64,000 bases of DNA, from the IMG/VR virus record IMGVR_UViG_3300005689_000302, positions 1-64,000 of that record. One strand, written 5' to 3'. This document shows, one piece after another, positions 1-64,000 of the stretch. A program made the position numbers and the translations under genes. The notes beneath the pieces are model-generated. The model saw nothing but the letters and a program-made list of their open reading frames with translations. It was not told where the DNA came from and did not search any database. This stretch comes from a virus. Its lineage: Duplodnaviria; Caudoviricetes. Positions within the stretch are counted from its first letter, which is position 1, and each line of letters opens with the position of its first letter.

Positions 1-2
1 GG

Positions 3-104
3 GCCAGCGTTGGGGCCAGCGTTGGGGCCAGCGTTTGGGACAGCGTTTGGGACAGCGTTGGGGACAGCGTTTGGGACAGCGTTTGGGACAGCGTTGGGGA
101 CAGC
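3..104 (+). repeat. 12-bp coding tandem repeat (g[ca]cagcgtt[gt]gg), about 8.5 units, encoding [AD]SV[GW]
   Basis: Units read directly at 3, 15, 27, 39, 51, 63, 75, 87 and partial at 99. Confidence 0.95.
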
Positions 105-710
105 GGCTATGGTCAGCACGACGCCGAATGGCTCGCCTTCTACGAATATTTCCGCGATGCCTGTTCAATGGACGAAACAACGCAGAAACTCGCCGGCATG
201 TGGGAAATCGCGCAGTCCGCTGGTTGGTGGTTGCCCCACAAAAACCTTTGTTGGGTTTGCGAGCGCCCAAGGCTACTCAAGAGAAACGATCGCGTTCGGC
301 TACACTGCGAAGATGGGCCGGCTCTTGAGTATCCCGATGGCTGGCGGATTTGGGCCATTCACGGCGTCCGCGTCGACGAGCAACTCGTCATGCGTCCTGG
401 CGAGCAGGCAATCGCCCAAATCGACGGCGAAGCGAACGCGGAGATTCGCCGGATTCGGATGGAGCGTTACGGCTGGCCGCGCTACCTGCAACAGACGAAC
501 GCTCGCGTGCTCGACTATCGCCGGAACGACGTCGATGCCACCGACGAATCGCTGATGCAAGCGAAGGACGGCGCTCGCTTACTCGTCTGCGCTTGCCCTT
601 CCACCGCGCGCGTTTACGCGATGCGCGTTCCGCGCGAAATCGAAAACTGCGCGCAAGCGCAACGCTGGCTCGCCGGCGGGAAGAACCTGCGGATCGTAGG
701 AGCTTCTTAA
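3..710 (+). CDS. DUF6745-like protein, 5' partial (starts left of the window)
   Basis: Frame open from position 3: ASVGASVGASVWDSVWDSVGDSVWDSV...GYGQHDAEWLAFYEYF...WWLP...CWVCERP...LHCEDGPALEYPDGWRIWAIHGV...NAEIRRIRMERYG...CPSTARVYAMRVP. The track's 168 start is internal. Confidence 0.85.
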   Translation, partial: ASVGASVGASVWDSVWDSVGDSVWDSVWDSVGDSGYGQHDAEWLAFYEYFRDACSMDETTQKLAGMWEIAQSAGWWLPHKNLCWVCERPRLLKRNDRVRLHCEDGPALEYPDGWRIWAIHGVRVDEQLVMRPGEQAIAQIDGEANAEIRRIRMERYGWPRYLQQTNARVLDYRRNDVDATDESLMQAKDGARLLVCACPSTARVYAMRVPREIENCAQAQRWLAGGKNLRIVGAS

Positions 711-757
711 ATCTTTGGTGTTTCTGTTCTTTGCTCTCTCTCGAAAGGAAATTGACC

Positions 758-1186
758 ATGACGACTGCGACTCTCACGGCCGAAAAGGCGATTGGCAAGC
801 TCACCGCTCAGGCCGAGGCAATCAAGTGCGATGCGCTGCAGCGCTTTCCCGAGGCGGCTTCGCCCGGCGATGGCGTCCGGCAGGGCGACGTCTATGTCGA
901 GCTTCTGGCGAAGCGGCCGACGGGCTGTAAGAAGATTCCTTTTCGCGCGCAAGTCGCCGAGGGAACGACACAAGGCTCTCGGCACTGCTTGGACAGCGCC
1001 GAAGGCGTGACGATGTACGCGCTGAAGGAACCGGGGCCGCTAGACGGCCCGGTGCTGGTGCTCAAGAGAGAGCGCACGCTCACGCATCCGGAACACGGCG
1101 ATTGGGTGTTGCCGCCAGGGACTTATCAGATCTCGTTTCAGCGAGATTTGGACGCCGAGGATCGCGAGCGGCGGGTGATGGATTAA
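758..1186 (+). CDS. Small partner protein of DUF6745 (QGDV...H...HPEH...LPPGxY...Q motif)
   Basis: ATG 758 after aaggaa; RQGDVYV, GTTQGSRH, LTHPEHGDWVLPPGTYQISFQRD, typical of genes adjacent to DUF6745. Confidence 0.8.
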   Translation: MTTATLTAEKAIGKLTAQAEAIKCDALQRFPEAASPGDGVRQGDVYVELLAKRPTGCKKIPFRAQVAEGTTQGSRHCLDSAEGVTMYALKEPGPLDGPVLVLKRERTLTHPEHGDWVLPPGTYQISFQRDLDAEDRERRVMD

Positions 1187-1221
1187 GTTGTCAGCGGCGT
1201 GGCGGCTCTTCCGAAAGGCTC

Positions 1222-1611
1222 ATGACGATGACGATGAAACCTGAACCAACTCCGGCGCCGCGAGGCGACAATGGCCTGTTCGTCATGATTGCCGGCCTTG
1301 GGCTCGCGATGTCGGTCGTTAGTTTCTGGACCGGCTGGGCCGCTCGCGGCCGTGAATCTCCCGCCGCCTCACCCACCGCGCACCTCGAAGCGAGCGCGGA
1401 CTGCTACAGCAACGTCGAATCCTGGCTGCGCTGGTATCCCGAAATCCGCGTTCGCGTGCTCGGTGCGATGGCCGATGAGAAGCTGACGAACGAAGAGTAC
1501 GAAGCGATCGACAAGCACGTCGACGAGCTGCGGTTTAAGCGGTATCGGCAGGAGCTGCTTGACGCTTGTGTGATTCCGCTGGATGGAAAGCGAAGCGACC
1601 ATGAACGCTAA
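1222..1611 (+). CDS. Hypothetical single-TM protein
   Basis: ATG 1222; hydrophobic GLFVMIAGLGLAMSVVSFWTGW; overlaps next gene. Confidence 0.7.
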   Translation: MTMTMKPEPTPAPRGDNGLFVMIAGLGLAMSVVSFWTGWAARGRESPAASPTAHLEASADCYSNVESWLRWYPEIRVRVLGAMADEKLTNEEYEAIDKHVDELRFKRYRQELLDACVIPLDGKRSDHER

Positions 1612-1804
1612 ACCGAAAGCCATCAAGCAGTTTGTCGGCGCCACAATTGCCGATTCCGACGGCTCTTACGTTGGTTTCTGGCAGGGGTTTTGGGTCAAGG
1701 TGACGATCGGCAAGATCGACTTTGAGTTAGATATGGAGAAGTCGATTGGCGGTGTGCCGTGCGTCGTTCATGTGAAGGGCGGCAAAGTAACTGTGGAAGT
1801 GTGA
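1601..1804 (+). CDS. Small hypothetical phage protein
   Basis: ATG 1601 overlapping the previous gene's 3' end; dense operon packing. Confidence 0.7.
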   Translation: MNAKPKAIKQFVGATIADSDGSYVGFWQGFWVKVTIGKIDFELDMEKSIGGVPCVVHVKGGKVTVEV

Positions 1805-1807
1805 GTC

Positions 1808-2362
1808 ATGCAAAAAATCATCAGCCTTTTCCAGCGCAACTAGGACGGCGATCGGCTGGTCCGCGATGACGTCACGCCCGGCGCCGAGTGGGTGCTCGAC
1901 GGCGAAGGGGTGGCCACGCGGAAATACGACGGCGCTTGCTGCCTGGTCCGCGGCAGCAAGCTCTTCAAGCGGTACGAAGTCGGCCGCGGGAAGAAGCCGC
2001 CGGCGGCCTTCGAAGCGGCCTCTGAAGTCGATCCGGCGACGGGCAAGCAGCAAGGGTGGCTGCCGGTCGGCGATGGGCCCGAGGATCGTTGGTTTCGCGA
2101 AGCGATGTCCGACTTCGAATCGCTCGGCGACGGAACGTATGAACTGGTCGGCCCGAAGGTGCAAGGCAACCCCGAGAACTTCGGCTTCCATACGCTTGTG
2201 CGCCACGGCCGGCATTTGCTCCACGACTGCCCGCGCGACTACGCCGGCCTGAAGGCGTATCTCGATAAGGCGGGGATCGAAGGCGTCGTTTGGCATCACG
2301 ACGACGGGCGGATGGTGAAGATTAAGGCGAAGGATTTCGGGCTGGTAAGGATCCCGTTCTGA
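1808..2362 (+). pseudogene. RNA-ligase-like nucleotidyltransferase (DUF5565-like) with in-frame TAG at codon 12 (1841-1843)
   Basis: ATG 1808: MQKIISLFQRN*DGDRLVRDDVTPGAEWVLDGEGVATRKYDG...ELVGPKVQGNPE...IEGVVWHHDDGRMVKIK; ligase motifs KxDG, ELxG, EGxV and VKxK present. Confidence 0.75.
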
Positions 2363-2772
2363 TGAAAGCTCTATCCATCTGGCAACCCTGGGCTTCGGCG
2401 ATCGCCTCCGGCGTGAAGCAATACGAAACGCGCTCCTGGCCGACGAAGTATCGCGGGCCGATTGCGATCTGCGCGTCGAAGAAGTGGAATGACGATCTTT
2501 TCGAATTAGCTGCCGAGTATCTCGGAAGGTGGCCTGGCTTTCCTGAAGATTGGCCGCTGGGCGCGGTTGTGGCGACTGCGCACCTCGTTGAATGTCGACG
2601 GACGGAAGATATGATCGCCGACATCGGTCTCATGGAAATTACCCTGGGCGACTTCTCGCCGGGCCGCTTCGCCTGGCGGCTCGAAAGCGTGGTGAAGATT
2701 CCGCCGATTGAATACCGCGGGCGGCAAGGGTTGTTTGAGATTCCCGATGGTGTGATTGCGAACGGTGTCTAG
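2362..2772 (+). CDS. ASCH domain protein
   Basis: MKALSIWQPWASAIASGVKQYETRSWPTKYRGPIAICAS ... GRQGLF, the classic ASCH signature. Confidence 0.92.
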   Translation: MKALSIWQPWASAIASGVKQYETRSWPTKYRGPIAICASKKWNDDLFELAAEYLGRWPGFPEDWPLGAVVATAHLVECRRTEDMIADIGLMEITLGDFSPGRFAWRLESVVKIPPIEYRGRQGLFEIPDGVIANGV

Positions 2773-2927
2773 TGGACGAAGCTCAACTCAACGCGTTCTT
2801 CGACGGCCTGCATCTGCTGATCGTGCTTATGATTCTGGTCGCCGTGGCGCCGGCGCTAGTGGCGCTGCCGATGTTGGTCGAACCGCTCATCCAAAGGGTC
2901 GTTAAATGGCGAGTGCGGAAGAAATGA
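2772..2927 (+). CDS. 51-aa membrane protein (absent from ORF track)
   Basis: GTG overlaps the ASCH stop; MDEAQLNAFFDGLHLLIVLMILVAVAPALVALPMLVEPLIQRVVKWRVRKK; its stop overlaps the next ATG (ATGA). Confidence 0.7.
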   Translation: MDEAQLNAFFDGLHLLIVLMILVAVAPALVALPMLVEPLIQRVVKWRVRKK

Positions 2928-3391
2928 CGCCAAGCGAACGCGTACCGTGCCCTGTGTGTTTCGGGCGAAAGAAGCTCATTCCGGTTGTCGTTCGCCCGGC
3001 GCCGGGCGTCTCGCGTCAAGAAGTGGCTGAGTCGCTGGTCGATAACGACGGACTGGACTGCCCGACCTGCGGCTGCCAAGGCACGATCACCGAAGAACGC
3101 GAAAGGCGCCTGGAAATGGGCGGGAAACTCCGCGACGCTCGGCGCTCGGCGGGCATGGGCATTCGGGAATTTGCGGAAGCTCTCGGCGTTTTGCCTTCAG
3201 TCTGGAACGCCATTGAACATGGCCGCGGCCTCCCGGCCGCCGAACTGCCCGACGACATTCGCGTCTTTCTGCGCGGATGTGCTCATCGCTGCGATATGCT
3301 GCCGCTGGCGCTTCGGCCGCATGTGGAGCGATTGGCGGCGAAATACATTCCGCAAGAGTTTGTCGCCACGGATCCGAGGGCGAAGAAGTGA
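2924..3391 (+). CDS. Zn-finger plus XRE-type helix-turn-helix regulator
   Basis: CPVCFG...CPTCGCQG then LRDARRSAGMGIREFAEALGVLPSVWNAIEHG. Confidence 0.8.
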   Translation: MTPSERVPCPVCFGRKKLIPVVVRPAPGVSRQEVAESLVDNDGLDCPTCGCQGTITEERERRLEMGGKLRDARRSAGMGIREFAEALGVLPSVWNAIEHGRGLPAAELPDDIRVFLRGCAHRCDMLPLALRPHVERLAAKYIPQEFVATDPRAKK

Positions 3392-3786
3392 CGGATAACC
3401 CCATCCCGTTCGATTTGCCGGCCCGCATGTACGGCCTGAAGGTCATCGTCGAGCCGGCCCTCGAAGCCAAACAGTGGCGGCAAGTGCGCTTCCCCAAGAG
3501 CAAGAAGCGGCGGATCCGGAAGAAATGGGCGAAGCGGCGCAAGAACTGGGGGCTGGTCGACTCGGGCAAGCCGGCTATCGTGCAGACGGCCGACGCGATC
3601 TATGTCAGTCCGACGGTTTACGCGAAGCTGAAGCGCGATCCGCGGCTGGCGGAACTCAATGGCCCCGCTCGCGTGATAACGATTCCACAGTTCGATCCGC
3701 CGATGATGTCGATGACGCCACCGACGCGGGAGGAAATGCGGGCGATCATCACCAAGTTCAAATCTAATTATCCGCTCCTGCCGTGA
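3388..3786 (+). CDS. Hypothetical basic phage protein (RFPKSKKRRIRKKW motif)
   Basis: GTGA overlap start; motif recurrent in phage hypotheticals. Confidence 0.7.
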   Translation: MTDNPIPFDLPARMYGLKVIVEPALEAKQWRQVRFPKSKKRRIRKKWAKRRKNWGLVDSGKPAIVQTADAIYVSPTVYAKLKRDPRLAELNGPARVITIPQFDPPMMSMTPPTREEMRAIITKFKSNYPLLP

Positions 3787-4496
3787 ACACGCTTTGCAAC
3801 GATCAACACGCCCTCGAATCCGCCTGCCTGGCCGCCAAGGGCGACGACGCGATACCGGTTCGTCTGGCGTATGCGGATTGGCTCGAAGAGCGCGGCGATC
3901 CGCTGGCGTCAATCCTGCGGCTGGCTTGTGAGGATCTGAGTTGCCCGGCAAGTAGTCCGCCTGACTACCGAAGGGTGTGCTCGTGCGATCGTTGCATCAA
4001 GCGGGATATGCTCAAGAGCGAACGCGAGCTGTACGAACGGCAGATGATCGAAGCTGTCAATCAAGTCGCGCCGCCGTGTTGGACGTGCAGGGGCGTCGGC
4101 ATCGTTGATGCTACGCTGTTCATGCTCGATCCAATTCCACAACGCGAACCTTGCCCGCGCTGTTCGGGAACCGGTCGCCAGCGAGAATTGGCCGTCATCT
4201 GCCCACAATGCAAAGGTCATGGTCGAGTCGCCGCTAGGAAAATCGACGCGGGGAAATTCGTTGTCACGAGCGACTTTCGCAAGTGCGGAACGTGCGACGG
4301 CTACAACGTGCTGCTGTTAGTTGAAGCGCGTCCCGGCGATCTGCCGGTTGATTCGTGGGAACGATTGTATTGCCTGTCGAACCAACTCGGGGCATTCATC
4401 GAATCGCCGCTGTTGCCGCTGTGGCGCTACATGCTGCTGACGCTCGACGATCGCGCCGATCGCGTCCGCCGGGCCAACGTCGCCGGCCTGTTCTAG
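3783..4496 (+). CDS. TIGR02996-type N-terminal domain fused to DnaJ-like CxxCxGxG zinc-finger repeats
   Basis: VRLAYADWLEERGDP; CWTCRGVG, CPRCSGTG, CPQCKGHG, CGTCDG. Confidence 0.75.
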   Translation: MNTLCNDQHALESACLAAKGDDAIPVRLAYADWLEERGDPLASILRLACEDLSCPASSPPDYRRVCSCDRCIKRDMLKSERELYERQMIEAVNQVAPPCWTCRGVGIVDATLFMLDPIPQREPCPRCSGTGRQRELAVICPQCKGHGRVAARKIDAGKFVVTSDFRKCGTCDGYNVLLLVEARPGDLPVDSWERLYCLSNQLGAFIESPLLPLWRYMLLTLDDRADRVRRANVAGLF

Positions 4497-4511
4497 CGCT
4501 TCCCGCCCCTC

Positions 4512-4565
4512 CCGTCTAAACATAGACGCCCGCCCTGCGCGCTTTTCCCGGCCGGCGGGTACGGT
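4512..4565 (+). promoter_or_regulatory. Promoter copy 1: dyad CGTCTA-N4-TAGACG plus -10-like TACGGT
   Basis: 35-nt near-identity with 9619-9653; same 32-nt offset from dyad end to TAnnnT hexamer; intergenic. Confidence 0.7.
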
Positions 4566-4618
4566 GAAGGTTTGCTATTCGCCCTGACTGCCGCCGCCCG
4601 CCTGAAGGATCCCGCCCC

Positions 4619-5035
4619 ATGTCCGAAGCTCTCACCTTTGACGCTTCCTCGTTCGACGCGCAAGCCGCCGACTTCGAAGTGGCTCTCTTCGACCGCCTCA
4701 AGTTCCTAAAGAGCATGAAAGCCGCCTTCGAGAAGGCGCTCGCCGCCGAGGGCGTGCCCGCCAAAGTCGCCGCCTGGATGGACCTGCTGGCGCTGGGGGC
4801 GACCGCCACCGATTCGCCGGCCGATGACCGCGTTGTCGCGGCCGTCCGCAAGCTGCTCGCCTCGCCGCTGGCCGAAAAGCTGATCGGGATCGTTTCCGAC
4901 CTGGTCGGCGATATGCTCGCCGGCGGCGCGTCGAGCAAAAGCGTTGAAGCGCAAGCGACGGTGGAAGCCGCCGCGATTCCCTGGTCGCTGATTTTCATGA
5001 TCGCCAAGGCGATCTTCGAAGCCATTCGCTCCTAA
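4619..5035 (+). CDS. Hypothetical protein with C-terminal amphipathic/hydrophobic helix
   Basis: First ORF after promoter copy 1; ends IPWSLIFMIAKAIFEAIRS. Confidence 0.7.
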   Translation: MSEALTFDASSFDAQAADFEVALFDRLKFLKSMKAAFEKALAAEGVPAKVAAWMDLLALGATATDSPADDRVVAAVRKLLASPLAEKLIGIVSDLVGDMLAGGASSKSVEAQATVEAAAIPWSLIFMIAKAIFEAIRS

Positions 5036-5187
5036 GCAATCGCCGCTGAGGGCCGCTCCCGTGGACCTTGCATTCCTCGGGCGGCCCAAAGCGCCCGCCC
5101 GCTCTTTTCTGTGCCTGCCGCTGGCCTTGCGCCGGTCCTCGCCTCTTCTCCTTTCTCTTCTCTCCTTTCACCTCTCTCGGCGAAGCC

Positions 5188-6177
5188 GTGCCTCTCTTTC
5201 GTCTTCCGCCGTGGAAACTGACGCGCACCTACGAAACATTCTCCCAGCGGGAGCATGATTGGTGGGTCGATCAGTTCCGCGCGCCGGAAGTCTTCAAGAG
5301 GGGCCGCGGCAAGGGGATCGTGATTGCGATCCTCGATACGGGCTGCGACCTCGAGCATCCCGACCTCAAGAGTCAGATTCTCAAGGCGAAAGACTTCACC
5401 AAAAGCCCGTACGGGCCGCTCGACGTGAATAAGCACGGTACGCACGTCGCCGGCCTGGCGGCCGCTGCCGAGAACGATTTAGGCGTGCTCGGCATGGCGC
5501 CCGACGCGAAGTTATTGATTGCGAAGTGCCTCGGCGACGACGGATCGGGGTACGACGCCTGGATCGTCAATGCGATCAAGTGGGCGATTTCCGAAGGCGC
5601 CGACATTCTCTCGCTCTCGCTCGGATCGCTCGAGCCAAGCCCGCGGATTGTCGATGCGCTCCTGAAAGCGATCGCCGCCGGCCTCGATGTCGTCATGGCC
5701 GCGGGCAATGAAGGCGGCCTGGGCGTCGGCTGGCCGGCGCAAGGCGTCGTCGAAGGGATCCGCGTCGCCGCGGCCGATAAGAAAAACCGCGTGCCGGCGT
5801 TCAGCTCGAAGGGCGATCAAGTCGATGTTGCCGCGCCTGGCGTCGATCTGCTCTCCTGCCTGCCCGGCGGGAAGTGGGGTCGGATGTCGGGCACGAGCAT
5901 GGCAACGCCGATCGTGTCCGGGCTGTGCGCTTGCATCCGCTCGGCCAGCAAGAAGAAGCTCTCGCCGGCCGAAGTTAAGAAACGGATCGTCGATAGCGCG
6001 GAAGACGCCGGCGCAGCCGGGAAGGATCCGTCGTTCGGGCATGGCCTCTTGCGCCCCGATCGGGCGATGGAAGGCGACGAACCGGTCGCCGAAGGGATCG
6101 ATATTTTCGGGCTCATCAAAGCGCTGCCGATCGCCAAGGGCACGCCGGCGCCGCACGCCGGCGTCCTGCTGTACTAA
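5188..6177 (+). CDS. Subtilisin-like serine protease (family S8)
   Basis: Catalytic triad motifs IAILDTG, HGTHVAG, GTSMATP and oxyanion AAGN; GTG 5188 after a pyrimidine tract; no obvious signal peptide or propeptide. Confidence 0.93.
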   Translation: MPLFRLPPWKLTRTYETFSQREHDWWVDQFRAPEVFKRGRGKGIVIAILDTGCDLEHPDLKSQILKAKDFTKSPYGPLDVNKHGTHVAGLAAAAENDLGVLGMAPDAKLLIAKCLGDDGSGYDAWIVNAIKWAISEGADILSLSLGSLEPSPRIVDALLKAIAAGLDVVMAAGNEGGLGVGWPAQGVVEGIRVAAADKKNRVPAFSSKGDQVDVAAPGVDLLSCLPGGKWGRMSGTSMATPIVSGLCACIRSASKKKLSPAEVKKRIVDSAEDAGAAGKDPSFGHGLLRPDRAMEGDEPVAEGIDIFGLIKALPIAKGTPAPHAGVLLY

Positions 6178-6181
6178 ATCC

Positions 6182-7768
6182 GTGAAGCCTTTGACCGCTG
6201 CTTTCCTCACCGCGATTCTCGCCCTGAGCGCCGCCGGCCTGCCTGGCGAGCTGCCGGGCGACTTGCCGGAAGCGTTCGGGCCCGCTGAGGCGGTCGCCGC
6301 GGCGGCGATCGACGCCGGGGCGATAGGGCCGATCGAAGCGCCGTTTTTCACCTATTACTGGACGCTCGATCCGTCCGACGACTTCCACGCCGCTTTCGCC
6401 TACGCGCTGAATACGGCCTGCTCGCACTCACCGAACCTCTACCGCCACGATCGGCTCGCCGACGGCCGGCTGATTCGCGTCGATTGGCGCCGCCTGGCGC
6501 CGAAGGCGGAAGATTATGCCCGCCTGCGCAAGCTGCTCGAAGGGCTGGCGCTGGTCGATCCGTATTTCCATACGATCGGCCGGCGGAAGGTGGCGCCGTA
6601 TAAAGCGAGCGACGGGCAGACGTATGATTTTGTTGTTGGAAGCGACGTCGCGCTGCATAGCGGGCCGGACAAGCATTTGCTTTTGGCGACGCTCACCGGG
6701 AGCGCCGCGCCGATCCTGCGGGCCGATTGGTTCATCACGAAAATCCTGAGCACGCTCGACGGCGGCCAGTACTACAAGCTGCGCGGGATCGTTGCTCGGC
6801 CGGAGAAGGGGACGGCGGAAGAAGCATTTCACGCCAGCCTCGGCGCCGATCCGAAGCAAGCGGCGGCTCTGCGCAGCGACGAACGGCTGGCGCAGTGGTT
6901 TTCGCATGTGACGGGCAAGCCGCGGGCGATCGAGTTTTTCTACGCGACGAACAGCCGGCCTAGCCTGGGGCCTTCGCTGCTGACGATCACGCGCGACTAT
7001 TTCGACGGGCCGATCGACGGCCGCCGGCATGTGCTCAAGAACCTTTTGAGCTACCAGTTCGACGGTAGCGAGCAAATCGGAAGTCTGCCGAACGGGATGC
7101 TGGCCTTTGCGCTCTTCGACGCCGCCGGCGGCCTGGTCGATGTGGCGCCGCAAAACCTCGTGACCGATCGCACCGTGCCGGCGCCGCATACGGCGAACCT
7201 GCAGCCGGCAATTAGCTGCATCCGCTGCCACGCCAGCGAAGAGGGCTGGAAGGCGGCGCAGAACGATATTGCGCTGGTGACGGGCGGGAAGTTCGCGGTC
7301 GATATTTTCGACGACGAATCTTCGCCCGAGGATGTCGCCGATACGCTCGATCGCCTCGCCGGCCTGTACGGCGGCGACATCGCCGAGCCGCTGCGGGTAG
7401 CGCGAACGACGCACGCGAAAGCGGTCTTCGCGCTCACCGGGAAAGAGCCGGCGCCGGTCATGGAATATGTCGGCGCGACATACAACCGCTATGCGTTCGA
7501 AGCCATCACGCCGCGGATTGCCTGCGCCGACGCGGGCTATGCGGTCAGCGATGAGAAGGCGGTGGCGCTGTTCAATCAGCTCTGCCCGCCGCTGCCGGCT
7601 AATAGCGCTGGCGTTTCGCCGGAATCGATCACGATCGCCAGCCTGCGGGCCTGGACGAAAGAAAAACCGATCTGGATCCCGCGCAGCGATTGGGAACAAG
7701 AGTTTTCTGATTTTGCGCTGCGCGTGCGAACCGCCGCCAACAACCGTTTAGCCGAAGGGGCCAACTAA
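6182..7768 (+). CDS. Secreted c-type cytochrome-like protein (single CxxCH)
   Basis: GTG 6182; signal peptide MKPLTAAFLTAILALSAAG; SCIRCH at 7217-7231 preceded by LPNGMLAFALFDAAG...AP. Confidence 0.72.
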   Translation: MKPLTAAFLTAILALSAAGLPGELPGDLPEAFGPAEAVAAAAIDAGAIGPIEAPFFTYYWTLDPSDDFHAAFAYALNTACSHSPNLYRHDRLADGRLIRVDWRRLAPKAEDYARLRKLLEGLALVDPYFHTIGRRKVAPYKASDGQTYDFVVGSDVALHSGPDKHLLLATLTGSAAPILRADWFITKILSTLDGGQYYKLRGIVARPEKGTAEEAFHASLGADPKQAAALRSDERLAQWFSHVTGKPRAIEFFYATNSRPSLGPSLLTITRDYFDGPIDGRRHVLKNLLSYQFDGSEQIGSLPNGMLAFALFDAAGGLVDVAPQNLVTDRTVPAPHTANLQPAISCIRCHASEEGWKAAQNDIALVTGGKFAVDIFDDESSPEDVADTLDRLAGLYGGDIAEPLRVARTTHAKAVFALTGKEPAPVMEYVGATYNRYAFEAITPRIACADAGYAVSDEKAVALFNQLCPPLPANSAGVSPESITIASLRAWTKEKPIWIPRSDWEQEFSDFALRVRTAANNRLAEGAN

Positions 7769-8562
7769 TGCTTCCGCCGATCCGTCTTTTGCTCGTCTCG
7801 CTCGCCCTCGTCGCGACCATCAACGCCCCGCTCTTCGCCAGCGGCCGGCGCGTCTGCTATCCGTGCGTCCAGCGGCACGTCGTCGCGCAGCCGGCGGCGA
7901 AAGTCGTCGCGCAAGGGGCGCCGTCGCCGAACGTGACGACGACGAGCACCGACAACTCGATCACTTATCAGTACAACATCCAGTACGGCCAACTGCCGGC
8001 GGCGCAAGGCGAGACGCTCTACGGCTACCGGGCGGCGACGTACTCGAATACCGACCTGGGCGTCGATAACTACATCTCGCAGCGGCTGGTCGCCGACGCG
8101 TCGGCGATTCAAAGCAAGGTTCTCGCCGGCCAGCAAGCCAACGCAGCGGCGGCGGCGGAAATCGCCAAGCTGCAAGTGAAGGCCTCGGTTATCTCCCAAG
8201 CGCTGGCGGCGCTCGATGAACCGGCGACGGCGGCGACAAGCTCGCAAGCGACGTTCACGCAAGAGATTCATGCGGGCGCCTCGGCCAGTGTGGGCGGGGC
8301 TGCGGGCGGCGATACGGCGCTGGCGCAGCGGGTGACGAATCTCGTCAACGCGAAGTGCGTTTCGTGCCATGGCGCGACGCGGCAAGCGGGCGGCCTCGAT
8401 CTGAGCGACCTCTCGAAAGTCGATGGGGCCTCGATTCTGGCTCGAGTGACGAGCGCCGATCCGACGAAGCGGATGCCGCTCGGCCCTGGCGATGCGCCGG
8501 GCACGCCGCTGAGCGTGGGGGAACTGAGCTCGCTGTTTTCGGCCGTTGGGCCGGTGGAATAA
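7768..8562 (+). CDS. Secreted protein with C-terminal Planctomycete cytochrome c-like domain
   Basis: Signal peptide; KCVSCHGATRQAGGLDLS...ILARVTSADPTKRMP (CxxCH at 8356-8370, distal Met), resembling PSCyt1/PF07635. Confidence 0.8.
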   Translation: MLPPIRLLLVSLALVATINAPLFASGRRVCYPCVQRHVVAQPAAKVVAQGAPSPNVTTTSTDNSITYQYNIQYGQLPAAQGETLYGYRAATYSNTDLGVDNYISQRLVADASAIQSKVLAGQQANAAAAAEIAKLQVKASVISQALAALDEPATAATSSQATFTQEIHAGASASVGGAAGGDTALAQRVTNLVNAKCVSCHGATRQAGGLDLSDLSKVDGASILARVTSADPTKRMPLGPGDAPGTPLSVGELSSLFSAVGPVE

Positions 8563-8578
8563 CGGTGGAATAACGCGC

Positions 8579-8767
8579 ATGTGGCTGGCGGCGATTCTCG
8601 CTTATCTGGCGATCGGGCTGTTTCTCGGCGGCGCCTACTGGCGCGAAGTCGGGAACGTCGGCGCCTGGCGGTGGGTCGCCGTGCCGTTTGGCCTGTTCTG
8701 GCCGCTGTTCGTGATGCTGGGCGTGGTGATGATCGCCTGGGTTTGGGTTGTGATGGACGACTCTTAA
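8579..8767 (+). CDS. Small 2-TM membrane protein (holin-like size)
   Basis: MWLAAILAYLAIGLFLGGAYW...FGLFWPLFVMLGVVMIAWVWVV. Confidence 0.75.
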   Translation: MWLAAILAYLAIGLFLGGAYWREVGNVGAWRWVAVPFGLFWPLFVMLGVVMIAWVWVVMDDS

Positions 8768-8776
8768 AGGGTTGGC

Positions 8777-8986
8777 ATGGTTCCAACATTGTGTGGCATT
8801 TTGGGGGCGATCATCACTCCTGCCGCGATGGTGCGCGTGCTGTTCTCGATGAGCAAGCGCAATCCAGATAAGACGACGAGCGGCGCGTATGCGGCGGTGG
8901 CGGGGATGCTGATGATCCCTGCGGCAATCCTCGGTGCGATTGCTGGCGTCCTGCTTGGGTTATTGATTTCGGGGGCTGCTGGTTAA
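8777..8986 (+). CDS. Small 2-TM membrane protein
   Basis: Two hydrophobic segments separated by KRNPDK. Confidence 0.75.
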   Translation: MVPTLCGILGAIITPAAMVRVLFSMSKRNPDKTTSGAYAAVAGMLMIPAAILGAIAGVLLGLLISGAAG

Positions 8987-9022
8987 GGCGGTCATTTCAC
9001 TTTTCACAATGGGGCGTGTGCT

Positions 9023-9550
9023 ATGAAAAACGTGTTTGTGCTGGTGGCGGCGATTTCCGCTTTTGCTTGTTTCGCCGAGGACGCGTCGGCGCAGATCTTC
9101 GCTCGAAACCGCGATGTGAACGTCAACGCCAACGGCGTGCGAGTGGAAGTCGATCGTCGCCTGTTCGGTCGCGATCAAGTGCGCGTCAACGGCGTGCGCG
9201 TCGATAATCGCCGCAATGCCAACCGCGGTCGCGATATTAACGTGGCGGTGGTCGATCCGGTCGCGGCGGCGCGGGCGAACGCCGCGTTCGCTCCGCGGGC
9301 AACGCTTGTGTTCTCTAATGGGCATCGGGCGATCGTGCCGACGGCGGCGGTTGGGCGCTTCAACGCTTTCGGCGTCTTCACCAAGCAAGACGCTTTTGGA
9401 AACGTCTTCGAAATCGATAGCTTTGGCAACGCTCGCTTCGTGGGGAACAACCTGAACCGCGGCTTCCAAGGAACCGTCTTCCGGTCGTCTTCCTTCGGCG
9501 TGCCGTTTGCATCCTCGGCGGTGTTTGTGCCGCGGGGCGCTTGCCATTAG
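9023..9550 (+). CDS. Secreted N/R/V-rich repeat protein
   Basis: Signal peptide MKNVFVLVAAISAFACFAEDASA; repeated VNVNANGVRV, VRVNGVRVD and DxFGN motifs. Confidence 0.75.
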   Translation: MKNVFVLVAAISAFACFAEDASAQIFARNRDVNVNANGVRVEVDRRLFGRDQVRVNGVRVDNRRNANRGRDINVAVVDPVAAARANAAFAPRATLVFSNGHRAIVPTAAVGRFNAFGVFTKQDAFGNVFEIDSFGNARFVGNNLNRGFQGTVFRSSSFGVPFASSAVFVPRGACH

Positions 9551-9565
9551 CGCTTATCGCCGGCT

Positions 9566-9620
9566 TTCTGATCGCCTGCCGATCACCTGCTGATCGCTTT
9601 CTGGTCGCCTTCTGAGCACC
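9566..9620 (+). repeat. Five phased 11-bp degenerate direct repeats (consensus t[tg]ctgatcgcc)
   Basis: ttctgatcgcc, tgccgatcacc, tgctgatcgct, ttctggtcgcc, ttctgagcacc read directly; intergenic. Confidence 0.8.
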
Positions 9621-9672
9621 GTCTAAACGTAGACGCCCGCCTTGCGCGCTTTTCTTCGCTGGCGATTACCGT
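9619..9672 (+). promoter_or_regulatory. Promoter copy 2: dyad CGTCTA-N4-TAGACG plus -10-like TACCGT
   Basis: ccgtctaaacgtagacgcccgccttgcgcgctttt versus 4512 ccgtctaaacatagacgcccgccctgcgcgctttt (2 mismatches). Confidence 0.7.
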
Positions 9673-9780
9673 GAACTCTTCTCGCTGGCGCTGCTTGCGC
9701 GTCCCCTCGCCTTCCCGGCGAACGGGGCGCGCGGCCGCTGGCTCAAGACTTTTCTCCCTTCCTTCTGCCCCGCCTCGCCG

Positions 9781-10188
9781 ATGATCGCCTTCGGTCCTTT
9801 GCTCGGCGACTCGCCGCCGCCTGCGCACCATGAGCGCTATGTGCTCTCGCCGGCGGAATGCGATTCGGTGTGGGCGCGGTACATTGGTTTCCTCAAGCTC
9901 TCCGGCCTCTGCGGTCCGCGCCGCGAGCGCGACCTCCATCGGATCTTGCACCCGCTGCGGGGCGTCGTGATTCGCGCCGACCTAGAAAGCGGCCTGGCCG
10001 AACAGTGGCGATTCAAGACGTTCCACGAAGCGGCCGCCTTTGGTCTGGAAGCGTACTTTCGGCCAACGCCGGCGGAAAGCCGCTGCGATTGGCCGCCCGG
10101 AAGTCATGGCAAGCTCGACGTGCTGGCCGATCGGCTGTCACGCGGGCAGGATTTGTTCCACCCCCTCGATCAAGCCGTCGAGCGCTAG
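9781..10188 (+). CDS. Hypothetical protein
   Basis: ATG after a pyrimidine tract downstream of promoter copy 2. Confidence 0.65.
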   Translation: MIAFGPLLGDSPPPAHHERYVLSPAECDSVWARYIGFLKLSGLCGPRRERDLHRILHPLRGVVIRADLESGLAEQWRFKTFHEAAAFGLEAYFRPTPAESRCDWPPGSHGKLDVLADRLSRGQDLFHPLDQAVER

Positions 10189-10271
10189 AGCGCCTGCGGC
10201 CGCAATCGATCGATGACGAATCGCTCGGCGGCCTAACCAACAATCGGGCGGCGCTGCTCGACGGCGTGAAG

Positions 10272-10424
10272 ATGCTTGTTGTCCGCCTGTGGAATCGCCT
10301 GTGGAATCGCCTCCGTCGCCAACTGCGAAACGAGATAGATGCCGGCGACGTGTGGGCGGTTGTCGTCTCGGCCGCTGTGGCGATCGCGATCTTGGTTTTC
10401 CTGAAGCTCAAGGGAATGTTTTGA
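10272..10424 (+). CDS. Small TM protein with RLWN duplication
   Basis: MLVVRLWNRLWNRLRRQ...VWAVVVSAAVAIAILVFLKLKGMF; 12-bp duplication at 10284-10307; start uncertain. Confidence 0.5.
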   Translation: MLVVRLWNRLWNRLRRQLRNEIDAGDVWAVVVSAAVAIAILVFLKLKGMF

Positions 10425-10681
10425 TGAGCGACGGAGCGCCGCGATCGCTGCCGTGCTATGGCGGGCCGTTCGACGGCGCGATAGCGACGTTTACTGATCC
10501 GGGCCCGCTGGCCGGCGATCAACGGGTAACCGTTGTCGTTCGGGGTCGCGATGTGCCCGAATGGCTGCGCCGCGAAAGCTACCTCAGTCCAGCCGGAAAT
10601 CCGAAGCTGCGGGCCTGGTACAAACTGGCCACCGATCCGAAAAGCGGCCGGCAACGCCTTGTTTACCTCGCACCCGTATAG
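10424..10681 (+). CDS. Hypothetical protein (CYGGPFDG motif)
   Basis: TGATG overlap start; GGPxDG motif common in small phage proteins. Confidence 0.7.
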   Translation: MSDGAPRSLPCYGGPFDGAIATFTDPGPLAGDQRVTVVVRGRDVPEWLRRESYLSPAGNPKLRAWYKLATDPKSGRQRLVYLAPV

Positions 10682-10691
10682 GCGATCGCGC

Positions 10692-11120
10692 ATGACGATT
10701 CGGCCGCTGCGCGTCGTGGCGCATGGCGAAACCTGGCTAGTGACGTGGTCGCGGGAAAGCGGCTCGATCAGCGCTTCGCCCGAGCTGGCGCCGTTCGTCG
10801 TCGTCGCGCGAAGGTATGTCGCCGGCCGCTGTCGCCAGTGGGCCCGCTGCCGCTCGCTCGACCTCGGCCTGGCCGTGGCGGCGATGCTCGAGCGGCTGCC
10901 CCGCGTGCCGTTGCTAAGAGCCGATCAGCGAGACGAGCTGCCGCACGTCTCGCGGCAAAAGCTCGAAGCCGACGCGCTCGCCGGTCAGCTTCCGGACATT
11001 GCCGCCTTGAAGAAACGCCGCCCGAACGGCTACTACATGACGCCCGCGCCGCCGACGCCGTACCTGGTGCCGCGCTACGAGCGGCCGGCCCGCCGTTTCC
11101 GGCCGCCTGACGATTATTGA
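10692..11120 (+). CDS. Hypothetical protein
   Basis: ATG 10692 in a co-oriented run. Confidence 0.6.
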   Translation: MTIRPLRVVAHGETWLVTWSRESGSISASPELAPFVVVARRYVAGRCRQWARCRSLDLGLAVAAMLERLPRVPLLRADQRDELPHVSRQKLEADALAGQLPDIAALKKRRPNGYYMTPAPPTPYLVPRYERPARRFRPPDDY

Positions 11121-11174
11121 TATTTCCCCTTTTTTCCTCGCTTCTCCCCGCCGCATGGAAAGCATGATGGACCG

Positions 11175-11549
11175 ATGCCGCCCGCCTTTGCCGCCCGCGC
11201 CAACAACAACAGCAACAACGAGACGAACGCCGATCGCCGTTTAGACGCCGCCTCGAAGTGGGTCGGCCATGTGCTTTCGGGGGTCGCGCTGGCCGCGGTC
11301 TGCGCGCTGGCGCTGTTTCTCGTTGAAACCAAAGTTCGCATCGCCGAATTGCAGAAGGAAAACGAAGCCAATCACACGGCGGCGGCCATCCAATGGCAGG
11401 CGGTTGTCGAGCTGAAAGCGGAAATCAAGGCCGATTTGAAGGCGTTTGGCGACAAGCTCGACGACGTGCGCGACCGCCTGCCGCCTAAGTACAGCAACCG
11501 TAATGAGTTGCGAAAAGAGGCGTCAGATACGCAAGCGGTGGTAAGATAG
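11175..11549 (+). CDS. Single-TM plus coiled-coil protein (holin/XhlA-like architecture)
   Basis: WVGHVLSGVALAAVCALALFLV followed by a heptad-rich segment. Confidence 0.6.
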   Translation: MPPAFAARANNNSNNETNADRRLDAASKWVGHVLSGVALAAVCALALFLVETKVRIAELQKENEANHTAAAIQWQAVVELKAEIKADLKAFGDKLDDVRDRLPPKYSNRNELRKEASDTQAVVR

Positions 11550-11600
11550 TCGGCAAATATGCGGTAGGGCAGGACCGCAAAGGTAGCGGGATCACTTCCA

Positions 11601-11653
11601 GGCGGGACGTGGGAGCGCGCTTGACGCCAGCGCCTCCCAAGTGTCGTCCCGCC
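11601..11653 (+). other. Long intergenic stem-loop
   Basis: ggcgggacg/cgtcccgcc and tgggagcgc/gcgcctccca arms. Confidence 0.6.
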
Positions 11654-11669
11654 GCTCTTAGGGTCTTCG

Positions 11670-11939
11670 ATGGCGTCGAGAAACACAAGCACGCGTTCGC
11701 GTGCAGCGCGCGTCAAGCTGGCGGGGCAGGGCCAGAAGCGGATCCGCAAGCAGCCGACGGTTATCGGCCTCCGCGTGCGGCCGGTCTGCGAATCGTGCGG
11801 CTGTTTGATGCGCTCGCGCAAAGTCACCAAGCGCGCCACCCACTATTACTGCCTGACCGCCGGCTGTGACGGGAAAGCGAAGAAGCTCCTGCGCGCTGAA
11901 CCGCCGGCAATCGATCCTCCCCGAGCGACTTCCGCATGA
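11670..11939 (+). CDS. C4 zinc-finger protein (Ogr/Delta-like spacing)
   Basis: PVCESCGCLMRSRKVTKRATHYYCLTAGC; basic N-terminus. Confidence 0.55.
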   Translation: MASRNTSTRSRAARVKLAGQGQKRIRKQPTVIGLRVRPVCESCGCLMRSRKVTKRATHYYCLTAGCDGKAKKLLRAEPPAIDPPRATSA

Positions 11940-12151
11940 CGCGCATCCTCTCGATCGCCGAAGCCGGCCGGCCAGTCCTCGGGCTCCACCTTCCGAATGG
12001 CTACTACTCCGGGGTGTGGGGCGGCTATGTCGTGAAGGCGACGATCGACGGCCGCTACTTGGAAATGCGTACCGAAGACGGGATCCGCTGCCCGCGAGCC
12101 GACTGCACGGTGTTTGTGCGCGGCGATCAAGTGCATGTGGAATGTGATTGA
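11936..12151 (+). CDS. Hypothetical protein
   Basis: ATGA overlap; coupled operon. Confidence 0.7.
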   Translation: MTRILSIAEAGRPVLGLHLPNGYYSGVWGGYVVKATIDGRYLEMRTEDGIRCPRADCTVFVRGDQVHVECD

Positions 12152-12387
12152 TGACCGCTAGTAGCGTGCCGCCGAAGGATGCCCAATGGGCGGCGCAAGC
12201 GCTGAGGCGGATCAATGAGACGGACGAGCGTTTCGCTGAGTCGCTTCAAGACGTGGCGCGAACGTCCGGCGGCTGTCCCGAGATTGCCCATCAGCTCGCC
12301 GACCGAATCCTGATAGACCTGCTCGCCTCGCTCGGCTGCCACCGCTCGGTTGCGGCCTTCGAAGCAATTACGAAGTGGTATTCATGA
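12151..12387 (+). CDS. Conserved small phage protein (AH..AD.IL...LG...F..I.KWY)
   Basis: TGATG overlap; recurrent phage family motif. Confidence 0.75.
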   Translation: MTASSVPPKDAQWAAQALRRINETDERFAESLQDVARTSGGCPEIAHQLADRILIDLLASLGCHRSVAAFEAITKWYS

Positions 12388-12749
12388 AACGCCCGCGCGC
12401 CAAAACCCGTCTCTGCAAGCTCGATCCCGCCGGGATCCCGCTCAACAAGATTTCCTTCGAAGAATTGCAACGCATCTTCTGTGTCGCCGGCCTGACGTCC
12501 GGGCGGGCGTGCAAGAAGAATTCGGCGCCGCCGCCGCCGCCGGTTATCGAGTGCAAGTTGCCGACCGCCGTCCCGCTGCGAAAGCGCGACGAACGCGAGA
12601 CGGTGAAAGCGAAGTCGCCGGCCAACGCGCCCGCGAGCAAGCCGTGGCGGTTCATGCCGTTCATCAGTGGCGGCCGTGTGCGGTTTGCGCGGCGGCTGCG
12701 CACGAAGCCAGCTCGCACGCCGACATATTCGAACGAAAGCGACGAATGA
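12384..12749 (+). CDS. Hypothetical basic protein
   Basis: ATGA overlaps at both ends. Confidence 0.6.
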   Translation: MKRPRAKTRLCKLDPAGIPLNKISFEELQRIFCVAGLTSGRACKKNSAPPPPPVIECKLPTAVPLRKRDERETVKAKSPANAPASKPWRFMPFISGGRVRFARRLRTKPARTPTYSNESDE

Positions 12750-12961
12750 CGCCTGAGAAATGTTGTGGCACGTGTCGGCACGCGTCGGAATTCGTCGCTG
12801 GCGAGTTTTCTAGTACGAAGTGGGCGGACTGCAACTATCCATTTCCTCTTCTGCCAGCCTGGGTTTTGGCGGTTGACGGCTACAGCAAGGTGCACGAATC
12901 CGAAGGTAAGGGTTGTAAATGCTATGCGCCCATCGAGCTTGTTCCTGAGAAGGTTGAATGA
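12746..12961 (+). CDS. Small Cys-rich hypothetical protein
   Basis: MTPEKCCGTCRH...ADC...GCKCY. Confidence 0.65.
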   Translation: MTPEKCCGTCRHASEFVAGEFSSTKWADCNYPFPLLPAWVLAVDGYSKVHESEGKGCKCYAPIELVPEKVE

Positions 12962-13389
12962 TTCCCGTCGATCAAACTCGCTTTCACGATCCTGAAGGCA
13001 AGTCGCCTCCTGGTAACTGCTGGGCGGCTTGCCTGGCGAGCATCCTCGAGTTTCGGCTCGAAGACGTGCCGGACTTGGCCGACTATTGGACGCCAGACGC
13101 ATCGGCTGCGAAGGTGTGGAACGCGTATTACGACGCGACAATCGCTTGGCTGGCAAAGCAAAACCTCGGCTTTGTCGAAGCGCACTTCGATCAATACAAC
13201 CGCGACTTGACGGATAACGCCTGGTGTCTCATTGCCGGGCCGAGCCCTCGCTATCCAGTTTTTCATAGCGTCGTCGGCCGCAACTTCGAAGTGGTTCACG
13301 ATCCTCACCCAAGCCGCGCCGGTTTGGCGGGTGAGCGTCGCGAATGGCTGTTTGGTTACGTCGTTCTTCTTGACCCTGCTCGTCGCTGA
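12958..13389 (+). CDS. Putative papain/C39-like Cys-His protein
   Basis: GNCWAACLASILE ... FHSVVG ... VVHDPHPS. Confidence 0.55.
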   Translation: MIPVDQTRFHDPEGKSPPGNCWAACLASILEFRLEDVPDLADYWTPDASAAKVWNAYYDATIAWLAKQNLGFVEAHFDQYNRDLTDNAWCLIAGPSPRYPVFHSVVGRNFEVVHDPHPSRAGLAGERREWLFGYVVLLDPARR

Positions 13390-13529
13390 TGGCCAAGCCC
13401 TGGCGCCTGCCTCGCTCCTACGAGCTCAATTCCTTCGCTCTTCTCCCCGACGGCGCGCTGCCCGAGCCGCCGTTTCTCTTCCCCGCCTCCATTCGACACT
13501 CTTCAACACCCATAAAAGGGAAAAACCGC

Positions 13530-13871
13530 ATGGCCTGCCGCCTCAAAGCCGAGCGCATCGAGCGCTATTTCCACCTGCGTAACAGCCGCTTGGAGCAACA
13601 GCGGCATATCGACGCGATCAAGCGCGAAGAGGATCAAATCGCCAAGGAGCTAGAAGCGTACCTCGAAGAAAAGGGCGTTAGCGAAGCCACCGTTTGCAAC
13701 AAACGCTATCGCCTGGGCTTTTCCGACGGGGCGGCAATCGTCTCTTGGAAGGACGAGTTCATCCGCGTGAAGAGCGCCGAGGACGCCGAGCGAATCTTGA
13801 CCGAAGCCCCCAAGCGGCGAAAACTTACCGTAGTGGACCTGTCCCCCGCCGGCGCCGCTTCCGCGGCCTAG
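13530..13871 (+). CDS. Hypothetical coiled-coil phage protein
   Basis: ATG 13530 after aaagggaaaaa; helical N-terminus. Confidence 0.7.
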   Translation: MACRLKAERIERYFHLRNSRLEQQRHIDAIKREEDQIAKELEAYLEEKGVSEATVCNKRYRLGFSDGAAIVSWKDEFIRVKSAEDAERILTEAPKRRKLTVVDLSPAGAASAA

Positions 13872-13921
13872 TCTCATCCGCCGGCCGTTTATCCCGCCTT
13901 CTCGCCCCGCCTTCGTACCCG

Positions 13922-14335
13922 ATGCGATTCTGCGCACCTCCCGGCGCGTTTCTCGCGGCCTTCCTCCTGGCTGCGCTTGCGGTCCAACTTCTTGCGGCGG
14001 GCGCCGATGGCGGGAAAACGCTAGAGAGTGGCGGTTGCGCCGCGCCGGCGATCGATCCTCCTGAGAGCGTCCCTGCCTCGCCGGCGCTGTCGGCGGGGTG
14101 CGCGAGCCTGAGAGCGCAGCCTCCGCGAGTTCCTCTTGCCGCGGCCGTGACTCCGACCGCCGCGGCGACAACTAAGACTTCTTCGCGCTCTTCTTCGCCG
14201 CCTTCTTGGGCGACGGTTTGGACGCGCGACCGGTCGCCGACGACTTGGCGGCGCCCGTTTTCGCTTTGGGCGATTTCGCCGGCGCGGTGCGCTGCGTCGT
14301 TCGCGATGTCGTTCCTGATTTCCTGGCGGCCATAA
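13922..14335 (+). CDS. Putative secreted low-complexity protein; 3' half is probably the shadow of the antisense gene
   Basis: Signal-like MRFCAPPGAFLAAFLLAALAVQLLAAGA; last 54 codons overlap the minus-strand gene 14172-14333. Confidence 0.35.
   Translation: MRFCAPPGAFLAAFLLAALAVQLLAAGADGGKTLESGGCAAPAIDPPESVPASPALSAGCASLRAQPPRVPLAAAVTPTAAATTKTSSRSSSPPSWATVWTRDRSPTTWRRPFSLWAISPARCAASFAMSFLISWRP
14172..14333 (-). CDS. 53-aa histone H1-like basic peptide (absent from ORF track)
   Basis: MAARKSGTTSRTTQRTAPAKSPKAKTGAAKSSATGRASKPSPKKAAKKSAKKS; AAGGAG SD 9 nt upstream; TATGCT -10-like hexamer at 14399-14394. Confidence 0.75.
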   Translation of the reverse strand: MAARKSGTTSRTTQRTAPAKSPKAKTGAAKSSATGRASKPSPKKAAKKSAKKS

Positions 14336-14417
14336 GACGATTCTCCTTGCCTGAGAGTGCGGAAGCCGCGGGCGGTCCGCGGCGATTGCGATCAGCATAA
14401 CCGTTTTTTGATTTTGT

Positions 14418-14843
14418 TTGGAAGGGGCGCTCCTACTCCTGGCGGCGATCTTGGCGGCGATCATCCCGCGCTCGCCGATCGCTGAGGACGCCGTCGACGT
14501 CGTCGAAGACAACCGAACCTACGACGAAGACAACGGGAACCTGCTCTTCCGGCAACTCCTGTTTTGGGAGCTGGCCAACGACGGAAGCGAACGCCTGGTC
14601 GCCTATCGCGTCTTGACTCACGACGCCGAGCGACTGCTGCCGGGCAACGCAGCGGTGGTGTTCGCCGACCGGATCGTCAGCCATCGGGCGGCGCCAAATC
14701 TGGTTCGCGGCCCGGTGCTGCGACGGATTGAGGCGCGTTTCGTGCGGCGCACTTGGACGCAACACGATCCCGAGCTGCTCGATCGCCAGTTTTGGCCGCA
14801 AGAGCTGCGGCGTGAACAGCTCCCGCCGGGCGAAAGGTGGTGA
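14418..14843 (+). CDS. Secreted protein of a Planctomycete-type family (VDVVE.N..YD...FRQLLFWE ... TWTQHDPEL)
   Basis: Hydrophobic N-terminus; motif recalled from Planctomycete hypothetical proteins. Confidence 0.65.
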   Translation: MEGALLLLAAILAAIIPRSPIAEDAVDVVEDNRTYDEDNGNLLFRQLLFWELANDGSERLVAYRVLTHDAERLLPGNAAVVFADRIVSHRAAPNLVRGPVLRRIEARFVRRTWTQHDPELLDRQFWPQELRREQLPPGERW

Positions 14844-14846
14844 CGC

Positions 14847-15380
14847 ATGGAACTATTCAGCATCCGACAAAACACACTCGTTTTCGCCGACCTGCCGCGC
14901 AACGCCTTTAGCTGCCTGCGCCTGGCGCCGTGGGTGACGATCGACATTCTGCCGCAAGTAGGCGCGACGCGCCGCTGGAACGTCAGCGGGCAACGAACGG
15001 CCGGCATGGCGGGCGTCGTCCTGGCCGAAGGCGATCCGCTGCGGCACGTCGTCGCCAGCCTGAAGGAGCTCGAAAGCCTCGAGCGTGATGGCGCTCTGCC
15101 GCGAGCGCCTGACGATGTGCCGATCGCTCCGTTTGCCGCCGAGTCCGCTGAAAGCGACGACGAAGAGCCCGACGCCCTCTCGCCGGCGGCGCGCGCCTTT
15201 CTCGCCAAGGAAACGGTCGGCGTCTTTCAATCGCGGCTGCGCGAAGCGGACGGCGAAGCGTGGAACGATTCCCGCGGCTTGTCCGACGAAGAGCGCGCCG
15301 TGTACCTCGGCGCCCTGAAACATCTGTCCGCCGCCTTTGCCGGCGCGCCCGCCTCTCCTTCTCCACTCGCCCGCCACTAA
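14847..15380 (+). CDS. Hypothetical protein
   Basis: ATG 3 nt after the previous stop. Confidence 0.7.
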   Translation: MELFSIRQNTLVFADLPRNAFSCLRLAPWVTIDILPQVGATRRWNVSGQRTAGMAGVVLAEGDPLRHVVASLKELESLERDGALPRAPDDVPIAPFAAESAESDDEEPDALSPAARAFLAKETVGVFQSRLREADGEAWNDSRGLSDEERAVYLGALKHLSAAFAGAPASPSPLARH

Positions 15381-15740
15381 ATGAGCGCCATCGTTTCCCG
15401 TTACGACAACGCCTCGGCCGTCATTGCTGAAACCGAAACCGAATCGACGGCGGTCGCGATCGGCGAATATGTCGCCGGGAGCTTCCAGTTTCCCGCCGCG
15501 ATGACCGGGACAAGCGTCAACATCCAGGTTTCGAACGACAACACGAACTGGACCGACCTCGACGACTCCGACGTCGATTCGGACGATTCGGCCGCGGCGA
15601 CGCTCACCTATACGAAGGCCGACGATCAAGTTCGCAAAATCCACGACGACGCCTTCCGCTTCAAGTATCTGCGGTTCGTCTCGCAAGCCGCCGAAGCGGC
15701 CGAACGGACGATCGCCGTCTTTCTCAAAGGCAACAAATAG
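15381..15740 (+). CDS. Small acidic beta-rich protein, possibly a virion component
   Basis: FPAAMTGTSVNIQVSNDNTNWTDL ... FKYLRFVS, a beta-sandwich-like pattern. Confidence 0.65.
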   Translation: MSAIVSRYDNASAVIAETETESTAVAIGEYVAGSFQFPAAMTGTSVNIQVSNDNTNWTDLDDSDVDSDDSAAATLTYTKADDQVRKIHDDAFRFKYLRFVSQAAEAAERTIAVFLKGNK

Positions 15741-15824
15741 TTGCCGGCCGCTGGCGTCTGGTCGCTGCAATAGCGATCGATCGCCGGCGCTTTCTCTTCT
15801 CCTGCTCATCACCCACAAACGCGC

Positions 15825-16835
15825 ATGCCCATTACCGCCGACCTTGTCGCCGCCGTTCAAGCCTTCAACGACGTTCATCGCGCCTGGGCCGATTCGCCCG
15901 GCAAGGATCCGCCGCCGGCCGAATACTGGTACGCGCTCGACGCGCTGATCGAGACGTTTGCGGGCATTTCGGAAATGCCGAACGAATGCTTTCCGCTACA
16001 ACGAGCGGTCAACAACCTGTCGGTTGCGCTCGCCGAGTTCGACGCCAGCGGATCGCCGACGCCGGGGGACGGCTTTTGGACGGCGCGCGAAGCGCTGGAA
16101 ATCGCCCTTCGCAACTCGAACGTCGCCGCGACGCTCGCCCCGCTCGAGTCGATTCAGCAATTGCACGACGAAAAAGTTCATCACGAGCAAATCGCCCGGA
16201 TGTACGGTTTCGTCGATCGCGACGGCAAGGGGAAAGCGCACGTCGTCGCCAAGGAGCTCGCCCGCCCGGGAAGCGCCGTCGATTGGTCGAAGTGGGTCGA
16301 TCCGCGCCTGAAGGATTACGGCGGGCAAGCGCCGCCGCCGGGCAACGGCGAAATCGGCTACGTTCCGCCGGTGCTGCTGGGCGGATCCGTCGCCGGGGCG
16401 CCTGGCGTGCCCGGCGGATCGCCGGCGCCGGCCTGCCCCGAATCGAGCGAAGACTTGTTTTTGCAAAAGGTCAGCGTCCAGCAAGCCGCCAAGATGCTCG
16501 GCCGCACGGCGCACGACGTCGCCGCCGAGTGGCGCGGCTTCGAAGCCAAATACGCGCGCAGCACGCAAGAAGTCGCCATCGAACGGGCGCAGAAGCAAAT
16601 CGCCGAGCTGGATGGTTTGCCGGCGGACAATAGCAACCACCACAAGCCGGCGGGCGACGGGTTCGTCTCGCCTGAGCCATCCGCCGAGGATCGCGACGAG
16701 TTCGCGGGAATGTCCGACGACGATCTGCGCGAAGAGTGCAAGCGAAGGGGCGTCGGCTTCTCGCCGAGCACCAAGCGCAAGGCCCTGCTTTCCAAGCTGC
16801 GGCAAGCGACCGCCGAGCCGGCTTTCGCGCAGTAA
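15825..16835 (+). CDS. Hypothetical protein with C-terminal HeH/Rho-N/SAP-like domain
   Basis: MSDDDLREECKRRGVGFSPSTKRKALLSKL at the C-terminus. Confidence 0.65.
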   Translation: MPITADLVAAVQAFNDVHRAWADSPGKDPPPAEYWYALDALIETFAGISEMPNECFPLQRAVNNLSVALAEFDASGSPTPGDGFWTAREALEIALRNSNVAATLAPLESIQQLHDEKVHHEQIARMYGFVDRDGKGKAHVVAKELARPGSAVDWSKWVDPRLKDYGGQAPPPGNGEIGYVPPVLLGGSVAGAPGVPGGSPAPACPESSEDLFLQKVSVQQAAKMLGRTAHDVAAEWRGFEAKYARSTQEVAIERAQKQIAELDGLPADNSNHHKPAGDGFVSPEPSAEDRDEFAGMSDDDLREECKRRGVGFSPSTKRKALLSKLRQATAEPAFAQ

Positions 16836-16860
16836 CGCTCTCTCCTGGTCGTGAGAAACA

Positions 16861-17157
16861 ATGCTCGACGCTGAAAAGCTGCGCGCCGCGGGCGTGTCTG
16901 AAGAGGAAATCAACGAGCTGCTCGCCAAGCGCGTTCACAAGATCACGCCTGCGCAGCGCAAATTGCTCGACGCCTATCCGCGCTACGTCTTTAGCGACGC
17001 GGTTTGGCGTCGCGAAGTCGGCGCGGTGGTGCGCGTTCGCAACGCCTTCGAAGAGACGGGCGGGACGATCGTCGCCAAGCTCTCTGACGCCGCCTACCTG
17101 GTGCGCGTCTTCGACGTCGAAGTCGTCGTTCACGAGTCCGCCGAGGCCTGGGTGTAG
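16861..17157 (+). CDS. Hypothetical protein
   Basis: Co-oriented, immediately upstream of TerS. Confidence 0.7.
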   Translation: MLDAEKLRAAGVSEEEINELLAKRVHKITPAQRKLLDAYPRYVFSDAVWRREVGAVVRVRNAFEETGGTIVAKLSDAAYLVRVFDVEVVVHESAEAWV

Positions 17158-17160
17158 CGA

Positions 17161-17850
17161 ATGGCGAAGAAGAAGCCGGCGAAGAAGAAGCCGGCGAAGA
17201 AGCAAAACAAACGGGCTGCGCCGAGCAAGGCCGCCAAACCGGCGCCGCGGAAGGCGGCCGCGCCCGCGAAGTCGGCGGCTCCGGCGCCGCCTGTGACGGC
17301 GGCGATGCTTTCCGGCCCGCCCGAGGCGTTCCACGAGATTCGCGAAATCAATCGGCGGTTGTTCCTGAAAGCCTACGCCGACCGCGGGACGATCAAACGG
17401 GCGGCGATGATCGCCGGCGTCGATCGTACGCTGCATTATCACTGGCTGCGCGACGACGGCTACAAAGCGGCTTTCGGCGAAGCGCAGCGGATGTATCGCG
17501 AGAAGCTCGAAGAAGAAGCCGATCGCCGGGCGGTCGATGGCGTCCAGCGATTGAAGTTTTTCAAGGGGGAGCTGATCCTCGTCCCGTGCGAGCCGGGCGA
17601 CCCGCTCGGCCGCTGCCTCGGCAAGACGGCGACTGGCGATGAAGTGTGGGCCAAGCCGTACATCGAGCACGAATATAGCGACAACCTGCTGATGTTCCGC
17701 CTGAAGCGCCTCGATCCGCGCTACAAAGACCGGATCGACGTCAAAACCAAACACAAAACAACGATCAAGCTCGAGCCGGCGCAAGCGCCGGGCGGCTTGC
17801 TGGAAGCGTTCCGGAAGCGATTACTCGACAATAAGCCGTGCCGCAAGTAA
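17161..17850 (+). CDS. terS: Terminase small subunit
   Basis: FLKAYADRGTIKRAAMIAGVDRTLHYHW HTH, LEEEADRRAVDG, EYSDNLLMFRLK; directly upstream of TerL; K/A/P-rich N-terminal tail. Confidence 0.85.
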   Translation: MAKKKPAKKKPAKKQNKRAAPSKAAKPAPRKAAAPAKSAAPAPPVTAAMLSGPPEAFHEIREINRRLFLKAYADRGTIKRAAMIAGVDRTLHYHWLRDDGYKAAFGEAQRMYREKLEEEADRRAVDGVQRLKFFKGELILVPCEPGDPLGRCLGKTATGDEVWAKPYIEHEYSDNLLMFRLKRLDPRYKDRIDVKTKHKTTIKLEPAQAPGGLLEAFRKRLLDNKPCRK

Positions 17851-20459
17851 AGGGAAAGTCGGCCGATCGGATCTTCCACGAGTGGATCAGCTCGGCGGCC
17901 GACGCCCAACCCGACTGGCGCCAGCATCAACGGCTACGCGAGACGCTCACGCCGGCGATGCTCGAGCGGTTCGACGCCGCCGGCGATCCGACGATCGCCC
18001 GTTTCGTGCATCTGCTGTTCACGCATCCGTACTACGCCTTCGAGCCGCGGGCGGACAATCTCGCCGACGGCGACGAGCAAGAATCGTTTGTCAACTCGCG
18101 ATCGCTGATTACGGTCGGGATCGGCGGCAACGGTTCGGGGAAAACGTATTGCGGCGCGCAGCGCTGCGTGAAGTTCCTCGCCGAACAACAAGCGCCGGTC
18201 CGCGATACGCCGTTTTGGATCATTGCCAACACCTTCGAACAGGCTTGCAACTCGACCTGGTTCCAGAAGCTGCGCACGATCCTGCCCGAGTGGTGGATCG
18301 ATTGGGAGCGCGTCGTGTGGCGCAACTCGAAGCGCGGCTGGCCGAAGTCGGTACCGCTGATTCCCGACGAACAGGGGCGCAACTGGCTGCTCGAGTGGAA
18401 AAGCTACGAAGAAGGCCGCGAAGCGATGCAAGCGACCGCCATCGGCGGCGCCTGGTTTACGGAAAACTTCCCCTGGGAAGTCTTTCAAGAAGTGCTGCGC
18501 GGCTGCCGCGAATGGATGCTGCCCGGCGCCGTGACGATGGAGTTAACCCCGCTCGATCCCGAGAAGTCGGCGCCGCTGCAAGACGCTTATGAATCGTGGT
18601 CGGCCGGCGATGAAAAGTTCAAGAATTGGTCGTTTCACTTCCTGAGCACGGTCGCCGCCCGCGACGCTGGCCACGTCAACGCCGACTGGTATCAAGCCTG
18701 GGTGGCGTCGATCAGCGACGAAATGCTCGCCACGCGCACCCGCGGGGCGTTCGCCAACTACGAAGGCTGCATCTATCAATCGTTCAACCCGAAGATCCAC
18801 CTGCTCGACGACATCACCCCGCCGGTCGATGAGTTCGGCCGGCCGACGGTCTATCACCGCCGGGCGATCGACTGGGGCGCCAGCGAAGAGCATCCGTTTG
18901 TCGTGCTGTGGGGCTACAAGGACGCGATCGGCTGCTGGTGGATTTACGACGAATATTGGAGCACCGCGCAAAACCTCACTTGGTCCGAGCACGTCGAACG
19001 GATCGCCAAGCGACACGAGCTCCACGACTGGGCGCGATGGGATGACGACGATCCCCATTACGGATCGACCTACGCCGACCCGAGCCGGCCCGATTTGATG
19101 CGCGAGTTTGCGATGCGCGGCTTGCCGATCACGGCCGCCCGCAACGCTGTTTATGAAGGGATCGAAGCGGTTCGCGCCTGCCTGAAGATCCACCCGCAAA
19201 CCGAAGAGCCGGGGCTGTTCATCGATCGCCACCGCTGCCCGAAGCTCGCCCGGCAAATGAGCACCTACCGCTGGGAGCGCTCGACCGGCGCCGGCGCCAA
19301 CCCGAAAGCGGCCCGCCCGGTGCCGCTCAAGAGAGACGATGACTGCTGCTTTCCTGCGGGTACGCTCGTCGCGACTCCCGAGGGGGCGACGGAAATTGAA
19401 AGCCTGCGCGCAGGCGACGCGGTGCTAACGCATCTGGGCGAAAGCCGAGTCGCTGTTGCCGAAGAAACAGGAGAAGAAGAGCTTTATCGGATTACTTTGA
19501 TCGACGGCCGTGTTATAGAATGTACCGCAACGCATCCGTTCGCAACATCAGACGGAGGCTTCGTTGCCGCCTGCGAACTGACGCCGGGGACATTCATTGA
19601 CAGCCTTCCATCATGCAAGTCCGCGAAGAGATCAACCGAAACGGAAAGCCTCGCGAAGTCATCGAATACGCCGGGCACGTCTGGTATCGATACCCGACTT
19701 GCCGTTCATCACCGGCAAGAACGTATTTCCGGCGATGCGAACGACGGGGCGGTCAGTCGGCGAAGATCCGCACGTTCTGGCTTCACAAGCAAGTCTGGAT
19801 CGACAACTTCGGAAAGATTCCCCGGGGCAGGGTTGTCCACCACAAAGATGAGAACCCAGCCAATAACAGAATCGACAACCTCGAGTTGCTCACTCCATCC
19901 GAGCATTCGAAGCGCCATCGAGCAAACATCGAAAAGGCGATTGACGCCGCTCGTCAGTGGCATGGAAGCAAGGTCGGAAAAGAATGGCACAAGCAGCATG
20001 GACTGCAAACCTGGAACGGTCGCACTTCGAAACTCAAGACCTGCGAATACTGCCGAAAGAGATTCGGGACGAAGGACCGCAAGCGCGCAACGCGATTTTG
20101 CAGCGATCAATGCCGAGCCTATTCGCGACGCCATCGCGGCGACGACAACGAAACCAGAACATGCGAATGGTGCGGGTCTGAGTTCGTCGTCAACCGTTTC
20201 GCAAAGACGACATGCTGCTCGAAAAAATGTGGTTGCCGTGCAAGTTGGGCGCGTGGAGCGCGCAAACCGAAGGGCAAGAGTCTTCAATCTGGCGACTGAC
20301 GACGGAACCTACTTCGCCAACGGCGTTCTCGTTTCCAACTGCGACGCCCTCCGCTACATGATTTACTCCGACGTCGGCAACCGCGCTCAAGGGATCCTCG
20401 CCCGCCGCGAGACGCCCCAAGCGCGGCCCGGCGTCCGCTTCAAACGCGTTTCTCGATAG
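17838..20459 (+). CDS. terL: Terminase large subunit (intein-containing)
   Basis: Walker A GGNGSGKT; nuclease motifs AIDWG, YADPS and DDC/CDALRY; spliced product reads KRDDDCCDALRY. Confidence 0.95.
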   Translation: MPQVKGKSADRIFHEWISSAADAQPDWRQHQRLRETLTPAMLERFDAAGDPTIARFVHLLFTHPYYAFEPRADNLADGDEQESFVNSRSLITVGIGGNGSGKTYCGAQRCVKFLAEQQAPVRDTPFWIIANTFEQACNSTWFQKLRTILPEWWIDWERVVWRNSKRGWPKSVPLIPDEQGRNWLLEWKSYEEGREAMQATAIGGAWFTENFPWEVFQEVLRGCREWMLPGAVTMELTPLDPEKSAPLQDAYESWSAGDEKFKNWSFHFLSTVAARDAGHVNADWYQAWVASISDEMLATRTRGAFANYEGCIYQSFNPKIHLLDDITPPVDEFGRPTVYHRRAIDWGASEEHPFVVLWGYKDAIGCWWIYDEYWSTAQNLTWSEHVERIAKRHELHDWARWDDDDPHYGSTYADPSRPDLMREFAMRGLPITAARNAVYEGIEAVRACLKIHPQTEEPGLFIDRHRCPKLARQMSTYRWERSTGAGANPKAARPVPLKRDDDCCFPAGTLVATPEGATEIESLRAGDAVLTHLGESRVAVAEETGEEELYRITLIDGRVIECTATHPFATSDGGFVAACELTPGTFIDSLPSCKSAKRSTETESLAKSSNTPGTSGIDTRLAVHHRQERISGDANDGAVSRRRSARSGFTSKSGSTTSERFPGAGLSTTKMRTQPITESTTSSCSLHPSIRSAIEQTSKRRLTPLVSGMEARSEKNGTSSMDCKPGTVALRNSRPANTAERDSGRRTASAQRDFAAINAEPIRDAIAATTTKPEHANGAGLSSSSTVSQRRHAARKNVVAVQVGRVERANRRARVFNLATDDGTYFANGVLVSNCDALRYMIYSDVGNRAQGILARRETPQARPGVRFKRVSR
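19347..20339 (+). mobile_element. Intein, 331 aa (C1...S-N; +1 Cys)
   Basis: Block A CFPAGTLVATPEG, block B ECTATHPF, blocks F/G VFNLATDDGTYFANGVLVSN|C; penultimate Ser instead of His. Confidence 0.93.
19613..20299 (+). CDS. HNH homing endonuclease nested out-of-frame inside the intein
   Basis: LHKQVWIDNFGKIPRGRVVHHKDENPANNRIDNLELLTPSEHSKRH plus two C-terminal CxxC...CSxxC zinc ribbons; frame differs from TerL. Confidence 0.92.
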   Translation: MQVREEINRNGKPREVIEYAGHVWYRYPTCRSSPARTYFRRCERRGGQSAKIRTFWLHKQVWIDNFGKIPRGRVVHHKDENPANNRIDNLELLTPSEHSKRHRANIEKAIDAARQWHGSKVGKEWHKQHGLQTWNGRTSKLKTCEYCRKRFGTKDRKRATRFCSDQCRAYSRRHRGDDNETRTCEWCGSEFVVNRFAKTTCCSKKCGCRASWARGARKPKGKSLQSGD

Positions 20460-20466
20460 GTTCGCC

Positions 20467-21489
20467 ATGCCTCGCCAACGCCCGCCGCGACAAGGCGCCC
20501 CGCCGCTGCGCTCGGAAGTCGAACAGCTCGTCGGCGACGTGCAACGCTATTTCCGCGGCGGTTCGACGGTGCGCAGCGCATTCGGTCAGCTCGCCTCGCT
20601 GGTCGCCGAGCTGCTCGGCTTCAGCCGCGGCCAGCGCGGGGCCCCGTCGCGCACCGACATTCAAGACGCGATCGACGTCATGGCCGAAGCGGGCCTCGAT
20701 CCGCGCAACGTGCAAGCCGCGGCGGCGACTGTGGGCGGCGCTGGTCGCGCCGGCCAGCCGTCGGCGCCGCGCAGCGGTCCCCAGCCGCTTACCGCCACGC
20801 AAACCTTACCGCGGCCAGCGCGCGGTTTTCGCGTCGGCGGCACGCCTCCCGGCTCGCCTTCGCTCGATCCGCGCAACCGGCTGCCGCCTGAATTGCGGCT
20901 GCCGCCAGGCGGCGATCGGATCACCGTCCCGGGCGATGCCGACTGGCCGGAAGAGCACCTGATCGACACCCGCGTTATCTCGGCGGCGCTGGTCGATCGA
21001 CTCACTGGCCAACAATCGCTCGAGTGGATCGAGACGCCGCAAAGCTCGAACGTCTACAGCTTCGCCTACGATCACTCGCAATCGATTCTGTACGTCACTT
21101 TCAAGGCGCCGAGCAATCAGCGCCGCCGGCCGCACGTCACCGGGGCAACCTACGCCTACGGTTCGAAGGCGCGGCCGATTCCCGCCCGGATGTACGAATC
21201 GCTCCTGCGGGCCAGCTCCAAGGGTGAATGGGTGTGGGACAAGCTCCGCGTCCGCGGCTCGCGCTGGCGCCACCAAGTGCCGTACATTCTCACCGCCGGC
21301 GGCTTCGACGGCCGGGCCGGCTTCGATGGCGATCCGATGGCGCACTACATTCCGCGGAAGGCTACCGCTCGCGGCTTTCGAGTGCGCACCGTGCCCGTTC
21401 TCGGCTCGGCGCGGCGCCGCGGCGCGATTGGCCGCTCGACGCTGCCTGAGCAAATCGGCCCTGCCTACCGGCAATCGCTCTTGCCGTAG
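20467..21489 (+). CDS. KTSC-domain-containing protein
   Basis: PQSSNVYSFAYDHSQSILYVTFK ... TYAY ... MYESLLRASSKGEWVWDKLR. Confidence 0.75.
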   Translation: MPRQRPPRQGAPPLRSEVEQLVGDVQRYFRGGSTVRSAFGQLASLVAELLGFSRGQRGAPSRTDIQDAIDVMAEAGLDPRNVQAAAATVGGAGRAGQPSAPRSGPQPLTATQTLPRPARGFRVGGTPPGSPSLDPRNRLPPELRLPPGGDRITVPGDADWPEEHLIDTRVISAALVDRLTGQQSLEWIETPQSSNVYSFAYDHSQSILYVTFKAPSNQRRRPHVTGATYAYGSKARPIPARMYESLLRASSKGEWVWDKLRVRGSRWRHQVPYILTAGGFDGRAGFDGDPMAHYIPRKATARGFRVRTVPVLGSARRRGAIGRSTLPEQIGPAYRQSLLP

Positions 21490-21546
21490 CGGCCGGCTTT
21501 TCCTTCCTCTTCACCCTCCCCTCTTCACCCTCCGCTCTCCCCCACC

Positions 21547-21912
21547 ATGCGCACCGAAATCTATACCCGTCCCGCGCTCGGCGACGCCGAGAATAAATGC
21601 GTCTTCCGCGGCATTCTGCCGTTCCGGATCGCCGCCGGCGACAAGCTCAAGCTCCGCGCCGAGCACGTCGTCGAAATCGTCCGCGAAGTCGTTTATGACG
21701 TTTCCGAGGGATCGCTGCAGCGCGTGCTACTCACCACGCGAGACGAAGAACGCGCCTATCCGCCGGCGCCGAGCTGGGAAGAGTGGCTCGCCGAACAGCG
21801 CGCCAAGCTCGCCGTCTCGATGGGCTTGCCGACCGCCGCTGAAACAGCCACCGCAACAGCCGCCGAAGCGGAAGCGGCGCCGCCTGAAGTTTCGCCGGCC
21901 AGCGAAGCGTAA
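21547..21912 (+). CDS. Hypothetical protein
   Basis: ATG after a pyrimidine-rich leader; between the KTSC gene and portal. Confidence 0.75.
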   Translation: MRTEIYTRPALGDAENKCVFRGILPFRIAAGDKLKLRAEHVVEIVREVVYDVSEGSLQRVLLTTRDEERAYPPAPSWEEWLAEQRAKLAVSMGLPTAAETATATAAEAEAAPPEVSPASEA

Positions 21913-21963
21913 TCGCCTGCTGGCTTTCTCTCGACTCTTCCCTCTTCACTCTCGACTCGTCTC

Positions 21964-24900
21964 GTGCTTGCACCTAAAGGCGGCCTCCGCATCAACGGCA
22001 CTACCTACCGCGAAGGCGATCGCGTTACGAAGCGCGACGCCCGCGCGCTGCGCGATGCGCGCCGCCACGCCAAGCTAGGCCAATCGACGCAGCGAGCCGT
22101 CGATCCGGCGGCGCTGATTAAGGACGTCCCGCCAAACTTTGGGCGGGCGATCCTGCCTCACGTTATGACCTTCAGCGGCATGATGAGCACGCTCTCGAAG
22201 GTCTATCGCAACAGCGACGAAGCGCTGCGCCATTCCGTCGAAAACGCCCACATGATGGTTCAAGACCCGATGGTCATGGGCCCGATCTTGGCGCGGCAAA
22301 AGATGGTGGCGCTCTACAACTGGCATTTGCAACCGGAAGACGAAGACGACAAAACGCAGCAAGCGCTCTGCCGCGATCTGACGACGATCCTCAACCGCAT
22401 TCCGCGGTTTGTCGAATACCGGCGCATTCTGCTGCAAGCGGTCTTCTATGGTCGCTATGCGGTTCAGCATCAGTACAGCTTCCACACGGACAGCAAGCGC
22501 AACCGCCGAACGATCGTCTCGCACTATACGCCGATCAGCGGCGATAAGCTCGCTTTCCGCTACGACGACGGGCGCGGGGAGTATGACTACAACCAAGTCG
22601 GCGTGAAGGTGACGCCGGCGCTCAATCACCGCGACGTCATCGCCGGCGATCGGGAGCTGGAAGTGACCGGCGACGGGATGGCGTATTTCCTGCAGCCGTG
22701 GGAGCGCTCGCGGTTCGCCGTCCACAAGCATTTGCTGTGGGATGGCGATTATGAGGATCCGCTCTCGGCCGGCAAGATTCACGGCGTCGGCCTGCGCTCC
22801 TTCATCTATTGGGTCTGGTACCAGAAGCAAGAAGTGCTCGCCCAATTGATGGAGATTGTCGAGCGAACGGGAATGGGCTTCTACGTCTATTACTACCCGA
22901 TGGGCAACGCCGCCGCGAAGGCGGAAGTCGAGAAGATCGCCCAAGAGCAAGCGCATACCAACCGGATTATCGTCCCGCATGACCTGGGCGACCCCGACGC
23001 CTACCGGATCGAACAGATTCCGCCGAACACGGCGGGGATCGAGATTCTGCAAGCGATCGTCACGAATCACTTTCAGAATCAAATCACCAAGTTCGTTCTC
23101 GGGCAAACGCTCTCCACCGACGCGGCGGCAACGGGCCTGGGAAGCGGCGTCGCCGACCTGCACGAAAAATCGCTGCTCAACCTGGCGCGATACGACGCGA
23201 TCAACCTTGAGGAAACGATCACCCGCGAGCTGGTTTGGCCGCTACGGGATTTCAACTTTCCGAAGTATCGCTCGATCGACATCCTCTTCAAAATCGACAC
23301 GGAGTCGAGCACGCCGAAAGAAGACCTCGACGCGGCGAAGGCGCTGTGGGATATGGGCGCCGAGCTGAAGAGCGCCGACTTGTTCGACAAGCTCGGCCTC
23401 TCGATGCCCGGGCCGAACGATCTGAAGCTCTCTAATCCGCAATTGCAGCAGCAAGCCGCCGGCATGATGCCGGGGATGCCTGGAATGCCGCCGGGAATGC
23501 CGCCCGGGCTGCCTGGCGCCGATCCGATGGCTGGCATGATGGGCGGGCCGGAAGAAGGCGGGCCAGAGGATCAGCCGCCGGGCGACGATCCGAGCGAACC
23601 GCCTGGCGGGCCGCCGGCGATGCCGGGCGACGCGGCGCCGCAAGGGCCGGATCTGAAACGCATCTTCGGGCCGATTCTGCACGCCAAGCACAAGCCGGCC
23701 GAGGGCCAGCGCTCGTTGTGGGATGAAGAGAAGCATCCGCGCGACGAAGCCGGGAAGTTTGCGCCGAAGGCTGGCGATAAGTTCACGCTGCCGCCCGTTG
23801 GCGATCGGAAGCCGATGCCGATGAAGGTTTATGGCGTCGATGATGCGCACGCCTACGCCCAACTCGACACGCCCGAACATAACAAGTGGGCTGAGAAGTA
23901 TCCGGCGCCGGGAACCGGTTACGCGAAAGTTCCGCTGCAAAGCTGGAAGCATTTTGTCAACGATCTGAGCGGAAAGCTGCAATTCGACACGCCGAGCGGT
24001 AATCACGCTGTCGATGCGGTCGCCGCCGGCAAGGGCAAGTGGCTGGGCAAGGGCGACGACGGCGTCGCCTGGCGGGTCGGCGATTGGGTTGTCAAAGCGT
24101 CGACCACCGTTCCTTTTATTCCCGAAAACCCTGGCCACCGAACGCCCGATGAAGCGGCGGCCATGATGGAGAAGGCGAGCACGGCGCACGAGAAGCTACG
24201 GCGGGCCGGAGTGAAGGGCCTAGTTCCCATCTATCACTTCCGGCACGAAGACAAGCACCTGCAGGTAATGCCGTTTCTGGATACTGAAACGCCCCTGACG
24301 GGTGAACAGCTTTGGCAAATCGAGAAAACGCTCGAGCAAATCCACGCTGCCGGCTATACGCTGAACGATCAGATTCAAGCCGGCGTGATGGACGATGGCA
24401 ACGCCTATATTTATGACACCGGCAAGATTCGCCCCGGCGCCGACAACTGGAAGAAGGAAAGCGACCGCGACGAACTACGCGCCCTAAAGAGTCGTCACGG
24501 CCACCCGGAACCGATCGACGTATGGGATGGAAACAACGACGATCTGGACGCCGAGGACGCCGCCGAAGCGGCCGCGGCCCGCGAAGACGACAAGCGCCGC
24601 TATGGCATGGCGATGCGTTACGCCAAGCAAGCGAGCCTGTGGGACGAAGAGAAGCATCCCCGCGAAGACGACGGCAAGTTCGCCTTTACCTCGGGTCCGG
24701 GCGGCGGATCATCGCCCGCCAAGAGCAAGCCGGCCAGTCTCTTCGGTGATGATGACGCCGGCGACGATGAACCGTTCACCCTCGGCGCCGCGCCGAAGAA
24801 GGCAAAGCAAGGCGGGCGCTTCGAAGGCAAAGGAAAAGAAAAGCAGCCGCCACTCTTCTCGGGGCTGAACGCGCTGCCTGGTCAGAAAGATCTATTCGAC

Positions 24901-27900
24901 GATCTGGACAAACCGGCGCCGCCGGATCCTTTGAAAGCCCCGCGCGAAGCCGCGCCGCCGCCGAAGCTCGTCAGCGAGCCGCCGCCGGCGCCTGCGCCCA
25001 CCGCGACCGAATCGCTCGCTCCGATCAGCTCGAAGAATTACGCGCCGCATGTGTACGCCGGCCTCAACAAGCTGTGGGACGCCGGCGGGACGGCCTACGT
25101 CAACACGCATCTGAAAACGACGCGGATCGCGCCGAAGGATCGAGACGCGATCAAGCTCACGAGCAAGGGCGGTCTATACCTGCGCCGCGGCAAACATTGG
25201 GATGCGATCACCGGCGACGTACTCGATCGCCTGGGAAGCCAAGTCGGCCTACCGTCGAGCTACGATCTGCACAAGCAAGAATGGGACGCCGAGCACAAGA
25301 ACGCCCGCTACGGCGGCAAGCATCCGGGCGAACTACACGACGCCGAATTTCTCGATCACGCCGAAACGGAGAAGCGCCATCGGGCCAACTATTTCGACGC
25401 CGCCGGCAATAAGTTCGCGAGCAGTCGCGAGACGCCGGCCGAATATGTCGACCTCCCCATCGGTTCCTGGCGGAAGGATCGCAGCTTTAGCGGCCTCTAC
25501 GGAAACAGCATCGATCAGCTCGTCGAGCTCGATCCGAACCATTTGGAGTTGCCCGAGGGGGACTACGCCGCCAATCCGAATTTCAACCCGGAAGGGCGAC
25601 GATGGGATGCGGAGCGATACGCCGATTGGATCCGCGAGGGGAAAACCCCGCCGCCGATCAGCGTGCTCGAAATGCCCAATGGATCGCTGAAGGTTAGCGA
25701 TGGCCACCGCCGCGCCGCCGCCGCCAAGATGACCGGCCAGCCGATTCGCGCCTGGGTCAATTGGGCGGCCGATACCGGCAAGAAGGATTACGAAGGCAAG
25801 CCGATCCTGTCGGGGATGACCGATCAGCTCGCCGCGCGCGAGCACGCCGGCGAAGTCGAACCGCATAGCGGCCTGGGCTGGGGGCATGAGGGCGTTGTGA
25901 AGCGGGCGGGGCCTGAGCGACACGCCAAGCCTCGCCCCCTCGACGACTTTGCCCTGCGCAACTTCGCCGAGCGGATCCGCCGCGGCGATCAGCACGGCGC
26001 CCGCGATCTGCTCGTCCGGGCCGGCTTCGATCCGCTGACGCTCGACGCCTATTGGGGAATGATCGTTAAGTCAGTGGTGGGCGGAACTGCGCCGATCAAG
26101 CACGCCCGCGATCTTCGCGCCGCCATCACCGCCGCGGCTGACGCCACGAATACAGATCCGAGCGACGCCCAGCGCGAAGCCGGCAACTATCCCAAGGGCA
26201 AACTGTGGCTGCACGGCCTCGAGCTGACGATCGAGAACCCGAAAGGCTCGAAGCGCCGGCCGGAGTGGAAGCCGCTGGCGGCCCACTACGGCTACATTCG
26301 CCGCCACGAAGGCGCCGACGGCGATCAAGTCGATTGCTACCTCGGGCCCCATCCGGAAAGCCAGCTCGTCTTCGTCATCGATCAGCCGAAGGCCTCGGGG
26401 CGCTTTGACGAGCATAAGGTGATGTTCGGCTGGACGAACCTCCGCGACGCGCGAAAAGCGTACGCCGACTGCTATCAAGCCGGCTGGAAAGTCGGCCCGA
26501 TCACCGCCCTGACGATCGAGCAATTCAAAGACTGGCTCGAGTTCGGCGACTTGTCGAAGCCGATCGGCCGCTACAAGCCGGCGAAATACGCCCGCTCGAT
26601 GGCGTCGGTGCTGCGCTACGCCGAGCGATCGGAAGAACGCGGGCAAGGCCGCGGCCAGCCTGGCAATCGCGGGCAGTTCGGCTACGCGCCCAAGCGGAAG
26701 AAAACGATCGGGCAAGGCCAGCAAGAGTTCCATTGGGTGACGATCGACGGAACGCACGTTGCGATCAACGATGCGACCGGGGCGATCGAAAAGGGTCCGA
26801 AGGCGCTCGTGGGTAAGACGCTCGGCGGGCCGAAGAAACAGAAGGGGCTGTTTGACGACGACGATAAGCCGGCGAAAAAGGCGGAAGAGAAGCCCGAAGA
26901 GAAACGGGTCGAAGCGCCGCCCGAAAAGAAACCGCCCGAGGTGCCGGCGACGATCGAAGAGCTTGACGACGACGTTGTCGACGACGATGACATCGAAGCG
27001 GGGGACGATAGCGTTACCGATCGCCTCAAGTCCAGCGTAAACGCCTTTCTCGACGACAAGCCCGATGGCTCGTGGCGGGATTGGATGGATGAGCGCGGCA
27101 CGAAACATTTGCTCGACGAATTAGACGGCGGCGATGATAAGCTTCGCGGGCGATTGGAGTATGAAGCGTTTGAGCTGTTCGCTTGGAGGGAGCCGAAGGA
27201 GAAGGATCAGCCGGCGGGCGAAACGGCCGACGATGTACTCGAGCCTTTCGCAGAATCTCCGGAGCCAGCCGCCGACGCGTCGCCTGAGCCGGCTCTGCCC
27301 GCCGAGCAATCTGCCACACCCTCTGCCGCTCCCGCGCCAAAGCCTGCCGCGACGGCCAAGTCAAAGGGCGCCCGCGCCGCCGCCCGCGCGAAGTTGATGG
27401 AAGACTTCGGCGAAAAGATCGGCGGCGCTCGAAAGGAAACGGCGCGGCCTTCCAATCGTCCGAAAGTCGAGAAGCCCGCCGACGAACGGCCCGCCTGGGC
27501 GCGGCGCTACAACATTTCCCAAATCACCAAAAGCACGAAGCCCGGCGAAGAGGGGAAGTGGGCGATCTACGACACGAAACAAAAGACCTGGTCGGGCCAG
27601 CCGAAGCAAGTCGGCGGCGGCATGTTGTTTGATTCCAAGGAGGATGCCGAGAAGAGCTTGCCGCTGTACGAAGTATCGCGCAGCCACCGCGTCTACGCCT
27701 ACACGCCGAAGGGCGCGACCGAAAAGCAGTTCGGCATTTTCCGCAAACTGGGCGACCGAAAGACGCCGCTCGTCAAAGGCGGTTTTGCCTCCGAACAGGA
27801 GGCGATGCAACATATGGCGGCGAATCCACACGATGTTATCGGTCACAAGTTTCCGCGATACGAAAGCTACCAGTACCTCGATCGCGTCGAACGCAAGGGC

Positions 27901-29100
27901 GGGAAAGAGCATCGCAAGGGCGACGTGAAGCCGGCCGACTTTCAAAACGCCTTCAATTTCCGCGGCGGTGAGTTCGGCAACTGGCAATCGGGCAAGGATG
28001 GGCAAACCTCGCTCAATCACGCCTACGACGCCCTGCACGATCTGGCCGACGTGCTGGGAGTTCCGCCGAAAGCCGTCTCACTCAACGGCGATCTGGCAAT
28101 CGCTTTCGGGGCGCGCGGAACGGGCGGGAAAGACGCCGCCCGCGCCCATTACGAGCCCGAAAAGCGGGTTATCAACCTGACGAAAATGTCCGGCGCCGGC
28201 ACGCTGGCGCATGAGTGGCTGCACGCGCTGGACCACTACCTCGCCAAAGAGGCCGGCTCGAAGAAACACACGACGACGGGGCTTGGCTACAGGGAGAAGC
28301 TCCGCGACGATCTGCACGCCGCGATGAAGGGCGTTCACGACGCGTTGATGACGAAGACGGTCGAAGAAGGATTCTCTGACGAAAAGACGGGCAAGCAACG
28401 CGACGCGGCGCACGAGAACCTTGCCGAGCAACTGAAGAACATCGAGCAACTGTTTGACTACTACGGAAAGAAGAAGCCGTTCACGCCCGAGCAACAAAAG
28501 CAATGGAACGAGCTTAAGGGCAAGATTCTCGCGGGCGATGTGGGCAAGGCCGGCTACCTGCCGAGTAAATCGCAATATGGCGGTCCGCCGACGTTTGAGA
28601 ATCTGCATCAACTGAACCAGCTCTACAAGGCGCGCACCGGGCGCAGCTTCCATACGAGCGATCAAAACTCCTATGGCCACCGGCTCTATTGGGCGGCCAA
28701 GCATCTTGTTGATTCCAACGAAGCGGTGGAAAAGGCCAAGCAAGGCGCCACGCAACAGCGGAAAGCCAAGACGGATTTCTTTCATGCGGCCGTCGATTTG
28801 GACAAGACGCGCGCCAGCGACTATTACACGCTGCCCGAGGAAATGATGGCCCGCGCCTTCGAAGGCTACGTCATGGACAAGCTGGCGGCCAAGCAACAAA
28901 AGAACGATTACCTCGGCGGCAAGGCTGACAATCGATTCTATGAGGCTTACGGGATGAAGCCGTTCCCCGAGGGCGACGAACGCAAGGCGATCAACGCCGC
29001 CTTCGACAAGCTATTCACCACGCTCAAGCACGAATCGCGCAGCGACGAACGCGGCGAACACGCTCGGCTGTATTCCAAGTTGCGCGAACGGGTTTCCTAG
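21964..29100 (+). CDS. Portal (DUF935/Mu gp29-like) fused to a polyvalent cargo polyprotein, 2378 aa
   Basis: N-terminal about 500 aa portal (QAVFYGRYA, GVGLRSFIYW, VERTGMG, ITKFVLGQTLST, GLGSGVADLH); then kinase-like, ParB-like (DGHRR), InPase-like (ENPKGS, HYGYI, DGDQVD, FDEHKVM) and LPD5/LPD1-like (DFGEKIGGARK, GEFGNW, AHEWLHALD, ARAFE) segments; single open frame. Confidence 0.88.
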   Translation: MLAPKGGLRINGTTYREGDRVTKRDARALRDARRHAKLGQSTQRAVDPAALIKDVPPNFGRAILPHVMTFSGMMSTLSKVYRNSDEALRHSVENAHMMVQDPMVMGPILARQKMVALYNWHLQPEDEDDKTQQALCRDLTTILNRIPRFVEYRRILLQAVFYGRYAVQHQYSFHTDSKRNRRTIVSHYTPISGDKLAFRYDDGRGEYDYNQVGVKVTPALNHRDVIAGDRELEVTGDGMAYFLQPWERSRFAVHKHLLWDGDYEDPLSAGKIHGVGLRSFIYWVWYQKQEVLAQLMEIVERTGMGFYVYYYPMGNAAAKAEVEKIAQEQAHTNRIIVPHDLGDPDAYRIEQIPPNTAGIEILQAIVTNHFQNQITKFVLGQTLSTDAAATGLGSGVADLHEKSLLNLARYDAINLEETITRELVWPLRDFNFPKYRSIDILFKIDTESSTPKEDLDAAKALWDMGAELKSADLFDKLGLSMPGPNDLKLSNPQLQQQAAGMMPGMPGMPPGMPPGLPGADPMAGMMGGPEEGGPEDQPPGDDPSEPPGGPPAMPGDAAPQGPDLKRIFGPILHAKHKPAEGQRSLWDEEKHPRDEAGKFAPKAGDKFTLPPVGDRKPMPMKVYGVDDAHAYAQLDTPEHNKWAEKYPAPGTGYAKVPLQSWKHFVNDLSGKLQFDTPSGNHAVDAVAAGKGKWLGKGDDGVAWRVGDWVVKASTTVPFIPENPGHRTPDEAAAMMEKASTAHEKLRRAGVKGLVPIYHFRHEDKHLQVMPFLDTETPLTGEQLWQIEKTLEQIHAAGYTLNDQIQAGVMDDGNAYIYDTGKIRPGADNWKKESDRDELRALKSRHGHPEPIDVWDGNNDDLDAEDAAEAAAAREDDKRRYGMAMRYAKQASLWDEEKHPREDDGKFAFTSGPGGGSSPAKSKPASLFGDDDAGDDEPFTLGAAPKKAKQGGRFEGKGKEKQPPLFSGLNALPGQKDLFDDLDKPAPPDPLKAPREAAPPPKLVSEPPPAPAPTATESLAPISSKNYAPHVYAGLNKLWDAGGTAYVNTHLKTTRIAPKDRDAIKLTSKGGLYLRRGKHWDAITGDVLDRLGSQVGLPSSYDLHKQEWDAEHKNARYGGKHPGELHDAEFLDHAETEKRHRANYFDAAGNKFASSRETPAEYVDLPIGSWRKDRSFSGLYGNSIDQLVELDPNHLELPEGDYAANPNFNPEGRRWDAERYADWIREGKTPPPISVLEMPNGSLKVSDGHRRAAAAKMTGQPIRAWVNWAADTGKKDYEGKPILSGMTDQLAAREHAGEVEPHSGLGWGHEGVVKRAGPERHAKPRPLDDFALRNFAERIRRGDQHGARDLLVRAGFDPLTLDAYWGMIVKSVVGGTAPIKHARDLRAAITAAADATNTDPSDAQREAGNYPKGKLWLHGLELTIENPKGSKRRPEWKPLAAHYGYIRRHEGADGDQVDCYLGPHPESQLVFVIDQPKASGRFDEHKVMFGWTNLRDARKAYADCYQAGWKVGPITALTIEQFKDWLEFGDLSKPIGRYKPAKYARSMASVLRYAERSEERGQGRGQPGNRGQFGYAPKRKKTIGQGQQEFHWVTIDGTHVAINDATGAIEKGPKALVGKTLGGPKKQKGLFDDDDKPAKKAEEKPEEKRVEAPPEKKPPEVPATIEELDDDVVDDDDIEAGDDSVTDRLKSSVNAFLDDKPDGSWRDWMDERGTKHLLDELDGGDDKLRGRLEYEAFELFAWREPKEKDQPAGETADDVLEPFAESPEPAADASPEPALPAEQSATPSAAPAPKPAATAKSKGARAAARAKLMEDFGEKIGGARKETARPSNRPKVEKPADERPAWARRYNISQITKSTKPGEEGKWAIYDTKQKTWSGQPKQVGGGMLFDSKEDAEKSLPLYEVSRSHRVYAYTPKGATEKQFGIFRKLGDRKTPLVKGGFASEQEAMQHMAANPHDVIGHKFPRYESYQYLDRVERKGGKEHRKGDVKPADFQNAFNFRGGEFGNWQSGKDGQTSLNHAYDALHDLADVLGVPPKAVSLNGDLAIAFGARGTGGKDAARAHYEPEKRVINLTKMSGAGTLAHEWLHALDHYLAKEAGSKKHTTTGLGYREKLRDDLHAAMKGVHDALMTKTVEEGFSDEKTGKQRDAAHENLAEQLKNIEQLFDYYGKKKPFTPEQQKQWNELKGKILAGDVGKAGYLPSKSQYGGPPTFENLHQLNQLYKARTGRSFHTSDQNSYGHRLYWAAKHLVDSNEAVEKAKQGATQQRKAKTDFFHAAVDLDKTRASDYYTLPEEMMARAFEGYVMDKLAAKQQKNDYLGGKADNRFYEAYGMKPFPEGDERKAINAAFDKLFTTLKHESRSDERGEHARLYSKLRERVS

Positions 29101-29141
29101 CGCCTTCGCGCCGCGTCTTTTCTGTTTTTTCTCTTTTCGAA

Positions 29142-32100
29142 GTGTCCAGCCTCATGACCGGCAAACGGTCGTCTCAATATCCGTCCGCGATTCGCTACGC
29201 TGCCGAGTGGCGTGAAGAAGATCACCCGCGCAACGAAGACGGCGAGTTCGTTGAGAAAGACGGCGGCGTCGGCGCTGCGCTCGGCGACGCCTACGAAGGC
29301 GACGGCGGCGACGACTCGTTCGACTTCGGCCCCGACGACGCCTACAGTCCTGGCGATGGCGAAGCGTTGCAGCTCGGCCCCGACGACGCCTACAGTCCTG
29401 GCGACTCCTACGAAGGCGACTTTGAAGCGGGCGAGCCTGATACCTCGTTCGACTTCGGCGCCGACGAACCGCCGAAAGCGGGCGGAAAGGTGGCGCAAAT
29501 TGTCGACGACGTGCTCGACGACGCCTTCGGGGGCGGCGAAAGCGCCGAGGAACAGCCGCGGCCGGGCGATACCTTCACTTCGCGCGCCACTGGCGCGACC
29601 TATCCCGCAACGACGCCGAAGCAAGTCGCCGACCTGATCGATCGCCTCAAGGCGATGGACGCCGGCCGGCGCGAGCGCGTAGCGACGGAAGACGACGAGC
29701 CGGAGCTCGACGCCGACGCGCTGGGAATCGACGACGAGGATCAAGAGCTGGACGCCGGCGACTTGGGAATCGCTGGCGTTCCGGAAGACGACGAGCCGAT
29801 CGACCTGGAATCCGTTCCGGAAGACGACGAGCCGATCGATGCGGAAATCGTTCCTGACGCTGACAAGCCGCCGGTCGCTTATCCGCCCGCTGGCGCTCCT
29901 GGCGCCGCTGCCGGCCCTGCCGCCAGCAACCAGCCGGCCGCGGCCCGGCGTCGCCTGACGCTCGAAGCGGTCGCCAAAATCGCCGAGAAGCTCAATACCT
30001 ACCTCAAGACCGGAAAGTTCGACGAAGAGGATTTGCGGCGCCTGGGGCAATCGCTCGCCGAGCGCTTCAATCCGCGGCCGGCCCCGGAAGATTCGCCGGC
30101 GGCGGTTGTCGCCGAGCATTTGGATAAGGCGCCGGGAATCGTTGGCGACGCGCTCCGCGCTTTGCACGCCTCGCGGGAAGTGCAGCGCACCGGGCGCACC
30201 GACAACGCCGACCTGCACGGCGATTATGCGCGGCGCGTCTATCGACACTTACAATCGGTCGCCCGGGAGGGGGACGGGTTCGGCGAAGTCTATGACTTGT
30301 CGGCCGAGCTCGGCCCGGGCGCCGTTGGCTACGCTTCGCCGGCCGGCGTGCTGGCAATGCTTCCCCCGCGGTTCAAGGGGCAAGGCTGGGACGTACGCTA
30401 CGCGGCGCAGCCGCCAGGAAGCGAAGCGCGAGCGCCGCTGCCGCAAAAGCCCGACGCCAAGGGGAAGCAGCCGAAGCAACCGAAGGCCCCGCCCGTCGTG
30501 GGTTCGACGCCACCGAAACCGCCAGCGCCGCCGAAACCGCCAAAGCCTACGCCGGCGCCAAAGCCACCGAAGCCCGCGCCAGCGCCAAAGCAACCGAAAG
30601 GCCCCAAGCCGCCGCCCGTCGTCGGATCGGTCCCGCCGAAGCCGCCGAAGCCGCCGAAGGCCCCCAAGCCGGAAAAGGCGCCGAAAGAACAGCGCACGCG
30701 AAGCGAGCATCTTTTGATGGGGAAAATCTCCAAGCTCACCGAAGACCCGGAAGAGCAACGCGCAATCTACGACGCCGCCCGCGAGCTGCACAACATGCGG
30801 CAAAACGAAATGAGCGACCTGCTGCAAGCGCGCAACGATCTTTTGCCGTACAGCAACAAAATCGACAACGCCGCCTTCATCCGCAACCTGCAGCGGATCA
30901 TGGCCAAGGGCGGCGACGAAGAAACGCTGATGAAGACGCCGCTCGGCCGGCGGTGGGATCAACTGCTCGAGCGGGCGCAGAAGGATTACCCGCACCTTCT
31001 CGGCGGCGGCAAGCGGAAGCTCGACCCGTCAAGCGCGCTGATGGATTTGCTTTCCAAGCCGGCGACGGAGTTCGAAATCCCGCCGCTGCACTCCGACGAA
31101 TCGCTGGCCGAGGCGGTCAGCTTCATCCAAAGCCAAGCCAACGAACCGGAGTTTGTTCCGGATCCCGCGCTGGATGCGGTTCCGTTTGCGCTCTCGCGCG
31201 CGACGGTGATTCGCTATCGGCGGTGGGCGATGTCGGCGCTCGGTCGCTATCGGGCGGCGCGGGCGGCGGCGCGAAAATACTCGAAAGAGTGGAAGGAATC
31301 GCAGCATCCCCGCGAAGACGACGGGAAGTTTGCCGAGAAGGATTCCGGAGCGCATAATGGCGGCGCCATGAACGCCAATCTGCCAATCGCGACGCCGCCT
31401 AATGACTCCGTTAACGACTCGCGCCTCGTTGCCGGCGAAACCATTCCGCGCGGAGAATCCTACGACGACGCTCTTGCGATTTACAACGCCTGGCAAAAGC
31501 GCAATCCCCGGCCGCCCGCCTTGTACGAAGCGAAGCTGCCGGAGATTCCCAAAGGCACGCCCGATCGTGCGCGACTCAAAGCCGAGCAAGAGGCCCCTTA
31601 CATCGCGGCGCAGAAGGAATACGAAGCCAATCTTCAAGCGGTGAGTCGCCTGAGCGGATACGCCGAACACTCGCTGGCGAAGCACAAAGCCGAGCAAGCG
31701 GCTCGCGAATCCCAAAGCGCCGCCAAGCACGCCGACAAACTAAAGGCGCTCGCATGGGCGCAAAGCCACGCCGGAAAAAACCAATACGCGCAGCAAGCGA
31801 TCGACGACATTCGCCGCGGCGACGATCCGCTGCGCTCCGTTCATCGCGCCTGGTATCCCGGCGCCGCGCAGTATGCGATCAAGCAGCTCAAGAAGCTCGG
31901 CGCCAAGCGCGAGCACACGAGCGAAAAGAGCGCTTCGGCCGGTTCGGTCTATTACGGCTTGCCGGATGGGCGACGCATTCGGATCAGCGATCACGAACTG
32001 CCGTTGACGGAGGAACGCCAGTGGAATCGCTCGCAAGGGATTCGCGGCCGGTGGCGGGAAATCGTTCTCGATCGCGTCATTCCTCCCGAGGAAATCGACG

Positions 32101-32576
32101 CGATGATCGACGATGCCGTAACGGGTGGGAACGACGATGAAGAGTTTGTCGAGAAGGACGGCGCGGCGCATAATGGCGACGCTATGAATCTCACTCTCTA
32201 TCGCGCTACAGACGATCCGATCATTGTTGGTTCGGCTAGTTTCTCTACCTCGCGCGAAGCGGCGGAAGCGTATTTGAATAATCCCGGCTTCGGCGGTTCG
32301 ACGTTGTATCGAGCGGATGTTGAAATCGACCCGGATACGCTGCTCGACGTTTTCGATATGGACACCGAAGACGCCATTGAAGCCATTCGAGAAGTTGCCG
32401 ACCTGCCGCATCCCGGCGCCATCGGTGCCGACGAATGGGTGCCTCGCATCGCTGAAACGCTTCGCGACGCCGGCATTGAATGGGTGCGCGTGAGGGAAAG
32501 CTATCCCGTTGACAGCGAAACCTACATTTTCGTTGGCGGCGACGATCCGGAGCTAGAAGAAGCGACGGACGAATAG
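29142..32576 (+). CDS. Second polyvalent cargo protein, 1144 aa, in the slot usually held by MuF
   Basis: RYAAEWREEDHPRNEDGEF leader, acidic repeats, P/K-rich linker, second HPR leader, IRISDH domain, C-terminal YR...SFSTS ART-like segment; no MuF HxNCRC motif. Confidence 0.8.
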   Translation: MSSLMTGKRSSQYPSAIRYAAEWREEDHPRNEDGEFVEKDGGVGAALGDAYEGDGGDDSFDFGPDDAYSPGDGEALQLGPDDAYSPGDSYEGDFEAGEPDTSFDFGADEPPKAGGKVAQIVDDVLDDAFGGGESAEEQPRPGDTFTSRATGATYPATTPKQVADLIDRLKAMDAGRRERVATEDDEPELDADALGIDDEDQELDAGDLGIAGVPEDDEPIDLESVPEDDEPIDAEIVPDADKPPVAYPPAGAPGAAAGPAASNQPAAARRRLTLEAVAKIAEKLNTYLKTGKFDEEDLRRLGQSLAERFNPRPAPEDSPAAVVAEHLDKAPGIVGDALRALHASREVQRTGRTDNADLHGDYARRVYRHLQSVAREGDGFGEVYDLSAELGPGAVGYASPAGVLAMLPPRFKGQGWDVRYAAQPPGSEARAPLPQKPDAKGKQPKQPKAPPVVGSTPPKPPAPPKPPKPTPAPKPPKPAPAPKQPKGPKPPPVVGSVPPKPPKPPKAPKPEKAPKEQRTRSEHLLMGKISKLTEDPEEQRAIYDAARELHNMRQNEMSDLLQARNDLLPYSNKIDNAAFIRNLQRIMAKGGDEETLMKTPLGRRWDQLLERAQKDYPHLLGGGKRKLDPSSALMDLLSKPATEFEIPPLHSDESLAEAVSFIQSQANEPEFVPDPALDAVPFALSRATVIRYRRWAMSALGRYRAARAAARKYSKEWKESQHPREDDGKFAEKDSGAHNGGAMNANLPIATPPNDSVNDSRLVAGETIPRGESYDDALAIYNAWQKRNPRPPALYEAKLPEIPKGTPDRARLKAEQEAPYIAAQKEYEANLQAVSRLSGYAEHSLAKHKAEQAARESQSAAKHADKLKALAWAQSHAGKNQYAQQAIDDIRRGDDPLRSVHRAWYPGAAQYAIKQLKKLGAKREHTSEKSASAGSVYYGLPDGRRIRISDHELPLTEERQWNRSQGIRGRWREIVLDRVIPPEEIDAMIDDAVTGGNDDEEFVEKDGAAHNGDAMNLTLYRATDDPIIVGSASFSTSREAAEAYLNNPGFGGSTLYRADVEIDPDTLLDVFDMDTEDAIEAIREVADLPHPGAIGADEWVPRIAETLRDAGIEWVRVRESYPVDSETYIFVGGDDPELEEATDE
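29326..29404 (+). repeat. 31-bp direct repeat x2 (GPDDAYSPGD), 48-nt period
   Basis: tcggccccgacgacgcctacagtcctggcga at 29326 and 29374. Confidence 0.9.
29778..29839 (+). repeat. 26-bp direct repeat x2 (VPEDDEPID), 36-nt period
   Basis: gttccggaagacgacgagccgatcga at 29778 and 29814. Confidence 0.9.
31330..31370 (+). promoter_or_regulatory. Candidate intragenic sigma70-type promoter A with in-frame ATG
   Basis: TTGCCG-N17-CATAAT, in-frame ATG 9 nt after the -10 (31368). Confidence 0.5.
32146..32186 (+). promoter_or_regulatory. Candidate intragenic sigma70-type promoter B with in-frame ATG
   Basis: TTGTCG-N17-CATAAT, in-frame ATG 9 nt after the -10 (32184). Confidence 0.5.
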
Positions 32577-32677
32577 ACCTTCCTAGTACGCCCGAAAACC
32601 GCGCGCACGTCGTCGTCTGCCTAGCGGCCGAAAGCGATTAAACGCTTCGCGCCGCCCCTTGTCCTGCCTGTTTCATC

Positions 32678-32917
32678 ATGCCCGAACAATCTCCCGCGTC
32701 TGCGCGCGCCGACCGCCGCGACGAACAACGCCGCCTCGTGCTTGCCGAGTGCGTCGGCTTCCTCGACGGCTCGCTGGCCGATCGTTTGGTCGCCGGCTAC
32801 TACGGCGAAGTGTCGGTCACGATTAAGATTGCCGACGGCGTGCCGGTCTGTATCCTCACTTCGGCTCCCCAAACCAAGCAGCTCAAGTGGCAAGCAACTC
32901 CCCCGAGCACGCGCTAG
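32678..32917 (+). CDS. Small hypothetical protein
   Basis: ATG 32678; GYYGEVSVTIKIADG beta motif. Confidence 0.65.
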   Translation: MPEQSPASARADRRDEQRRLVLAECVGFLDGSLADRLVAGYYGEVSVTIKIADGVPVCILTSAPQTKQLKWQATPPSTR

Positions 32918-33342
32918 TTAGCGACGCCTGGCGGATCCTCGACGCGCTCGACCTGGCCGAAATCGACCGAAGGATTGAATTTCTCGAAACGGCGCTCGTC
33001 GAATACAAGTCGCTCGCCGCCATCAAACGGATCGAAGCCCGCCGGCCGGCGGGGCTGGTGTATCCGCCGCTGACGATCCCGCTCACCGACCTGGACGCCG
33101 CCGCTCGCGGGCGGGCGCCGCGCCGCTCGGCCGATGAAATGATCGAGCTGGTGTCGGCGTTTCTCGACGGCGGGCCGCGGAAGACGGCCGACATTGCCGC
33201 CCACGTCGGCTGCAAGCGGGCGACGATCGAACAACACTTATCGAGCTATCACCATCGGGTCTATGTCCGCGTCGGCCGCGGCTTGTGGGCGCTGCGCCAT
33301 CCGCGGCCGGCGACAAGCGACGCCGCCACGATGCCGGCCTAG
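32887..33342 (+). CDS. Winged-HTH DNA-binding protein
   Basis: FLDGGPRKTADIAAHVGCKRATIEQHLS...YVRVGRGLWAL. Confidence 0.7.
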   Translation: MASNSPEHALVSDAWRILDALDLAEIDRRIEFLETALVEYKSLAAIKRIEARRPAGLVYPPLTIPLTDLDAAARGRAPRRSADEMIELVSAFLDGGPRKTADIAAHVGCKRATIEQHLSSYHHRVYVRVGRGLWALRHPRPATSDAATMPA

Positions 33343-33531
33343 CGTTCGACACGGTTCGACGCTCGCGAAAAAGCGTTTCTCTTTTTTTTGTTTGTCCGAA
33401 GGCGATCGACCTTCTACGATTCCACTGACTGAGGCGCTCGGCGCTCTTCCCCCTCTCGCCGTCGCCTGCCGCTGAAAGCCGTCGCTCCTGCGCGACTCGC
33501 TGCTCGTCTTTTCCCGCCTGCCTCCCGCCTG

Positions 33532-35160
33532 ATGCCGCTCGCGCCTGCCCTGGGCCAGCCGGCCCCGCGCCTCGCGCGTGCGTCCGCTGCTGGTCCCGCC
33601 GCCGACCCCCTCGACTCGCTGCGTCCTACCGCGCTGCTCGACAACGCGGAAGACGCCGGCGAGTTCGTCGTGATTGACGGCGTGCCGATCTTCGACGCTC
33701 ACGTCGGGGATGACGGCACGGAATACGACGAGCGCCTGCTCGCGCAAATCGCCGAGAACAACAACCGCCGGATTCGCGATACGGGCGACTTTTGCCCGCT
33801 GGTGATTGGGCATACGCCCGAGGATCCCAGCTCGGATAAAGACCCGCCGCTGGTCGGCATGGCCGGCCCGTTCAAGGTCGGGATGTTCGGCGACGAGAAG
33901 CCGCGGCCGTGCATCTTCGCCAAGTTTTGGGTCTGGAAACACAAGCTGCGCCAGTTCAAGGAACACCCGCGGCGCAGCGTGGAGCTCTGGCCGGAGAACG
34001 CGCCCGAAGAACGGTTCTTCGACCCGATCGCTCTGCTCGGCGCGGAAACGCCGCGGCGGGCGCTCGGCCTGGCCTACGCCAAAGCGCAGCCGGGCCGCAA
34101 GCAGCCGATCCGCTACGAAATGGCCGCCGCTGCGGCCCCAAGCGGCACGAACACCTTTTTGCCGTCGGGCGGCCTCGCCAAGCGCGACGCCGGCGACGAA
34201 CCCACCAAATATCAACAGGCGCCCGCCATGCCTTTCTCGCCCGAAGACGTCCAGCAATTGGTCGAAGCCCTCAAGCCGACGATCCAAACGCTCGTCAGCG
34301 AAGCGATGCAAGCCGTTCAAAATCCCGAGCCGGATATGACCGGCCTGGATGATGACTTCGGCGGCGATGACCTGGCCTTCAGCGAGCCGGGCAACCTCGA
34401 TCCGATGGCCGACCCAATGGCCGATCCCGCTGGCGATCCGATGGGCGATCCGCTCGCCGGAGGCGACGCCGGTCGGGAAGACGCGAGCCTCAACGATGAA
34501 GGCCTGGACGATGTCGGGCCGGGCGACGGATTCGATGACTCTGGCCTGGAAAACGACGCCGATCCGATCCCGGCGGAAGATGAGGATCCCGAACGCTATG
34601 CCAATATGGGCGCCGCCACCGCGGGCGCTCCGCTTGCCAACCTTATGAACAAAGCAGCTCCCGTCGGCCCGAACAAGTTTCAGAAACAGCGCGACGAATG
34701 GAAGCTGCGCTACCAGAAGGAAAAGGCCGGCCGCGAACAGGCGATCGCCGAGCGCGACCGCTACAAGAAGGAGCGCGACGAAGCGCTCAAGGCGCAGCGC
34801 TATGCGAAACGCCTCGCCGACGCGATCAACCTGCGCAACGAAGGCTACACGCTCGAGCCGGAAGAAGAAGTCGGCGATTTTCTGCACCTGAGCGATGCAC
34901 AGTGGGATAGCCACGTTGCCCACGCTCGCGTCCGCTATCAGAAGGTGCCGCTGGGCACGGTCGCCATTCCGCGCGATGAAGCGATGGAATACGCCGCTCG
35001 CGAACAGCGCGCCCGCTTCGCCGAGAAGGCGGAAAAGGTCGCCACGCGCTACCAGAAGACGCCGGGCAAGAAGCATATCACTTACGCCCACGTCCTCAAG
35101 CACATCATCGCCAACAAAGGCCAGCTCAACGAAGAGCTGCTGGCGCAAGAAGTCGCCTAG
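33532..35160 (+). CDS. Prohead protease/scaffold (Mu gpI-like)
   Basis: LVIGHT, RRSVELW, IALLGAETP protease-like N-terminus; acidic linker; coiled-coil scaffold; position before decoration protein and MCP; exact start uncertain. Confidence 0.75.
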   Translation: MPLAPALGQPAPRLARASAAGPAADPLDSLRPTALLDNAEDAGEFVVIDGVPIFDAHVGDDGTEYDERLLAQIAENNNRRIRDTGDFCPLVIGHTPEDPSSDKDPPLVGMAGPFKVGMFGDEKPRPCIFAKFWVWKHKLRQFKEHPRRSVELWPENAPEERFFDPIALLGAETPRRALGLAYAKAQPGRKQPIRYEMAAAAAPSGTNTFLPSGGLAKRDAGDEPTKYQQAPAMPFSPEDVQQLVEALKPTIQTLVSEAMQAVQNPEPDMTGLDDDFGGDDLAFSEPGNLDPMADPMADPAGDPMGDPLAGGDAGREDASLNDEGLDDVGPGDGFDDSGLENDADPIPAEDEDPERYANMGAATAGAPLANLMNKAAPVGPNKFQKQRDEWKLRYQKEKAGREQAIAERDRYKKERDEALKAQRYAKRLADAINLRNEGYTLEPEEEVGDFLHLSDAQWDSHVAHARVRYQKVPLGTVAIPRDEAMEYAAREQRARFAEKAEKVATRYQKTPGKKHITYAHVLKHIIANKGQLNEELLAQEVA

Positions 35161-35209
35161 CGGCTCGTCGCCAACCACCATTCACTGTTTCGGGTATCGC
35201 ACACATCGA

Positions 35210-35254
35210 GCCTGCTTTTGTTCCGCCTCGCGGCGGATGAAGGCGGGCTTTTTT
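35210..35254 (+). terminator. Hairpin plus U-tract between scaffold and decoration genes
   Basis: gcctgcttt/aaggcgggc outer stem, tccgcc/ggcgga inner stem, followed by tttttt. Confidence 0.6.
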
Positions 35255-35271
35255 CGTTTTGGAAGTGACTC

Positions 35272-35667
35272 ATGGCAAAAGAAGGTTTGCTCGTAAAGGC
35301 CGGCGGCGACATCAACCCGAGCCGTTTCGTGACCGGCAACGGTTCGTATACGGTCGTGGAAGCGAACGCCGCCGATCAGAAGATCGTCGGCATTTCGCAA
35401 GAGGGAACGAAAGTCGCGCCGCAAACGGGCGCTTCGACGCTGGCCGCCGAAGACGGCGATCAGCTCCGCATCTTCACCGCCGGCGACATTTGCCTTTTGG
35501 AAATGGACGCCAGCGGATGCACGGCCTGGGACTACCTCAAGCCGGACAACGACGGTAAGGGCGACGTCGCCAGCTCGGGCGATCCGGTCGCGGCGCTGGC
35601 GCTGGAAACCGTCTCTGGCGGCGAAAAGGCGCACGTCATCGTCCTGCCGCCGTTCGATATGGGCTAA
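35272..35667 (+). CDS. Capsid decoration/cement protein (DUF2190-like)
   Basis: 131 aa, beta-rich G/A/D composition, immediately before MCP. Confidence 0.7.
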   Translation: MAKEGLLVKAGGDINPSRFVTGNGSYTVVEANAADQKIVGISQEGTKVAPQTGASTLAAEDGDQLRIFTAGDICLLEMDASGCTAWDYLKPDNDGKGDVASSGDPVAALALETVSGGEKAHVIVLPPFDMG

Positions 35668-35715
35668 GCGGCCCCGCGCCGCTGACAACTTCTTCCTGGG
35701 TATTGAACAAATCAA

Positions 35716-35776
35716 GCCCGTCGCCAAGCGCGCTGCCTGTCCGGCAACCGCGCACGCAACGGGCTTGGCGACGGGC
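35716..35776 (+). other. 14-bp perfect stem-loop in the MCP leader
   Basis: gcccgtcgccaagc (35716-35729) pairs with gcttggcgacgggc (35763-35776). Confidence 0.75.
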
Positions 35777-35805
35777 GCTCCTCTTCTCTCTAAGGAACGC
35801 TTCGC

Positions 35806-36843
35806 GTGCCCGCTTTTCCTTCGCAATACAACACCTACCTGCCTTCGACGGAAGCGACGAAGCACCTGGTCGTCGACTATTCGCGGAATCCGAATTCGTT
35901 CGCGCTGCCGAGCTGGGCGCAGTACGTGAAGGTTTCCAAGAACGTCGGCCGTTACATTGAAATGACGGTCGAAATGGCCGGCCGGCTGTTGTCGACCGAC
36001 GGCGCCGATCTGATGTGGGCCGACGGCGCCGATGAACCGGCGGGCAACGGCAACGTCGAGTCGTTCGACTTCAAGCCTTACCTGACGCAGCGTTTCACGT
36101 CGGCGTACAGCCTGGGCGATCTCTCCGTCGAGCAAGCCGAGTGGGACATTCTCGCGCAGCACGCCCGGATCCACGCACAGCGGATGATGACCTTCCGCAC
36201 GCAGAAGGCGGTGACGCTGATTCAAACCAGCGGCAACTGGCCCTCGGGCAACACTAGCGCCGTCAGCTCGATTTCCGGCGTGACCGGCAAGCACGACGTT
36301 TCCACCACCGCCCGCCGCGACATCAAGCGCTCGCTCGATTACGGCGCCGACGTGATTCGCAAGGCCACGCTCGGCGCGGTCAAGCCAGAGGACTTGATCT
36401 TCCTCGTCTCGCCGGGCTATGCTCGCAAAATCGCCAACTCGCAAGAGATTGTCGATTACATCAAGGGCTCGCCGGCGGCCGAGAAGGACGTCAAAGAGGG
36501 CCTCGGCCCCAACTCGCAATACGGGCTTCCCACTACGCTGTATTCCTACCCCATCCGGGTGGAAGACGCAGTCAAAGTGACTTCCCGCAAGGGCGCGACG
36601 AAAGCGACGTCGTACATCATGAGCGATAGCTCGCCGGTCTTGCTGTCGCGCGTCGGCGGCCTCGAAGGCGTCGAAGGCTCGCCGAGCTTCTCGACCGTCA
36701 CCGTCTTCCTGAAGGAAGAAATGACCGTCGAAAGCAAGCACGATCGCGACAATCGCCGCCACAAAGCGCGCGTCGTCGATGACTTCGACGTCAGACTCAC
36801 TTCCGGAATTTCGGGTTTTCTCTTTACGTCGGCTTGTGACTGA
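35806..36843 (+). CDS. Major capsid protein (HK97-fold inferred)
   Basis: 345 aa; order protease-decoration-MCP-adaptor; C-terminal strand pattern VVDDFDVRLTSGISGFLFT. Confidence 0.85.
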   Translation: MPAFPSQYNTYLPSTEATKHLVVDYSRNPNSFALPSWAQYVKVSKNVGRYIEMTVEMAGRLLSTDGADLMWADGADEPAGNGNVESFDFKPYLTQRFTSAYSLGDLSVEQAEWDILAQHARIHAQRMMTFRTQKAVTLIQTSGNWPSGNTSAVSSISGVTGKHDVSTTARRDIKRSLDYGADVIRKATLGAVKPEDLIFLVSPGYARKIANSQEIVDYIKGSPAAEKDVKEGLGPNSQYGLPTTLYSYPIRVEDAVKVTSRKGATKATSYIMSDSSPVLLSRVGGLEGVEGSPSFSTVTVFLKEEMTVESKHDRDNRRHKARVVDDFDVRLTSGISGFLFTSACD

Positions 36844-36846
36844 AAT

Positions 36847-38019
36847 TCAGTCAGAGACAAGTTGAAGCAAAGGAGAAAAGTCGTTGTCAAGAATGTGACG
36901 CGGGTAGATTTCTATCAACTTGGCGCCGCACTCCTGATAGCGACTGCACTTCAGCGATTTCGTCTGCTCGTATTTTGTGGAGTTCGTGACGCCCCACACT
37001 TCAATGTAGGTGTCGCCCACAAGAAAATCGCCTCGGTGATTCGACTTCCAAGGAACCTTCGGTTCTGTTCGATGAAGAATGCCGTGGCTGTAAAGCCAGT
37101 TGCAGACAGCTCGCTCTAGCCCTGAACGAACAACGTGATTGTCGTCGCATTTCAGGCGCCTTCCCCAGCCCTCGTAGCGATTGCGAATGCCTTTCTGTTT
37201 TAGGCGCGAACTGACTATCCGGTCTGTGGACCCTAAAGCGCGAGAGATTTCCTGAACTGTCATTCCTGAGTCATAGAGTCGAACGATTTCATCGACTGGC
37301 ACTTCGATCCAGTTTGGATTGTCGGGGCCGTGAAAACCGGCGAATTCATGCGAGTAGGCGGATCGAGGTTTGGTCGCCGCGCCCATCGCGTGAAGTCGAT
37401 AGATGATGCCCGCCGGCGAAACGCCGTATCGTTCAGCAAGAACGAAGCTGCTGTCGCCGGCAAGATACTCGGCAAGAATCTGCTGATCGTCCAACTTGTC
37501 GCTCTTCGGGCGGCCAGTTGGAAGGCCGGAGCAATTCCTGTCTCGATAGCGGGATGCAGTCGCTAGGTGAAGGGCGTGACCTCGCTCGCTTTGGGCGTAG
37601 CGTTTCCTGCGTTCCTTCACTTCCGGCCGACGTTCGTATTCGAGTCGTTTCGCCTTTCCCTCGGGTGACTGCCGATAAGCCTTGCCTCGCTCATTCTCGC
37701 GCTGGCGAACGCCGTCCTTCAACCGATGGCGCCGCTGGGCAATCCGGGCTTGCTGGCGATTGTATTCCTCGACGGTCGAGCCGAGCTCGGCCGCGACGCT
37801 GACCTTTGACCGCTTCGGCTTCACGCCGAGACGCCGATTCCGTTCCGTTTCATAGATTCGCTTGCACGGTCGGCAAAAAGAGAACACGCCCGACTTGGCG
37901 CGTCGAGACGGCGGGAAATCGCCGATCGGCTTGGTTTGTCCGCATCGCGGACAGAGTTTTGTAATCGGCTTGTCCCTGTGACAAGCGGCGCATTGCGCGG
38001 TAGGCTCTGAGACAGCCAT
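36847..38019 (-). CDS. Free-standing PD-(D/E)XK-type (homing-like) endonuclease with Zn finger and HTH repeats
   Basis: CPRCGQTKP...FCRPC Zn finger; two HTH repeats; GPDNPNW; C-terminal RSGLE...NWL...GI...EP...GDF...IEVWG...Y...K...Y; antisense, visibly lower GC3. Confidence 0.8.
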   Translation of the reverse strand: MAVSEPTAQCAACHRDKPITKLCPRCGQTKPIGDFPPSRRAKSGVFSFCRPCKRIYETERNRRLGVKPKRSKVSVAAELGSTVEEYNRQQARIAQRRHRLKDGVRQRENERGKAYRQSPEGKAKRLEYERRPEVKERRKRYAQSERGHALHLATASRYRDRNCSGLPTGRPKSDKLDDQQILAEYLAGDSSFVLAERYGVSPAGIIYRLHAMGAATKPRSAYSHEFAGFHGPDNPNWIEVPVDEIVRLYDSGMTVQEISRALGSTDRIVSSRLKQKGIRNRYEGWGRRLKCDDNHVVRSGLERAVCNWLYSHGILHRTEPKVPWKSNHRGDFLVGDTYIEVWGVTNSTKYEQTKSLKCSRYQECGAKLIEIYPRHILDNDFSPLLQLVSD

Positions 38020-38129
38020 GATTCGCCCTTTCTTCGGAAGGGTGGTTGTGGTGAGAGCCGCCAGTGGTGCGTCAACACCTTGGCGGCTCGCTTCATTTTA
38101 GCGGCCGTGCAGCAAAAGCAAGTTTTCGC

Positions 38130-38639
38130 ATGGCCGCTTTCGCCACTTCCGCCGATATGCTCGCGCGCTACGACGCGCGATCGCTCGGCGACTTGTGCAG
38201 CGACAACGGCGAACCGGTGACGGCGGCGCAGCTTGCCGCCAACTCGAAGATGACGACGGCGCTCGCCGACGCGACGGGGCAAATGCTGGCGGCCTGCCTT
38301 CGCGGCGGCCGCTACACGGCGGCCGACCTGGCCGGCCTGACCGACGAATCGCTGAGCTACCGCAACCGCATCTGCTGCGTGCTGGCGTTCTGGAACCTAT
38401 GGGACCGGAAACCTTACACGAGCGACGAAGCGCGGAAGGCGGCGAAAGAGGAAGCGAAGGAAATGCTCGAAATGCTCCGCACAGGCGAGCAGATCTTCGA
38501 CGTCGCCGCCACGATCGCCGCCAGCATCCCCGACGTCGACACCGTAACCAACGTCGAAATCGCCACCTGGAATCTACTGCCCGATCAATGCCGGCATGGC
38601 CGGTATTACCCGCGGCGGCGCACGTTCAACAACCGCTAA
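38130..38639 (+). CDS. Head-tail adaptor (Mu gp36/DUF1320-like)
   Basis: MAAFATSADMLARYD...ALADATGQMLAACLRGGRY...ICCVLAFWNL...AKEMLEML. Confidence 0.8.
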   Translation: MAAFATSADMLARYDARSLGDLCSDNGEPVTAAQLAANSKMTTALADATGQMLAACLRGGRYTAADLAGLTDESLSYRNRICCVLAFWNLWDRKPYTSDEARKAAKEEAKEMLEMLRTGEQIFDVAATIAASIPDVDTVTNVEIATWNLLPDQCRHGRYYPRRRTFNNR

Positions 38640-38640
38640 G

Positions 38641-38721
38641 GCGGCTCAAGGGGCGCGGCGGCTACGCGCAGTCAGCGGGATCATGCGGCCGCTGATGGGC
38701 GCCGCCGCGACCCTTGGCCGC
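38641..38721 (+). other. About 80-nt multi-segment stem-loop between adaptor and tail tube genes
   Basis: gcggc/gccgc, caaggg/cccttg, cgcggcggc/gccgccgcg and tcagcgg/ccgctga arms. Confidence 0.65.
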
Positions 38722-38754
38722 TTCTCTCCTTCCGACTTCTGACGTTTTTTTCTT

Positions 38755-39225
38755 ATGGCCATCGAACACGTCGTTTCCGGCCCGGTCATCGTCACCTTCG
38801 ACGCGGTGCCGCTCGGCTACTCCCGCGACGGAGTGCGCGTCGAGATTGCGCCGCGCTGGCTGGACGTGCATAGCGACGACTTCGGCGGCGAAGCGGGCGC
38901 GCCGAGCGATTCGCAGTTGATGGGTGCGATGGCCACGATCACCGCCGAGTTGACGAAGTTCGACGCGGCGCTCGTCGCCGCTTTAACGAGCTTCGAAGAA
39001 TCGGGCACGGCCGGCACGCTGCCGACGCTCGGTTCGTTCGTCCGGCAAAGTCAGCTTGCCGCGACGCTCCTGCTGAACGGCTCGATTCAAGACTGGACCT
39101 TCGCCACCGCCTTTTTGCGGCGGCCGATGGACTTCAACGCCGGCATGCGCTACCAAACGTGGACGATGGGCTGGGAAGCCTGGATCGACGCTGCGGCGAC
39201 GCGCGTCTTGCTGGCGCTGGCGTAA
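38755..39225 (+). CDS. Tail tube (major tail) protein
   Basis: LGYSRDGVRVEI.P...V.SD..G.....D....G..ATITAELTKFD pattern; position before the chaperone. Confidence 0.7.
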   Translation: MAIEHVVSGPVIVTFDAVPLGYSRDGVRVEIAPRWLDVHSDDFGGEAGAPSDSQLMGAMATITAELTKFDAALVAALTSFEESGTAGTLPTLGSFVRQSQLAATLLLNGSIQDWTFATAFLRRPMDFNAGMRYQTWTMGWEAWIDAAATRVLLALA

Positions 39226-39256
39226 CTGTTTTGTTCCTCTTCTCACCGATCACCGC

Positions 39257-39790
39257 ATGATCTTTTCCTTTCTTTCGCGCCTCTTCCGGCGCGGCGGTCA
39301 CACCGAGCGCCAGCGCGCAATCTTTTCGTTTTGGGACGGCGCGCGCCTGAAGCGCGTCGATCCGCTCGTCGTGCATCGCGCGATGTGGTCCCACCCGACG
39401 TGCCGTATCGAAGCAGACTTCAAGGCGGCCGACAACGGCGACAACGAAGCGTTCGATCGGATCATCGCCATGACGCGCGAAATCTTTGGCGTCTCGGCGT
39501 GGAGCGAAGAGACTGAGGGCCTGACGATCGGCGAAACGCGGGCGCTGCTGCTCGAGTTTCTCGCCTATGTCGATGTCAAAAAAAAAGCGCCCGAGAGCTT
39601 GCCGCCTGCGTCGCCACCTTCGGCCTCGGAATCATCCCCGGCGGAATCGAGCGACTCGATTACGGAACCCGCGTCGGACTCATTTTCAACCAAGACTCTA
39701 TTGAACGGCGCCGAGCTTACTATCAGCTCGAAGCGTTCGCGCAAGCCTTGGGAGGTGGAGCTCTTGGAAAAGAGTGGTTTGACGCCCTAG
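39257..39790 (+). CDS. Tail assembly chaperone (gpG-like)
   Basis: Between tube and TMP; A9 slippery run at 39578-39586; S/P-rich zero-frame tail. Confidence 0.75.
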   Translation: MIFSFLSRLFRRGGHTERQRAIFSFWDGARLKRVDPLVVHRAMWSHPTCRIEADFKAADNGDNEAFDRIIAMTREIFGVSAWSEETEGLTIGETRALLLEFLAYVDVKKKAPESLPPASPPSASESSPAESSDSITEPASDSFSTKTLLNGAELTISSKRSRKPWEVELLEKSGLTP

Positions 39791-39867
39791 CGCTCTCCGA
39801 CGAAGAAGCCGAAGCGCAGCACAAGCGCGCCTCGCTCAATTACGCGCTGCGCAGCGGCGGGCGATAG
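39257..39867 (+). CDS. Tail assembly chaperone gpGT-like product via programmed -1 frameshift at 39578-39586
   Basis: -1 frame after A AAA AAA reads SARELAACVATFGLGIIPGG...EWFDALALSDEEAEAQHKRASLNYALRSGGR* (stop 39865-39867) with GC3-rich codons. Confidence 0.75.
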
Positions 39868-39920
39868 CGTGCTTTCCTGCCGCCTCCGCTCTGACTTCTG
39901 GCCTCTGACCTTTCCTTCCC

Positions 39921-41183
39921 TTGCCTCTTCCCGCACTTGCCGCCGCGCTCGCACGCGTCGCCGGGCCCGTTATCGCCCGCGCGGGGCCCGCTCTCTCACG
40001 CGCTCTTGGTTCGGGCGGATCGGCCGCCAGCCAAGCGGCGGCGAAGGCGGGCACGAGCGCCACGGCGAAGGCCGGCGCACAAGGCGCCACGCGCGGCTCT
40101 CTCTCGCAATCGCTCGCGTCCGGCACTCGCCAAGCCTCGTCCACGGCCGGCGTCGTCAATCCTGCCGGCAAAGCGGCCGCACAGAAGCCGGCCACCTTCG
40201 CGCAAGCGCTAGAGATTGTCCAGTCGTTTACCGGCGGCGGTTCATCGCCCCAAGCCTCGTCCACGGCCGGCGTCGTCAATCCTGCCGGCAATAGTGGCTC
40301 GTCGGCGGCGGGCGGATCGCCTGGCGGCCCCTCGCCCGCGCCTTCTCCCGGATCGCCGCCTGGGCCTGGCCCTTCGCCTGGCGGCGGCGGCGCGCCTCCT
40401 GGTCCTGGCGGTTCTGGCGGTGGCGGCAATCCGCCCCCTGGTCCTGGTCCTGGCCCGGCGCCTGGCCCTTCGCCTGGCGGCGGCGGCTTCAATTTTGGCT
40501 CGCTCGGCAACTGGCTGGTCAACAACGGACCGCACGCGGCCCGGATCGCGCAGCACGCGATCGGGATCGGCGGTCAGCTCGGCCAGCACGCCGTCAACGC
40601 GGTGGCGGGGCCGGCCGAACAGCGCGTTTTCGGGGAAGCGACCGACGCCCTCGAGCGGATCGCCCGCGCCGACTTCCGCGTGCTGCTCGAAATGCCGGCG
40701 AATATGCGCCGCTGGGCGGAAGCCCTGCTCGACGGCCGTCGCGAGCTGATCCGCTTCAACTCGACGATGGCGGCGACGTTCGCCCGGGCCGAAGCGCGAC
40801 GCCTCGAGCGGAACATCGATAGCGGCCGCCGCACGGCCGGCACGACGGAAAACCTTTCCGACGCGCTCGAAGATCTGAAGGACACGATCCAGCCGTACGG
40901 CGACGCCACGACGAACGCGCTGCAGGCGATTCTGGCGTCTTTGGTGCGCACCACCGACAACACCCTGAAAATCGCCCAAGTCGCCAGCCCGGCGCTCGTC
41001 GTCGTCCAGTACATCGCCAAGAAAATCAACGAATGGTCGGAAAAGGGCGGGGTCGGCGACGGCTTCGACGCCTTCCTGATGGATGTCGATTCGCGGCGCC
41101 GGCCCGTCGGCGGCGATGTTCCGCTTCGTGAACGGCTGCGGATGGCCCGCGCCGCCGCGGCGCCGAGACGGAGACGCTCCTAG
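39921..41183 (+). CDS. Short tape-measure-like protein (420 aa)
   Basis: Directly after G/GT; Ala-rich helical N- and C-terminal parts with a P/G-rich middle. Confidence 0.6.
   Translation: MPLPALAAALARVAGPVIARAGPALSRALGSGGSAASQAAAKAGTSATAKAGAQGATRGSLSQSLASGTRQASSTAGVVNPAGKAAAQKPATFAQALEIVQSFTGGGSSPQASSTAGVVNPAGNSGSSAAGGSPGGPSPAPSPGSPPGPGPSPGGGGAPPGPGGSGGGGNPPPGPGPGPAPGPSPGGGGFNFGSLGNWLVNNGPHAARIAQHAIGIGGQLGQHAVNAVAGPAEQRVFGEATDALERIARADFRVLLEMPANMRRWAEALLDGRRELIRFNSTMAATFARAEARRLERNIDSGRRTAGTTENLSDALEDLKDTIQPYGDATTNALQAILASLVRTTDNTLKIAQVASPALVVVQYIAKKINEWSEKGGVGDGFDAFLMDVDSRRRPVGGDVPLRERLRMARAAAAPRRRRS
40130..40291 (+). repeat. 42-bp exact direct repeat x2 (QASSTAGVVNPAG), 120-nt period
   Basis: ccaagcctcgtccacggccggcgtcgtcaatcctgccggcaa at 40130 and 40250. 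Confidence 0.9.
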
Positions 41184-42904
41184 TGGCCACAAACATTACT
41201 TACAACGGCGTCACGATTCGCGACGTACTCACTGAGGACGTCGATTACACGAACGAGAACGACAAGACGGGCGTCGATCCCATCTTCACCCGCGTTCGCC
41301 TCTCGTTCCATTGCGTCTTGCACGATCTGCCGCAAGCGACGCTTGGCGTTTCGCACGGATCCAACATCGCCGCCAACCTGAATAGCCTGGTGCGGAAGCT
41401 GATGCTGCCGCGCCAGCGGTTCACGATGACGATCGGCGGCCGAACGCTCTTCGACGTCCAGCCGGCGCACTCGAAGCTGGAAGGACCGCTCAATGGCCGC
41501 GACGTGAACAACGGACCGAAGCCGAGCGTGAAGGTGCTGAAGATTCTCGGCGACCGAACGGCGCGGATCCGCTTCTCGATCGAGCTGGCGATTCCCAATT
41601 GCGGAAGCGCCGGCGCGGGCTATCTCAACCTTCGCTACTGGATCGCCGACGACATCGACGGCAATTGGCGCACAACGCGCATTTACCGCGGCCGGCTGCG
41701 CGTGGCCAGTAAAGCCGTCACGCCGCACGCCTTCCGAAACGTCGTCATGCCAAGCCTGGTCGCCGGTTTCCGCCGCGACGCGATCAGCCTCCGCGAAAGC
41801 GACGATGGCCTCGAGCTGGACTTCGAAATCCGCGACATTGAGCAATACGCCTCGGCGCCGTTCCCCGCCACGAAATGGCGCGGCAATCATATGGTCGTTT
41901 CGCCGTACGACGGCTCGGCGCTTTGCGAAAGCGAACTGCGCGTCGAGCTGGAAGGGCCAAACAGCGTTCACAAGACGCGCTTGGTTGCGCTCGCCGCCAG
42001 CATCATCAACAAGAAGCTCCACTACCTGGAACGGCGTGCCTCGATCATGCCGATCTACATCGCTTTCAACGAAGACCTGGCGGAAAACAAAGTCGACGCC
42101 GTCGCGCGGATCCGGCATATCGGCGAATATTGGGCCTATGCCGTCGAGCTTGGCAACCTCGGCAACTTCCTGCCGCCCGACGTCAACGCGGCGACGGGGC
42201 CTGGCGGGCAGTTCATCTACTACGATCCCTACCGCTCGCCGACGCCCGTTCCGACTGCCAGCCTGGCGGGGATCTTCCTCTCGTTCGTACAAACGCCCTG
42301 CGCTCCGGCGCAGATGCCGCAAGTGCAAACCGGCCAGCTCCAACATCCGTCGTACGGCGGGCAGGCGCTAGGGCCGGCGATCAGCATCACCTACGGGCCG
42401 CTGCCGGCCTGGCAACCGAATATCAGCCAATCGCACAAGAAGGCGGCCTACGCGACTTACCGCGCGCAGTCGCAGATCGAAGTTACCGGCGGACAGCTCG
42501 CGTTGCCGGTGGCGCGGCAAGCCGCCGCCAAGCTGCAAGACACGGTGGCGCTTGTAACGCTCCATCCGGGCGTTGCGCGGCGCACGGTGATTATCGACGC
42601 CGAGCGGATCGCCGAATGGCCGCAACTGCCGAAGCCGATCGACTTCAGCGATGAAAACGGGATCAAGCATACGGTGCTCGATCACGACGTCGAACCGGAA
42701 GCGCCGCCGCTGGCCGGCGACGTGCGAACGAACATCTTCAAGGCGAGCATGACGATCATCTATGCGATGAGCCGGCCGCCGCGGGCGGGCGAATCGCTGC
42801 CGGTCGGCAACCTGCCGTATCGCACGCCCGAGGGCGGCGCCTCGCCGACCAACAAGATTCCTTACCCGTACTTTGAGGATCCCAAGGGTCTAATCGCCAG
42901 TTAA
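41183..42904 (+). CDS. Tail/baseplate structural protein (putative distal tail/hub)
   Basis: Follows TMP; beta-rich, 573 aa. Confidence 0.55.
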   Translation: MATNITYNGVTIRDVLTEDVDYTNENDKTGVDPIFTRVRLSFHCVLHDLPQATLGVSHGSNIAANLNSLVRKLMLPRQRFTMTIGGRTLFDVQPAHSKLEGPLNGRDVNNGPKPSVKVLKILGDRTARIRFSIELAIPNCGSAGAGYLNLRYWIADDIDGNWRTTRIYRGRLRVASKAVTPHAFRNVVMPSLVAGFRRDAISLRESDDGLELDFEIRDIEQYASAPFPATKWRGNHMVVSPYDGSALCESELRVELEGPNSVHKTRLVALAASIINKKLHYLERRASIMPIYIAFNEDLAENKVDAVARIRHIGEYWAYAVELGNLGNFLPPDVNAATGPGGQFIYYDPYRSPTPVPTASLAGIFLSFVQTPCAPAQMPQVQTGQLQHPSYGGQALGPAISITYGPLPAWQPNISQSHKKAAYATYRAQSQIEVTGGQLALPVARQAAAKLQDTVALVTLHPGVARRTVIIDAERIAEWPQLPKPIDFSDENGIKHTVLDHDVEPEAPPLAGDVRTNIFKASMTIIYAMSRPPRAGESLPVGNLPYRTPEGGASPTNKIPYPYFEDPKGLIAS

Positions 42905-43347
42905 GAATCGGCGCCGACCATCGTCCATGTAAAGACTTCGCCGCTCTTGGGATGCAGATAAAAATCGTACGTTTTCGCGCCCTGCCACCGCCAGCGCAGC
43001 GTCGCGCGCACGACGACGACTTTCGTCCCGGGCGCTACTCCCTTGCTCGACAACAGTTCGGGGCGATAGTCGGGAATTACCGATCGCACGCCCTCGAAGC
43101 GAATATCGTCGGTCGGCCCGACATACATGCCGTTATGGGCGGCGATGTACTCGAGCACTTCCCGTTTCGCTGCGGCATGACCGCCGCCGCCGCCACCGCC
43201 GGCCAGCGCGAGCATGGCGACGAGCGCCACGCACGCCACGCCGCCGCCGGCGATCACTGGCGGCTTGGCGTACCACGGCTTGACGGGCGCTCGCCGAACG
43301 CCTGGCTTGGCGGGAATGAACGCGGGCGGCGGTTGGGTGGTGGTCAT
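42901..43347 (-). CDS. Antisense membrane-anchored moron protein
   Basis: ATG 43347; PWYAKPPVIAGGGVACVALVAMLALA TM segment then a soluble domain; opposite strand within the tail operon. Confidence 0.7.
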   Translation of the reverse strand: MTTTQPPPAFIPAKPGVRRAPVKPWYAKPPVIAGGGVACVALVAMLALAGGGGGGGHAAAKREVLEYIAAHNGMYVGPTDDIRFEGVRSVIPDYRPELLSSKGVAPGTKVVVVRATLRWRWQGAKTYDFYLHPKSGEVFTWTMVGADS

Positions 43348-43572
43348 GGCTCTGTGCTTCGAAGGGGCGAGACAAGCGCGAAAAGCAAATACCGATCCCT
43401 CCACTCTACGCGCCGGCGCGGGGCGACTCCAATCTGCGCGGGCGTTCAGATATGGGCAAAGTCAACACTAAGACGGCTGGCGGTTGTCTGATCCGACGCC
43501 GCGGCGAACAATAAAACATCCCACCGCGGCGCCTGCTCGGCGCGGCTGCTCTTCTCTCGTCTCTCGCGATTC

Positions 43573-45192
43573 ATGACGCTCGCCTTCTCCACGTTCTTTG
43601 CGCGCGCCGGCAAAGCCTTCCATGCGGTAAACACGCTGTTTACCGCCGAAGGAACGACGGTCGAAGACGAAGTCGAAGATTACGTCGATAACTTCGCCAC
43701 GCCAATAGAGCAAAATCAAGCGGCGGCCAACGTCTATCCGGCGCTTGTCGCCTGGCAGGCGGGCGGCTCGTCGCTGGTGACGGCGCTCTCGTTAAGCGTG
43801 CAAAGCTACCTCCGCGAGCTGGTCAAGGCCGACAATCCCCAGCCGAGCGACGACGCCTTAACGTCGGTCCGCGAGCTGATCCGGCAAATGCTCGCCAATA
43901 GCGAAAGCGTCGACGCCTCCACCGTCGCCGCCAGCGTGGCCTACGGCGGAAGCAACGTCGGCACGGGCGCGGTCGTCGCCAGCGTGAAGCGCGCCGACGG
44001 GAAAACAAACGAACATTGCCTGGCGGAAACGATCGAGTGCGAAATCCTCGATACCGAAGCGCTCGCCTTCAGCGCGCTCGGCGAAACGCCGGCCGACATC
44101 AACTCGCACCTGTGGCCTGACGGCTCGGGCGCGAGCGCCAGCTTGACGATCGTCGATTCGGCCAGCGGAACGAACCTCGTCACCAACGGCGGCTTCGAAG
44201 ATGAGGACGAGAACCTCGAGCATCTGCCCGAAGGGTGGATCGTGTCGGTCGGCACGCTCGGCACGACGCTGAAGCTCTCCGACGTCGAAATCCAAACGGT
44301 CGCGATCAGCGGCACGCCGACCGCCGGCTACTACCTGCTGCACTTCACGAATAGCGCCGGCAAGGTGCAAACGACTTTGCCGCTGGCCTTCGACGCCACC
44401 GCCGGTGACGTGCAAGCGGCGCTCCGCGAGCTGATCGGCCTGGAAGAAGTCGAAGTCAGCGCCAGCGGCACAAGCCCCAATCTGACGCATACGATCACCT
44501 TCGTTGGCGTCACCAATCCGGGCCAGCTCACGAGCACTAGCGGCCTAACTGGCGGCACGCCGGCGATCGCGCACAACACGACGACGGCCGCCAGCGCTAA
44601 CGTCATGCGCGGCGCCCGCTCGCTCGAGCTGGACAGTGACGGATCGCAGCTTACGACGATTCAGCGGCCGGTGGCGGTCGCCGCGCAAACGCAATACGGC
44701 GTCTGCGTCTGGATGAAAACCGATTCGGCGCCGGCCGCGGGCGTGATTACGATCGACCTGGTCGATGGGATCGGCGGCTCGGTCATCGCCGACGACGAAG
44801 GAACGAACAATTCGTTTACGGTCGATTGCACGGCGCTTACCACGAGCTTTGTCGCCAAGACGGGATCGTTCCGCCTGCCGGCGAACCTGCCGCCGATCGT
44901 GCTCTTGCGGATCCGGATCACAACGGCGATCAGCAACACAAGCTCGGTCTTCCTCGATGAAGCCTGCCTGGCGCCGATGGCGTCTCTGTACATCGGCGGG
45001 CCGAGCGCCGCCGCCTTTCAAGGGCCGGTGACGTTCGAGAAGGGCGACCGGGCGACGATCACGATCACCAACGATCGGGCCGGCGCTTTGCACGAGCACA
45101 TGAACCGCGTTTTCTCTTTGCGGGAAAACGATCTGCTTTTGCCGACCGATAGCGGCGGAAGCGAAACGCAAGCCGATAGTTTGATCGGCTAG
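43573..45192 (+). CDS. Virion structural protein with beta-sandwich/CBM-like modules
   Basis: NLVTNGGFED motif; VQTVAISGTPTAG...F...TLPLAFDATAGDVQAAL repeat module. Confidence 0.65.
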   Translation: MTLAFSTFFARAGKAFHAVNTLFTAEGTTVEDEVEDYVDNFATPIEQNQAAANVYPALVAWQAGGSSLVTALSLSVQSYLRELVKADNPQPSDDALTSVRELIRQMLANSESVDASTVAASVAYGGSNVGTGAVVASVKRADGKTNEHCLAETIECEILDTEALAFSALGETPADINSHLWPDGSGASASLTIVDSASGTNLVTNGGFEDEDENLEHLPEGWIVSVGTLGTTLKLSDVEIQTVAISGTPTAGYYLLHFTNSAGKVQTTLPLAFDATAGDVQAALRELIGLEEVEVSASGTSPNLTHTITFVGVTNPGQLTSTSGLTGGTPAIAHNTTTAASANVMRGARSLELDSDGSQLTTIQRPVAVAAQTQYGVCVWMKTDSAPAAGVITIDLVDGIGGSVIADDEGTNNSFTVDCTALTTSFVAKTGSFRLPANLPPIVLLRIRITTAISNTSSVFLDEACLAPMASLYIGGPSAAAFQGPVTFEKGDRATITITNDRAGALHEHMNRVFSLRENDLLLPTDSGGSETQADSLIG

Positions 45193-45229
45193 GCTCTTCA
45201 CTCCTTACTCTTCACCCACCACTCGACTC

Positions 45230-45529
45230 ATGGGCCTTGTAGGTCAACTGATCGGTCGCGCTCGCGACGTCTCGAAGGAAATCGCCGAGGCGCATGCCGC
45301 CGGTCGGCTCTCGAAGAAGGACGTCGCCGCCGTCATGCACGGCGTCGCCGAGGCCTTCGACGAAAACCGCGATCTGTTTCTCGAAGCGGTCCGGGCCGCG
45401 GGGGCGGAAGTCACTTCAGCCTATCCGCCGGCCGATCCGCCAGCCGCCGAAGCGCCCGCGGAAGAACCGCCGGCCGATCCTCCCGCGGAAGCCGATAGCG
45501 CGCCCGCCGACCCGCCAGCCGCCGAGTAA
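45230..45529 (+). CDS. Small acidic P/A-rich protein
   Basis: ATG after a heptamer leader; acidic PA tail. Confidence 0.7.
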   Translation: MGLVGQLIGRARDVSKEIAEAHAAGRLSKKDVAAVMHGVAEAFDENRDLFLEAVRAAGAEVTSAYPPADPPAAEAPAEEPPADPPAEADSAPADPPAAE

Positions 45530-45585
45530 TTCGCCGGCTGTCGCCGCTTTTCTAGCCACTCGTCACTTTTCACTCATGGTTCGTT

Positions 45586-46425
45586 ATGTCCATCATCGTT
45601 GAACACGGCTTTGATATTTCCGGCTTGCTCAAGGATCGCCCGAAAGCGCCGGTCGTCGGCACGCGCTACTTTCCGACCGATGTCGGCGACCAGTTTGTCT
45701 ACAACGGCGCCTTCTGGCAACCGCAACGCTCGCTCTCGCGGCGCACCAGCCGCTTGTGGATCGCTGGCGAACGCGGCAAGCCGTCGCTGAATGCCGACAT
45801 TCAGAACGCCGCCGAGTCAACGCGAATGATCGCCGACCCGGACTTCGAAGTCTTGGGTACGAACATGACTTCGGCGCTCTCAACCTTCAACGCCGAAGGC
45901 GGGATCAACCTCACCACCGCCGGCGCCGACAACGATCAAGCGATCTTGCTGCCACACCTGGACGCCAACCAATCGTCGTGGACGAGCTGGACGTGGGGCT
46001 CGGATAAGGCTTCCTACTGGATGCTTCGATTCAAAACGGGCGCCTCGATCGCCGCGGCGATCATTTGGGCCGGGCTGAAGCTCACCAACACGCCGACCAC
46101 CGCCACCGACAACGATCAAGCCTTCTTCCGCTATCAGAACGGCGTCAACAGCGGACGGTTTCAGGCGATCTACTCGATCGATGGAACCGACTCGGCGAAC
46201 GACTCCGGCGTGACGGTCGCCGCGGCGACCGAATACGTCTTGGAAGTCGCGATCGACGCCAGCCGCATTGCGCGGTTCTTCATCAACAACACGCTCGTTC
46301 TCACCAGCACCGCGCTCAAGGATGCGACCGACTTTATCCCGTACCTGGGCGTGCAAGCCTCCGGAGCCGCCGGCGCGAAGGCAGTCACCGTCTACGGCCA
46401 GTACATCAGCCGGACTTCCGGCTAG
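45586..46425 (+). CDS. Beta-sandwich (concanavalin-like) putative virion protein
   Basis: Strand pattern with DNDQA repeats and YVLEVAID...FFIN. Confidence 0.6.
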   Translation: MSIIVEHGFDISGLLKDRPKAPVVGTRYFPTDVGDQFVYNGAFWQPQRSLSRRTSRLWIAGERGKPSLNADIQNAAESTRMIADPDFEVLGTNMTSALSTFNAEGGINLTTAGADNDQAILLPHLDANQSSWTSWTWGSDKASYWMLRFKTGASIAAAIIWAGLKLTNTPTTATDNDQAFFRYQNGVNSGRFQAIYSIDGTDSANDSGVTVAAATEYVLEVAIDASRIARFFINNTLVLTSTALKDATDFIPYLGVQASGAAGAKAVTVYGQYISRTSG

Positions 46426-46476
46426 TCGGCTGCTGTCTGACGCGCTGTCCTTCGACCTCTGACCTCTGGCTTCCGC

Positions 46477-46968
46477 ATGGCTCGCACCAACGCCGATCCC
46501 GAGCTGATCCTCGAGCGGATCGCCGCTCGGCTGATCGATCAGCTCGAAGGCGTCTCGGCCGCGAATTGCTTCGCGGTCCTGGCGCCGACGCGCGACGCCG
46601 TGCCGAACGCCGCCGACTTCATTTACCACGTCTCGCTCGTTTCGGGGCAATTCGACTCCGGGGCCTTCGATGGCGGCGGGAATGAGCAAGCGACGGTTCA
46701 CGCGCAGCTTGCGGTGACGATTTGGAGCACGCGCGACCTCGATCAAGTCGGCCGCGATCGGAAGTTCCTCGTCGACCCGGGGCTGGGGCTGTTGCCGAAG
46801 GCGAAGAAGGTGTTGCTGGCGCTCTCTGGCCATGACCTGGAAGATGAAAGCGGCAACGAGCTGCTCGATCAGCCATTTTTCCCCGCCGACTTCCATATTG
46901 AACGCCTCGAGCGAAACCTCGGCTCGATTCAAATCGGCTTCTCGATCGTCTTCGATTGGGATCTGTAG
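46477..46968 (+). CDS. Putative tail terminator/completion protein
   Basis: 163 aa; ERIAARL N-terminal helix and terminal IGFSIVFDW strand, as in gpU/gp37-like proteins. Confidence 0.45.
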   Translation: MARTNADPELILERIAARLIDQLEGVSAANCFAVLAPTRDAVPNAADFIYHVSLVSGQFDSGAFDGGGNEQATVHAQLAVTIWSTRDLDQVGRDRKFLVDPGLGLLPKAKKVLLALSGHDLEDESGNELLDQPFFPADFHIERLERNLGSIQIGFSIVFDWDL

Positions 46969-47035
46969 GCCGCTCTGCCGGCCATTTTCCATTCTCCGTT
47001 TTCACTTCTCCATTCGGCCCCTGGCCGCTGATTTC

Positions 47036-48997
47036 ATGGCTTCTCGCTCCATCGTCCCGCGATTGTTCGCCTGGTCGGCCTTGCTCTTGCTTGGCTTGCC
47101 GCTGCTGGCCGTCCAGTCGTGCTCTTACGCCGCGAATCCGCCGGCGCCCGTTCAGCAACTCTCGACGGCGACGAACTCGACGCCGGCGCCGCTGTCCGAG
47201 GCGCAAGTCGAAAGGACTTGCCGCGAAATCCGCGAAGCGTTCGAAAAGGGCGGGCCGCTGGTCAGTTGTTGGAACGTGCAAGCCGGCTGGAACCTGACGC
47301 AGCAAGTGGCGTGGATCAAGGCCGGCAACCATTATTTCCCGACGATCTACGTTCCGATCATCACACAGAACGCCAATAACCCGCTCCGCTGGGAGCGGTA
47401 TCTCGAAGAGCACCGCGACGCCCTCGAGTTTATCCGTCAGCATCGGCTACCGATCACCTGCCGCTGGCACAACTGGGGAAGCGACTTTACCGAAGTCGCT
47501 CCCGAAAATCGCGGCCCGTTCGAAGAATCGCCGCTGATTCATCGCCTTCGTGAAGATGGCTCGCTCGACTCGATTCCCGTTATCGACCCGCTCGGCCCGC
47601 TCAAGCCGTGGAGCGACGAAGGGAAGGCCATCGCCACTTCGCATTTTCTCAATGCCCTGGCCGCCTTCTATCCCGACTGCCCGCGTCTCTACTGGCTGGA
47701 AAACAACGAAGCGAGCGTCGGCGAAGTGGGCACTTACACCGCGCCGACCAGCGAACGCGACGAGTGGCGGTTTCCTTTGCGAGTGTGGAAAGACAACCTG
47801 CCCGCTATCTCGCTTCGCATGGCCGATCATGCCGCCGCCCACCCCGACGCGAATCAGCTCGAAGTGACGATCCATCGGGCGATGCGGGAAAAGTACGAAG
47901 CGCTCACGACCGCGCTCTTGGAGCACGCGCCAGCACAATGGCGCGGCCGGATTTACAGCGGCGGCTATGCCGGCATGAACCCGGCCGCCGGCCTCAATCG
48001 TCAGCCTTTCGATCACCGCCGCCCTCAAGAAGACTTCGCGCATAGCCCTTTCTCGCCCGCAATTTGGCAGTTCACCGAGCCGAGCGACCGCGTCTATGAC
48101 GACGGCTCGGGCAGTCCGTGGAACTGGCACGACTGGCTGCGCTCGCCGCATGCGCTCAACCACAATAACGGCCCGCTCACCCGCTACCTTGCCGCCACAC
48201 GGCCGCTCTGGCATGAGGATCGATCGTTTTGGCTTTCGCCGACGCGCGGCCGCGCCGCCGCCAAGCCCGATGAAGACGGCAACCCCGAGCACGGCGGCTA
48301 CGTGCTTCCCGATCGCCTCTTCGGCTTCGCGCGCGTCTGTCTCTGGTCCGATCGACCGAAGGGCCGCGCGACGAATCTTCGCTGGTTCGCTTCTAGCAGA
48401 AAGCAGCTCGGCGACGAGTGGTATGCGAGCGATAAAGACCCGCCCGAGGTGCGCGGCCTCACCGAATACGATTACTTCGCCCGCGTCCAGCAAGCGGTCG
48501 ACGAAGTGTGGAGCGATCCGCGCTTGCTGCGCTTTTGGCGCGAGTCTGACCCGGTAATCAACCCCGATCCGGCCCTATGCGACTGGCGACTGCCCGACTC
48601 GATCGACGGCCATTCCGTCATCGACGATCGCTCGCGCGTCCTCTATACCGACGCCGATCCGCCGCGCTTCGATGCGACCGGGAAGGACCTCTGGCGCGAG
48701 AGCGACGGCCGGATGGAGCTCAAGGTTTTCTCGCAAGGCTACAAGCTCGGCGAGAGCTATTTGCTCATCGCCTACAGCCCGCGCGAGCTTCGCGAAAACG
48801 TCACGGTGCAAGTTCCCGGCCTCGGCCCTGTCACAATTCCGCTTGTCGGCCCCGAGGGTGTCTTTCACTTTGCTGGCGCTGAGCTTCCCGAGCCCCACCC
48901 CGATCCCATCCCCGACCCGCTTCCCCCGCCGACCGATCGCACCCAGCGCGCCGCCGCCTTGCTGCGCGAAGCGCTGGAGCTTCTCGAAGCAGACTAG
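47036..48997 (+). CDS. Secreted 653-aa putative hydrolase (TIM-barrel-like) within the tail cluster
   Basis: Signal peptide MASRSIVPRLFAWSALLLLGLPLLAVQSC; W/Y/D-rich; YWLENNEA. Confidence 0.55.
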   Translation: MASRSIVPRLFAWSALLLLGLPLLAVQSCSYAANPPAPVQQLSTATNSTPAPLSEAQVERTCREIREAFEKGGPLVSCWNVQAGWNLTQQVAWIKAGNHYFPTIYVPIITQNANNPLRWERYLEEHRDALEFIRQHRLPITCRWHNWGSDFTEVAPENRGPFEESPLIHRLREDGSLDSIPVIDPLGPLKPWSDEGKAIATSHFLNALAAFYPDCPRLYWLENNEASVGEVGTYTAPTSERDEWRFPLRVWKDNLPAISLRMADHAAAHPDANQLEVTIHRAMREKYEALTTALLEHAPAQWRGRIYSGGYAGMNPAAGLNRQPFDHRRPQEDFAHSPFSPAIWQFTEPSDRVYDDGSGSPWNWHDWLRSPHALNHNNGPLTRYLAATRPLWHEDRSFWLSPTRGRAAAKPDEDGNPEHGGYVLPDRLFGFARVCLWSDRPKGRATNLRWFASSRKQLGDEWYASDKDPPEVRGLTEYDYFARVQQAVDEVWSDPRLLRFWRESDPVINPDPALCDWRLPDSIDGHSVIDDRSRVLYTDADPPRFDATGKDLWRESDGRMELKVFSQGYKLGESYLLIAYSPRELRENVTVQVPGLGPVTIPLVGPEGVFHFAGAELPEPHPDPIPDPLPPPTDRTQRAAALLREALELLEAD

Positions 48998-49001
48998 GTA
49001 C

Positions 49002-49769
49002 ATGGCAGAACTACTCCTAAAAACCGACCCAGGCAGCGGCTACGAAGCCGGCGACATTCTCTGTGCGTTCAACGCGCGGCGGATTCGCTGTTGTCATGCC
49101 GAGCAAATCTGCCATTACCGCAAGGCGAACCGCAACGGCAGCGGCTTGATCGTAGCCTCGGAAGTTGCCCGCGATTGGTACGAAGCGACTCATCAATATC
49201 GCTTTGAGCGGGTGTCGGCGACGGAGATTGAGCGAGTCACGATTGCCACTGGCGACCGTGAGCGATTGAGCGACAAGCCCAACGAGAAGGGTGAAGCAAT
49301 CGACGTTCGGCTTTATATCGCTCGCCGAAAGCGACAAACGTTCTGCCCGCTGTTCGGTGAAGACGGACAAGAGTTCTGGTACGGCGGTCGGATCGACACC
49401 AGCAATACTAAGCTCACGCTCGTTTGGAACGCGATCCAAACCAAGACGCCGCTTCGAGAAACCAACTTCCAACGCTGGCCGATGGGCACGCAAGAGCTTC
49501 GCTCGCATCTGGCAATTCGCGTCAATGAGTTCGACGACGCGGAAGCGGAAACGCTCGTTTCGTCTGAGGTTGATGATAGCAACCCCGATGAGCCAGTCGT
49601 CGTTCAAAAACGCCGTCATCGCATTGACTGGGAAACACGGCTCTCGCTCACCGCTGCACAACGCCAGCAAGTGAGAGACAAGAGCCAATCGTTCGATTTA
49701 CGCGAAGTTCGGCAATATACCCGCACTTCGATTGTCACCGTCAAAGCATCAAGGATTCAAAGGGGCTAG
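49002..49769 (+). CDS. Hypothetical protein
   Basis: ATG 4 nt after the previous stop. Confidence 0.75.
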   Translation: MAELLLKTDPGSGYEAGDILCAFNARRIRCCHAEQICHYRKANRNGSGLIVASEVARDWYEATHQYRFERVSATEIERVTIATGDRERLSDKPNEKGEAIDVRLYIARRKRQTFCPLFGEDGQEFWYGGRIDTSNTKLTLVWNAIQTKTPLRETNFQRWPMGTQELRSHLAIRVNEFDDAEAETLVSSEVDDSNPDEPVVVQKRRHRIDWETRLSLTAAQRQQVRDKSQSFDLREVRQYTRTSIVTVKASRIQRG

Positions 49770-49771
49770 TT

Positions 49772-50182
49772 ATGCTAATTTGGGTTTGGACTCGGAATGA
49801 CCAATCGGGAATTCTCGATGGAGAGTTTCGCGATGGCGACATTGACCACGCGAAGCCCGATAGCTTCGAGCCGTCAATTGGCTCGCAAGAAAAACTGTCC
49901 TGGCTCATCGTCAAAGTCCCCGATCCGCCGAACATGATGGCGTTCATCAACGCTCTGGAAATTCCCGAATACGCTCCAGGCCCCGAATTGGATGACGGCC
50001 CGCCCGTTCGTCGCCGTCGCGTCTATCGCCTCCCGTGGCGCAACAAGCTGAGCGCCGCCGAAGTCGCGATCAAAGAAGCGGCGACAAGCAATCTGCCGGA
50101 AGGCGCTACCAGCGGCGGCGGAACCGTCGTCAACGGCGTCGTTTCTGGGTTGTTCAGCGTTTCCGATTTCGTTCGCAAATGA
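49772..50182 (+). CDS. Hypothetical protein
   Basis: ATG 2 nt after the previous stop. Confidence 0.7.
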   Translation: MLIWVWTRNDQSGILDGEFRDGDIDHAKPDSFEPSIGSQEKLSWLIVKVPDPPNMMAFINALEIPEYAPGPELDDGPPVRRRRVYRLPWRNKLSAAEVAIKEAATSNLPEGATSGGGTVVNGVVSGLFSVSDFVRK

Positions 50183-50185
50183 CAC

Positions 50186-51364
50186 GTGCCTTTTTTCAAG
50201 TTCACAGTCACCGACACGTTAGAGCGCATCCTTCAAGGCGTCGAAGAGTTGCTTCGCGTTGCAGGTCGCTTGCCGGGACAACCAGCTAATTTACCTGCCG
50301 TGCCTACGATCACCAAAAGCATCGGGACCAGCAGCCGCGACTATTCGACGATCACCGCTTGGGAGGCTGATCTGGATAATGGCGCTGTGTACGCCTCTGG
50401 CGACACCGCCCTGGGCGAGTGCTACGACGATTCAGCGTTCGATGAAACGCTGGCGATCAACGGCGGCGGGACGGTGGGGTTAGCGGATCGCATTTTGAGC
50501 GTTGCGTCTGGCGAGCGACATACGGGCGTTGCCGGAACGGGCGCGAGAATCGTGCGAACTGGTAACGGCGGCATCAACATCGCCAGCGGTGCGCCTTCTA
50601 CGATTCGCTGGCTTGAGTTCGATATGAACGGAAACTCTAATTCCAGCGGGCAGGGAGTCGCCGATCAGAATGCCAGCGGCAGCAACTTTGAGCATTTGCT
50701 GATTCACGACGTGCTCGGCAATCCGGCCTCCATGGTCGGTATTCGCCTGAACAGCGCTGGCAGCGCCGTTCGCTGTATTTTGTATGACATCTCCAACAAT
50801 GGTTCGTCGTCGTTTCGCCTTATCTACGGGATCATCAACAATTCCAATGTTGACGCCAACGCTTTGAACTGCACCGTTCACTCTGTGACCGCGCCGAGTG
50901 TTGGCGGATCAAGCGAGCTAACCGGCGTTCAATTTCGCAGCACGTCAGGGCAAAACACACAAAACAACATCATCACCGACTGCACCGGTAGCGCTGGCGC
51001 ATCGCCGAGATGCCTCAATGGTGGCGCAACGACAGACCACAATCTCACCTCCGACGCCACGGCAACCGGAACCGGCTCGCTCACTAACAAAACCGCCGCC
51101 AATCAATTCGTTTCCACCGTCGGCGGCAGCGAAGATTTGCACCTGAAAACCGGGGCCGACGCCATCAACGCCGGCACCGATCTAGGCACGTCGCCGACGA
51201 ACGTGAATATCGACATCGACGGGCGCGACGTGGACGCCGAAGGCGATACTTGGGACATGGGGGCGGATGAGTTTGTCTCCGTTGGCGGCGCTGGCGCTGG
51301 GATGATCTTTGGCGGCTTGGCGTTTGGCGCTGGCCGAATTCTTGGAGGGCTTGTCCTCGCATGA
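50186..51364 (+). CDS. Beta-helix (pectate-lyase-like) tailspike/adhesin candidate
   Basis: TITKSIGTSSRDYSTITAWE N-terminus; N/S/G-rich beta-helix repeats; DLHLKTGADAINAG...DIDG...WDMGADEF C-terminus; alternative GTG start at 50300. Confidence 0.7.
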   Translation: MPFFKFTVTDTLERILQGVEELLRVAGRLPGQPANLPAVPTITKSIGTSSRDYSTITAWEADLDNGAVYASGDTALGECYDDSAFDETLAINGGGTVGLADRILSVASGERHTGVAGTGARIVRTGNGGINIASGAPSTIRWLEFDMNGNSNSSGQGVADQNASGSNFEHLLIHDVLGNPASMVGIRLNSAGSAVRCILYDISNNGSSSFRLIYGIINNSNVDANALNCTVHSVTAPSVGGSSELTGVQFRSTSGQNTQNNIITDCTGSAGASPRCLNGGATTDHNLTSDATATGTGSLTNKTAANQFVSTVGGSEDLHLKTGADAINAGTDLGTSPTNVNIDIDGRDVDAEGDTWDMGADEFVSVGGAGAGMIFGGLAFGAGRILGGLVLA

Positions 51365-53334
51365 TCGACTTAGGGCATATCCGACCGGGGCGCACGATTC
51401 GCATCCCGTTCAACACCTTCGACAAAGACGACGGTTCGTCAATCACAATGACGAACTACGCGGTGACCGACATCCTGATCTACAAGGATGGCTCGACGAC
51501 CGAGCGCGCTTCGACGAGCGGCTTTACGGCCACAACCGACTTCGACACAAAAACCGGCAAGCATTTGGCGGTCATTGACTTGGCGGACAATACGACCGCC
51601 GGCTTTTTCGCTTGCGGCTCGGAATATCTCGTCGCCATCGACGCGATCACCGCCGACGGCGTGACTTCGGGCGGCTGGATCGCTCGCTTCCGCATTGGCT
51701 ATCCCGATGCGGTTCTCAATACAACCATTGCTTCGCTCTCGTCGCAAACCTCATTCACGCTCACCGAGGGACCGGCCGAAGACGATGCGCTCAACGATAT
51801 GTGGGTCGTGATTCACGACGTAGCAAGCGCCGTTCAGTGGGGGCGGGCGATTATCGCGGACTACACCGGATCGACGAAAACGGTCACGCTGGCGGCCGGA
51901 ACGACGTTCACCGCGGCGGCCACAGACAACATTTCTGTTATGGGTCCGGCGCCGCTGCGGCCAACCGTCGCCGGCCGCACGCTCGATGTTTCCACTGGCG
52001 GCGAAGCGGGTATCGATTGGGCAAATGTCGGTTCACCGACAACAGCAGTCAACCTTTCGGCGACGACGTTCAATCTGGTCAACACGGCGACGACGCTTAC
52101 CAACTTGCCAGCGATCACGAGCAACTGGCTCACCGCAACCGGCCTGGACACGACCGCCGTTGAAGAGCTTCGCAACGCGATCACTGGCGGCGCGTACGCG
52201 CTTGATACTGACGCGAACGGCCGCCCCCGATTCGCTGACGGAACGGGCGCTGGCGAGTTAGATACCTCGAGCGGTCACGTCACGCTCGCGGATGCGTCAC
52301 TCACAACGGCGAAGCTCGGGGCGTTTGAACTGGCGAAGACCACCAACATTACCGGCTTCAACGATCTATCGGCGGCGCAGGTCAATACCGAAGTCGATAC
52401 GGCGCTCGCCGACATTCATTTGGATCACTTGCTGGCGGCCGATTACGATCCCGCCAGCAAGCCGGGCGTGGCGACGGCGCTTCTCAATGAGCTAATTGAA
52501 AGCGACGCTGGCGTCTCGCGATTCACCGCCAACGCGCTCGAACAAGCGCCATCCGGCGGGGGTGGCGGCGGCGACGCGACCGAAGCGAATCAAACGACGA
52601 TCATCGGACACCTGACGGACATTAAAGGGGCGACGTGGGCGAGCACCGACTCGCTGGAAGCGATCCGCGATCGCGGCGATGCGGCCTGGACGACGGCGAC
52701 CGGTTTTTCGACGCACTCGGCCGCCGATGTGTGGAGCGCCGGCACGCGCACGCTCACCGCGCTCGGCTTCACGCTCGCCGCTTCCGACCTGGCCAGCGGG
52801 ATCATCACCAGCGCCAAGTTCGCCGCTGGGGCGATCGACGCCGCGGCCACCAGCGCCGACTTCATCACGGAAATCCGCAACGCGATTACCGGCGGGGCGT
52901 ACGCGCTTGATACCGACGCGAACGGTCGCATTCGTAATGTCGTCGGCACGGCCGCCGGCGAATTGAACCTGGCCAGCGGCAATGTCGAACTGGCCGACGG
53001 CTCGCTCGTCACCGCCAAGCTCGGAACATTCGTCCTCGCGAAAACCACCAACATCACCGGCTTCAACGATCTGTCGGCCTCGGCGGTCAACGCCGAAGTC
53101 GTCGATGCGATCGCCACCGATACCTACGGCGAACCGTCGCAAGGCGCGCCCGGCGTCACGCTCTCGCTGGCCGACAAGATTGGCTACCTCTTCACCGGCT
53201 TCCGCAATCGCAAGACGCAAACGTCGACCGAACAAACGACGTACGCCGACGACGGCACGACGGCCCTCTTCAAAGCGAACGTTTCCGACGACGGCACAAC
53301 GTGCGAAGTCGGCGAATTGGTCACCGGCGCCTAG
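51361..53334 (+). CDS. Tail fibre-like protein with internal duplication of about 82 aa
   Basis: A/T/G/D-rich; RNAITGGAYALDTDANG...AKTTNITGFNDLSA at 52168-52413 and 52873-53118. Confidence 0.7.
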   Translation: MIDLGHIRPGRTIRIPFNTFDKDDGSSITMTNYAVTDILIYKDGSTTERASTSGFTATTDFDTKTGKHLAVIDLADNTTAGFFACGSEYLVAIDAITADGVTSGGWIARFRIGYPDAVLNTTIASLSSQTSFTLTEGPAEDDALNDMWVVIHDVASAVQWGRAIIADYTGSTKTVTLAAGTTFTAAATDNISVMGPAPLRPTVAGRTLDVSTGGEAGIDWANVGSPTTAVNLSATTFNLVNTATTLTNLPAITSNWLTATGLDTTAVEELRNAITGGAYALDTDANGRPRFADGTGAGELDTSSGHVTLADASLTTAKLGAFELAKTTNITGFNDLSAAQVNTEVDTALADIHLDHLLAADYDPASKPGVATALLNELIESDAGVSRFTANALEQAPSGGGGGGDATEANQTTIIGHLTDIKGATWASTDSLEAIRDRGDAAWTTATGFSTHSAADVWSAGTRTLTALGFTLAASDLASGIITSAKFAAGAIDAAATSADFITEIRNAITGGAYALDTDANGRIRNVVGTAAGELNLASGNVELADGSLVTAKLGTFVLAKTTNITGFNDLSASAVNAEVVDAIATDTYGEPSQGAPGVTLSLADKIGYLFTGFRNRKTQTSTEQTTYADDGTTALFKANVSDDGTTCEVGELVTGA

Positions 53335-53384
53335 CGCTCTCTCTTTTCTGACACTCCGACCTCTGACCTCCGACCTCTCTTCTT

Positions 53385-53735
53385 ATGAACGCCCTGCTCG
53401 AAGAACTGAAACAACACGAAGGCGCGATGAAGGCCCTCGAAGAACAAGCCAACGAGCACGAAGCGGCGGCTCGCAAATGCCGCGCGAAGCGGATGGAAGC
53501 CAAGCAGCGGATCGCCGAGCTCAACGCGCAGATTAACGACGCCAAAGTCGTTCACGCCGTGCAAGGCTCGCTCGCCGCCGCGGAAGCCGCCCGCCAAGAC
53601 GCCGAGAAGGCGAAAGCCGAAAGCGCGACGGTGCTCGAATCGCTGAAGGCGAAGGAAAGCAAGCTCGACGAGCTGCTCGCCAAGCTGGAAGCCGCGCCGC
53701 CGGCGGAAAAGTCGCCTGAAGCTCCCGCCGCCTAA
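53385..53735 (+). CDS. Coiled-coil protein
   Basis: E/K/A heptads throughout. Confidence 0.75.
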   Translation: MNALLEELKQHEGAMKALEEQANEHEAAARKCRAKRMEAKQRIAELNAQINDAKVVHAVQGSLAAAEAARQDAEKAKAESATVLESLKAKESKLDELLAKLEAAPPAEKSPEAPAA

Positions 53736-53743
53736 AGTAAGCC

Positions 53744-54001
53744 GTGGCTCTCGACACTCGCGACAAGCGCGACTCGGCAATCCATATCGGCTTGCCGTGG
53801 CGCGCCCGTTTTCCCGTTCCCGACGGCTCGATCAACGCTGGCGATCGGCTGCACTTTGCGCGGCTGTACCGGGGGATCGCTGCGGCGACGCCCACCGTTG
53901 CCGAGGCGCTGACTTTCCCGCTGCTGCACGGCGCCGACAACCGCTTTCCTGATTTGCACGGCGCCGACAACCGCTTCCCGCTGCTCTACGGATTTGATTA
54001 A
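53744..54001 (+). CDS. Small virion-associated protein with 30-nt tandem duplication (LHGADNRFP x2)
   Basis: MALDTRDKRDSAI...; repeat copies at 53925-53946 and 53955-53976. Confidence 0.7.
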   Translation: MALDTRDKRDSAIHIGLPWRARFPVPDGSINAGDRLHFARLYRGIAAATPTVAEALTFPLLHGADNRFPDLHGADNRFPLLYGFD

Positions 54002-54004
54002 GCG

Positions 54005-54361
54005 ATGTCGGCCAATCAAGAACAGACCGAAAACTTCACGCGCGGCGACCGCCGAACGCCGATCGGCCGCACACTGGCCCAAGGCGGCGCGGCGATCGAC
54101 GGTACCGGGCTGACGCTGGAAGCGCGGCTGGTGGCCGAAGACGGCGAAGAGATTCACGACTGGACGAGCACCGGCGTCTCGTGGAATCCGGCCAGTGAAG
54201 GCAAGGCGCAGTACGAATTCCAGTCGTCGGTCTGGTCGTCGATCGCCACTCACGGCGGTTACGAATACTTCCTCTGGTTTCGCGTCACGGCCTCGGGCAA
54301 GACCGACGTTTTCCCCTGCGACGGCCGCAAGCTGCGGATCCTCGTCAACGAAGCGGACTAG
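54005..54361 (+). CDS. BppU-N-like baseplate/tail adaptor protein
   Basis: FTRGD...AIDGTGLT...GKAQYEF...YFLWFRVT...VFP pattern. Confidence 0.6.
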   Translation: MSANQEQTENFTRGDRRTPIGRTLAQGGAAIDGTGLTLEARLVAEDGEEIHDWTSTGVSWNPASEGKAQYEFQSSVWSSIATHGGYEYFLWFRVTASGKTDVFPCDGRKLRILVNEAD

Positions 54362-54411
54362 CGCCGTGCGGCCTCTGACGTTCTGACCTCTGCCCTCCGA
54401 CTTCTTCTCTC

Positions 54412-56097
54412 ATGCCCGCCTCTTACGCTGGCGTCGATCTGCTGCTTGGCGATCCCGGCGGTCAACTGCAAGACTGGCTCGACCGCAATCTGCCGATCGG
54501 CGACGCATCGCTGTTCTGCGCCGATCCGCTCGGCTCGCTCGTTCGCTGGAACGGGCGCCGTTCTCAAGGGCCCAATGGCGGGATTGAGACGCCGAAGTGG
54601 CCGGCCTGCCCGCGGTGGGCGCTCAACTCGCTCTGGTGGCCGACCGGCGCTAGTCGCTTCGCGATCGGGCTCTTTCTCACCGATACAACGGGCCTGGCGA
54701 AGATTCTCGGAAAGCTCGAAAGTTCGGGCGGCTCGGCCAAGCTCAAGCTCTCTGACGGTCGGGTGAACCTCGAGACGAGCATGTATTTGTTGCCGCCGCG
54801 GCCGCTGTCGGCGCAAGAGTTTGGCAACTCGTTCTTCCTCCTGCCGCTGGTCGATGAGCGCTACCTGTGGCGCTGGAAGCAAACCGATACGTCGTTCGTC
54901 TTCGACGAGTCGGCGACCTGGTCGGATGTTATCTCGGCGATCGGGATGGAAATCGGCACGGTGTCGTTCGAAGCGATCCATGCCTCCTACGTCCGGCCCG
55001 ATCCGCATGAGCTCTCCCGCCGCGCCGAGAACGCGGCGGTGCTGCTCGACGCCGTCGCCGAATCGATCGGCCAGCGGTTCGTGCGACAACTCGACGGTAC
55101 GCTCGAGTGCCGGACATGGGATGTCTTCACGACGACGCTCAACCGCAACGAGCGCGGCAAGAAGCTCCTGCCGCTGGCGGGCCACGCCTTGGAAAAGGGC
55201 GTTCCGGGGATCCGGCCGGCGGAAGTGCTTGTCGTCTTTCGCAAAGCGAAGGGGAGCGTTCCATACGCCGACGGCGACGTTCACGTCGTCACCGAAAGCG
55301 GCGCGCAGTACGTTTCCGGCTCGACGGTCGTCGGCGGCAAGGTTTTTTACACAACGGCGCTGGCCGATTTTTCCAGCGAAGGCGGATCGCCCGACAACGC
55401 GGCGGCCGTCAATGCGCTCGCCTCCAAGATTGCCGCCGATTATTACGCCAGCCTCGAGCGGCCCTACGATCGTTCGTACGGCGGCCTGGCGGAATGGACG
55501 CTGACCGGCTTCGACGATTTCATCTGGTGGCGGCTTGGATCCCAAGACGGGCCGAATCCCGGCGAATATGCCGCCTATACTCGCGTCTGCTCGCCGGCCT
55601 ATGACTTCAGCGCTGGCGAATTGCTGCATCAGTTCGACGACATTCAGCCGACGCCGGTTGGGACATTCTTTGTGCGGCTGAACGCCGGCGAAACGCTCGA
55701 CGCCGGCGGCACGGCCGAGGGGCAACCGCTCGTCTGGAACGGCTCGGCCTATGCGGTGACGGGCCAAACGGTGACGGTCTATGATCCGCTCGGCAACGCG
55801 GCGGCCGTCGAAGGCGACGATCTGGTCTGTGTGCTCGACTCGAGCAACCGGGTAACGGTGCTGAGTTCCTCGGGCGGGGTGCGATTCTCGCAATACGAGC
55901 TGCAAGAGGATTGGGGCGCGACGACGGCCGATCAAGCGACTTGCGACCGGCTCGACTTGTTTACCGGAACGCTTGCCGAAGAGGACGTGGTCGTCTATTC
56001 GCGGCCGGAAGGGATGTTCGACGCGCTGGAGCAAGGCGATAAGCTGTTAGGGTTCAAACAGGACGGCAAGCATTATGCCGTCGCCGCGCCCTGCTAG
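54412..56097 (+). CDS. Tail hub/tip structural protein
   Basis: 561 aa; position before the Cys-rich tip protein; ends in APC. Confidence 0.55.
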   Translation: MPASYAGVDLLLGDPGGQLQDWLDRNLPIGDASLFCADPLGSLVRWNGRRSQGPNGGIETPKWPACPRWALNSLWWPTGASRFAIGLFLTDTTGLAKILGKLESSGGSAKLKLSDGRVNLETSMYLLPPRPLSAQEFGNSFFLLPLVDERYLWRWKQTDTSFVFDESATWSDVISAIGMEIGTVSFEAIHASYVRPDPHELSRRAENAAVLLDAVAESIGQRFVRQLDGTLECRTWDVFTTTLNRNERGKKLLPLAGHALEKGVPGIRPAEVLVVFRKAKGSVPYADGDVHVVTESGAQYVSGSTVVGGKVFYTTALADFSSEGGSPDNAAAVNALASKIAADYYASLERPYDRSYGGLAEWTLTGFDDFIWWRLGSQDGPNPGEYAAYTRVCSPAYDFSAGELLHQFDDIQPTPVGTFFVRLNAGETLDAGGTAEGQPLVWNGSAYAVTGQTVTVYDPLGNAAAVEGDDLVCVLDSSNRVTVLSSSGGVRFSQYELQEDWGATTADQATCDRLDLFTGTLAEEDVVVYSRPEGMFDALEQGDKLLGFKQDGKHYAVAAPC

Positions 56098-56106
56098 GGG
56101 TTCTCT

Positions 56107-58629
56107 ATGCCGCAAATCAACGTCGATTGCCGGATGGGCGCCGCGTACAACGCCTGCTGCGAGCTGTTCAGCGATTCATTCGACGGCACCAACGCGACGG
56201 TCGGCAACGGCTGGACAGAAGACGACGCGGCGGGCTGGTCGCGCGACGCCGGGGAGCTCGTCGCCGGCACGGGCGCGATCTTCTGCTATCACGCCATCGA
56301 CGCCGGCCCGCCCGAGCACTCGATCGAAGCCCGCGTCAAGTTCTCGGCCGTCGGCCAGCGGGCGGCGATCCTGGCCCGCTTCAATCTCAATCTTGGCTGC
56401 TACCTCTCGCTGGAAGTGGAGCTCGACTCGGCAGACTGCGCGATTCTGCGGCTGAAGAACAATAAAACGTGCGACGGCGGAAGTGACGAAACGCTTGCGC
56501 AAGCGGCCGTTGTTGGCGTGACGCTCGACGAATGGCATACCCTCGAGCTTTGCTACCGGGCCTTTGGCGAGCAAGACGAAGCGCAACTCTATGGGGAGCT
56601 GATTACGGCCGCCGGCGATCGCGTCAAGCTGGCGGCGACGACGACGCTTCCTGATGCGGACCCCGACGATTACGCCAATGTCGGCGTGCTTGTCGACGGC
56701 GCGCTCGACGCGGCGCAAATTCGCTTTGACGATTATGTCGTCGAAGCGACCGAAAGCGAAACGAGCGAATGCTGCACCTACTGCTACTATGGCCGGCCGT
56801 ATGACTGCCTTTTGTTGGCGGACGGCTTCGACCGCGACGACGCCGACAACCTCGGCTGCTTGTGGGGCGGCTGCGAGAACGGATCGATTGTTAGCAACGA
56901 AGCGCTGTTCGAAACGCCGAATACTTACTGCGCCGCCAACTATTTTTCCTCAATCCCCGCCTGGTCAATCGTCGTACTCGTCAAGGGCGACGACGACGAC
57001 GACGAGCCGCGCGGCCTGGTGGCGATCGTTGACGACGACAACTACCTCTTCGCGCAGCTCACTGTTGACGGCGCTTGCGGAAACCTCAAGCTCTTTCAGC
57101 GCTCCGGCGGAACGAATACGCAACTTGGAAGCTCCATACCGATCGCTACGGCCGTTCCCGACGCCTGGCATATCCTGCGCGTTTGCTGGGATGGGTCGCA
57201 CCTGTGGGCGCATGTAACGACGGCCGCCGGGGAGGAAGCCTGGTATCGGCAAGCGGTGCAAATCGACCCTGGCGCAATCACGAGCCTCGGCGGTATCGGC
57301 GTCGGGGTTGTGACGTCGGCAGTTCGTTTCGACGATTTTCAGCTCGAAATGATGAAGGGCGTTTTTGCCCAACTCAAGCACGTCGACGACTGCGAAGACT
57401 GCCGGCCCGATCCGCTCGACTGCGTGATTCATCAAGACGTCTTCACGCGCGACGATAGCGACGACGCCGGCTGTTATTGGGAGGAAGTCAGCGGCGATCA
57501 CGACATTGTCAGCAACGCCTTAGAGACGATGACGGCCGGCGTCGTCATTAGCCGGCTGCCGAACGTCTACGGCAACTCCGACGCATATTTAACGGCGACC
57601 GCCATCGCGCCAGACGACGCCGATTCCGCCGTTTTCATCGTCGATTATCTGGACGCCGACAATTACCATTTTGTGCGCGTGCGCTGGGGCGTTTCGGGGA
57701 TCGGCAACGCCGACGGCGACTTCATGCTCTATAAACGCGAAGGCGGCTCCAATACGGCGCTGCTCGATGATCCGGTGACGGTGGGGAGCCTGGCGGGCGG
57801 CGATCAGGCCAGCGTGACGATCTGCTTTGGGGATGGGCTGTTTGAGGCGATCGTTCAAGGGGCAAGCGCGAACACCGCCGGCAACGCCAGCGCCGAAACG
57901 ACGGCCGTCGGCGGCGACCGCGGCGGCCTCGGCGGCGATCAGGCCGGCGTGCGGTTCACTGGCTTCAGCTTCGAATATCTCTTTGGCGAAGAAGGCACGA
58001 CGAACTGCGAACGCTGCGTGACCAGCGGAACATGCGAAGATTTTTGCGTTGACAGCGAAATGCCGACGCAGCTCAAGGTAGTGCTCGACTTTCCCATTAT
58101 TGATTTTGAGCACTCGATCGCCACTTTTTGTGATGGCGGGCTCGCCGACGAGTGCCCGCTCGACGCCGACGAGATTCCGCGGACTTGGTATTTGGATCGC
58201 ACAACATCCTGCGTATGGTGTAAATCGATCAACTTGGCGGCCCGCGACTGCTCGACGTTTGCCGGCAATCCGCTGAGTACCTTCGTAAATGTCACTGTCT
58301 CGGCGACGATCGACGCCTCGGGCTTGACGGTGACGGTTCGGATTTGCGACTCGCTTTCCGACGAAGGCGATCAATGCGAAACGGAAACGCCCTGCTCGCC
58401 GCTTACCGGTCAATTCGGCTGCATCAACGGCCTCTGGACGTTTTTCCGCCCGTTTGTGCTTGGCGGCGACGACCTGGGAACGATTCCCGCTGAGGGCCCG
58501 GATAACGGCGGCCTCTGTATGGAGTGGGCCGACCTGGAAGTTCCTCTCTTCGACTTCACGCAAGTATCGGCCAATCAATGCTGCGCGATCGATCCCGAAC
58601 CGGAATTCGTGTATGTCTCGGCGGTCTAA
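56107..58629 (+). CDS. Cys/Asp-rich tail tip protein with three lectin-like beta-sandwich repeats
   Basis: Repeats begin FSDSFD, LADGFDRDD and HQDVFTRDD and end near RFDD/RFTG; CxxC linkers; about 38 Cys by hand count. Confidence 0.65.
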   Translation: MPQINVDCRMGAAYNACCELFSDSFDGTNATVGNGWTEDDAAGWSRDAGELVAGTGAIFCYHAIDAGPPEHSIEARVKFSAVGQRAAILARFNLNLGCYLSLEVELDSADCAILRLKNNKTCDGGSDETLAQAAVVGVTLDEWHTLELCYRAFGEQDEAQLYGELITAAGDRVKLAATTTLPDADPDDYANVGVLVDGALDAAQIRFDDYVVEATESETSECCTYCYYGRPYDCLLLADGFDRDDADNLGCLWGGCENGSIVSNEALFETPNTYCAANYFSSIPAWSIVVLVKGDDDDDEPRGLVAIVDDDNYLFAQLTVDGACGNLKLFQRSGGTNTQLGSSIPIATAVPDAWHILRVCWDGSHLWAHVTTAAGEEAWYRQAVQIDPGAITSLGGIGVGVVTSAVRFDDFQLEMMKGVFAQLKHVDDCEDCRPDPLDCVIHQDVFTRDDSDDAGCYWEEVSGDHDIVSNALETMTAGVVISRLPNVYGNSDAYLTATAIAPDDADSAVFIVDYLDADNYHFVRVRWGVSGIGNADGDFMLYKREGGSNTALLDDPVTVGSLAGGDQASVTICFGDGLFEAIVQGASANTAGNASAETTAVGGDRGGLGGDQAGVRFTGFSFEYLFGEEGTTNCERCVTSGTCEDFCVDSEMPTQLKVVLDFPIIDFEHSIATFCDGGLADECPLDADEIPRTWYLDRTTSCVWCKSINLAARDCSTFAGNPLSTFVNVTVSATIDASGLTVTVRICDSLSDEGDQCETETPCSPLTGQFGCINGLWTFFRPFVLGGDDLGTIPAEGPDNGGLCMEWADLEVPLFDFTQVSANQCCAIDPEPEFVYVSAV

Positions 58630-59815
58630 CAAGGCGGATCCGCTTTCCCTCTTTATCTGCCCGAAGTGCGGCCTGCGGGACAATCTCTCGGCGCGCGACT
58701 TTCCCGTTGTCTGCCGCTGCGGCGTCGTTCATAAGTCGAATCCCGCCGAGAAACCGCTTGGCGTCGATCGGCCGCTGCCGTCACTCGCCAAGCGACTGAC
58801 GGCCTACGAAATCGCCGTCCGCGAGCACAAGAAGCAAGGCGAGCCGTCGCGCAGCGACGAAGAAGTCGCCCGCATCTTTGAGGACGCCTGCCGACCCTGC
58901 GAGCGCTTCAACGGCAAGAGCTGCACGCTCTGCGGCTGCAGGGTGAATAAGAGCCCCTCGGCATTGCGGAACAAGATCCGCATGGCGACCGAAGTCTGCC
59001 CGATCGGCCGCTGGGGCGATTTTCCCTTTGGCGGGCCTGCCAAGTATCCTCGGCCGACGGTTCGCCACCTGCTCTATCACGTCTGCCCGCTCGATGCTGA
59101 GGCTGATCCGCATCAAGGTTGGCGCCAGAACCTACGGCAACTCTTTGCCCGCTGGGATCTGTTCAATGGCCGGCGGATTGTGGCGATCGTACATGGCGAG
59201 CGCCTCGAGCCGGTCGACCGAGTGCTCGAAGAGTTCTACGCATCGGTCTGGAATGGTTTTGACGTTGTCGTCCTGCCGAACGATCCCGAGCTGCGGGAAG
59301 CGGCGACGTTTCCGACGCTGCTCGCCTCGCTCGAGCCTGGTTGTTATCCGCCCCCGGCGCCGCTCGAAGAGCAAGCGATCTTCTTTGCTCATACCAAGGG
59401 CAATTCAACCGAAGGCAACCGGCAAGGGGCGATCTTCTGGCGCAACGCCATGTATCATCACTTGCTCGACCGGGCCGACGAGTGTTTGGATCGCCTGGCC
59501 GACTTCAAAGCCGTCGGCACGCACAAAATGGTTTGGGGCGACCACCCGACGCCGTATCCGTCGGGCCTTCAGGCGGGCCGCTGGATGTTCGCCGGCACGT
59601 TCTGGTGGCTAAGAGCGGATTTCGTCTTCGGCAACGAACGCTGGCGAGACATTCCCCGCGATCGCTACGGCGTGGAAGCGTACCCTTCGACGCTTTTTTC
59701 TTCCGAGGACGCTCATTCGATGTTTCAGTTGTGGGCGCCGTATCGCTTCCCGACGCCGAATCCCTACAAGCCGGGCCTCTACCATCAGGATCGAATCGCC
59801 GACGGTCCGCTATGA
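58613..59815 (+). CDS. Cys-rich Zn-binding N-terminus fused to a glycosyltransferase-like domain
   Basis: CRPC...CTLCGC...K..MATEVCPIGRW; then FFAHTKG, WRNAM, FAGTFWW, R...E pattern. Confidence 0.55.
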   Translation: MSRRSNKADPLSLFICPKCGLRDNLSARDFPVVCRCGVVHKSNPAEKPLGVDRPLPSLAKRLTAYEIAVREHKKQGEPSRSDEEVARIFEDACRPCERFNGKSCTLCGCRVNKSPSALRNKIRMATEVCPIGRWGDFPFGGPAKYPRPTVRHLLYHVCPLDAEADPHQGWRQNLRQLFARWDLFNGRRIVAIVHGERLEPVDRVLEEFYASVWNGFDVVVLPNDPELREAATFPTLLASLEPGCYPPPAPLEEQAIFFAHTKGNSTEGNRQGAIFWRNAMYHHLLDRADECLDRLADFKAVGTHKMVWGDHPTPYPSGLQAGRWMFAGTFWWLRADFVFGNERWRDIPRDRYGVEAYPSTLFSSEDAHSMFQLWAPYRFPTPNPYKPGLYHQDRIADGPL

Positions 59816-60177
59816 ACGACTTCCCAGCGCCGAAGAAGTTGAAAATCGGGCTCGACCTCGATCAGACGATCTACGGCTTCCCTGAGTTCTTCGCCGCATT
59901 CATTCCGGCGATGCACGCGGCCGGCCATCGGCTGTGCGTCACGAGCAACCACCTGCGCAGCCGCTGGCCGGAAGATTGCGAGCGACTTCGCGCCCTTGGC
60001 ATCGACCCCGATATGCTCGATCCTCATTTGATGCAGCAAGGCCCGGTCGACCACGGCCGGGCGCACAAGCGATGGATGGCGAAGCACGTCGACTTCATGT
60101 TTGACGATATGGTCGGGTTCAATGAGATAACGAAAACGGTCGTTTTCGTCTGTCCGCACGAGAAGGCAATCGATTGA
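59812..60177 (+). CDS. HAD-superfamily phosphatase
   Basis: IGLDLDQTI (DxDxT), VTS motif II, K and FDD motifs III/IV. Confidence 0.75.
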   Translation: MNDFPAPKKLKIGLDLDQTIYGFPEFFAAFIPAMHAAGHRLCVTSNHLRSRWPEDCERLRALGIDPDMLDPHLMQQGPVDHGRAHKRWMAKHVDFMFDDMVGFNEITKTVVFVCPHEKAID

Positions 60178-61250
60178 TGAATATCCTGGTCACCGGCGGC
60201 GCCGGCTTCATCGGAACGCATCTATGCGGCGACCTGGCTCGCCGTGGGCATAAGCTGACGGTCGTTGATTGCATCGACGATCAGGCGCATCGCGAGTCGT
60301 TGAACACGGTTCGCGATCTGCCCTGTGCTCTGTTTTGGCAAGGCTGCGCCGGCGACTGGCAAGGCGACTCGCATTTGACTTACGACGCCGTCATTCACCT
60401 GGCGGCCAAGGTCGGCGTCGGTCAATCGGCCTACGAGCAAGCCGAATACGCTTTCTGCAACACCCTCGATACGGCGAAGCTCCTCGAGCGGCTCGACGAT
60501 CGGATCAAGGCGGGCCAGCGGCCGAAAGTGCTTGTCGTCGCGAGCTCGATGAGCGTCTACGGCGAGTCACCGGCGGGCTTCGACGGAACGAACACAATGA
60601 CGAGAGGGCCGGTCGGCTGCCGGGAAGACTTCGAACGTCCCAGCCCGCGCAGCGTCTACGCCCTCACCAAATACGATCAAGAGCGCCTCTTCCTCTTCTT
60701 CGGCCAGCGGCACGACATTCCGACCTACGCCCTGCGCCTCTTCAACGTCTATGGGCCCGGGCAATCGCTCGCTAATCCGTACACTGGCGCCATCGCCAAC
60801 TTCGCGACGCGGATCCTCAACGGCCGCCCGCCGCTGGTCTATGGCGACGGCAATCAAACGCGCGATTTTGTCTATGTCGCCGATGTCGCCGACGCTTTCC
60901 GACACTTCGCCGAGTGCGGCGCCGAGGGGAGCGGCCCGTCGTCGGGCGTCTATAACGTCGGAACGGGGCGGCGGTGGCGGATCGAATTAGTGGCGACCGC
61001 GCTCGCGCGCCTGCTTGGTCGGCCCGATCTGTTGCCGACGATCGACGGCCGGCGGCGTGTCGGCGATGTCCAGCATTGCTTCGCCAGCGCGAAGAAAACG
61101 GCCGAAGTCGCCGGCTGGGCGGCGCGGGTGGATTTCATGGCCGGGCTCGAGCGGTACGCCGAATGGCTGCTCACCCAACCGAAGCCGGAAGACAGGAGCG
61201 ATCAAGCGGTTGCGGAGTTGGAAGCGAACGGGTTATTAGTTACTCCGTAA
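60177..61250 (+). CDS. NAD-dependent nucleotide-sugar epimerase/dehydratase (extended SDR)
   Basis: TGGAGFIG, HLAA, ASSMSVYG, YALTK (YxxxK), LRLFNVYGPGQ, RDFVYVAD. Confidence 0.95.
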   Translation: MNILVTGGAGFIGTHLCGDLARRGHKLTVVDCIDDQAHRESLNTVRDLPCALFWQGCAGDWQGDSHLTYDAVIHLAAKVGVGQSAYEQAEYAFCNTLDTAKLLERLDDRIKAGQRPKVLVVASSMSVYGESPAGFDGTNTMTRGPVGCREDFERPSPRSVYALTKYDQERLFLFFGQRHDIPTYALRLFNVYGPGQSLANPYTGAIANFATRILNGRPPLVYGDGNQTRDFVYVADVADAFRHFAECGAEGSGPSSGVYNVGTGRRWRIELVATALARLLGRPDLLPTIDGRRRVGDVQHCFASAKKTAEVAGWAARVDFMAGLERYAEWLLTQPKPEDRSDQAVAELEANGLLVTP

Positions 61251-61578
61251 CCGCCTGATGCTCTCCGCACCAATCACGATGATTTGTGGTCGGCTGTAGC
61301 CAGACGTCATCCCCTGCATCGTCATGGCCAATAAAGCTAGGCGGGAACCGTCGACAATGGCCGATGTACTCCACTATTTCTAACGCGAACGCGATTCCAT
61401 CCTCTTCGCGGAAGTATTCTTTGGCCTGTTGCTTGCTGTACCTCCAAGTTGGATCTTCAAACGGATCCCAAAACTTGCAGTTGCGGCACGAATCTACCTC
61501 GGGCAACGATTTAAGCCACCTTTCGCGCTCTTCATCCGAAAGGTAGCCTTCTTCGCTTCGTTCGCTTGCGTCAGTCAT
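61240..61578 (-). CDS. Small Cys-containing hypothetical protein
   Basis: CRNCKFW...GHCRRFPP...DWCGEH phage motif; 3' end overlaps the epimerase by 11 nt. Confidence 0.75.
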   Translation of the reverse strand: MTDASERSEEGYLSDEERERWLKSLPEVDSCRNCKFWDPFEDPTWRYSKQQAKEYFREEDGIAFALEIVEYIGHCRRFPPSFIGHDDAGDDVWLQPTTNHRDWCGEHQAVTE

Positions 61579-61633
61579 CGCGGATTTCCCTTGCTATCCC
61601 GGGCGTCAAAATAACCGATTGGCGAAGCGGCTG

Positions 61634-62644
61634 CTACGCCGAAGCCGACCTGCGCCGGCTCATCGCCGCGATCGCGTCGTCGCAAATCCGCTCGGCCGCG
61701 GCGACGGTCGCCGGCGCCAAGCCCATCGATCGCAGTTTCTTCCGCTCGGCGGTGATTCGCCCGGCGTGGTCGCTCGTCTCGATCAACCCGCGGAACGCCT
61801 CGAGAAAATCGGCGTCGGCCTGCTCGTCGACGTCGTAGACCGCCCGGCGATCCGCTTCTTCTTTAAGCAACCGCTCGCGCTGCGCCGCCAGCTCGTCGTA
61901 ACGCGGTTTGCAAAGCGCCACGGCGGCGGCGTGCGTCGGCTGGCTGATCTTGCCCGCTGACAAGTCTTCCTCGATCGACCGCCGGACCTTCGACGCGCAG
62001 CCGGGCGTCTTGCAGCTCGCCAGTTTCGCCTTGATGTCGTCGATGTAGGCGTCCCATACGCCGTGGGGCGGGCCGGAAAATGGCTGCTGGCGGCCGGTCG
62101 CCGGCGGGGAAGCGGGCTTCTCCGACCGCTGGCTTGCCGGCCGCTGGCCCTCTGGCCTTCTGTTCTCTCGCTGATTCCCCGGGCCGCCTGGCGGCAAGCC
62201 GTCGTGGTAGCCGAGATAGACGTCGGCGCAGCATCCCAGCGCCGCCAAACACTTCCCGAGGGCGTCGGTAATCGCCTTTTTGTAGGCGTCGTCGGCGTCG
62301 GCCTCGATCGCCGTCCCGCCGATCGTCGATCCGACCTGGTGCTTCTCGCCATCGGGCCCGCGCCACCAGACGCCGATCTGCACGAAGACGAACGGCCGCT
62401 GCTCGACGCGCTCGGCCTGCGTCTTGGCGTCTCTGATCGTCACCGGGAAGTCTTCGCGCCAGCGGTTTTCAATCGTCCAGCCCCAGCCTTCGCCGGCCGG
62501 GCCGAAAGCCTCTGTCATCTTCTGCATCCGGTATTCGGCTTTGATGTTCATCCCGCGGTAGCGCTTGCCGGCGATCGGCTTGATGTGCGCGGGGTCGGTG
62601 GCGGCGAGCTGGTCCCAATAGCGGGTGTTGGCGTTGGTCGTCAT
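61634..62644 (-). CDS. Rad52/Sak-like single-strand annealing protein
   Basis: YRMQKMTEAFGPAGEGWGW...GGT...DDAYKKAITDALGKCLAALGCCADVYLG; ATG 62644. Confidence 0.8.
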   Translation of the reverse strand: MTTNANTRYWDQLAATDPAHIKPIAGKRYRGMNIKAEYRMQKMTEAFGPAGEGWGWTIENRWREDFPVTIRDAKTQAERVEQRPFVFVQIGVWWRGPDGEKHQVGSTIGGTAIEADADDAYKKAITDALGKCLAALGCCADVYLGYHDGLPPGGPGNQRENRRPEGQRPASQRSEKPASPPATGRQQPFSGPPHGVWDAYIDDIKAKLASCKTPGCASKVRRSIEEDLSAGKISQPTHAAAVALCKPRYDELAAQRERLLKEEADRRAVYDVDEQADADFLEAFRGLIETSDHAGRITAERKKLRSMGLAPATVAAAERICDDAIAAMSRRRSASA

Positions 62645-62706
62645 GGTTTTGTCTCTCGAAGGGGCTAGGGTAACTGAACGCTTGGACAAGAGCGGTCAAA
62701 CGGGTT

Positions 62707-63507
62707 TCAAAACAACATGTGCTGCACGCTCGCCGCCTTGGCGGCGGCCAGCATCGCGGCGGGAAAGAGATAACCCGGCTCGGTCAACGGCGCGGGTGCG
62801 AAGTCGTCGACGCTGGGCGAAACGATCGGCGCCGCGGGCGGAGCATCCGGCGCCTTCGGCTCGAGACGGCGAAGCTGCTTTCCGTCCCAAACGAAGTCTT
62901 CGACGACTCGCGGCACGATCACCGGCGGCGCGACGGTGGGCAGGATCGGCGGCTGGTCGGGCGGCATGTGCTCGATCGCCGCCTGTCCCAATCGCCGAGT
63001 GGCGTCGATTACCGTCGTCAACGCGCCCCATATCGCCGGATAGCTCGCCTGCTGTTGGCGGCACGTCCTGAGAATCTGCGAGCGGATCGCCGCCAGCGAC
63101 GCCAGCGAATCGGCGGCGCGGGCGCTGTGGCCGACGTCGCGGCTCCAAGCCGCCTCGTCCTCGAGGATCGGCTTGCCGGCCGCGGCGCCGTGCAGCTCGG
63201 CCGCTTCCTTCTTCGCTTCGCGAGCGGCGTGAATGCTCGCCGTTCGCAGCTCGATCCACTTCTCGCGGCGCTGGCCGTAAAGGTGCTTCGGGCAAAGGTA
63301 CTCGCCCATATCGCGAAGGGCGGCGGCGTCATTGGCCGCCCGTTCCTCGGGCGTCATTGCCGCCAGCCGGGCGATCGTTTCGATGTTCAAGGCGTCGAGC
63401 TGCTCGGCGGTGTCGCCGAAGCGTTCGTCGTACTGATTGGCGATGGCCTGGTCGGTGTGGCGTTTGGCCCAATAGTCGCGGCTGGCGCGGTGGCGGTCGT
63501 AGGGCAT
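62707..63507 (-). CDS. Hypothetical protein
   Basis: 266-aa ORF co-oriented with the flanking minus-strand genes. Confidence 0.7.
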   Translation of the reverse strand: MPYDRHRASRDYWAKRHTDQAIANQYDERFGDTAEQLDALNIETIARLAAMTPEERAANDAAALRDMGEYLCPKHLYGQRREKWIELRTASIHAAREAKKEAAELHGAAAGKPILEDEAAWSRDVGHSARAADSLASLAAIRSQILRTCRQQQASYPAIWGALTTVIDATRRLGQAAIEHMPPDQPPILPTVAPPVIVPRVVEDFVWDGKQLRRLEPKAPDAPPAAPIVSPSVDDFAPAPLTEPGYLFPAAMLAAAKAASVQHMLF

Positions 63508-63544
63508 GGTCGTGTCGGTGTTGGGGGAAAGAAAAGAAAACCCG

Positions 63545-63590
63545 GGCGGCGGGGTCGGCCGGCGCGTGCGCCGACCGATCCCCAGCCGCC
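63545..63590 (-). terminator. Long hairpin followed by a U-rich tract on the minus strand (terminator/attenuator candidate)
   Basis: ggcggc-gggg-tcgg-cggcg/cgccg-ccga-cccc-gccgcc; minus-strand ttttcttttcttt begins about 5 nt downstream. Confidence 0.5.
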
Positions 63591-63619
63591 GGCCCCTGTG
63601 CGGGGTCAGAAGACAAGCT

Positions 63620-64000
63620 CTAGCGATCGCGCAGCCGCGCTTGCAGCCGGCGGTATTCCTGAAGGAACTGGATCCGGGCCGATTCGCAATCGAGCGGATC
63701 GTCGTACGGTGATTCCAGCTCTTCGCGCGTCTCGCTGTGGTCGACGGCGGCGACGACGTCCAGTTCCCAGCGGCCGGCGATGCCGATCCCGGCGTACTCG
63801 TGGATCGCCCATCGAACGCGATCTTCGATCCGGCGCCAGCGCTCGCCGAGCATGTGCTTCAGCGGCGTCGGGCAATCGCCCATGTACGCTTCCGCTGCGT
63901 CGTGAAGCAATCCGATCATCGCCAGCCGATCGCCGCGGTGCGCCAGCCGCCACGAGACGCGCAAGCTGTGCTCGGCGACGGTGTGCGGGCGGTCCAAGTG
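63620..64000 (-). CDS. HD-domain phosphohydrolase (YfbR-like), 5' partial
   Basis: HTVAEHSLRV...GLLHDAAEAYMGDCPTPLK...VVAAVD; frame open to the window edge. Confidence 0.85.
   Translation of the reverse strand, partial: HLDRPHTVAEHSLRVSWRLAHRGDRLAMIGLLHDAAEAYMGDCPTPLKHMLGERWRRIEDRVRWAIHEYAGIGIAGRWELDVVAAVDHSETREELESPYDDPLDCESARIQFLQEYRRLQARLRDR

Follow-up and report, generated by a model that had tools for sequence, protein, structure and literature searches.

Why does a phage carry, in one run of genes, a subtilisin that has no signal peptide and two exported proteins with the haem-attachment motif of c-type cytochromes? The locus is at positions 4619-9550 of the window, by which we mean the whole 64,000-nucleotide stretch of phage DNA that was analysed. 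The phage genome is complete (83,203 bp) and encodes an integrase. The original prediction proposed either protease-based lysis or envelope remodelling, or a periplasmic redox or sensing moron. We find that the operon is a copy of a conserved four-part phage module consisting of a protease, orfC, orfD and orfG, and that this module probably acts on the host cell envelope.

The operon and its subtilisin

All of the parts that had been listed for the unit (the S8 protease, two exported CxxCH proteins, two 2-TM proteins and a secreted protein) are present, together with an upstream gene, orfA, and a pair of repeats:

4512..4568, + strand: direct repeat, upstream copy; 57 nt, holding a small palindrome, GTCTA-N4-TAGAC
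4619..5035, + strand: orfA; 138 aa, acidic, helical, with a hydrophobic C-terminal stretch
5188..6177, + strand: S8 protease; 329 aa from the likely start, GTG 5188, in a frame open from 5068
6182..7768, + strand: orfC; GTG start, 528 aa, signal peptide, one CxxCH (C346-H350)
7768..8562, + strand: orfD; 264 aa, signal peptide, one CxxCH (C197-H201)
8579..8767, + strand: small membrane protein 1; 62 aa, two hydrophobic helices (by inspection), acidic C-terminus, holin-sized
8777..8986, + strand: small membrane protein 2; 69 aa, two hydrophobic Gly/Ala-rich helices (by inspection), basic loop, holin-sized
9023..9550, + strand: orfG; 175 aa, signal peptide, low-complexity, mature pI 11.8
9619..9675, + strand: direct repeat, downstream copy; 57 nt, 84% identical to 4512-4568

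The genes from S8 to orfG are tightly packed, with successive gaps of 4, -1, 16, 9 and 36 nt. Downstream of the operon, some dozen ORFs occupy the 7.6 kb that separate it from the small terminase gene (17161). The unit had been called promoter-led, a description that was not confirmed by a sigma-70 scan of positions 3000-12000, which gave no sites. The 57-nt direct repeat brackets the operon and has no third copy in the 83,203-bp genome; none of 100 shuffles gave two matches, and the repeat had no match in viral_contigs. It may be a regulatory element or the boundary of a cassette. OrfA has no Pfam, PHROG, NCBIfam or PADLOC match, and tblastn found no relatives of it beside the module in 30 related loci.

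Judged by its sequence, the protease is a subtilisin-family enzyme of the intracellular (ISP-like) type. It matches PF00082 (E 2.8e-56; 191 bits, cut-off 21.8) and phrog_3677 (E 1.3e-64), retains the D50/H83/S237 triad and N174, and has neither a signal peptide nor an I9 pro-domain, in agreement with the earlier description of an intact S8 protease without a signal peptide. The nearest solved structures are intracellular subtilisins of Bacillus and Planococcus (7xr8, E 6e-57; 7y6m; 2x8j), which share the S8 fold, the intact triad, a length of ~330 aa and the lack of both signal peptide and I9 pro-domain. In the portion of PMC6220982 on which we draw, intracellular subtilisins are leaderless, have an inhibitory N-terminal LIPY/F pro-peptide, and depend on calcium for activation; a short N-terminal segment of the phage enzyme, 'FRLPPW', lines up with this pro-peptide. 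However, the phage motif is L-P-P-[WFIVD] whereas that of the ISPs is [LVI]-[IFLV]-P-[YFH], and the phage-encoded enzyme has an additional C-terminal linker, an acidic/proline stretch, followed by a short tail. It also differs from ISPs in always adjoining exported haem proteins, and in related modules M10, M12 or C1 enzymes replace S8. Seven of nine N-termini of module-linked S8 homologues have no signal peptide and start at the same 'LPP' motif. An alternative start, TTG at 5068, would add a 40-residue extension that, judged by eye, is partly hydrophobic.

The two small membrane proteins (pI 4.6 and GRAVY 1.30 for the first; pI 9.8 and GRAVY 1.21 for the second) each have two hydrophobic helices by inspection, as the designation 2-TM implied. 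Neither had a family match in Pfam, PHROG, NCBIfam or PADLOC, holin families included, and the two were not found between orfD and orfG in the 44 other loci inspected. Mature orfG is rich in V, A, R, N and F. It had been described as a secreted repeat protein; its signal peptide fits the first part of that description, and its repeats are degenerate VRV-type motifs, recognised by eye and unscored.

Two exported haem proteins and their cellular relatives

As had been predicted, two proteins of the operon, orfC (C346-H350) and orfD (C197-H201), have a signal peptide and a single CxxCH each. From these motifs we infer that both bind haem covalently. Three regions make up orfD: the N-terminal one contains Cys, the middle one is helical, and at the C-terminus is a cytochrome c domain of class I (PSCyt1-type) in which the CxxCH is followed by a distal Met. 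PSCyt1 (PF07635) scores 26.8 bits on orfD (cut-off 22). All homologues compared have the CxxCH (20/20). C197, C200, H201 and P237 never vary among them, and at least 90% retain M236, so the assignment as PSCyt1-like with a distal Met is upheld. Among solved class-I cytochromes, the orfD profile finds QcrC cytochrome c (E 4.8e-7), Kuenenia c-552 and cytochrome c6, with alignments that span CxxCH...MP. What orfD shares with PSCyt1 and these class-I cytochromes is its C-terminal ~80 aa, with the CxxCH and the conserved Met-Pro. The usual cellular architecture places PSCyt1 at the N-terminus of DUF1549/DUF1553 proteins. In contrast, the phage domain is C-terminal in a protein of 250-400 aa, behind a Cys-rich N-terminus and a long helical region.

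OrfC belongs to a large, mainly phage and unannotated family: we found 117 relatives, and an exhaustive search gave 4149 cluster representatives at E<=1e-3. Twenty-six orfC loci are on IMG/VR viral contigs and a further 64 came from metagenomes; only 4 were found in 185,579 species genomes, all four on MAG contigs. The CxxCH, within the motif S-C-I-R-C-H, is invariant in homologues (38/38 and 53/53), and invariant polar residues around the haem domain include Y197, S241, R248, T270, D272 and E297. OrfC has no Pfam (P460 included), PHROG or NCBIfam match. An AF2 model (pLDDT 91) has a central beta-sheet domain and a CxxCH helix, and its top structural matches are all beta-sheet c-type cytochromes (8brk, Z 5.4; 6hiu, Z 5.1; 7s5o, Z 4.5), with scores below the tool's caution line of 8; Foldseek returned nothing at E<=1e-3. 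The modelled haem domain most resembles, weakly (Z 5.2-5.4), cytochrome P460 / c'-beta (6hiu, 2je3, 6amg, 8brk, 7s5o), in which a beta-sheet domain is likewise followed by a helix with a single CxxCH. These entries ranked highest whether the whole model or the haem domain by itself was compared. However, Z spans 3.5-5.4 over these entries, identity is 6-14%, there is no sequence-family match, and orfC, which has additional domains at both ends, exceeds them three- to fourfold in size.

Profile comparisons indicate that a single exported di-haem protein, found in Planctomycetota, is represented in the phages by two separate proteins, orfC and orfD. Seven cellular Planctomycetota proteins have the orfD cytochrome profile at the N-terminus and the orfC profile downstream, the latter matching strongly only over positions 161-473. 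The cellular form occurs in 9 of 400 other sampled Planctomycetota genomes. Cellular and phage proteins have in common the two profile domains, export, and neighbouring protease genes, but the domains are fused in the cellular proteins and split in the phages. The genes adjoining the cellular form encode exported WD40-caspase, TPR-CHAT and M48 proteases; unlike the phage proteases, these neighbours are C14, CHAT or M48 enzymes with WD40/TPR arrays and have their own signal peptides or anchors. The cellular context also includes kinase and ECF-sigma genes. One homologue (L108:6779-9637) has a Ser/Thr kinase, a TM helix, PSCyt1 and then an orfC-like domain, an order that makes the di-haem unit the extracytoplasmic part of the kinase, and ECF sigma factor genes are close by in L105 and L108. 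As far as our searches show, these exported PSCyt1-X di-haem proteins appear undescribed in the literature searched.

A phage module with proteases of interchangeable type

The association of the four parts recurs in many phages. Among 62 non-redundant loci with at least 1 kb of downstream sequence, 56 have an orfD homologue within 2.5 kb downstream of orfC on the same strand, and in 45 the two are directly adjacent. A basic protein with a Sec signal comes after orfD in 42 of 50 loci, and positional counterparts of orfG all have a pI of 9.8-12 and nearly no Asp or Glu (22/22). Of 50 loci in which the upstream sequence extends for at least 1 kb, 31 have a recognisable protease gene next to orfC, and in the other 19 none was recognised; one neighbour scan took 117 of 234 candidate ORFs (173-1199 aa). 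The 31 comprise 16 M10, 8 S8, 2 C1, 1 M12 and 1 trypsin-like enzyme, besides 2 recognised by a metzincin motif alone and an M10 fragment. For example, a phage whose portal is 52% identical to the one here has M10 in place of S8.

The proteases listed have features in common: 26 of 29 have no N-terminal hydrophobic leader (by reading), most finish in a Pro-rich linker and a tail of 20-30 aa, and the M10 pro-regions carry cysteine-switch-like PRCG motifs. Module proteases look like latent, signal-less zymogens in the cytoplasm, and in this they resemble canonical endolysins. The enzyme is an intracellular-type subtilisin here; elsewhere it can be a papain, an astacin, or an M10 that is MMP-like and has a cysteine switch. 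The module is a very widespread, undescribed phage gene set with a protease of interchangeable type. Its retention across phages of 36-71% GC shows that it is not a stray insert, contrary to the term moron, and it is present also in phages of 350-408 kb that have no sign of lysogeny. The operon had also been placed upstream of packaging genes, where lysis cassettes often sit. This position is not general: in other phages the module adjoins baseplate, tail-fibre, replication or nucleotide-metabolism genes, and it is not embedded in lysis cassettes.

Proposed envelope proteolysis and its alternatives

The original observation that no muralytic endolysin could be recognised extends to the complete 83-kb genome, in which Pfam and PHROG scans of ~130 ORFs found no lysis or muralytic domain. 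Six-frame searches with nine peptidoglycan-hydrolase families gave no match in five records; the positive control, PF00082, recovered both expected S8 genes, and controls were silent for two families. Phage_lysozyme, Amidase_2 and SLT were found in none of 22 module-bearing phage records by a fast first-look search that divergent lysins could escape, and one weak, sub-threshold M23 match occurred among such records. A match to phrog_938, labelled 'endolysin', covers residues 1374-1534 of the portal-cargo protein and coincides with the Pfam InPase domain.

We tentatively postulate that the module is an envelope-directed, haem-linked proteolysis device that acts after the inner membrane has been breached, in egress or envelope breaching, and we would put the chance of this at somewhat less than even. 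OrfC, orfD and orfG would be placed in the periplasm during infection, with the host haem-attachment machinery loading orfC and orfD, and the protease would stay inactive in the cytoplasm. A late breach of the inner membrane, for which the two small 2-TM operon proteins are candidates in this phage, would let the protease meet its periplasmic partners or targets for the first time. The released protease would degrade envelope proteins, the haem pair could be its redox- or ligand-sensitive partner, and the cationic orfG might attack anionic membrane or wall components. If this is true, phages with no recognisable peptidoglycan hydrolase have a protease-based egress device. What the haem contributes to envelope breakdown is not accounted for by envelope proteolysis.

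The module and a canonical lysis cassette (holin, endolysin, and spanin or cationic disruptin) are alike in several respects: both keep in the cytoplasm a degradative enzyme that lacks a signal, both have small 2-TM proteins encoded in the operon, and both have an accessory protein that is exported or cationic; no other lysin is recognisable in this genome. However, the enzyme is a protease and not muralytic, the module has no holin or spanin family match, its position varies between phages, and no known lysis system has anything corresponding to its two haem proteins. The initial idea of protease-based lysis or envelope remodelling gains some support: the lack of a muralytic domain and the zymogen-like proteases favour it, and the lack of a holin match and of lysis-cassette context elsewhere does not.

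An unlikely alternative to envelope proteolysis, though one to be weighed seriously, is that orfC and orfD form a periplasmic haem-based sensor or regulator of gas or redox that tunes the timing of lysis or the choice between lysis and lysogeny, with the protease as its output and no direct breakage of the envelope. The signalling or caspase contexts of the cellular homologues, including the kinase with a di-haem extracytoplasmic part and the ECF sigma factor genes, point to sensing and not to lysis. The nearest fold to orfC is that of P460/c'-beta, a family of small-ligand-binding haem proteins, many invariant polar residues surround the haem domain, and this phage has an integrase. The periplasmic redox or sensing part of the original prediction gains some support from the fused cellular proteins, but nothing in the phage proteins spans the membrane to connect them with the cytoplasm. 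Moreover, the partner proteases, from five classes, are degradative enzymes of broad type rather than dedicated regulators, a signalling role for the conserved polycationic orfG is not obvious, and the module occurs in the 350-408 kb phages. We consider it quite improbable that the module instead mimics or hijacks a host pathway of caspase/CHAT type that serves death or defence at the envelope. In that case the haem pair would act on the host's periplasmic protease systems as decoys or activators, and host components would be removed by the phage protease. WD40-caspase and TPR-CHAT type architectures are typical of conflict systems, and the cellular homologues adjoin such proteins as well as M48 proteases; phages often carry copies of host immune parts, and in L045 an anti-CBASS Acb3 gene is directly downstream of the module. 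However, the phage family is far larger than the cellular form, found in so few of the sampled genomes, the strong cellular match is confined to part of the phage profile, and the module supplies its own protease, of classes unlike the host ones.

Two other readings detach the protease from the haem proteins. OrfC and orfD could be auxiliary respiratory or detoxifying cytochromes (acting on NO or hydroxylamine, for example, or as an electron shuttle that sustains host energy), merely co-transcribed with the protease and orfG. OrfD does contain a bona fide class-I cytochrome c domain, orfC has its likeness to P460/c'-beta, this DNA turns up again in metagenome runs from bioreactor sludge within one study, and tetrapyrrole synthesis genes are known in phages, as part of PMC11480375 describes. 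Yet the links to a protease (31/50, five catalytic classes) and to orfG (42/50) are too regular for chance neighbours, and the module encodes no reductase, oxidase or quinol-linked partner; we regard this role as very unlikely. It seems highly improbable that the S8 enzyme is a virion-related protease, for head maturation or as packaged cargo, with a C-terminal tail that is a capsid-targeting signal and an incidental position next to secreted proteins. The shared linker-plus-tail C-terminus could serve as a targeting tag, and the module adjoins structural genes in several phages. Against this, no prohead protease of the M10, astacin or papain class is known to us, the S8 gene is 16 kb away from the portal-scaffold-capsid block, and the adjacency of protease and orfC persists across unrelated phage backbones.

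Layout of the operon and its genome

The operon occupies positions 4619-9550 of the + strand, the strand that carries almost all genes in the window, and every part named in the original prediction is present there.

Genes of the operon
4619-5035, + strand: orfA
frame open from 5068, likely start GTG 5188, + strand: S8 protease
6182-7768, + strand: orfC
7768-8562, + strand: orfD
8579-8767, + strand: small 2-TM protein 1, 62 aa
8777-8986, + strand: small 2-TM protein 2, 69 aa
9023-9550, + strand: orfG

Because the intergenic gaps from the S8 stop to orfG are 4, -1, 16, 9 and 36 nt, this stretch is very likely transcribed as a single unit. The unit had also been described as promoter-led, a description that we could not uphold: a sigma-70 scan found 0 sites in 3000-12000. 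Terminator-like sequences in the operon region were no more numerous than in shuffles. The operon is flanked by a 57-nt direct repeat (4512-4568 and 9619-9675, 84% identical) that has no further copies in the genome and whose core has no match in viral_contigs. Searches of PADLOC and NCBIfam returned nothing for orfA, orfC, orfD, either TM protein or orfG.

Several small features of this region are recorded in their own right. The orfD stop lies within an exact 11-nt tandem duplication (CGGTGGAATAA twice, window 8551-8572), directly followed by a second, in-frame-shifted stop context, and the duplication looks like a recent slippage event. The coding strand of the 150-nt spacer between orfA and the protease (5036-5187) is strikingly pyrimidine-rich, with CT/TC runs. 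This stretch may have a role in regulation or translation, or it may belong to an alternative start further upstream, at TTG 5068. Two proteins of this phage carry DnaJ-type CXXCXGXG zinc-finger repeats without a J domain. One is encoded at 3783-4496, directly upstream of the operon, and the other at 15789-16325 of L031, the coordinate set for the final ~19 kb of this genome.

The virus record is 83,203 bp long and rated 100% complete by CheckV; the window covers its first 64 kb. The same 12-nt tandem repeat, GGGNCAGCGTTN, is found at both genome ends (window 1-120, and the last ~60 bases at L031 about 19140-19203). This points to a terminal repeat or to circular closure of the assembly, even though the IMG/VR class is linear. 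Scaffold, adaptor and sheath-like genes were recognised in the window together with the three packaging-region genes listed below. The final 19 kb of the genome encodes an integrase, CsrA, DUF5131, a DNA methylase and DUF1643. The 64-kb window contains no tRNA genes.

Terminase and portal genes in the window
17161-17850: small terminase
17838-20459: large terminase with intein (Hint/intein domains PF13403, PF14890)
21964-29100: Mu-type portal fused to a cargo of about 1,850 aa

The protease and the two CxxCH proteins

The original prediction of an intact S8 protease without a signal peptide held. The protein matches Pfam PF00082 at 191.4 bits (cut-off 21.8, E 2.8e-56), its only Pfam match, and was recovered at 5308-6045 by a six-frame search with the same profile. 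Counting residues from GTG 5188, the catalytic triad is in subtilisin order and the oxyanion Asn is kept: D50 (DTG), H83 (HGTH), N174 (NEG) and S237 (GTSMA). We place the start at GTG 5188 because in other phages the module-linked S8 homologues begin just ahead of a common 'LPP' motif. From this start there is no secretion leader, as judged from N-terminal hydrophobicity and homologue start positions, and no I9 pro-domain. Only sub-threshold generic matches were found in NCBIfam and PADLOC.

The best solved relatives of the protease are intracellular subtilisins (ISPs): 7xr8 (E 6e-57), then 7y6m and 2x8j. According to PMC6220982, ISPs have no leader, and an N-terminal LIPY/F pro-peptide of the pattern [LVI]-[IFLV]-P-[YFH] keeps them inactive until calcium-dependent processing. 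The phage protease resembles ISPs in being leaderless and without I9, but it has L-P-P-W in place of the ISP pattern. Its 'FRLPPW' aligns with 'IRLIPF' of 7xr8, and the homologues read LPP[FIVWD].

Both families named for HMM searches, PF00082 and PSCyt1, were found above cut-off, the former in S8 and the latter in orfD. The orfD match to PSCyt1 clears its cut-off by a small margin (26.8 bits against 22). In the neighbour scan of other loci, orfD homologues of L004 and L005 matched PSCyt1 at 25.0 and 24.2 bits, and the remaining homologues in that scan gave no PSCyt1 match at E<=1e-4. All 20 orfD sequences compared have C197, C200, H201 and P237, and at least 90% have M236, which agrees with the earlier description of a PSCyt1-like exported protein with a distal Met. 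The orfD family profile spans the CxxCH...MP region of solved cytochromes c (actinobacterial QcrC, E 4.8e-7; cytochrome c6, 6e-4; Kuenenia c-552, 7.6e-4), and M236-P237 align to the MP of the QcrC cytochrome c. Judged from sequence, the C-terminus of orfD is a real class-I cytochrome c domain. It is preceded by a signal peptide, a stretch that contains Cys, a 'VVNNLIGIPVPV'-type motif that is conserved, and a long helical region. N-terminal signal-like peptides, read by eye, are found in orfD and its homologues, and periplasmic export is predicted.

The second exported CxxCH protein of the original prediction, orfC, also stands, and it belongs to a large family. By word-indexed search orfC has 117 relatives, 410-643 aa long and free of Pfam domains, named only 'hypothetical protein' apart from one metaclust label; in an exhaustive profile search, 4149 cluster representatives matched at E<=1e-3 and 1392 at E<=1e-30. 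The closest relatives, P0002-P0006, are 68-78% identical. C346, I347, C349 and H350 are invariant in a 38-member alignment, nearly all members of which start with a signal-like peptide, and S-C-I-R-C-H is invariant in 53 of 53 non-redundant, near-full-length homologues. The family is found on 26 IMG/VR contigs (15-408 kb, 36-71% GC) and, among 185,579 species genomes, on 4 contigs, all MAGs. A profile search of metagenome contigs added 64 loci, whereas a single orfC protein as query gave 61 pattern matches, 0 of them confirmed. Among GenBank phages there is one weak match, at 24% identity, to the uncultured 595-kb LR756511.1, and no cultured phage in that set carries the module. ESM Atlas neighbours of orfC are unnamed clusters labelled mostly Uroviricota, with one lead at 0.86 to planctomycete PSCyt1 proteins that profile search then confirmed.

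The fold of orfC offers a lead to its kind. The AlphaFold2 model (pLDDT 91, pTM 0.89) gave nothing in Foldseek at E<=1e-3, either whole or as a domain model. In an exhaustive VIA search with the whole model, the top four matches were all beta-sheet c-type cytochromes, covering orfC residues about 197-406 with the CxxCH helix included. A separate model of residues 190-420 (pLDDT 87) has five strands and then a helix with C157-H161 (domain numbering), and it recovered the same structures in the same order: 8brk 5.3, 6hiu 5.2, 7s5o 4.7, 6amg 3.7 and, in addition, P460 2je3 at Z 3.5.

VIA matches of the whole orfC model (all Z values are under the tool's caution line)
c'-beta 8brk: Z 5.4, rmsd 3.7, 107 aa
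P460 6hiu: Z 5.1, rmsd 3.9, 113 aa
c'-beta 7s5o: Z 4.5
P460 6amg: Z 3.8

Like P460 and c'-beta cytochromes, the central domain of orfC has a single CxxCH after a beta-sheet domain; unlike them, it has no sequence-family match, and the orfC profile found no cytochrome at E<=10 among solved chains. We regard the modelled resemblance to P460/c'-beta as the best available lead, and not as membership. The N-terminal domain of orfC was considered as a protease pro-domain or inhibitor and set aside, its RRM-like matches (Z 2.7-3.6) being too weak. Complex prediction of orfC (26-528) with orfD (25-264) scored 0.00 in two runs with an uncertain partner fold, and is evidence neither way.

Cellular relatives connect the two CxxCH proteins. 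Of 401 Planctomycetota genomes searched with the orfC profile, 10 had matches: one on a phage-like contig (a Pirellulaceae MAG) and nine in cellular proteins that align mainly to orfC positions 161-473. These proteins are 594-952 aa long, with a signal peptide first and two CxxCH motifs, at about 40-70 and 432-451. In 7 distinct proteins the orfD profile falls on the first CxxCH region (residues about 21-138) and the orfC profile on the second, downstream. The phage orfC and orfD are thus the split form of the Planctomycetota PSCyt1-X di-haem exported proteins, and by the Rosetta-stone argument they probably act together, since in cells they are one polypeptide. One homologue begins with a Ser/Thr kinase, followed by a TM helix, PSCyt1 and the orfC-like part (CxxCH motifs at 417 and 792); this fusion shows that the di-haem unit can act as an extracytoplasmic input domain. 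Neighbours of the cellular proteins include WD40-Peptidase_C14, TPR-CHAT, M48-TPR and HEAT-repeat proteins and ECF sigma factors, and those of the caspase and M48 kinds carry a signal peptide or an N-terminal anchor. Because cellular di-haem proteins also adjoin proteases, the pairing of di-haem unit and protease is older and wider than the phage module.

Conservation and variation of the module

Four components recur together in other phages: a protease, orfC, orfD and a basic orfG-type protein. We dereplicated related loci to 72 by the final 200 residues of the orfC ORF. Among the 62 loci with >=1 kb of downstream sequence, an orfD homologue (hmmsearch E<1e-5) lies on the same strand within 2.5 kb in 56 and within 150 nt in 45; four of the six loci without one have weak or truncated orfC matches. 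In 42 of 50 loci, orfD is followed within 900 nt by the start of an orfG-type protein (small, with a hydrophobic leader, pI >=9.5 and <6% Asp+Glu), and all 22 counterparts inspected have a pI of 9.8-12.

Proteases were sought with Pfam on 139 neighbour ORFs of 10 loci, plus tblastn and motif reading, and in the remaining loci with Pfam on 117 of 234 candidate ORFs (173-1199 aa). A protease gene adjoins orfC in 31 of the 50 loci with >=1 kb upstream: 16 matrixin M10, 8 S8, 2 papain C1, 1 astacin M12, 1 trypsin-like, 2 with a metzincin HExxHxxGxxH motif only and 1 M10 fragment. The contig of L009 (L111), whose portal is 52% identical to that of this phage, has an M10 enzyme in place of S8. Most of the proteases are leaderless; the exceptions, by reading, are those of L024 and L087 and the trypsin-like enzyme of L005, which is encoded downstream of orfC. 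Most also end in a proline-rich linker and a 20-30 aa tail with a beta-hairpin-like look. Several M10 enzymes carry a PG_binding_1-type pro-domain and PRCG-like cysteine-switch motifs, a combination that in MMPs marks the zymogen form. The leaderless layout, the linker and tail, and the pro-domain and cysteine-switch features point to a common theme, a latent enzyme stored in the cytoplasm with a possible docking tail.

No protease was recognised at 19 of the 50 loci. In seven of these (L001, L002, L004, L032, L033, L038 and L041) a conserved acidic ORF of 161-187 aa occupies the protease slot, and L005 has this ORF alongside its trypsin-like gene. It belongs to a huge-phage subgroup (e.g., L002:7244-7732) and often adjoins a Tail_P2_I-type baseplate gene of 1,180-1,220 aa on the opposite strand; an ESM Atlas search with a 162-aa member gave unnamed clusters and weak tail-protein leads only.

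Other observations concern single loci or the surroundings of the module. On one metagenomic phage contig, the module is closely followed by an Acb3-type anti-CBASS gene (PF25187, E 3.6e-44) at L045:3388-4050. The 305,596-bp contig JGI24126J20157_1000003 (L075-L078) carries four identical copies of the module 90,794 bp apart, which suggests a concatemeric assembly of a ~91-kb phage, and matches the 90,921-bp IMG/VR record of L023. Small proteins with a single N-terminal TM segment recur in several phages within 1-2 kb downstream of the module; in most of them a coiled-coil-like region follows, as judged by eye. They have no family match and a spanin- or holin-like shape; the one in this phage is 1.6 kb downstream.

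One-TM small proteins downstream of the module
window 11175-11549
L009:11322-11720
L021:11812-12012
L056:7946-8329
L063:5725-6132
L018:9280-9693
L016:11351-11734

Possible roles of the module

The original prediction noted that no muralytic endolysin was recognised, and extending the search to the rest of the genome did not alter this: neither the operon nor the complete genome of about 130 ORFs contains a Pfam or PHROG lysis family. The one PHROG match labelled 'endolysin', at portal-cargo residues 1374-1534, coincides with a Pfam InPase domain. Six-frame searches covered this genome together with four other module-bearing records, among them phages of 354 kb and 408 kb with completeness ratings of 98-100%, and found no Phage_lysozyme, Amidase_2, SLT, Peptidase_M15_4, GH19, GH108, M23, NlpC/P60 or GH25; the GH19 and GH108 controls were silent, so these two negatives say little, and the PF00082 positive control recovered both expected S8 genes. 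Phage_lysozyme, Amidase_2 and SLT were found in 0 of 22 module-bearing records (six >=90% complete), a count that covers such records only, sets them against a general picture of 'ordinary' phages and may let divergent lysins escape. M23 gave one sub-threshold match across the 22. Relatives of the portal were found at 5 loci only, one already module-bearing.

Direct support exists for what the module contains, for its linkage, for export signals and haem motifs, and for proteases that are leaderless and zymogen-like. What the module does is a separate matter; the reading that we favour, with somewhat more doubt than belief, is that it would be an envelope-breaching or egress device. OrfC, orfD and orfG would be exported by Sec and the protease would stay in the cytoplasm. 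Because the genes are nonetheless tightly linked across very different phages, the protease would most simply meet the exported proteins after the inner membrane is breached, i.e., at the lysis stage. Egress would fit with the failure to recognise a muralytic enzyme, with the two membrane proteins of holin size in this operon and with the secreted polycation, orfG, which could disturb anionic envelope layers. However, the genomic position of the module varies, the haems have no clear job in egress, and the two TM proteins, which have no family match, were not seen at the corresponding position of 44 other loci.

Egress is also harder to reconcile with the cellular homologues, which sit in a signalling context. 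A periplasmic haem sensor, with the kinase-fused homologue as its cellular parallel, is a rather unlikely alternative in our judgement. The WD40-Peptidase_C14 neighbours bring to mind a mimic of host caspase-linked systems, which seems improbable; the module's own enzymes are mostly M10 and S8. Respiratory or detoxifying cytochromes, a role that leaves the protease linkage aside, we consider more improbable still. We give very little credence to a virion-related protease with incidental neighbours.

Extending the egress reading, we speculate, with considerable doubt, that a class of phages, probably on Planctomycetota and similar hosts, might have abandoned endolysins and exit by a haem-gated protease. 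A membrane lesion would free a dormant cytoplasmic protease of any class. Docked by its C-terminal tail on a pre-placed periplasmic complex of two cytochromes, which would detect or pass on the redox collapse as the cell dies, the protease would dismantle a protein-rich envelope together with the secreted polycationic protein.

S8, M10 and class-I cytochrome c are known kinds of domain. We know of no phage system that matches the orfC family, the four-part module or the protease swapping, and the full-text literature gave no match for them at the level of titles and abstracts. In the full text, no paper joined 'phage' with 'PSCyt1' and nothing relevant appeared on phage- or virus-encoded cytochrome c, in keeping with the earlier remark that c-type cytochromes are rarely noted in phages; papers mentioning PSCyt1 or DUF1553 had no phage context among the matches listed. 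For want of a match in known systems or in this literature, the module appears categorically new, with a putative function. The orfC family is a core part of this mobile module. Its diverged members number in the thousands and share an invariant motif for haem attachment, and Pfam (E<=0.01), PHROGs, NCBIfam and PADLOC have no entry for it. The protease class is freely swapped and the overall layout kept, which implies a partnership of proteolysis and haem protein, one also seen in Planctomycetota cells beside caspase-like enzymes. Should the lysis reading hold, the module would represent a new phage exit route and would also supply new enzymes that act on the envelopes of hosts with protein-rich walls; should the sensing reading hold, it would amount to a periplasmic haem sensor carried by a phage. 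In both cases a large block of viral dark matter gains a name and a context that can be tested.

Some of the cellular loci deserve mention in their own right. In L104-L108, from the Planctomycetota genomes G215, G198, G051 and G308, an exported di-haem PSCyt1-X protein occurs with exported WD40-caspase, TPR-CHAT and M48-TPR proteins and also with DUF4384, a Ser/Thr kinase of the receptor type and ECF sigma factors, and these loci look like an undescribed envelope signalling or death system.

Follow-up and report, generated by a model that had tools for sequence, protein, structure and literature searches.

How can an essential phage gene accommodate a complete nuclease gene in a second reading frame and still remain open from start to stop, and what keeps such an arrangement in place? 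The question is raised by terL, the large terminase gene of a phage (Duplodnaviria; Caudoviricetes) known from the IMG/VR record IMGVR_UViG_3300005689_000302, of which positions 1 to 64,000 were analysed (the window, 64,000 nucleotides). The gene (17838..20459, + strand) is a single uninterrupted ORF for a precursor of 873 aa that includes an intein, and its product gives weak Pfam matches to Terminase_6N and Terminase_6C. The N-extein (17838..19346, + strand; 503 aa, ending in KRDDDC) is 74% identical to and colinear with residues 1-503 of P0011, an intein-less TerL of 543 aa, and the C-extein (20340..20459, + strand), in which the +1 Cys is followed by the nuclease-domain motif DALRY, aligns with residues 505-540 of the same protein. 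In this closest TerL relative (P0011/L088), the site is precisely empty and reads KRDDDC-V-DALRY (...GACGACGACTGC|GTCGACGCG... for terL sites of the L088 type), and the majority of the relatives with TerL proteins of about 520-550 aa are also devoid of an insert. The site itself belongs to a nuclease motif of TerL conserved as ...DD(D/H)-x|x-DALRY. Third codon positions of the N- and C-exteins have GC contents (GC3) of 0.81 and 0.80, respectively, whereas the unit formed by the intein and its nested gene shows a GC3 of 0.53-0.62 versus 0.80 for the exteins, a contrast which marks the unit as compositionally foreign in this phage and suggests that it arrived here probably fairly recently.

The insert, which comprises 331 TerL-frame residues beginning with Cys1 and ending with Asn (19347..20339, + strand), has the features of a class-1 intein, as had been claimed in an earlier note made from the sequence of this locus. 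It matches the Pfam family Hint_2 with 31.3 bits (cutoff 28.4), while the match to Intein_splicing (26.2 bits) stays under the cutoff of 35.8, and its boundaries agree with those of the empty site. Block A begins with CFPAGT at 19347 and provides the nucleophile Cys1, block B contains T60-A-T-H63 as its T-x-x-H motif, and in 47 relatives C1, H63, and N331 are invariant and T60 is at least 90% conserved. The C-terminus reads ...YFANGVLVSN|C, with the terminal Asn followed by the +1 Cys at 20340, a position at which 54 of 57 relatives have Cys and three have Ser. The replacement of the penultimate His by Ser (VLVSN|C), already pointed out in the note, is real and is shared by a considerable part of the family (n = 57), in which this residue is His in 33 members, Ser in 17, Lys in three, Leu in two, and Phe in two. 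Inteins lacking the penultimate His can still splice. The N-terminal splicing (HINT) half with blocks A and B (19347..19616, + strand; about 90 aa) is predicted by AlphaFold with a pLDDT of 96-98 for residues 1-90 and its codon periodicity tracks the TerL frame; the C-terminal splicing half with blocks F and G (20232..20339, + strand; ...VFNLATDDGTYFANGVLVSN) reaches a pLDDT of 97-98 for residues 296-331 and is conserved in the family alignment. In the model of the whole intein, both HINT halves pack against each other as β-strands (pLDDT 97). Given the essential role of TerL and the conservation of these elements, we infer that the intein is spliced out.

Between the two halves, the TerL frame encodes a linker of about 205 aa (19617..20231, + strand) that is rich in S, A, R, and T, with 82% small or polar residues. 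A Pfam search of this interior detects no nuclease domain, which bears out the description of it as a shadow sequence, and in the intein model it lacks secondary structure and is predicted to be disordered (pLDDT 43-52). The same DNA read in the +2 (= -1) frame relative to terL contains a 228-aa ORF with its own ATG and TGA (19613..20299, + strand), wholly within the intein, and it is this frame that the codon periodicity tracks. It matches HNH_3 (E 3.6e-14, 52.5 bits, cutoff 24.8), and its predicted catalytic motif, extending from H76 to H98 (19838..19906, + strand), includes the residues H76, H77, D79, N81, N85, N89, and H98, all invariant in an alignment of 43 relatives. Two putative zinc-ribbon modules with four Cys each follow (20042..20230, + strand; C144/C147/C163/C167 and C184/C187/C202/C206), of which the second shows no variation in the same alignment and the first hardly any, and each of them is modelled as a β-hairpin plus a helix. 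The AlphaFold model of the whole HNH protein has a mean pLDDT of 94.5. The ORF ends within block F, with 14 codons remaining to the terminal Asn of the intein, and its last 68 nt are overlapped by the C-terminal splicing half. The essentials of the earlier note, i.e., an intein with normal splicing blocks and a complete HNH gene with two zinc ribbons hidden in another frame, therefore hold at this locus.

It might be argued that the second frame is an artefact, with two compensating indel errors masking an ordinary in-frame HNH intein, a possibility raised in the note itself. However, contigs from four sequencing runs belonging to two studies (2014-15 and 2025) cover the region without indels; one of them extends over 19658-20344, and the 5' frame junction is bridged at 19579-19729 by a contig from the independent study. 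Three JGI contigs encode the identical 873-aa product, and Logan/ENA contigs encode a variant with at least 90% identity. The same frame offset recurs in 73 diverged loci, and on these grounds an assembly error, the probability of which we consider negligible, is rejected.

These 73 distinct phage loci share an identical layout, the same relative frame, and the same terL site, even though their GC contents range from 27 to 64% and their HNH proteins are only 30-49% identical. The median distance from Cys1 to the start of the HNH gene is 84 aa, and that from its stop to the terminal Asn is 19 codons. For the locus in the window alone, an open TerL frame is compatible with chance, as its probability is 0.48 if the ORF's own codons are shuffled synonymously, 0.06 with the codon usage of the phage, and 0.00075 with uniform codons. 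At the level of the family, chance is rejected: the TerL frame is open in all 73 loci versus 4.8 expected (summed log10 P about -124), and the third frame is interrupted by about 20 stops in each locus. Substitutions in the overlap follow the HNH frame, the third position of which varies most in close pairs (0.29 versus 0.14 and 0.11). Amino acid identity in the overlap amounts to 0.38 for all pairs and 0.80 for close pairs in the HNH frame, and to 0.21 and 0.65, respectively, in the TerL frame, which is the level of the third frame (0.20 and 0.64), so that the linker, open everywhere, is unconserved in sequence. This pattern indicates that selection in the overlap follows the HNH frame and that the TerL frame is merely kept open, and, judged by sequence comparison, the layout is real and maintained by selection in many phages. 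The idea of a dual-coded endonuclease slot is strongly supported by frame conservation, substitution patterns, and structure predictions, as well as by the empty and mini-intein alleles described below.

How might the HNH gene be expressed? A TGA in the HNH frame (19598..19600, + strand) lies four codons upstream of its ATG, and across the family the HNH-frame stop is found at a median of 4 codons upstream of a start that is ATG in 68 of 73 loci. Every nested member has its HNH in the -1 frame relative to terL, as would be expected if a programmed -1 ribosomal frameshift joined N-extein and N-intein to the HNH protein. The upstream stop and its short distance throughout the family argue against such a fusion, and no slippery heptamer occurs in 19560-19620, which makes a frameshift highly improbable. 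Rather, the HNH protein is presumably translated separately from terL. No Shine-Dalgarno sequence precedes the HNH ATG in the window, a lack that carries little weight because many genes of this phage have none either; across the family, a clear one is found upstream of about 30% of the HNH starts, with a weak enrichment overall (Wilcoxon p = 0.03). The RNA around the start is no stabler than shuffled controls (z = +1.3). No RNA data set was found to contain this stretch. The earlier note had also suggested that a TAGAAT might drive separate expression; the hexamer is indeed present at 19516-19521, but no -35 partner was found for it, and a scan of 19200-20500 for σ70-type promoters, a type that may not be the one used by the host, detects no site, so that its role as a promoter is not substantiated.

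The lack of a ribosome-binding sequence and of a promoter-like site upstream of the ATG would also suit a silent or decaying passenger in this phage, with an intein that splices and selection that only keeps terL open; the open frames of this single locus are compatible with chance, and mini-intein alleles show that endonuclease loss is possible. A decaying gene is difficult to reconcile, however, with an ORF of full length that retains every catalytic and zinc residue invariant in the family and is modelled with such high confidence, nor do the start region, the RNA of which is no more structured than shuffled controls, and the other genes lacking Shine-Dalgarno sequences speak for silence. 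We therefore regard a silent passenger as quite unlikely.

What might the nested protein do? A profile search yields 1,326 strong cluster representatives of the family, and the family extends over phages of Actinobacteria, Firmicutes, and Proteobacteria. Tetrasphaera phage TJE1 and the Vibrio breoganii phages 1.238/1.245 are cultured phages that carry members. The distribution of the HNH gene is sporadic and it moves together with the intein, as seen from empty and mini-intein alleles, from three comparisons of units with exteins, and from the foreign composition of the unit. Locus L090 carries a homologous mini-intein of 148 aa, with a linker of 40 aa, at the same terL site with no trace of HNH, and for L009, L016, and L024 the identity of intein and HNH amounts to 62-90% versus about 50% for the exteins, a higher similarity of the units that fits homing. 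Distances of HNH, splicing domains, and exteins are saturated, and correlations of the Mantel type among them are weak for this reason (rho 0.25, 0.35, and 0.08). The only PDB match of the HNH protein is I-HmuI (1u3e), a homing endonuclease (profile E 1.2e-4, Foldseek probability 0.99). This putative nuclease probably spreads the intein.

Alternatively, it could be a terminase-associated packaging cofactor of the HK97 gp74 type, housed in the terL intein and co-expressed with the terminase, rather than a homing enzyme. Free-standing HNH genes of the same family do adjoin terminase genes, being located between terL and the portal gene in Pseudomonas phage PAE1 and just upstream of terS in Acinetobacter phage BP10, and a functional link has been speculated on for brucellaphages (PMC4422536). 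An HNH protein of the HK97 gp74 type would be present wherever its cognate terminase occurs; in contrast, the closest TerL relatives (74% and 50-60% identity) lack the intein and, within 7.6 kb, any HNH, the 7.6-kb terminase region of the closest one included. The mini-intein allele devoid of HNH, the foreign composition of the unit, the units that are far more similar than their exteins, and the homing activity of the sole solved relative also disagree with a packaging role, and we consider it unlikely.

Very probably, then, the terL locus harbors a composite selfish element in which the endonuclease slot of an intein, normally filled by an in-frame domain, is taken by a gene of the free-standing type in the -1 frame, encoding an I-HmuI-like HNH protein with an N-terminal β-domain, the HNH motif, and two zinc ribbons. 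Ribosomes translating terL would read through the slot in the TerL frame and produce the disordered linker of about 205 aa, of which nothing but freedom from stops would be required. The two HINT halves would then fold together and splice themselves out, restoring TerL, and the HNH protein would be made separately by internal initiation at the ATG at 19613. In a co-infection, it might nick or cut an intein-less terL, and repair would copy intein and HNH gene into the break. The unit would be a recent arrival in this phage, and the layout itself would be old and stable. The locus shows that an essential phage gene can accommodate about 200 codons of disordered sequence that is not under selection, for no other reason than to leave room for an overprinted selfish nuclease gene.

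According to the note, out-of-frame HNH genes are not known from inside a bona fide intein, a statement contradicted by the terL gene of Brucella phage Tb and by a preprint of 2025 (Gosselin et al., 2025). Layouts of this kind have in fact been noted since 2012-2015 and were formally described in 2025. For phage Tb (NC_019446), the annotation of 2012 lists gp07 with "intein present" and gp08 as "putative HNH endonuclease", and the terL intein with its nested HNH in the Perisivirus phages Tb and Pr was discussed by Tevdoradze et al. (2015; PMC4422536). As in the present locus, the terL intein of Tb contains a complete HNH ORF on the same strand in another frame, also of 228 aa, and the terL frame is open. 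In contrast, the Tb intein is inserted at residue 175 in the N-terminal half of TerL, its HNH frame is +1 instead of -1, and its zinc ribbons come first with the HNH motif at residues 160-190, so that only a 30-aa HNH motif can be aligned. These differences argue that both layouts are of independent origin and do not form one lineage. Out-of-frame intein endonucleases were formalised by Gosselin et al. (2025), who call such layouts rare, report an in-frame middle without recognisable structure, and propose that a free-standing HEG invaded the intein. Their examples, many of them in terL, share the design and the relative frame with ours: a complete ORF on the same strand occupies the slot in another frame and the host frame stays open. 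Their nucleases are endonuclease VII-like (IPR004211), whereas the one described here is HNH_3/I-HmuI-like and gives no Endonuclease_7 match in a Pfam search, and it thus belongs neither to their lineage nor to that of Tb. Among the relatives in our HNH family, no actinophages of the PhagesDB type appeared. Since the out-of-frame idea is already published, the value of the present locus is that it adds another well-documented case to a large family which seems to be undescribed as such.

In the DNA methylase insertions of ShiLan-type mycobacteriophages (Arsenault et al., 2025; PMC11855218), an HNH gene is likewise hidden out of frame within an in-frame insertion that leaves the host frame open, there is no obvious ribosome-binding site, and homing is inferred; unlike the terL insert with its canonical HINT flanks, they have no splicing domain and presumably stay in the protein. 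Fractured genes with split inteins (Dassa et al., 2009; PMC2677866) also have an endonuclease gene of the free-standing type in the endonuclease slot of an intein, the 3' end of which extends 6-69 bp into the C-intein coding region (about 68 nt in our case). There, however, the host gene is divided into two ORFs and the product is spliced in trans, whereas here the intein is contiguous and the host frame runs through, terL being uninterrupted as in all of its 73 relatives. I-HmuI, the HNH enzyme of a Bacillus phage group I intron, resembles the nested protein in its elongated modular build of N-terminal β-domain, HNH motif, and helices, but is encoded by an intron and not an intein, and its C-terminal DNA-binding part does not consist of paired zinc ribbons. 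Both proteins are extended, which keeps the TM-scores between them low (0.22-0.26).

A more far-reaching interpretation, offered tentatively and with more doubt than confidence, is that the out-of-frame layout constitutes an old and stable end state and not a passing stage in the evolution of split or in-frame inteins. A terL mini-intein might have captured a terminase-adjacent free-standing I-HmuI-like HNH gene on a single occasion, after which the element would have radiated, without ever leaving the -1 frame, among phages that infect several bacterial phyla, and free-standing terminase-adjacent HNH genes would repeatedly have escaped from or re-entered inteins. No in-frame HNH-intein fusion was found among proteins of 400-2000 aa, which is weak evidence, nor among the best 150 of the 1,326 strong profile hits. 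Two long profile hits considered as in-frame fusions match the zinc-ribbon repeats only. In a tree of HNH proteins obtained by a quick search most forks are poorly supported, which makes the placement of the free-standing members tentative. If the end-state interpretation were true, overprinting would be a general route by which inteins gain nucleases without fusion.

The locus bears on the question of how inteins acquire endonucleases, i.e., "splicing first" followed by the capture of a free-standing HEG, as well as on the origin of split inteins and on the number of nested genes that are missed in phage annotation. The annotations of Tetrasphaera phage TJE1 and Clostridium phage phiCDHM19, for example, do not include the nested HNH gene, and a literature search for an intein in TJE1, phiCD119, or phiCDHM19 found no paper. 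A search of IMG/VR with peptide patterns found no close relatives of this terL. Cultured members of the family do exist and could serve for experiments.

In the window, which derives from an IMG/VR virus record of 83,203 nt rated complete, terL (17838-20459, + strand) is a single ORF encoding 873 aa. Its product contains an intein (19347-20339, +; TerL residues 504-834) that starts with Cys1 (CFPAGT), has T-A-T-H as block B and ends with blocks F and G (...VFNLATDDGTYFANGVLVSN), after which the +1 Cys and DALRY follow; the Pfam match of this intein to Hint_2 exceeds the gathering score. Nested within the intein is an ORF of 228 aa, reaching from the ATG at 19613 to the TGA at 20299 (+) with a frame offset of +2 (= -1) with respect to terL, that matches HNH_3 of Pfam (E 3.6e-14). 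In the HNH frame, a TGA is located four codons 5' of this ATG, and the HNH stop lies within block F, leaving 14 codons to the end of the intein. Read in the TerL frame, the intein interior amounts to about 206 aa rich in S, A, R, and T, in which Pfam detects no nuclease domain. The GC content of the element is about 55% versus 62-70% in the flanks, and its GC3 is 0.53-0.62 versus 0.80 in the exteins, the TerL parts flanking the intein; this foreign composition fits a relatively recent arrival of the element in the window phage. An earlier note, made from the sequence alone, had proposed this layout of an intein with an out-of-frame HNH, including a penultimate Ser, and it proved accurate when ORFs, motifs, and Pfam matches were re-checked. 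The layout as observed is therefore confirmed.

Compensating indels that would undo this layout are not seen, as contigs of four sequencing runs from two studies (bioreactor sludge 2014-15; bioreactor 2025) cover 19200-20500 with zero insertions or deletions. One contig spans 19658-20344, and the 5' frame junction is spanned by a contig of an independent study. The sole difference is G>A at 19982, encountered in the 2025 bioreactor run of the independent study. For the terL frame this change is synonymous (AAG to AAA), and in the HNH frame it causes E124K at a variable position. Three JGI contigs encode the identical 873-aa product, and Logan/ENA contigs encode a close variant of it. For the window locus taken singly, the open TerL frame is not statistically striking, the probability that it stays open across the HNH ORF being 0.48 with its own codons, 0.06 with phage codon usage, and 0.00075 with uniform codons. 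The decisive evidence on the open frame is comparative.

The nearest HNH relatives (49% identity) are encoded on short metagenome contigs; in each of the two that are readable, the terL intein frame is open and the HNH uses a different one. Scanning IMG/VR with the HNH alignment yielded 80 loci (30-46% identity), and in 78 of them no stop interrupts the +1 frame, counted from the HNH, over the entire HNH ORF, an offset identical to that in the window. This open frame is mostly part of an ORF of about 600-1200 aa, a few being cut by contig ends. Intein motifs are absent from the open frame of two of the 78 (L032 and L048), leaving about 74-76 genuinely nested loci, which display the canonical intein blocks A, B, F, and G in the flanks and share an insertion site at the terL motif ...D(D/N)H|C ... 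HN|C-x-DALRY. After removal of duplicates and addition of cultured phages, 73 distinct nested loci (GC 27-64%) were compared. The TerL frame is free of stops in all of them, whereas 4.8 open frames are expected from a conservative synonymous shuffle (summed log10 P about -124), and the remaining, non-coding third frame is interrupted by about 20 stops in each locus, matching expectation. No HNH in frame with the intein exists among the scanned loci, nor did the longer proteins or the best 150 of 1,326 strong profile matches include a fused intein-HNH form. The HNH profile matches two large proteins, P0140 (1662 aa) and P0248 (1134 aa), solely through its zinc-ribbon part, which recurs 23 and 15 times, respectively; both are arrays of the same Cys4 module devoid of an HNH domain. 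In loci L002-L086, conserved codons of intein block F usually supply the HNH stop, which spans Tyr-Asp, Tyr-Asn, or Tyr-Glu in 19 and Val/Ile-Glu/Asp in 14 of the 73 loci. The start codon of the HNH, in turn, invariably imposes a Trp or Cys codon on the terL frame (xxA TGx).

Within the overlap, differences between close pairs at HNH-frame positions 1, 2, and 3 are 0.14, 0.11, and 0.29, and the periodicity shifts to the TerL frame in the N-terminal splicing region (0.11, 0.11, 0.31). Amino acid identity in the overlap is 0.38 for the HNH frame, 0.21 for the TerL frame, and 0.20 for the third frame over all pairs, and 0.80, 0.65, and 0.64, respectively, over close pairs. Substitutions in the overlap track the HNH frame, and the TerL frame does not exceed the non-coding third frame in identity. 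Structure predictions agree with this pattern: the HNH-frame product is predicted to fold (mean pLDDT 94.5), and the TerL-frame intein is modeled as two HINT halves (pLDDT 97) joined by a linker of about 200 residues (pLDDT 43-52) lacking secondary structure. The only solved relative of the HNH is the homing endonuclease I-HmuI, and across 43 relatives the catalytic residues and eight zinc-ribbon cysteines show little or no variation. Together, substitution pattern, structure predictions, and conserved HNH residues indicate that this DNA is dual-coded, with a conserved enzyme in one frame and a linker that is only kept open in the other.

In P0011 (543 aa), which at 74% identity is the TerL closest to that of the window, the insertion site is exactly empty (KRDDDC-V-DALRY), and no HNH is encoded in a stretch of 7.6 kb surrounding the terminase genes. 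Most other TerL relatives are also of about 520-550 aa. A homologous mini-intein of 148 aa occupies the same terL site as in the window in P0046 (L090:2735-3178, Logan SRR22868776 contig); its linker measures about 40 aa, and no HNH remnant is present in any frame. This mini-intein represents either the state before capture or a clean loss of the endonuclease, and its existence without HNH trace implies that a contiguous intein of this lineage can do without the long linker. Among the family members L009, L016, and L024, splicing domains are 76-90%, HNH genes 62-77%, and exteins only about 50% identical, a sequence pattern which fits a joint transfer of intein and HNH.

Free-standing genes account for six members of the HNH family, at least two of which adjoin terminase genes. 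Such an HNH gene separates terL from the portal gene in Pseudomonas phage PAE1 (L085, 2265-2882) and lies upstream of terS in Acinetobacter phage BP10 (L087, locus 2495-3136), in both cases with no intein. A second 'homing endonuclease' is encoded two genes further on in PAE1. In a quick tree of weak support, free-standing HNHs are scattered among nested ones, and they fit capture of a free-standing, terminase-targeting homing endonuclease gene (HEG) by a mini-intein or, alternatively, escapes from inteins. They are also compatible with a minority reading, in which the HNH would be a packaging cofactor. The reading as a splicing intein with an HNH that would be made separately and function in homing is well supported by inference from sequence comparison and structure prediction. 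Among cultured phages, the nested layout occurs in Tetrasphaera phage TJE1 (L084, NC_019930 13379-15565) and Clostridium phage phiCDHM19 (L086, NC_028996 443-2842), both with a -1-frame HNH inside the terL intein, as well as in Clostridium phage phiCD119, and probably in Vibrio phages 1.238 and 1.245, Acinetobacter phage Highwayman, and a Rhodobacteraceae phage. In the GenBank entries of TJE1 and phiCDHM19, terL is annotated alone, intein note and HNH CDS both missing.

With regard to expression, the ATG start is kept in 68 of the 73 loci, the HNH-frame stop lies a median of 4 codons 5' of the start, and no slippery heptamer was found in the window; independent initiation is therefore favored over -1 frameshifting. 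About 30% of family members possess a clear Shine-Dalgarno sequence 6-12 nt upstream. None precedes the HNH ATG of the window, where many other phage genes also lack one and have pyrimidine-rich leaders (e.g., 21964, 29142, 43573, and 54412), and the host may be a bacterium making little use of such sequences. No unusual RNA structure was found around the HNH start, and TAGAAT, suggested earlier as promoter, lacks a -35 partner. From the sequence, we infer that the HNH would be expressed in the window phage. A TerL relative at 45% identity is encoded in the genome of Symmachiella dynata (Planctomycetota).

Contrary to what was first believed, a bona fide intein with an HNH in another frame had already been reported: in Brucella phage Tb (NC_019446), discussed by Tevdoradze et al. 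(2015; PMC4422536), terL is annotated 'intein present' and harbors a nested 687-nt HNH CDS. In contrast to the window, the Tb intein resides at a different terL site (residue 175), its HNH is in the +1 frame, and the domain order differs, a 30-aa motif alone being alignable; it is an independent case. Inteins whose endonuclease is read in a different frame (endonuclease VII-like) or from the opposite strand have been described, termed rare, and proposed to originate from invasion by free-standing HEGs (Gosselin, Arsenault and Gogarten, bioRxiv 2025). Hidden HNH genes are also known from methylase insertions without splicing domains (Arsenault et al., 2025; PMC11855218), the title of a 2026 preprint reports a cyanobacterial dnaX intein with an out-of-frame HEN, and in a split-intein counterpart the 3' end of the HEG overlaps the C-intein (Dassa et al., 2009; PMC2677866). 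Our literature search retrieved no report tying the HNH_3/I-HmuI-like family, TJE1, or phiCD119 to an intein. The kind of element is already known; the lineage is large and widely spread, and its nuclease family, site, and frame differ from the published cases.

The gene directly 3' of terL (20467-21489, +) lacks a Shine-Dalgarno sequence; its product of 340 aa has a KTSC domain (E 3e-6). At 21964-29100 (+) follows a polyvalent protein of 2378 aa comprising Portal_Mu at residues 97-479, InPase (inorganic pyrophosphatase) at residues 1401-1526, and LPD1 at residues 2279-2357, the counterpart of which has 2161 aa in L088, the intein-less locus of P0011.

Follow-up and report, generated by a model that had tools for sequence, protein, structure and literature searches.

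The window analysed here, 64,000 nucleotides from a Caudoviricetes virus (positions 1 to 64,000 of the IMG/VR record IMGVR_UViG_3300005689_000302), carries its head genes in the order large terminase, KTSC-domain protein, portal, protease/scaffold, and capsid (Table 1). The portal gene, P0001, runs from a Mu-type portal domain through a low-complexity linker into about 1,880 residues of C-terminal cargo, in which a kinase-like module, a ParB-like module, an InPase module (PF18823), and a 560-residue zincin/LPD1 module follow one another. The neighbors of the fusion gene recur in related phages. The KTSC-domain protein has tblastn matches in at least 30 related loci, the protease-scaffold gene (h542) is conserved after the portal, and the probable major capsid protein (h345) is the best-conserved head gene, with 38–59% identity. 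The h345 family has no match in a Pfam scan, and a PDB sequence search with its profile gives no significant match.

Table 1. Features of the head-gene region, with positions in the window.
Feature	Position	Strand	Remarks
Large terminase, intein-interrupted	17838..20459	+	Terminase_6N and Hint/Intein_splicing (Pfam); PHROG terminase families
KTSC-domain protein	20467..21489	+	PF13619; directly precedes the portal across the clade
Portal-cargo fusion gene (P0001)	21964..29100	+	One ORF, 2,378 aa, GTG start, no stop inside
Mu-type portal domain	21964..23448	+	aa 1-495; Pfam Portal_Mu spans aa 97-479
P/G/M-rich low-complexity linker	23449..23658	+	aa 496-565; sequence read directly
First junction motif, RIFGPILHAKHK	23659..23694	+	aa 566-577; FGP motif, YAK-type end (FGPILHAK)
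HPR tag 1, WDEEKHPRDEAGKFAPK	23719..23769	+	aa 586-602
Kinase-like module	23881..24603	+	aa ~640-880; Gly-loop 689-699, K711, D802, D818
Second junction	24613..24690	+	RYAKQ aa 884-888, then HPR tag 2 aa 893-909
ParB/Srx-like module	25282..25845	+	aa ~1107-1294; PHROG 1033, TIGR00180
InPase module	26098..26568	+	aa 1379-1535; KHAR site before, KYAR site after
LPD5-like/zincin/LPD1 C-terminal module	27391..29073	+	aa 1810-2370; HEWLH aa 2083-2087, distal Glu aa 2293
P0121, next gene	29142..32576	+	1,144 aa; two HPR tags, HPR codons at 29223 and 31305
Predicted prohead protease and helical scaffold (h542)	33532..35160	+	N-terminal protease domain, invariant H94 and S149
Probable major capsid protein (h345)	35806..36843	+	Role from position only

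P0001 is the sole portal gene of the complete 83-kb genome of this uncultured phage. The Pfam family PF06074 (Portal_Mu/DUF935) matches the protein with E = 6e-39 and a score of 134.8 bits (cut-off 23.9), and covers profile positions 7–336 of 336; in a search of the whole 83-kb genome the family gives a single match, at 139.5 bits, and the portal families PF04860, PF05133, and PF07230 give none at E ≤ 1. The portal also matches the PDB portal 8rka with E = 1.6e-9. Conservation among 120 homologues stops near residue 495, and the collection of cultured phages that we searched holds no close relative of the portal, the best match being 26% identical over 40% of the query. The preliminary description of this locus had seen no MuF motif, an observation borne out by a search for PF04233: at E ≤ 1, neither the 83-kb genome nor any of the five related records searched contains a match, whereas the control genomes do.

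The preliminary description read a DUF935 portal that passes through a P/G/M linker into cargo without a stop; the single open reading frame, the Pfam matches, and a uniform GC content at third codon positions (0.66–0.84 in all 100-codon blocks) agree with this reading. Both other frames contain stops over residues 480–620. The linker differs in length among relatives, and the alignment occupancy falls to 0.34–0.59 there. A sequencing error hiding a stop after the portal had been named as what might undo the fusion, and the frame is continuous. We confirmed that the fusion is not an assembly error: the explanation that an error masks a post-portal stop, or that the contig is chimeric, is effectively refuted by more than 120 independent clusters with the same architecture and different cargo, by uniform codon bias with the alternative frames closed, and by a post-linker junction motif conserved in frame. 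The 90% identity cluster of P0001 itself has two members, from two contigs.

The domain string named beforehand is likewise supported, with Portal_Mu, InPase, and LPD1 placed by a profile domain map and the other modules by PHROG, the ESM Atlas, and homologues; the enzymatic activities of all modules are predicted. The nearest ESM Atlas clusters of the kinase-like module are the SteC/OspG effector kinases (score 0.96), and the pattern G689..G697, K711, D802, and D818 is invariant in a six-sequence alignment. The segment has no match in Pfam, NCBIfam, or PDB sequence searches, and two stand-alone homologues were found in the length range searched. The ParB-like module matches PHROG 1033 at residues 1185–1260 (E = 2e-6) and, weakly, TIGR00180 (E = 0.001, 18.8 bits, far under the cut-off of 58), with no match in Pfam; about six relatives share it, such as P0003 at 47% identity. 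A PDB sequence search with residues 900–1400 gives no significant match. The InPase is identified by PF18823 at residues 1401–1526 (E = 1e-40, 139 bits, above the cut-off), and the protein keeps each of the 42 columns with at least 90% conservation among 64 relatives, including DGDxxD (1452–1457) and DEHK (1482–1485). A further match of the module, with E = 2e-27, is to the C-terminal end of the Pa193 portal (PDB 9b41).

The C-terminal module contains a Pfam LPD1 domain at residues 2279–2357 (E = 5e-22, 78 bits, above the cut-off) and matches CLCA_X in NCBIfam (E = 3e-22). More than 2,000 stand-alone homologues exist, and an alignment of 40 sequences shows no variation at the HExxH...E residues (H2083, E2084, H2087, and E2293). 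In the AlphaFold2 model, which has a pLDDT of 86, the best module-spanning matches in VIA-align are all zincins with middling Z scores: anthrax lethal factor at 8.2, 3dl1 at 7.7, and PPEP-3 at 7.4, followed by PPEP-2 at 7.3, 4l7a at 6.5, and thermolysin at 5.9. Foldseek finds nothing at E ≤ 1e-3 for this model in the PDB, and a PDB sequence search with the module gives no significant match. Pfam LPD5 (PF18799) has no match on the whole protein at E ≤ 0.1 or on segments at E ≤ 1; a 55%-identical stand-alone homologue carries PF18799, and the homologues in Stx phages are annotated as LPD5. By its domains and gene setting, P0001 ranks as a phage-type polyvalent protein: it joins at least two unrelated types of predicted activity, the signature domains LPD1 and InPase, and a location among the late head genes.

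Such fusions are a habit rather than an exception. We found 122 long DUF935 proteins or clusters with varied cargo. Among the nearest 150 portal representatives, 145 are at least 650 residues long and 81 at least 1,300, with a median of 1,349 and a maximum of 3,099 residues. Their cargo is a shuffled mosaic, as is typical of polyvalent proteins. The related portals lie mostly in metagenome-assembled genomes of Planctomycetota; the portal-cargo fusion is the norm in a large uncultured clade of phages, the probable hosts of which are planctomycetes.

The modules are separated by recurring short motifs. The first junction motif is conserved after the linker in many homologues, a motif of the FGP type being present in 61 of 115 anchored fusions, and is a candidate cut site that would separate all of the cargo from the portal. 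The second element is a 17-residue HPR tag, whose logo rests on 118 unique instances, spread over 86 of 211 proteins. The phage genome holds four HPR tags in coding frame, which head modules in P0001 and in the next gene. This gene, P0121, has no match in Pfam or PHROG and only weak, patchy similarity in relatives; we read it as a second cargo protein, untethered and outside the conserved head core. The third element, Y[AS][KR], occurs 339 times in the cargo against 122 ± 11 after shuffling, is five-fold rarer in the portal part, and stands at most 25 residues upstream of 42 of 105 HPR tags, where chance would give 3.3%; these statistics count related sequences, so the independence of the instances is overstated. 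In this phage the strict motif is found only in head-module proteins, and four of its five sites in P0001 lie at cargo domain boundaries. No such site exists from residue 1541 to the zincin module, so the last 830 residues would remain one piece.

The same motif occurs in the protein encoded downstream by h542. Its family has no match in a Pfam scan, and a PDB sequence search with the family profile gives no significant match. The structural model, of moderate confidence (pLDDT 60 overall and about 65–83 in the protease domain), has 25 matches in BFVD at E ≤ 1e-3, down to 5e-11, named peptidase, capsid maturation protease, or prohead protease. Its best structural matches in the PDB are T4 gp21 (Z 7.0) and the herpesvirus assemblins of VZV and HCMV (Z 6.6 and 5.3). 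The modeled fold, together with the conserved His and Ser, points to an assemblin-fold prohead protease. Across this family, Y[AS][KR] is found 27 times against 4.9 ± 2.1 in shuffled sequences (0 of 500 shuffles reached the observed count), always downstream of the protease domain. The sharing of the cargo-joint motif with the scaffold suggests that the head protease frees the cargo by cutting at the joints.

On this basis we propose that the sole portal loads the cargo, that the prohead protease frees the modules, and that these are ejected into the host; taken as a whole, we give this proposal an even chance. The C-terminus of the portal, where the polyvalent extension joins, faces the capsid interior, and the cargo would lie inside the head at the portal vertex. 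Twelve copies of the fusion would be built into the prohead, which would fix the cargo dose without a separate targeting system and without MuF. We infer up to 12 cargo copies; at about 207 kDa of cargo on each chain, a head with every chain loaded would hold about 2.5 MDa. Cleavage of the cargo, which the preliminary description expected the portal to need for its function, is plausible and has indirect support. During head maturation the prohead serine protease would probably cut the flexible joints at Y/H-[AS]-[KR] sites, of which FGPILHAK, just past the portal linker, comes first. A portal of normal size and four or five free modules, among them the kinase-like, ParB-like, InPase, and zincin/LPD1 modules, would then be left in the head, and the modules would be ejected along with the DNA to act on the host as infection begins.

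We further consider that, throughout the clade, the portal may have replaced MuF as the universal carrier and that the joints may form a two-part code, in which Y-[AS]-[KR] would be cut by the prohead protease and the HPR tag would be the N-terminal leader of the freed module and a signal for a later step. This extension is tentative, and we hold it rather doubtful. The tag is also present on covalently loaded cargo and would hence not be a loading address; the later step might be ordering, ejection through the tail, or the docking of a processing enzyme.

The cargo might instead never be cut and stay tethered to the portal crown by the linker, acting there or from there, which we regard as unlikely. 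In the variants of this explanation, the cargo acts on the packaged genome end, serves as a plug or pressure element, or is threaded out C-terminus first while still anchored. The long flexible linker would allow this, and the FGP-type first site is missing in about half of the anchored fusions. The closest characterized portal-InPase, gp19 of the PB1-like phage E217, lacks a recognizable junction motif, so uncut tethered cargo may be workable; in this group, the C-terminal 237 residues of the portal, including the InPase, are not resolved in the virion map (PMC11456595). However, 12 attached folded chains of ~200 kDa could not enter the host with the DNA, the kinase-like, ParB-like, and zincin modules are domain types predicted in the literature to act on host targets, and the joint motif is shared with the scaffold, a typical protease substrate.

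That the C-terminal zincin-like metallopeptidase, recognizing the HPR tag, releases the cargo itself in place of the prohead protease seems to us quite improbable. A zincin-like model with an invariant HExxH...E motif is consistent with such an activity, a role that Iyer et al. proposed for polyvalent proteins, and HPR tags are found in 16 of 23 zincin-bearing fusions against 59 of 187 others (p = 8e-4; 15 of 21 against 32 of 105 when matched for length), counted with no correction for relatedness. However, the module is present in only 23 of 210 portal fusions, some tagged loci have no zincin within 10 kb, and at the level of loci the association is not significant (p = 0.55). In addition, the density of YAK sites is independent of the presence of the zincin, and the authors of the phi24B study suggest instead that the protein may serve to degrade host structures.

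Recoding in the linker, by which most portal subunits would be short and a few would carry cargo, as in Gag-Pol, is very improbable: both alternative frames end soon after any shift in the linker, so a frameshift would yield a near-normal portal, but residues 470–620 contain neither a canonical X_XXY_YYZ slippery site nor an internal start preceded by a Shine-Dalgarno sequence, and relatives show no conservation of the linker sequence.

Portals are usually regarded as compact ring subunits of 35–100 kDa, and in this uncultured clade the portal chains reach 150–340 kDa. Should fusion load the cargo and the head protease free it, no simpler way is known by which a phage guarantees a fixed dose of first-strike enzymes, and the portal gene would directly disclose the cargo list. 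From the joint motifs, the sizes of the fragments and their new N-termini can be predicted precisely and cheaply, which could make the processing and injection of polyvalent proteins, a long-standing idea, accessible to experiment. The joint code, if true, would be an undescribed and generalizable grammar for phage-delivered proteins, and the principle could serve for loading foreign proteins into capsids.

The preliminary description implied that earlier polyvalent cargo was confined to MuF fusions and stand-alone genes; this does not hold, as portal fusions had already been described (PMC5512222, PMC9503650, and PDB 9b41). Iyer et al. 2017 reported portal domains joined to InPase, PBECR, or 2H domains, with BcepF1 gp124 as an example (PMC5512222), and Iyer et al. 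2022 reported Nudix, 2H, and ART domains on portals (PMC9503650); both predict packaging of the effectors in the head and their injection. Like their polyvalent proteins, P0001 unites many unrelated domains in one chain, including LPD1, InPase, ParB-like, and zincin domains, in a late head-gene setting. However, these papers treat portal fusions as the "simplest architectures", with one effector, and MuF as the network hub, whereas P0001 carries ~1,880 residues of cargo in at least four modules, the fusion is the norm of its clade, MuF is undetectable, and the junction motifs are absent from those papers. Because the basic architecture has been published, the value of the present case lies in its scale, in the clade-wide pattern, and in a testable processing model; the multi-domain portal cargo of this length and the clade-wide habit are new relative to the literature.

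In the PB1-like phages (Pbunavirus) Pa193 and E217, the gp19 portal has 765 residues with an InPase at its C-terminus (PDB 9b41; PMC11456595), and about 290 Pseudomonas phage genomes carry a portal-InPase of this type. These portals and that of BcepF1 share with P0001 a C-terminal linker and a homologous InPase. However, the PB1-like portal has one cargo domain instead of at least four, its portal domain has no similarity detectable by phmmer, and a separate "head morphogenesis" gene is present. The YAK, FGP, and HPR motifs are absent from gp19 of E217, so the joint grammar does not reach the PB1-like phages.

In the case of the Stx phage phi24B, gp47 is a stand-alone polyvalent protein of 2,811 residues, which is abundant in virions by proteomics and absent from the cryo-EM maps (bioRxiv 10.64898/2026.04.10.717836). 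It has LPD5, LPD1, and metallopeptidase domains, as in the C-terminal module of P0001, but is not fused to a portal and belongs to a podovirus of enterobacteria. LPD5-annotated proteins of Stx phages are 44–47% identical to P0001 over residues ~1900–2100. The analogy with gp47 lends support to the predicted packaging of P0001 in the virion and its delivery into the host, and the likewise unresolved C-terminal extension of the PB1-like portal is in line with the proposed model.

The gp29 portal of phage Mu belongs to the same family (PF06074) as P0001. In Mu, the portal is short and a separate MuF protein, gp30, bears the effector domain, whereas in this clade MuF is undetectable and the portal is the carrier. 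The Mu portal is trimmed during head maturation.

The internal proteins of T4 and Alt carry a capsid-targeting sequence that is cut by the gp21 prohead protease. Alt is also discussed in PMC5512222. The likeness to T4 is a functional analogy only, extending to head-loaded proteins, a cleavage consensus shared with the scaffold, and a protease of the assemblin fold. Compared with T4, in which loading is through a targeting peptide bound to the scaffold core and the cleavage motif is L/I-x-E, the loading predicted here would be by covalent fusion to the portal and the cleavage at Y-[AS]-[KR].

A single open reading frame, which starts with GTG and has 2,378 codons, encodes the portal and its cargo (the fusion, P0001). 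GC3 is 0.66-0.84 in each of its 100-codon blocks, stops are present in both other frames across the portal-cargo junction, and the ORF is no artefact. Together with the Pfam and PHROG domain map, this frame confirms the preliminary description, in which the portal runs without a stop into the cargo through a P/G/M linker; the portal homology ends near aa 495 and is directly followed by the P/G/M-rich linker (aa 496-565), which is variable in length. The InPase-like and LPD1-like domains proposed for the cargo were likewise recovered as Pfam matches.

Table. Genes of the head module and domains of the portal-cargo fusion (aa, residues of the fusion)
Feature	Position	Strand	Evidence or placement
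Large terminase, 873 aa, intein-split	17838-20459	+	First in head module
KTSC-domain protein (PF13619)	20467-21489	+	Directly upstream of portal
Portal-cargo fusion	21964-29100	+	Between KTSC-domain and P0121 genes
Portal_Mu/DUF935	aa 97-479		Pfam, 135 bits (cut-off 23.9)
Kinase-like module	about aa 640-880		Nearest ESM-Atlas clusters, SteC/OspG minimal effector kinases (0.96)
ParB-like module	about aa 1107-1294		PHROG match and sub-threshold TIGRFAM match
ParB-like match	aa 1185-1260		PHROGs
InPase	aa 1401-1526		Pfam, 139 bits
Large unnamed polyvalent families	aa 1773-2375		PHROGs
LPD1	aa 2279-2357		Pfam, 78 bits
P0121, 1,144 aa	29142-32576	+	After fusion
Protease-scaffold protein, 542 aa	33532-35160	+	After P0121
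131-aa protein			Between protease-scaffold and capsid genes
Probable capsid protein, 345 aa	35806-36843	+	End of listed head module

The source record is an 83,203-bp IMG/VR virus, complete by CheckV rating, and a sheath-like protein is encoded further downstream of the head module. The Hint_2/Intein_splicing matches of the terminase lie at aa ~503-834, between its N- and C-terminal parts, and a KTSC-domain protein is situated directly 5' of the portal in 30 or more related loci as well, which makes it a conserved partner of the portal gene. Portal families PF04860, PF05133, and PF07230 are not detectable in the phage genome, and the fusion must be the working portal. The MuF domain (PF04233), which had been noted as not visible, indeed gave no match at E<=1 in this genome or in five related records (50-106 kb). 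No close portal from cultured phages was found in the phage collection searched. Because 11 of 13 matches in species-representative genomes are Planctomycetota MAGs (Pirellulaceae, Planctomycetaceae, and Thermoguttaceae), some of them on contigs that exceed the phage in length, and a related IMG/VR record (L011) is classed as a provirus, planctomycetes are the likely hosts. Two further related loci, L036 and L039, are MAG contigs with lengths of 114 and 172 kb. Integration into Pirellulales genomes appears to have taken place in these three clade members, which could open a route to a cultivable host-phage pair.

Limited to a length range of 1,307-4,162 aa, a word-indexed protein search gave 122 clusters with N-termini 30-77% identical to this portal; all listed matches carry PF06074, followed by differing cargo, including SNF2 helicases, methyltransferases, sigma-70 region 2, Nudix, ART, and, very often, InPase. 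An exhaustive phmmer search with the portal domain, which is blind to length, matched 1,802 representatives (928 at E<=1e-30). The nearest 150 have a median length of 1,349 aa and a maximum of 3,099 aa; 145 reach at least 650 aa, 112 at least 1,000, 81 at least 1,300, 64 at least 1,500, and 27 at least 2,000. Across 26 IMG/VR loci the post-portal stretch spans 4 aa to 2,188 aa. One related phage (a relative of P0004, on a 59-kb JGI contig) has a portal fusion of 2,669 aa and, ~6 kb downstream of this fusion, encodes a second giant protein of at least 3,148 aa, with faint or weak ART-PolyVal, ExoX-like, and PAPS-reductase matches; therefore, several giant cargo proteins are possible per clade member.

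The first cargo module has a Gly-rich loop, K711, D802, and D818 invariant across six known sequences, but no HMM or PDB sequence match, and from its sequence we describe it as kinase-like. All columns conserved at 90% or more among 64 relatives are retained in the InPase, DGDxxD and DEHK included. The C-terminal module (aa 1810-2370) is a single, widespread unit; its stand-alone homologues, 240-767 aa long, number more than 2,000, and HExxH and a distal Glu are invariant. Its AlphaFold model, which is confident (pLDDT 86, pTM 0.81), gave no significant match with Foldseek alone; among structural matches spanning the module, the best are zincins, with middling Z values, namely anthrax lethal factor (8.2), 3dl1 (7.7), PPEP-3 (7.4), PPEP-2 (7.3), 4l7a (6.5), and thermolysin (5.9). 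Relatives share the modules in varying order and combination (InPase in at least 64, zincin in about 22, ParB-like in about 6, kinase-like in 3-4), and this shuffled cargo is the mosaic expected of polyvalent proteins. In addition, a motif at aa 1591-1601 (~26734-26766, +), WVTIDGTHVAI...G.I..GP, recurs just after junction regions in several relatives (e.g., P0083, P0099, and P0100) and may be another small cargo mini-module.

Three motifs mark the joints. The linker is followed in many relatives by [LIM]FGP[ILV][LM]..K, here RIFGPILHAK (aa 566-575). Since the InPase begins directly after this motif in many of them, the ancestral layout was probably portal-linker-InPase, as in PB1-like phages, with about 830 aa inserted in this phage. 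The second motif, Y-[AS]-[KR], mostly has R/K/Q in front of it; the cargo parts of 210 fusions contain it 339 times vs 122±11 in shuffled sequences, and its frequency in the portal parts is five-fold lower. In this and all motif and tag statistics, related sequences are counted without phylogenetic correction. The strict motif has five sites in the fusion, four at cargo module boundaries (aa 885, 1319, 1379, and 1541) and one in the portal N-terminal region (aa 34); among the late proteins it is confined to the head module, with none in about 7,400 aa of terminase and tail proteins. The third, the 17-residue HPR tag ([WF]-D-E-x-x-H-P-R-D-x-D-G-K-F-[AT]-x-K, then a Gly-rich stretch), starts at aa 586 and aa 893 of the fusion and occurs twice more in P0121, the next gene's product, with no further copies in real coding frames of the genome. 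Y[AS][KR] lies within 25 residues upstream of 40% of HPR tags vs 3% by chance. In P0121, tag 1 is 20 aa from the N-terminus, after IRYAAE, and tag 2 follows RKYSKE. P0121 has a long PKPP-rich repeat region and no family match; relatives lack it in their conserved head core, so it resembles an additional cargo protein without a tether.

From these features we infer a scheme in which twelve fusion chains would build the prohead portal, their C-terminal cargo lying within the capsid, and a prohead protease would cut the YAK-type sites (Y-[AS]-[KR]), giving a portal of about 63 kDa plus fragments of about 34, 47, 6, 18, and 92 kDa. These fragments would exit together with the DNA and take effect early in infection. 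The load, twelve copies of about 207 kDa or about 2.5 MDa, is similar, by our estimate from subunit masses, to that of the P22 ejection proteins, so the dose is physically plausible. The P22 copy numbers used are from PMC8402733. A pure loading address role of the HPR tag seems redundant here, because the tagged cargo is already covalently loaded; the tag may serve processing or ejection instead.

A candidate protease is the conserved 542-aa protein, in which His94 and Ser149 are invariant. Its N-domain, as predicted, is similar to viral prohead proteases in BFVD (E down to 5e-11), with T4 gp21 (Z 7.0) and herpesvirus assemblins as best PDB matches, and its long, confidently predicted C-terminal helices resemble a scaffold. 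Prohead proteases, such as T4 gp21, typically cut scaffold and internal proteins at one shared consensus, and a motif common to scaffold and cargo joints is what the prohead-protease model predicts. In the 15 members of this protease-scaffold family, Y[AS][KR] occurs 27 times vs 4.9±2.1 in shuffled sequences (0 of 500 shuffles reach 27), always downstream of the protease domain; in the capsid family the excess is only mild (7 vs 3.2). Alternatively, the C-terminal zincin may free the cargo, a role suggested by Iyer et al. Fusions that bear the zincin are enriched for HPR tags (odds ratio about 5, p about 9e-4 even when matched for length, related sequences counted), but the module is present in only 23 of 210 fusions, tags are also found where a locus lacks it, and the association is not significant at the locus level. 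The YAK density is the same with or without a zincin, which fits an enzyme present in all relatives. Recoding at the linker has no sequence support.

The preliminary premise that such cargo travels only on MuF or stand-alone proteins was wrong. Iyer et al. 2017 (PMC5512222), who defined polyvalent proteins, described InPase (BcepF1 gp124), PBECR, and 2H fused to portal domains, a 2022 paper (PMC9503650) stated portal fusions again for Nudix, 2H, and ART, and PB1-like portals (765 aa; PDB 9b41; about 290 Pseudomonas phage genomes) bear an InPase homologous to the one here; hence, the fusion type is already known. In the Pa193 portal, the InPase-bearing tail is not seen in the structure. Compared with this clade, E217 gp19 is without FGP, YAK, or HPR joint motifs, and a separate head-morphogenesis gene is retained. 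For the scheme proposed above, experimental support comes by analogy only, from the Pa193 tail and from phi24B gp47, which contains LPD5, LPD1, and metallopeptidase domains and is abundant in virions although cryo-EM does not show it. What goes beyond the searchable literature is the size of the cargo on the portal and its multi-domain make-up, the cargo-bearing portal as the default across a large MuF-less, planctomycete-associated clade, and the joint motifs common to cargo and scaffold.
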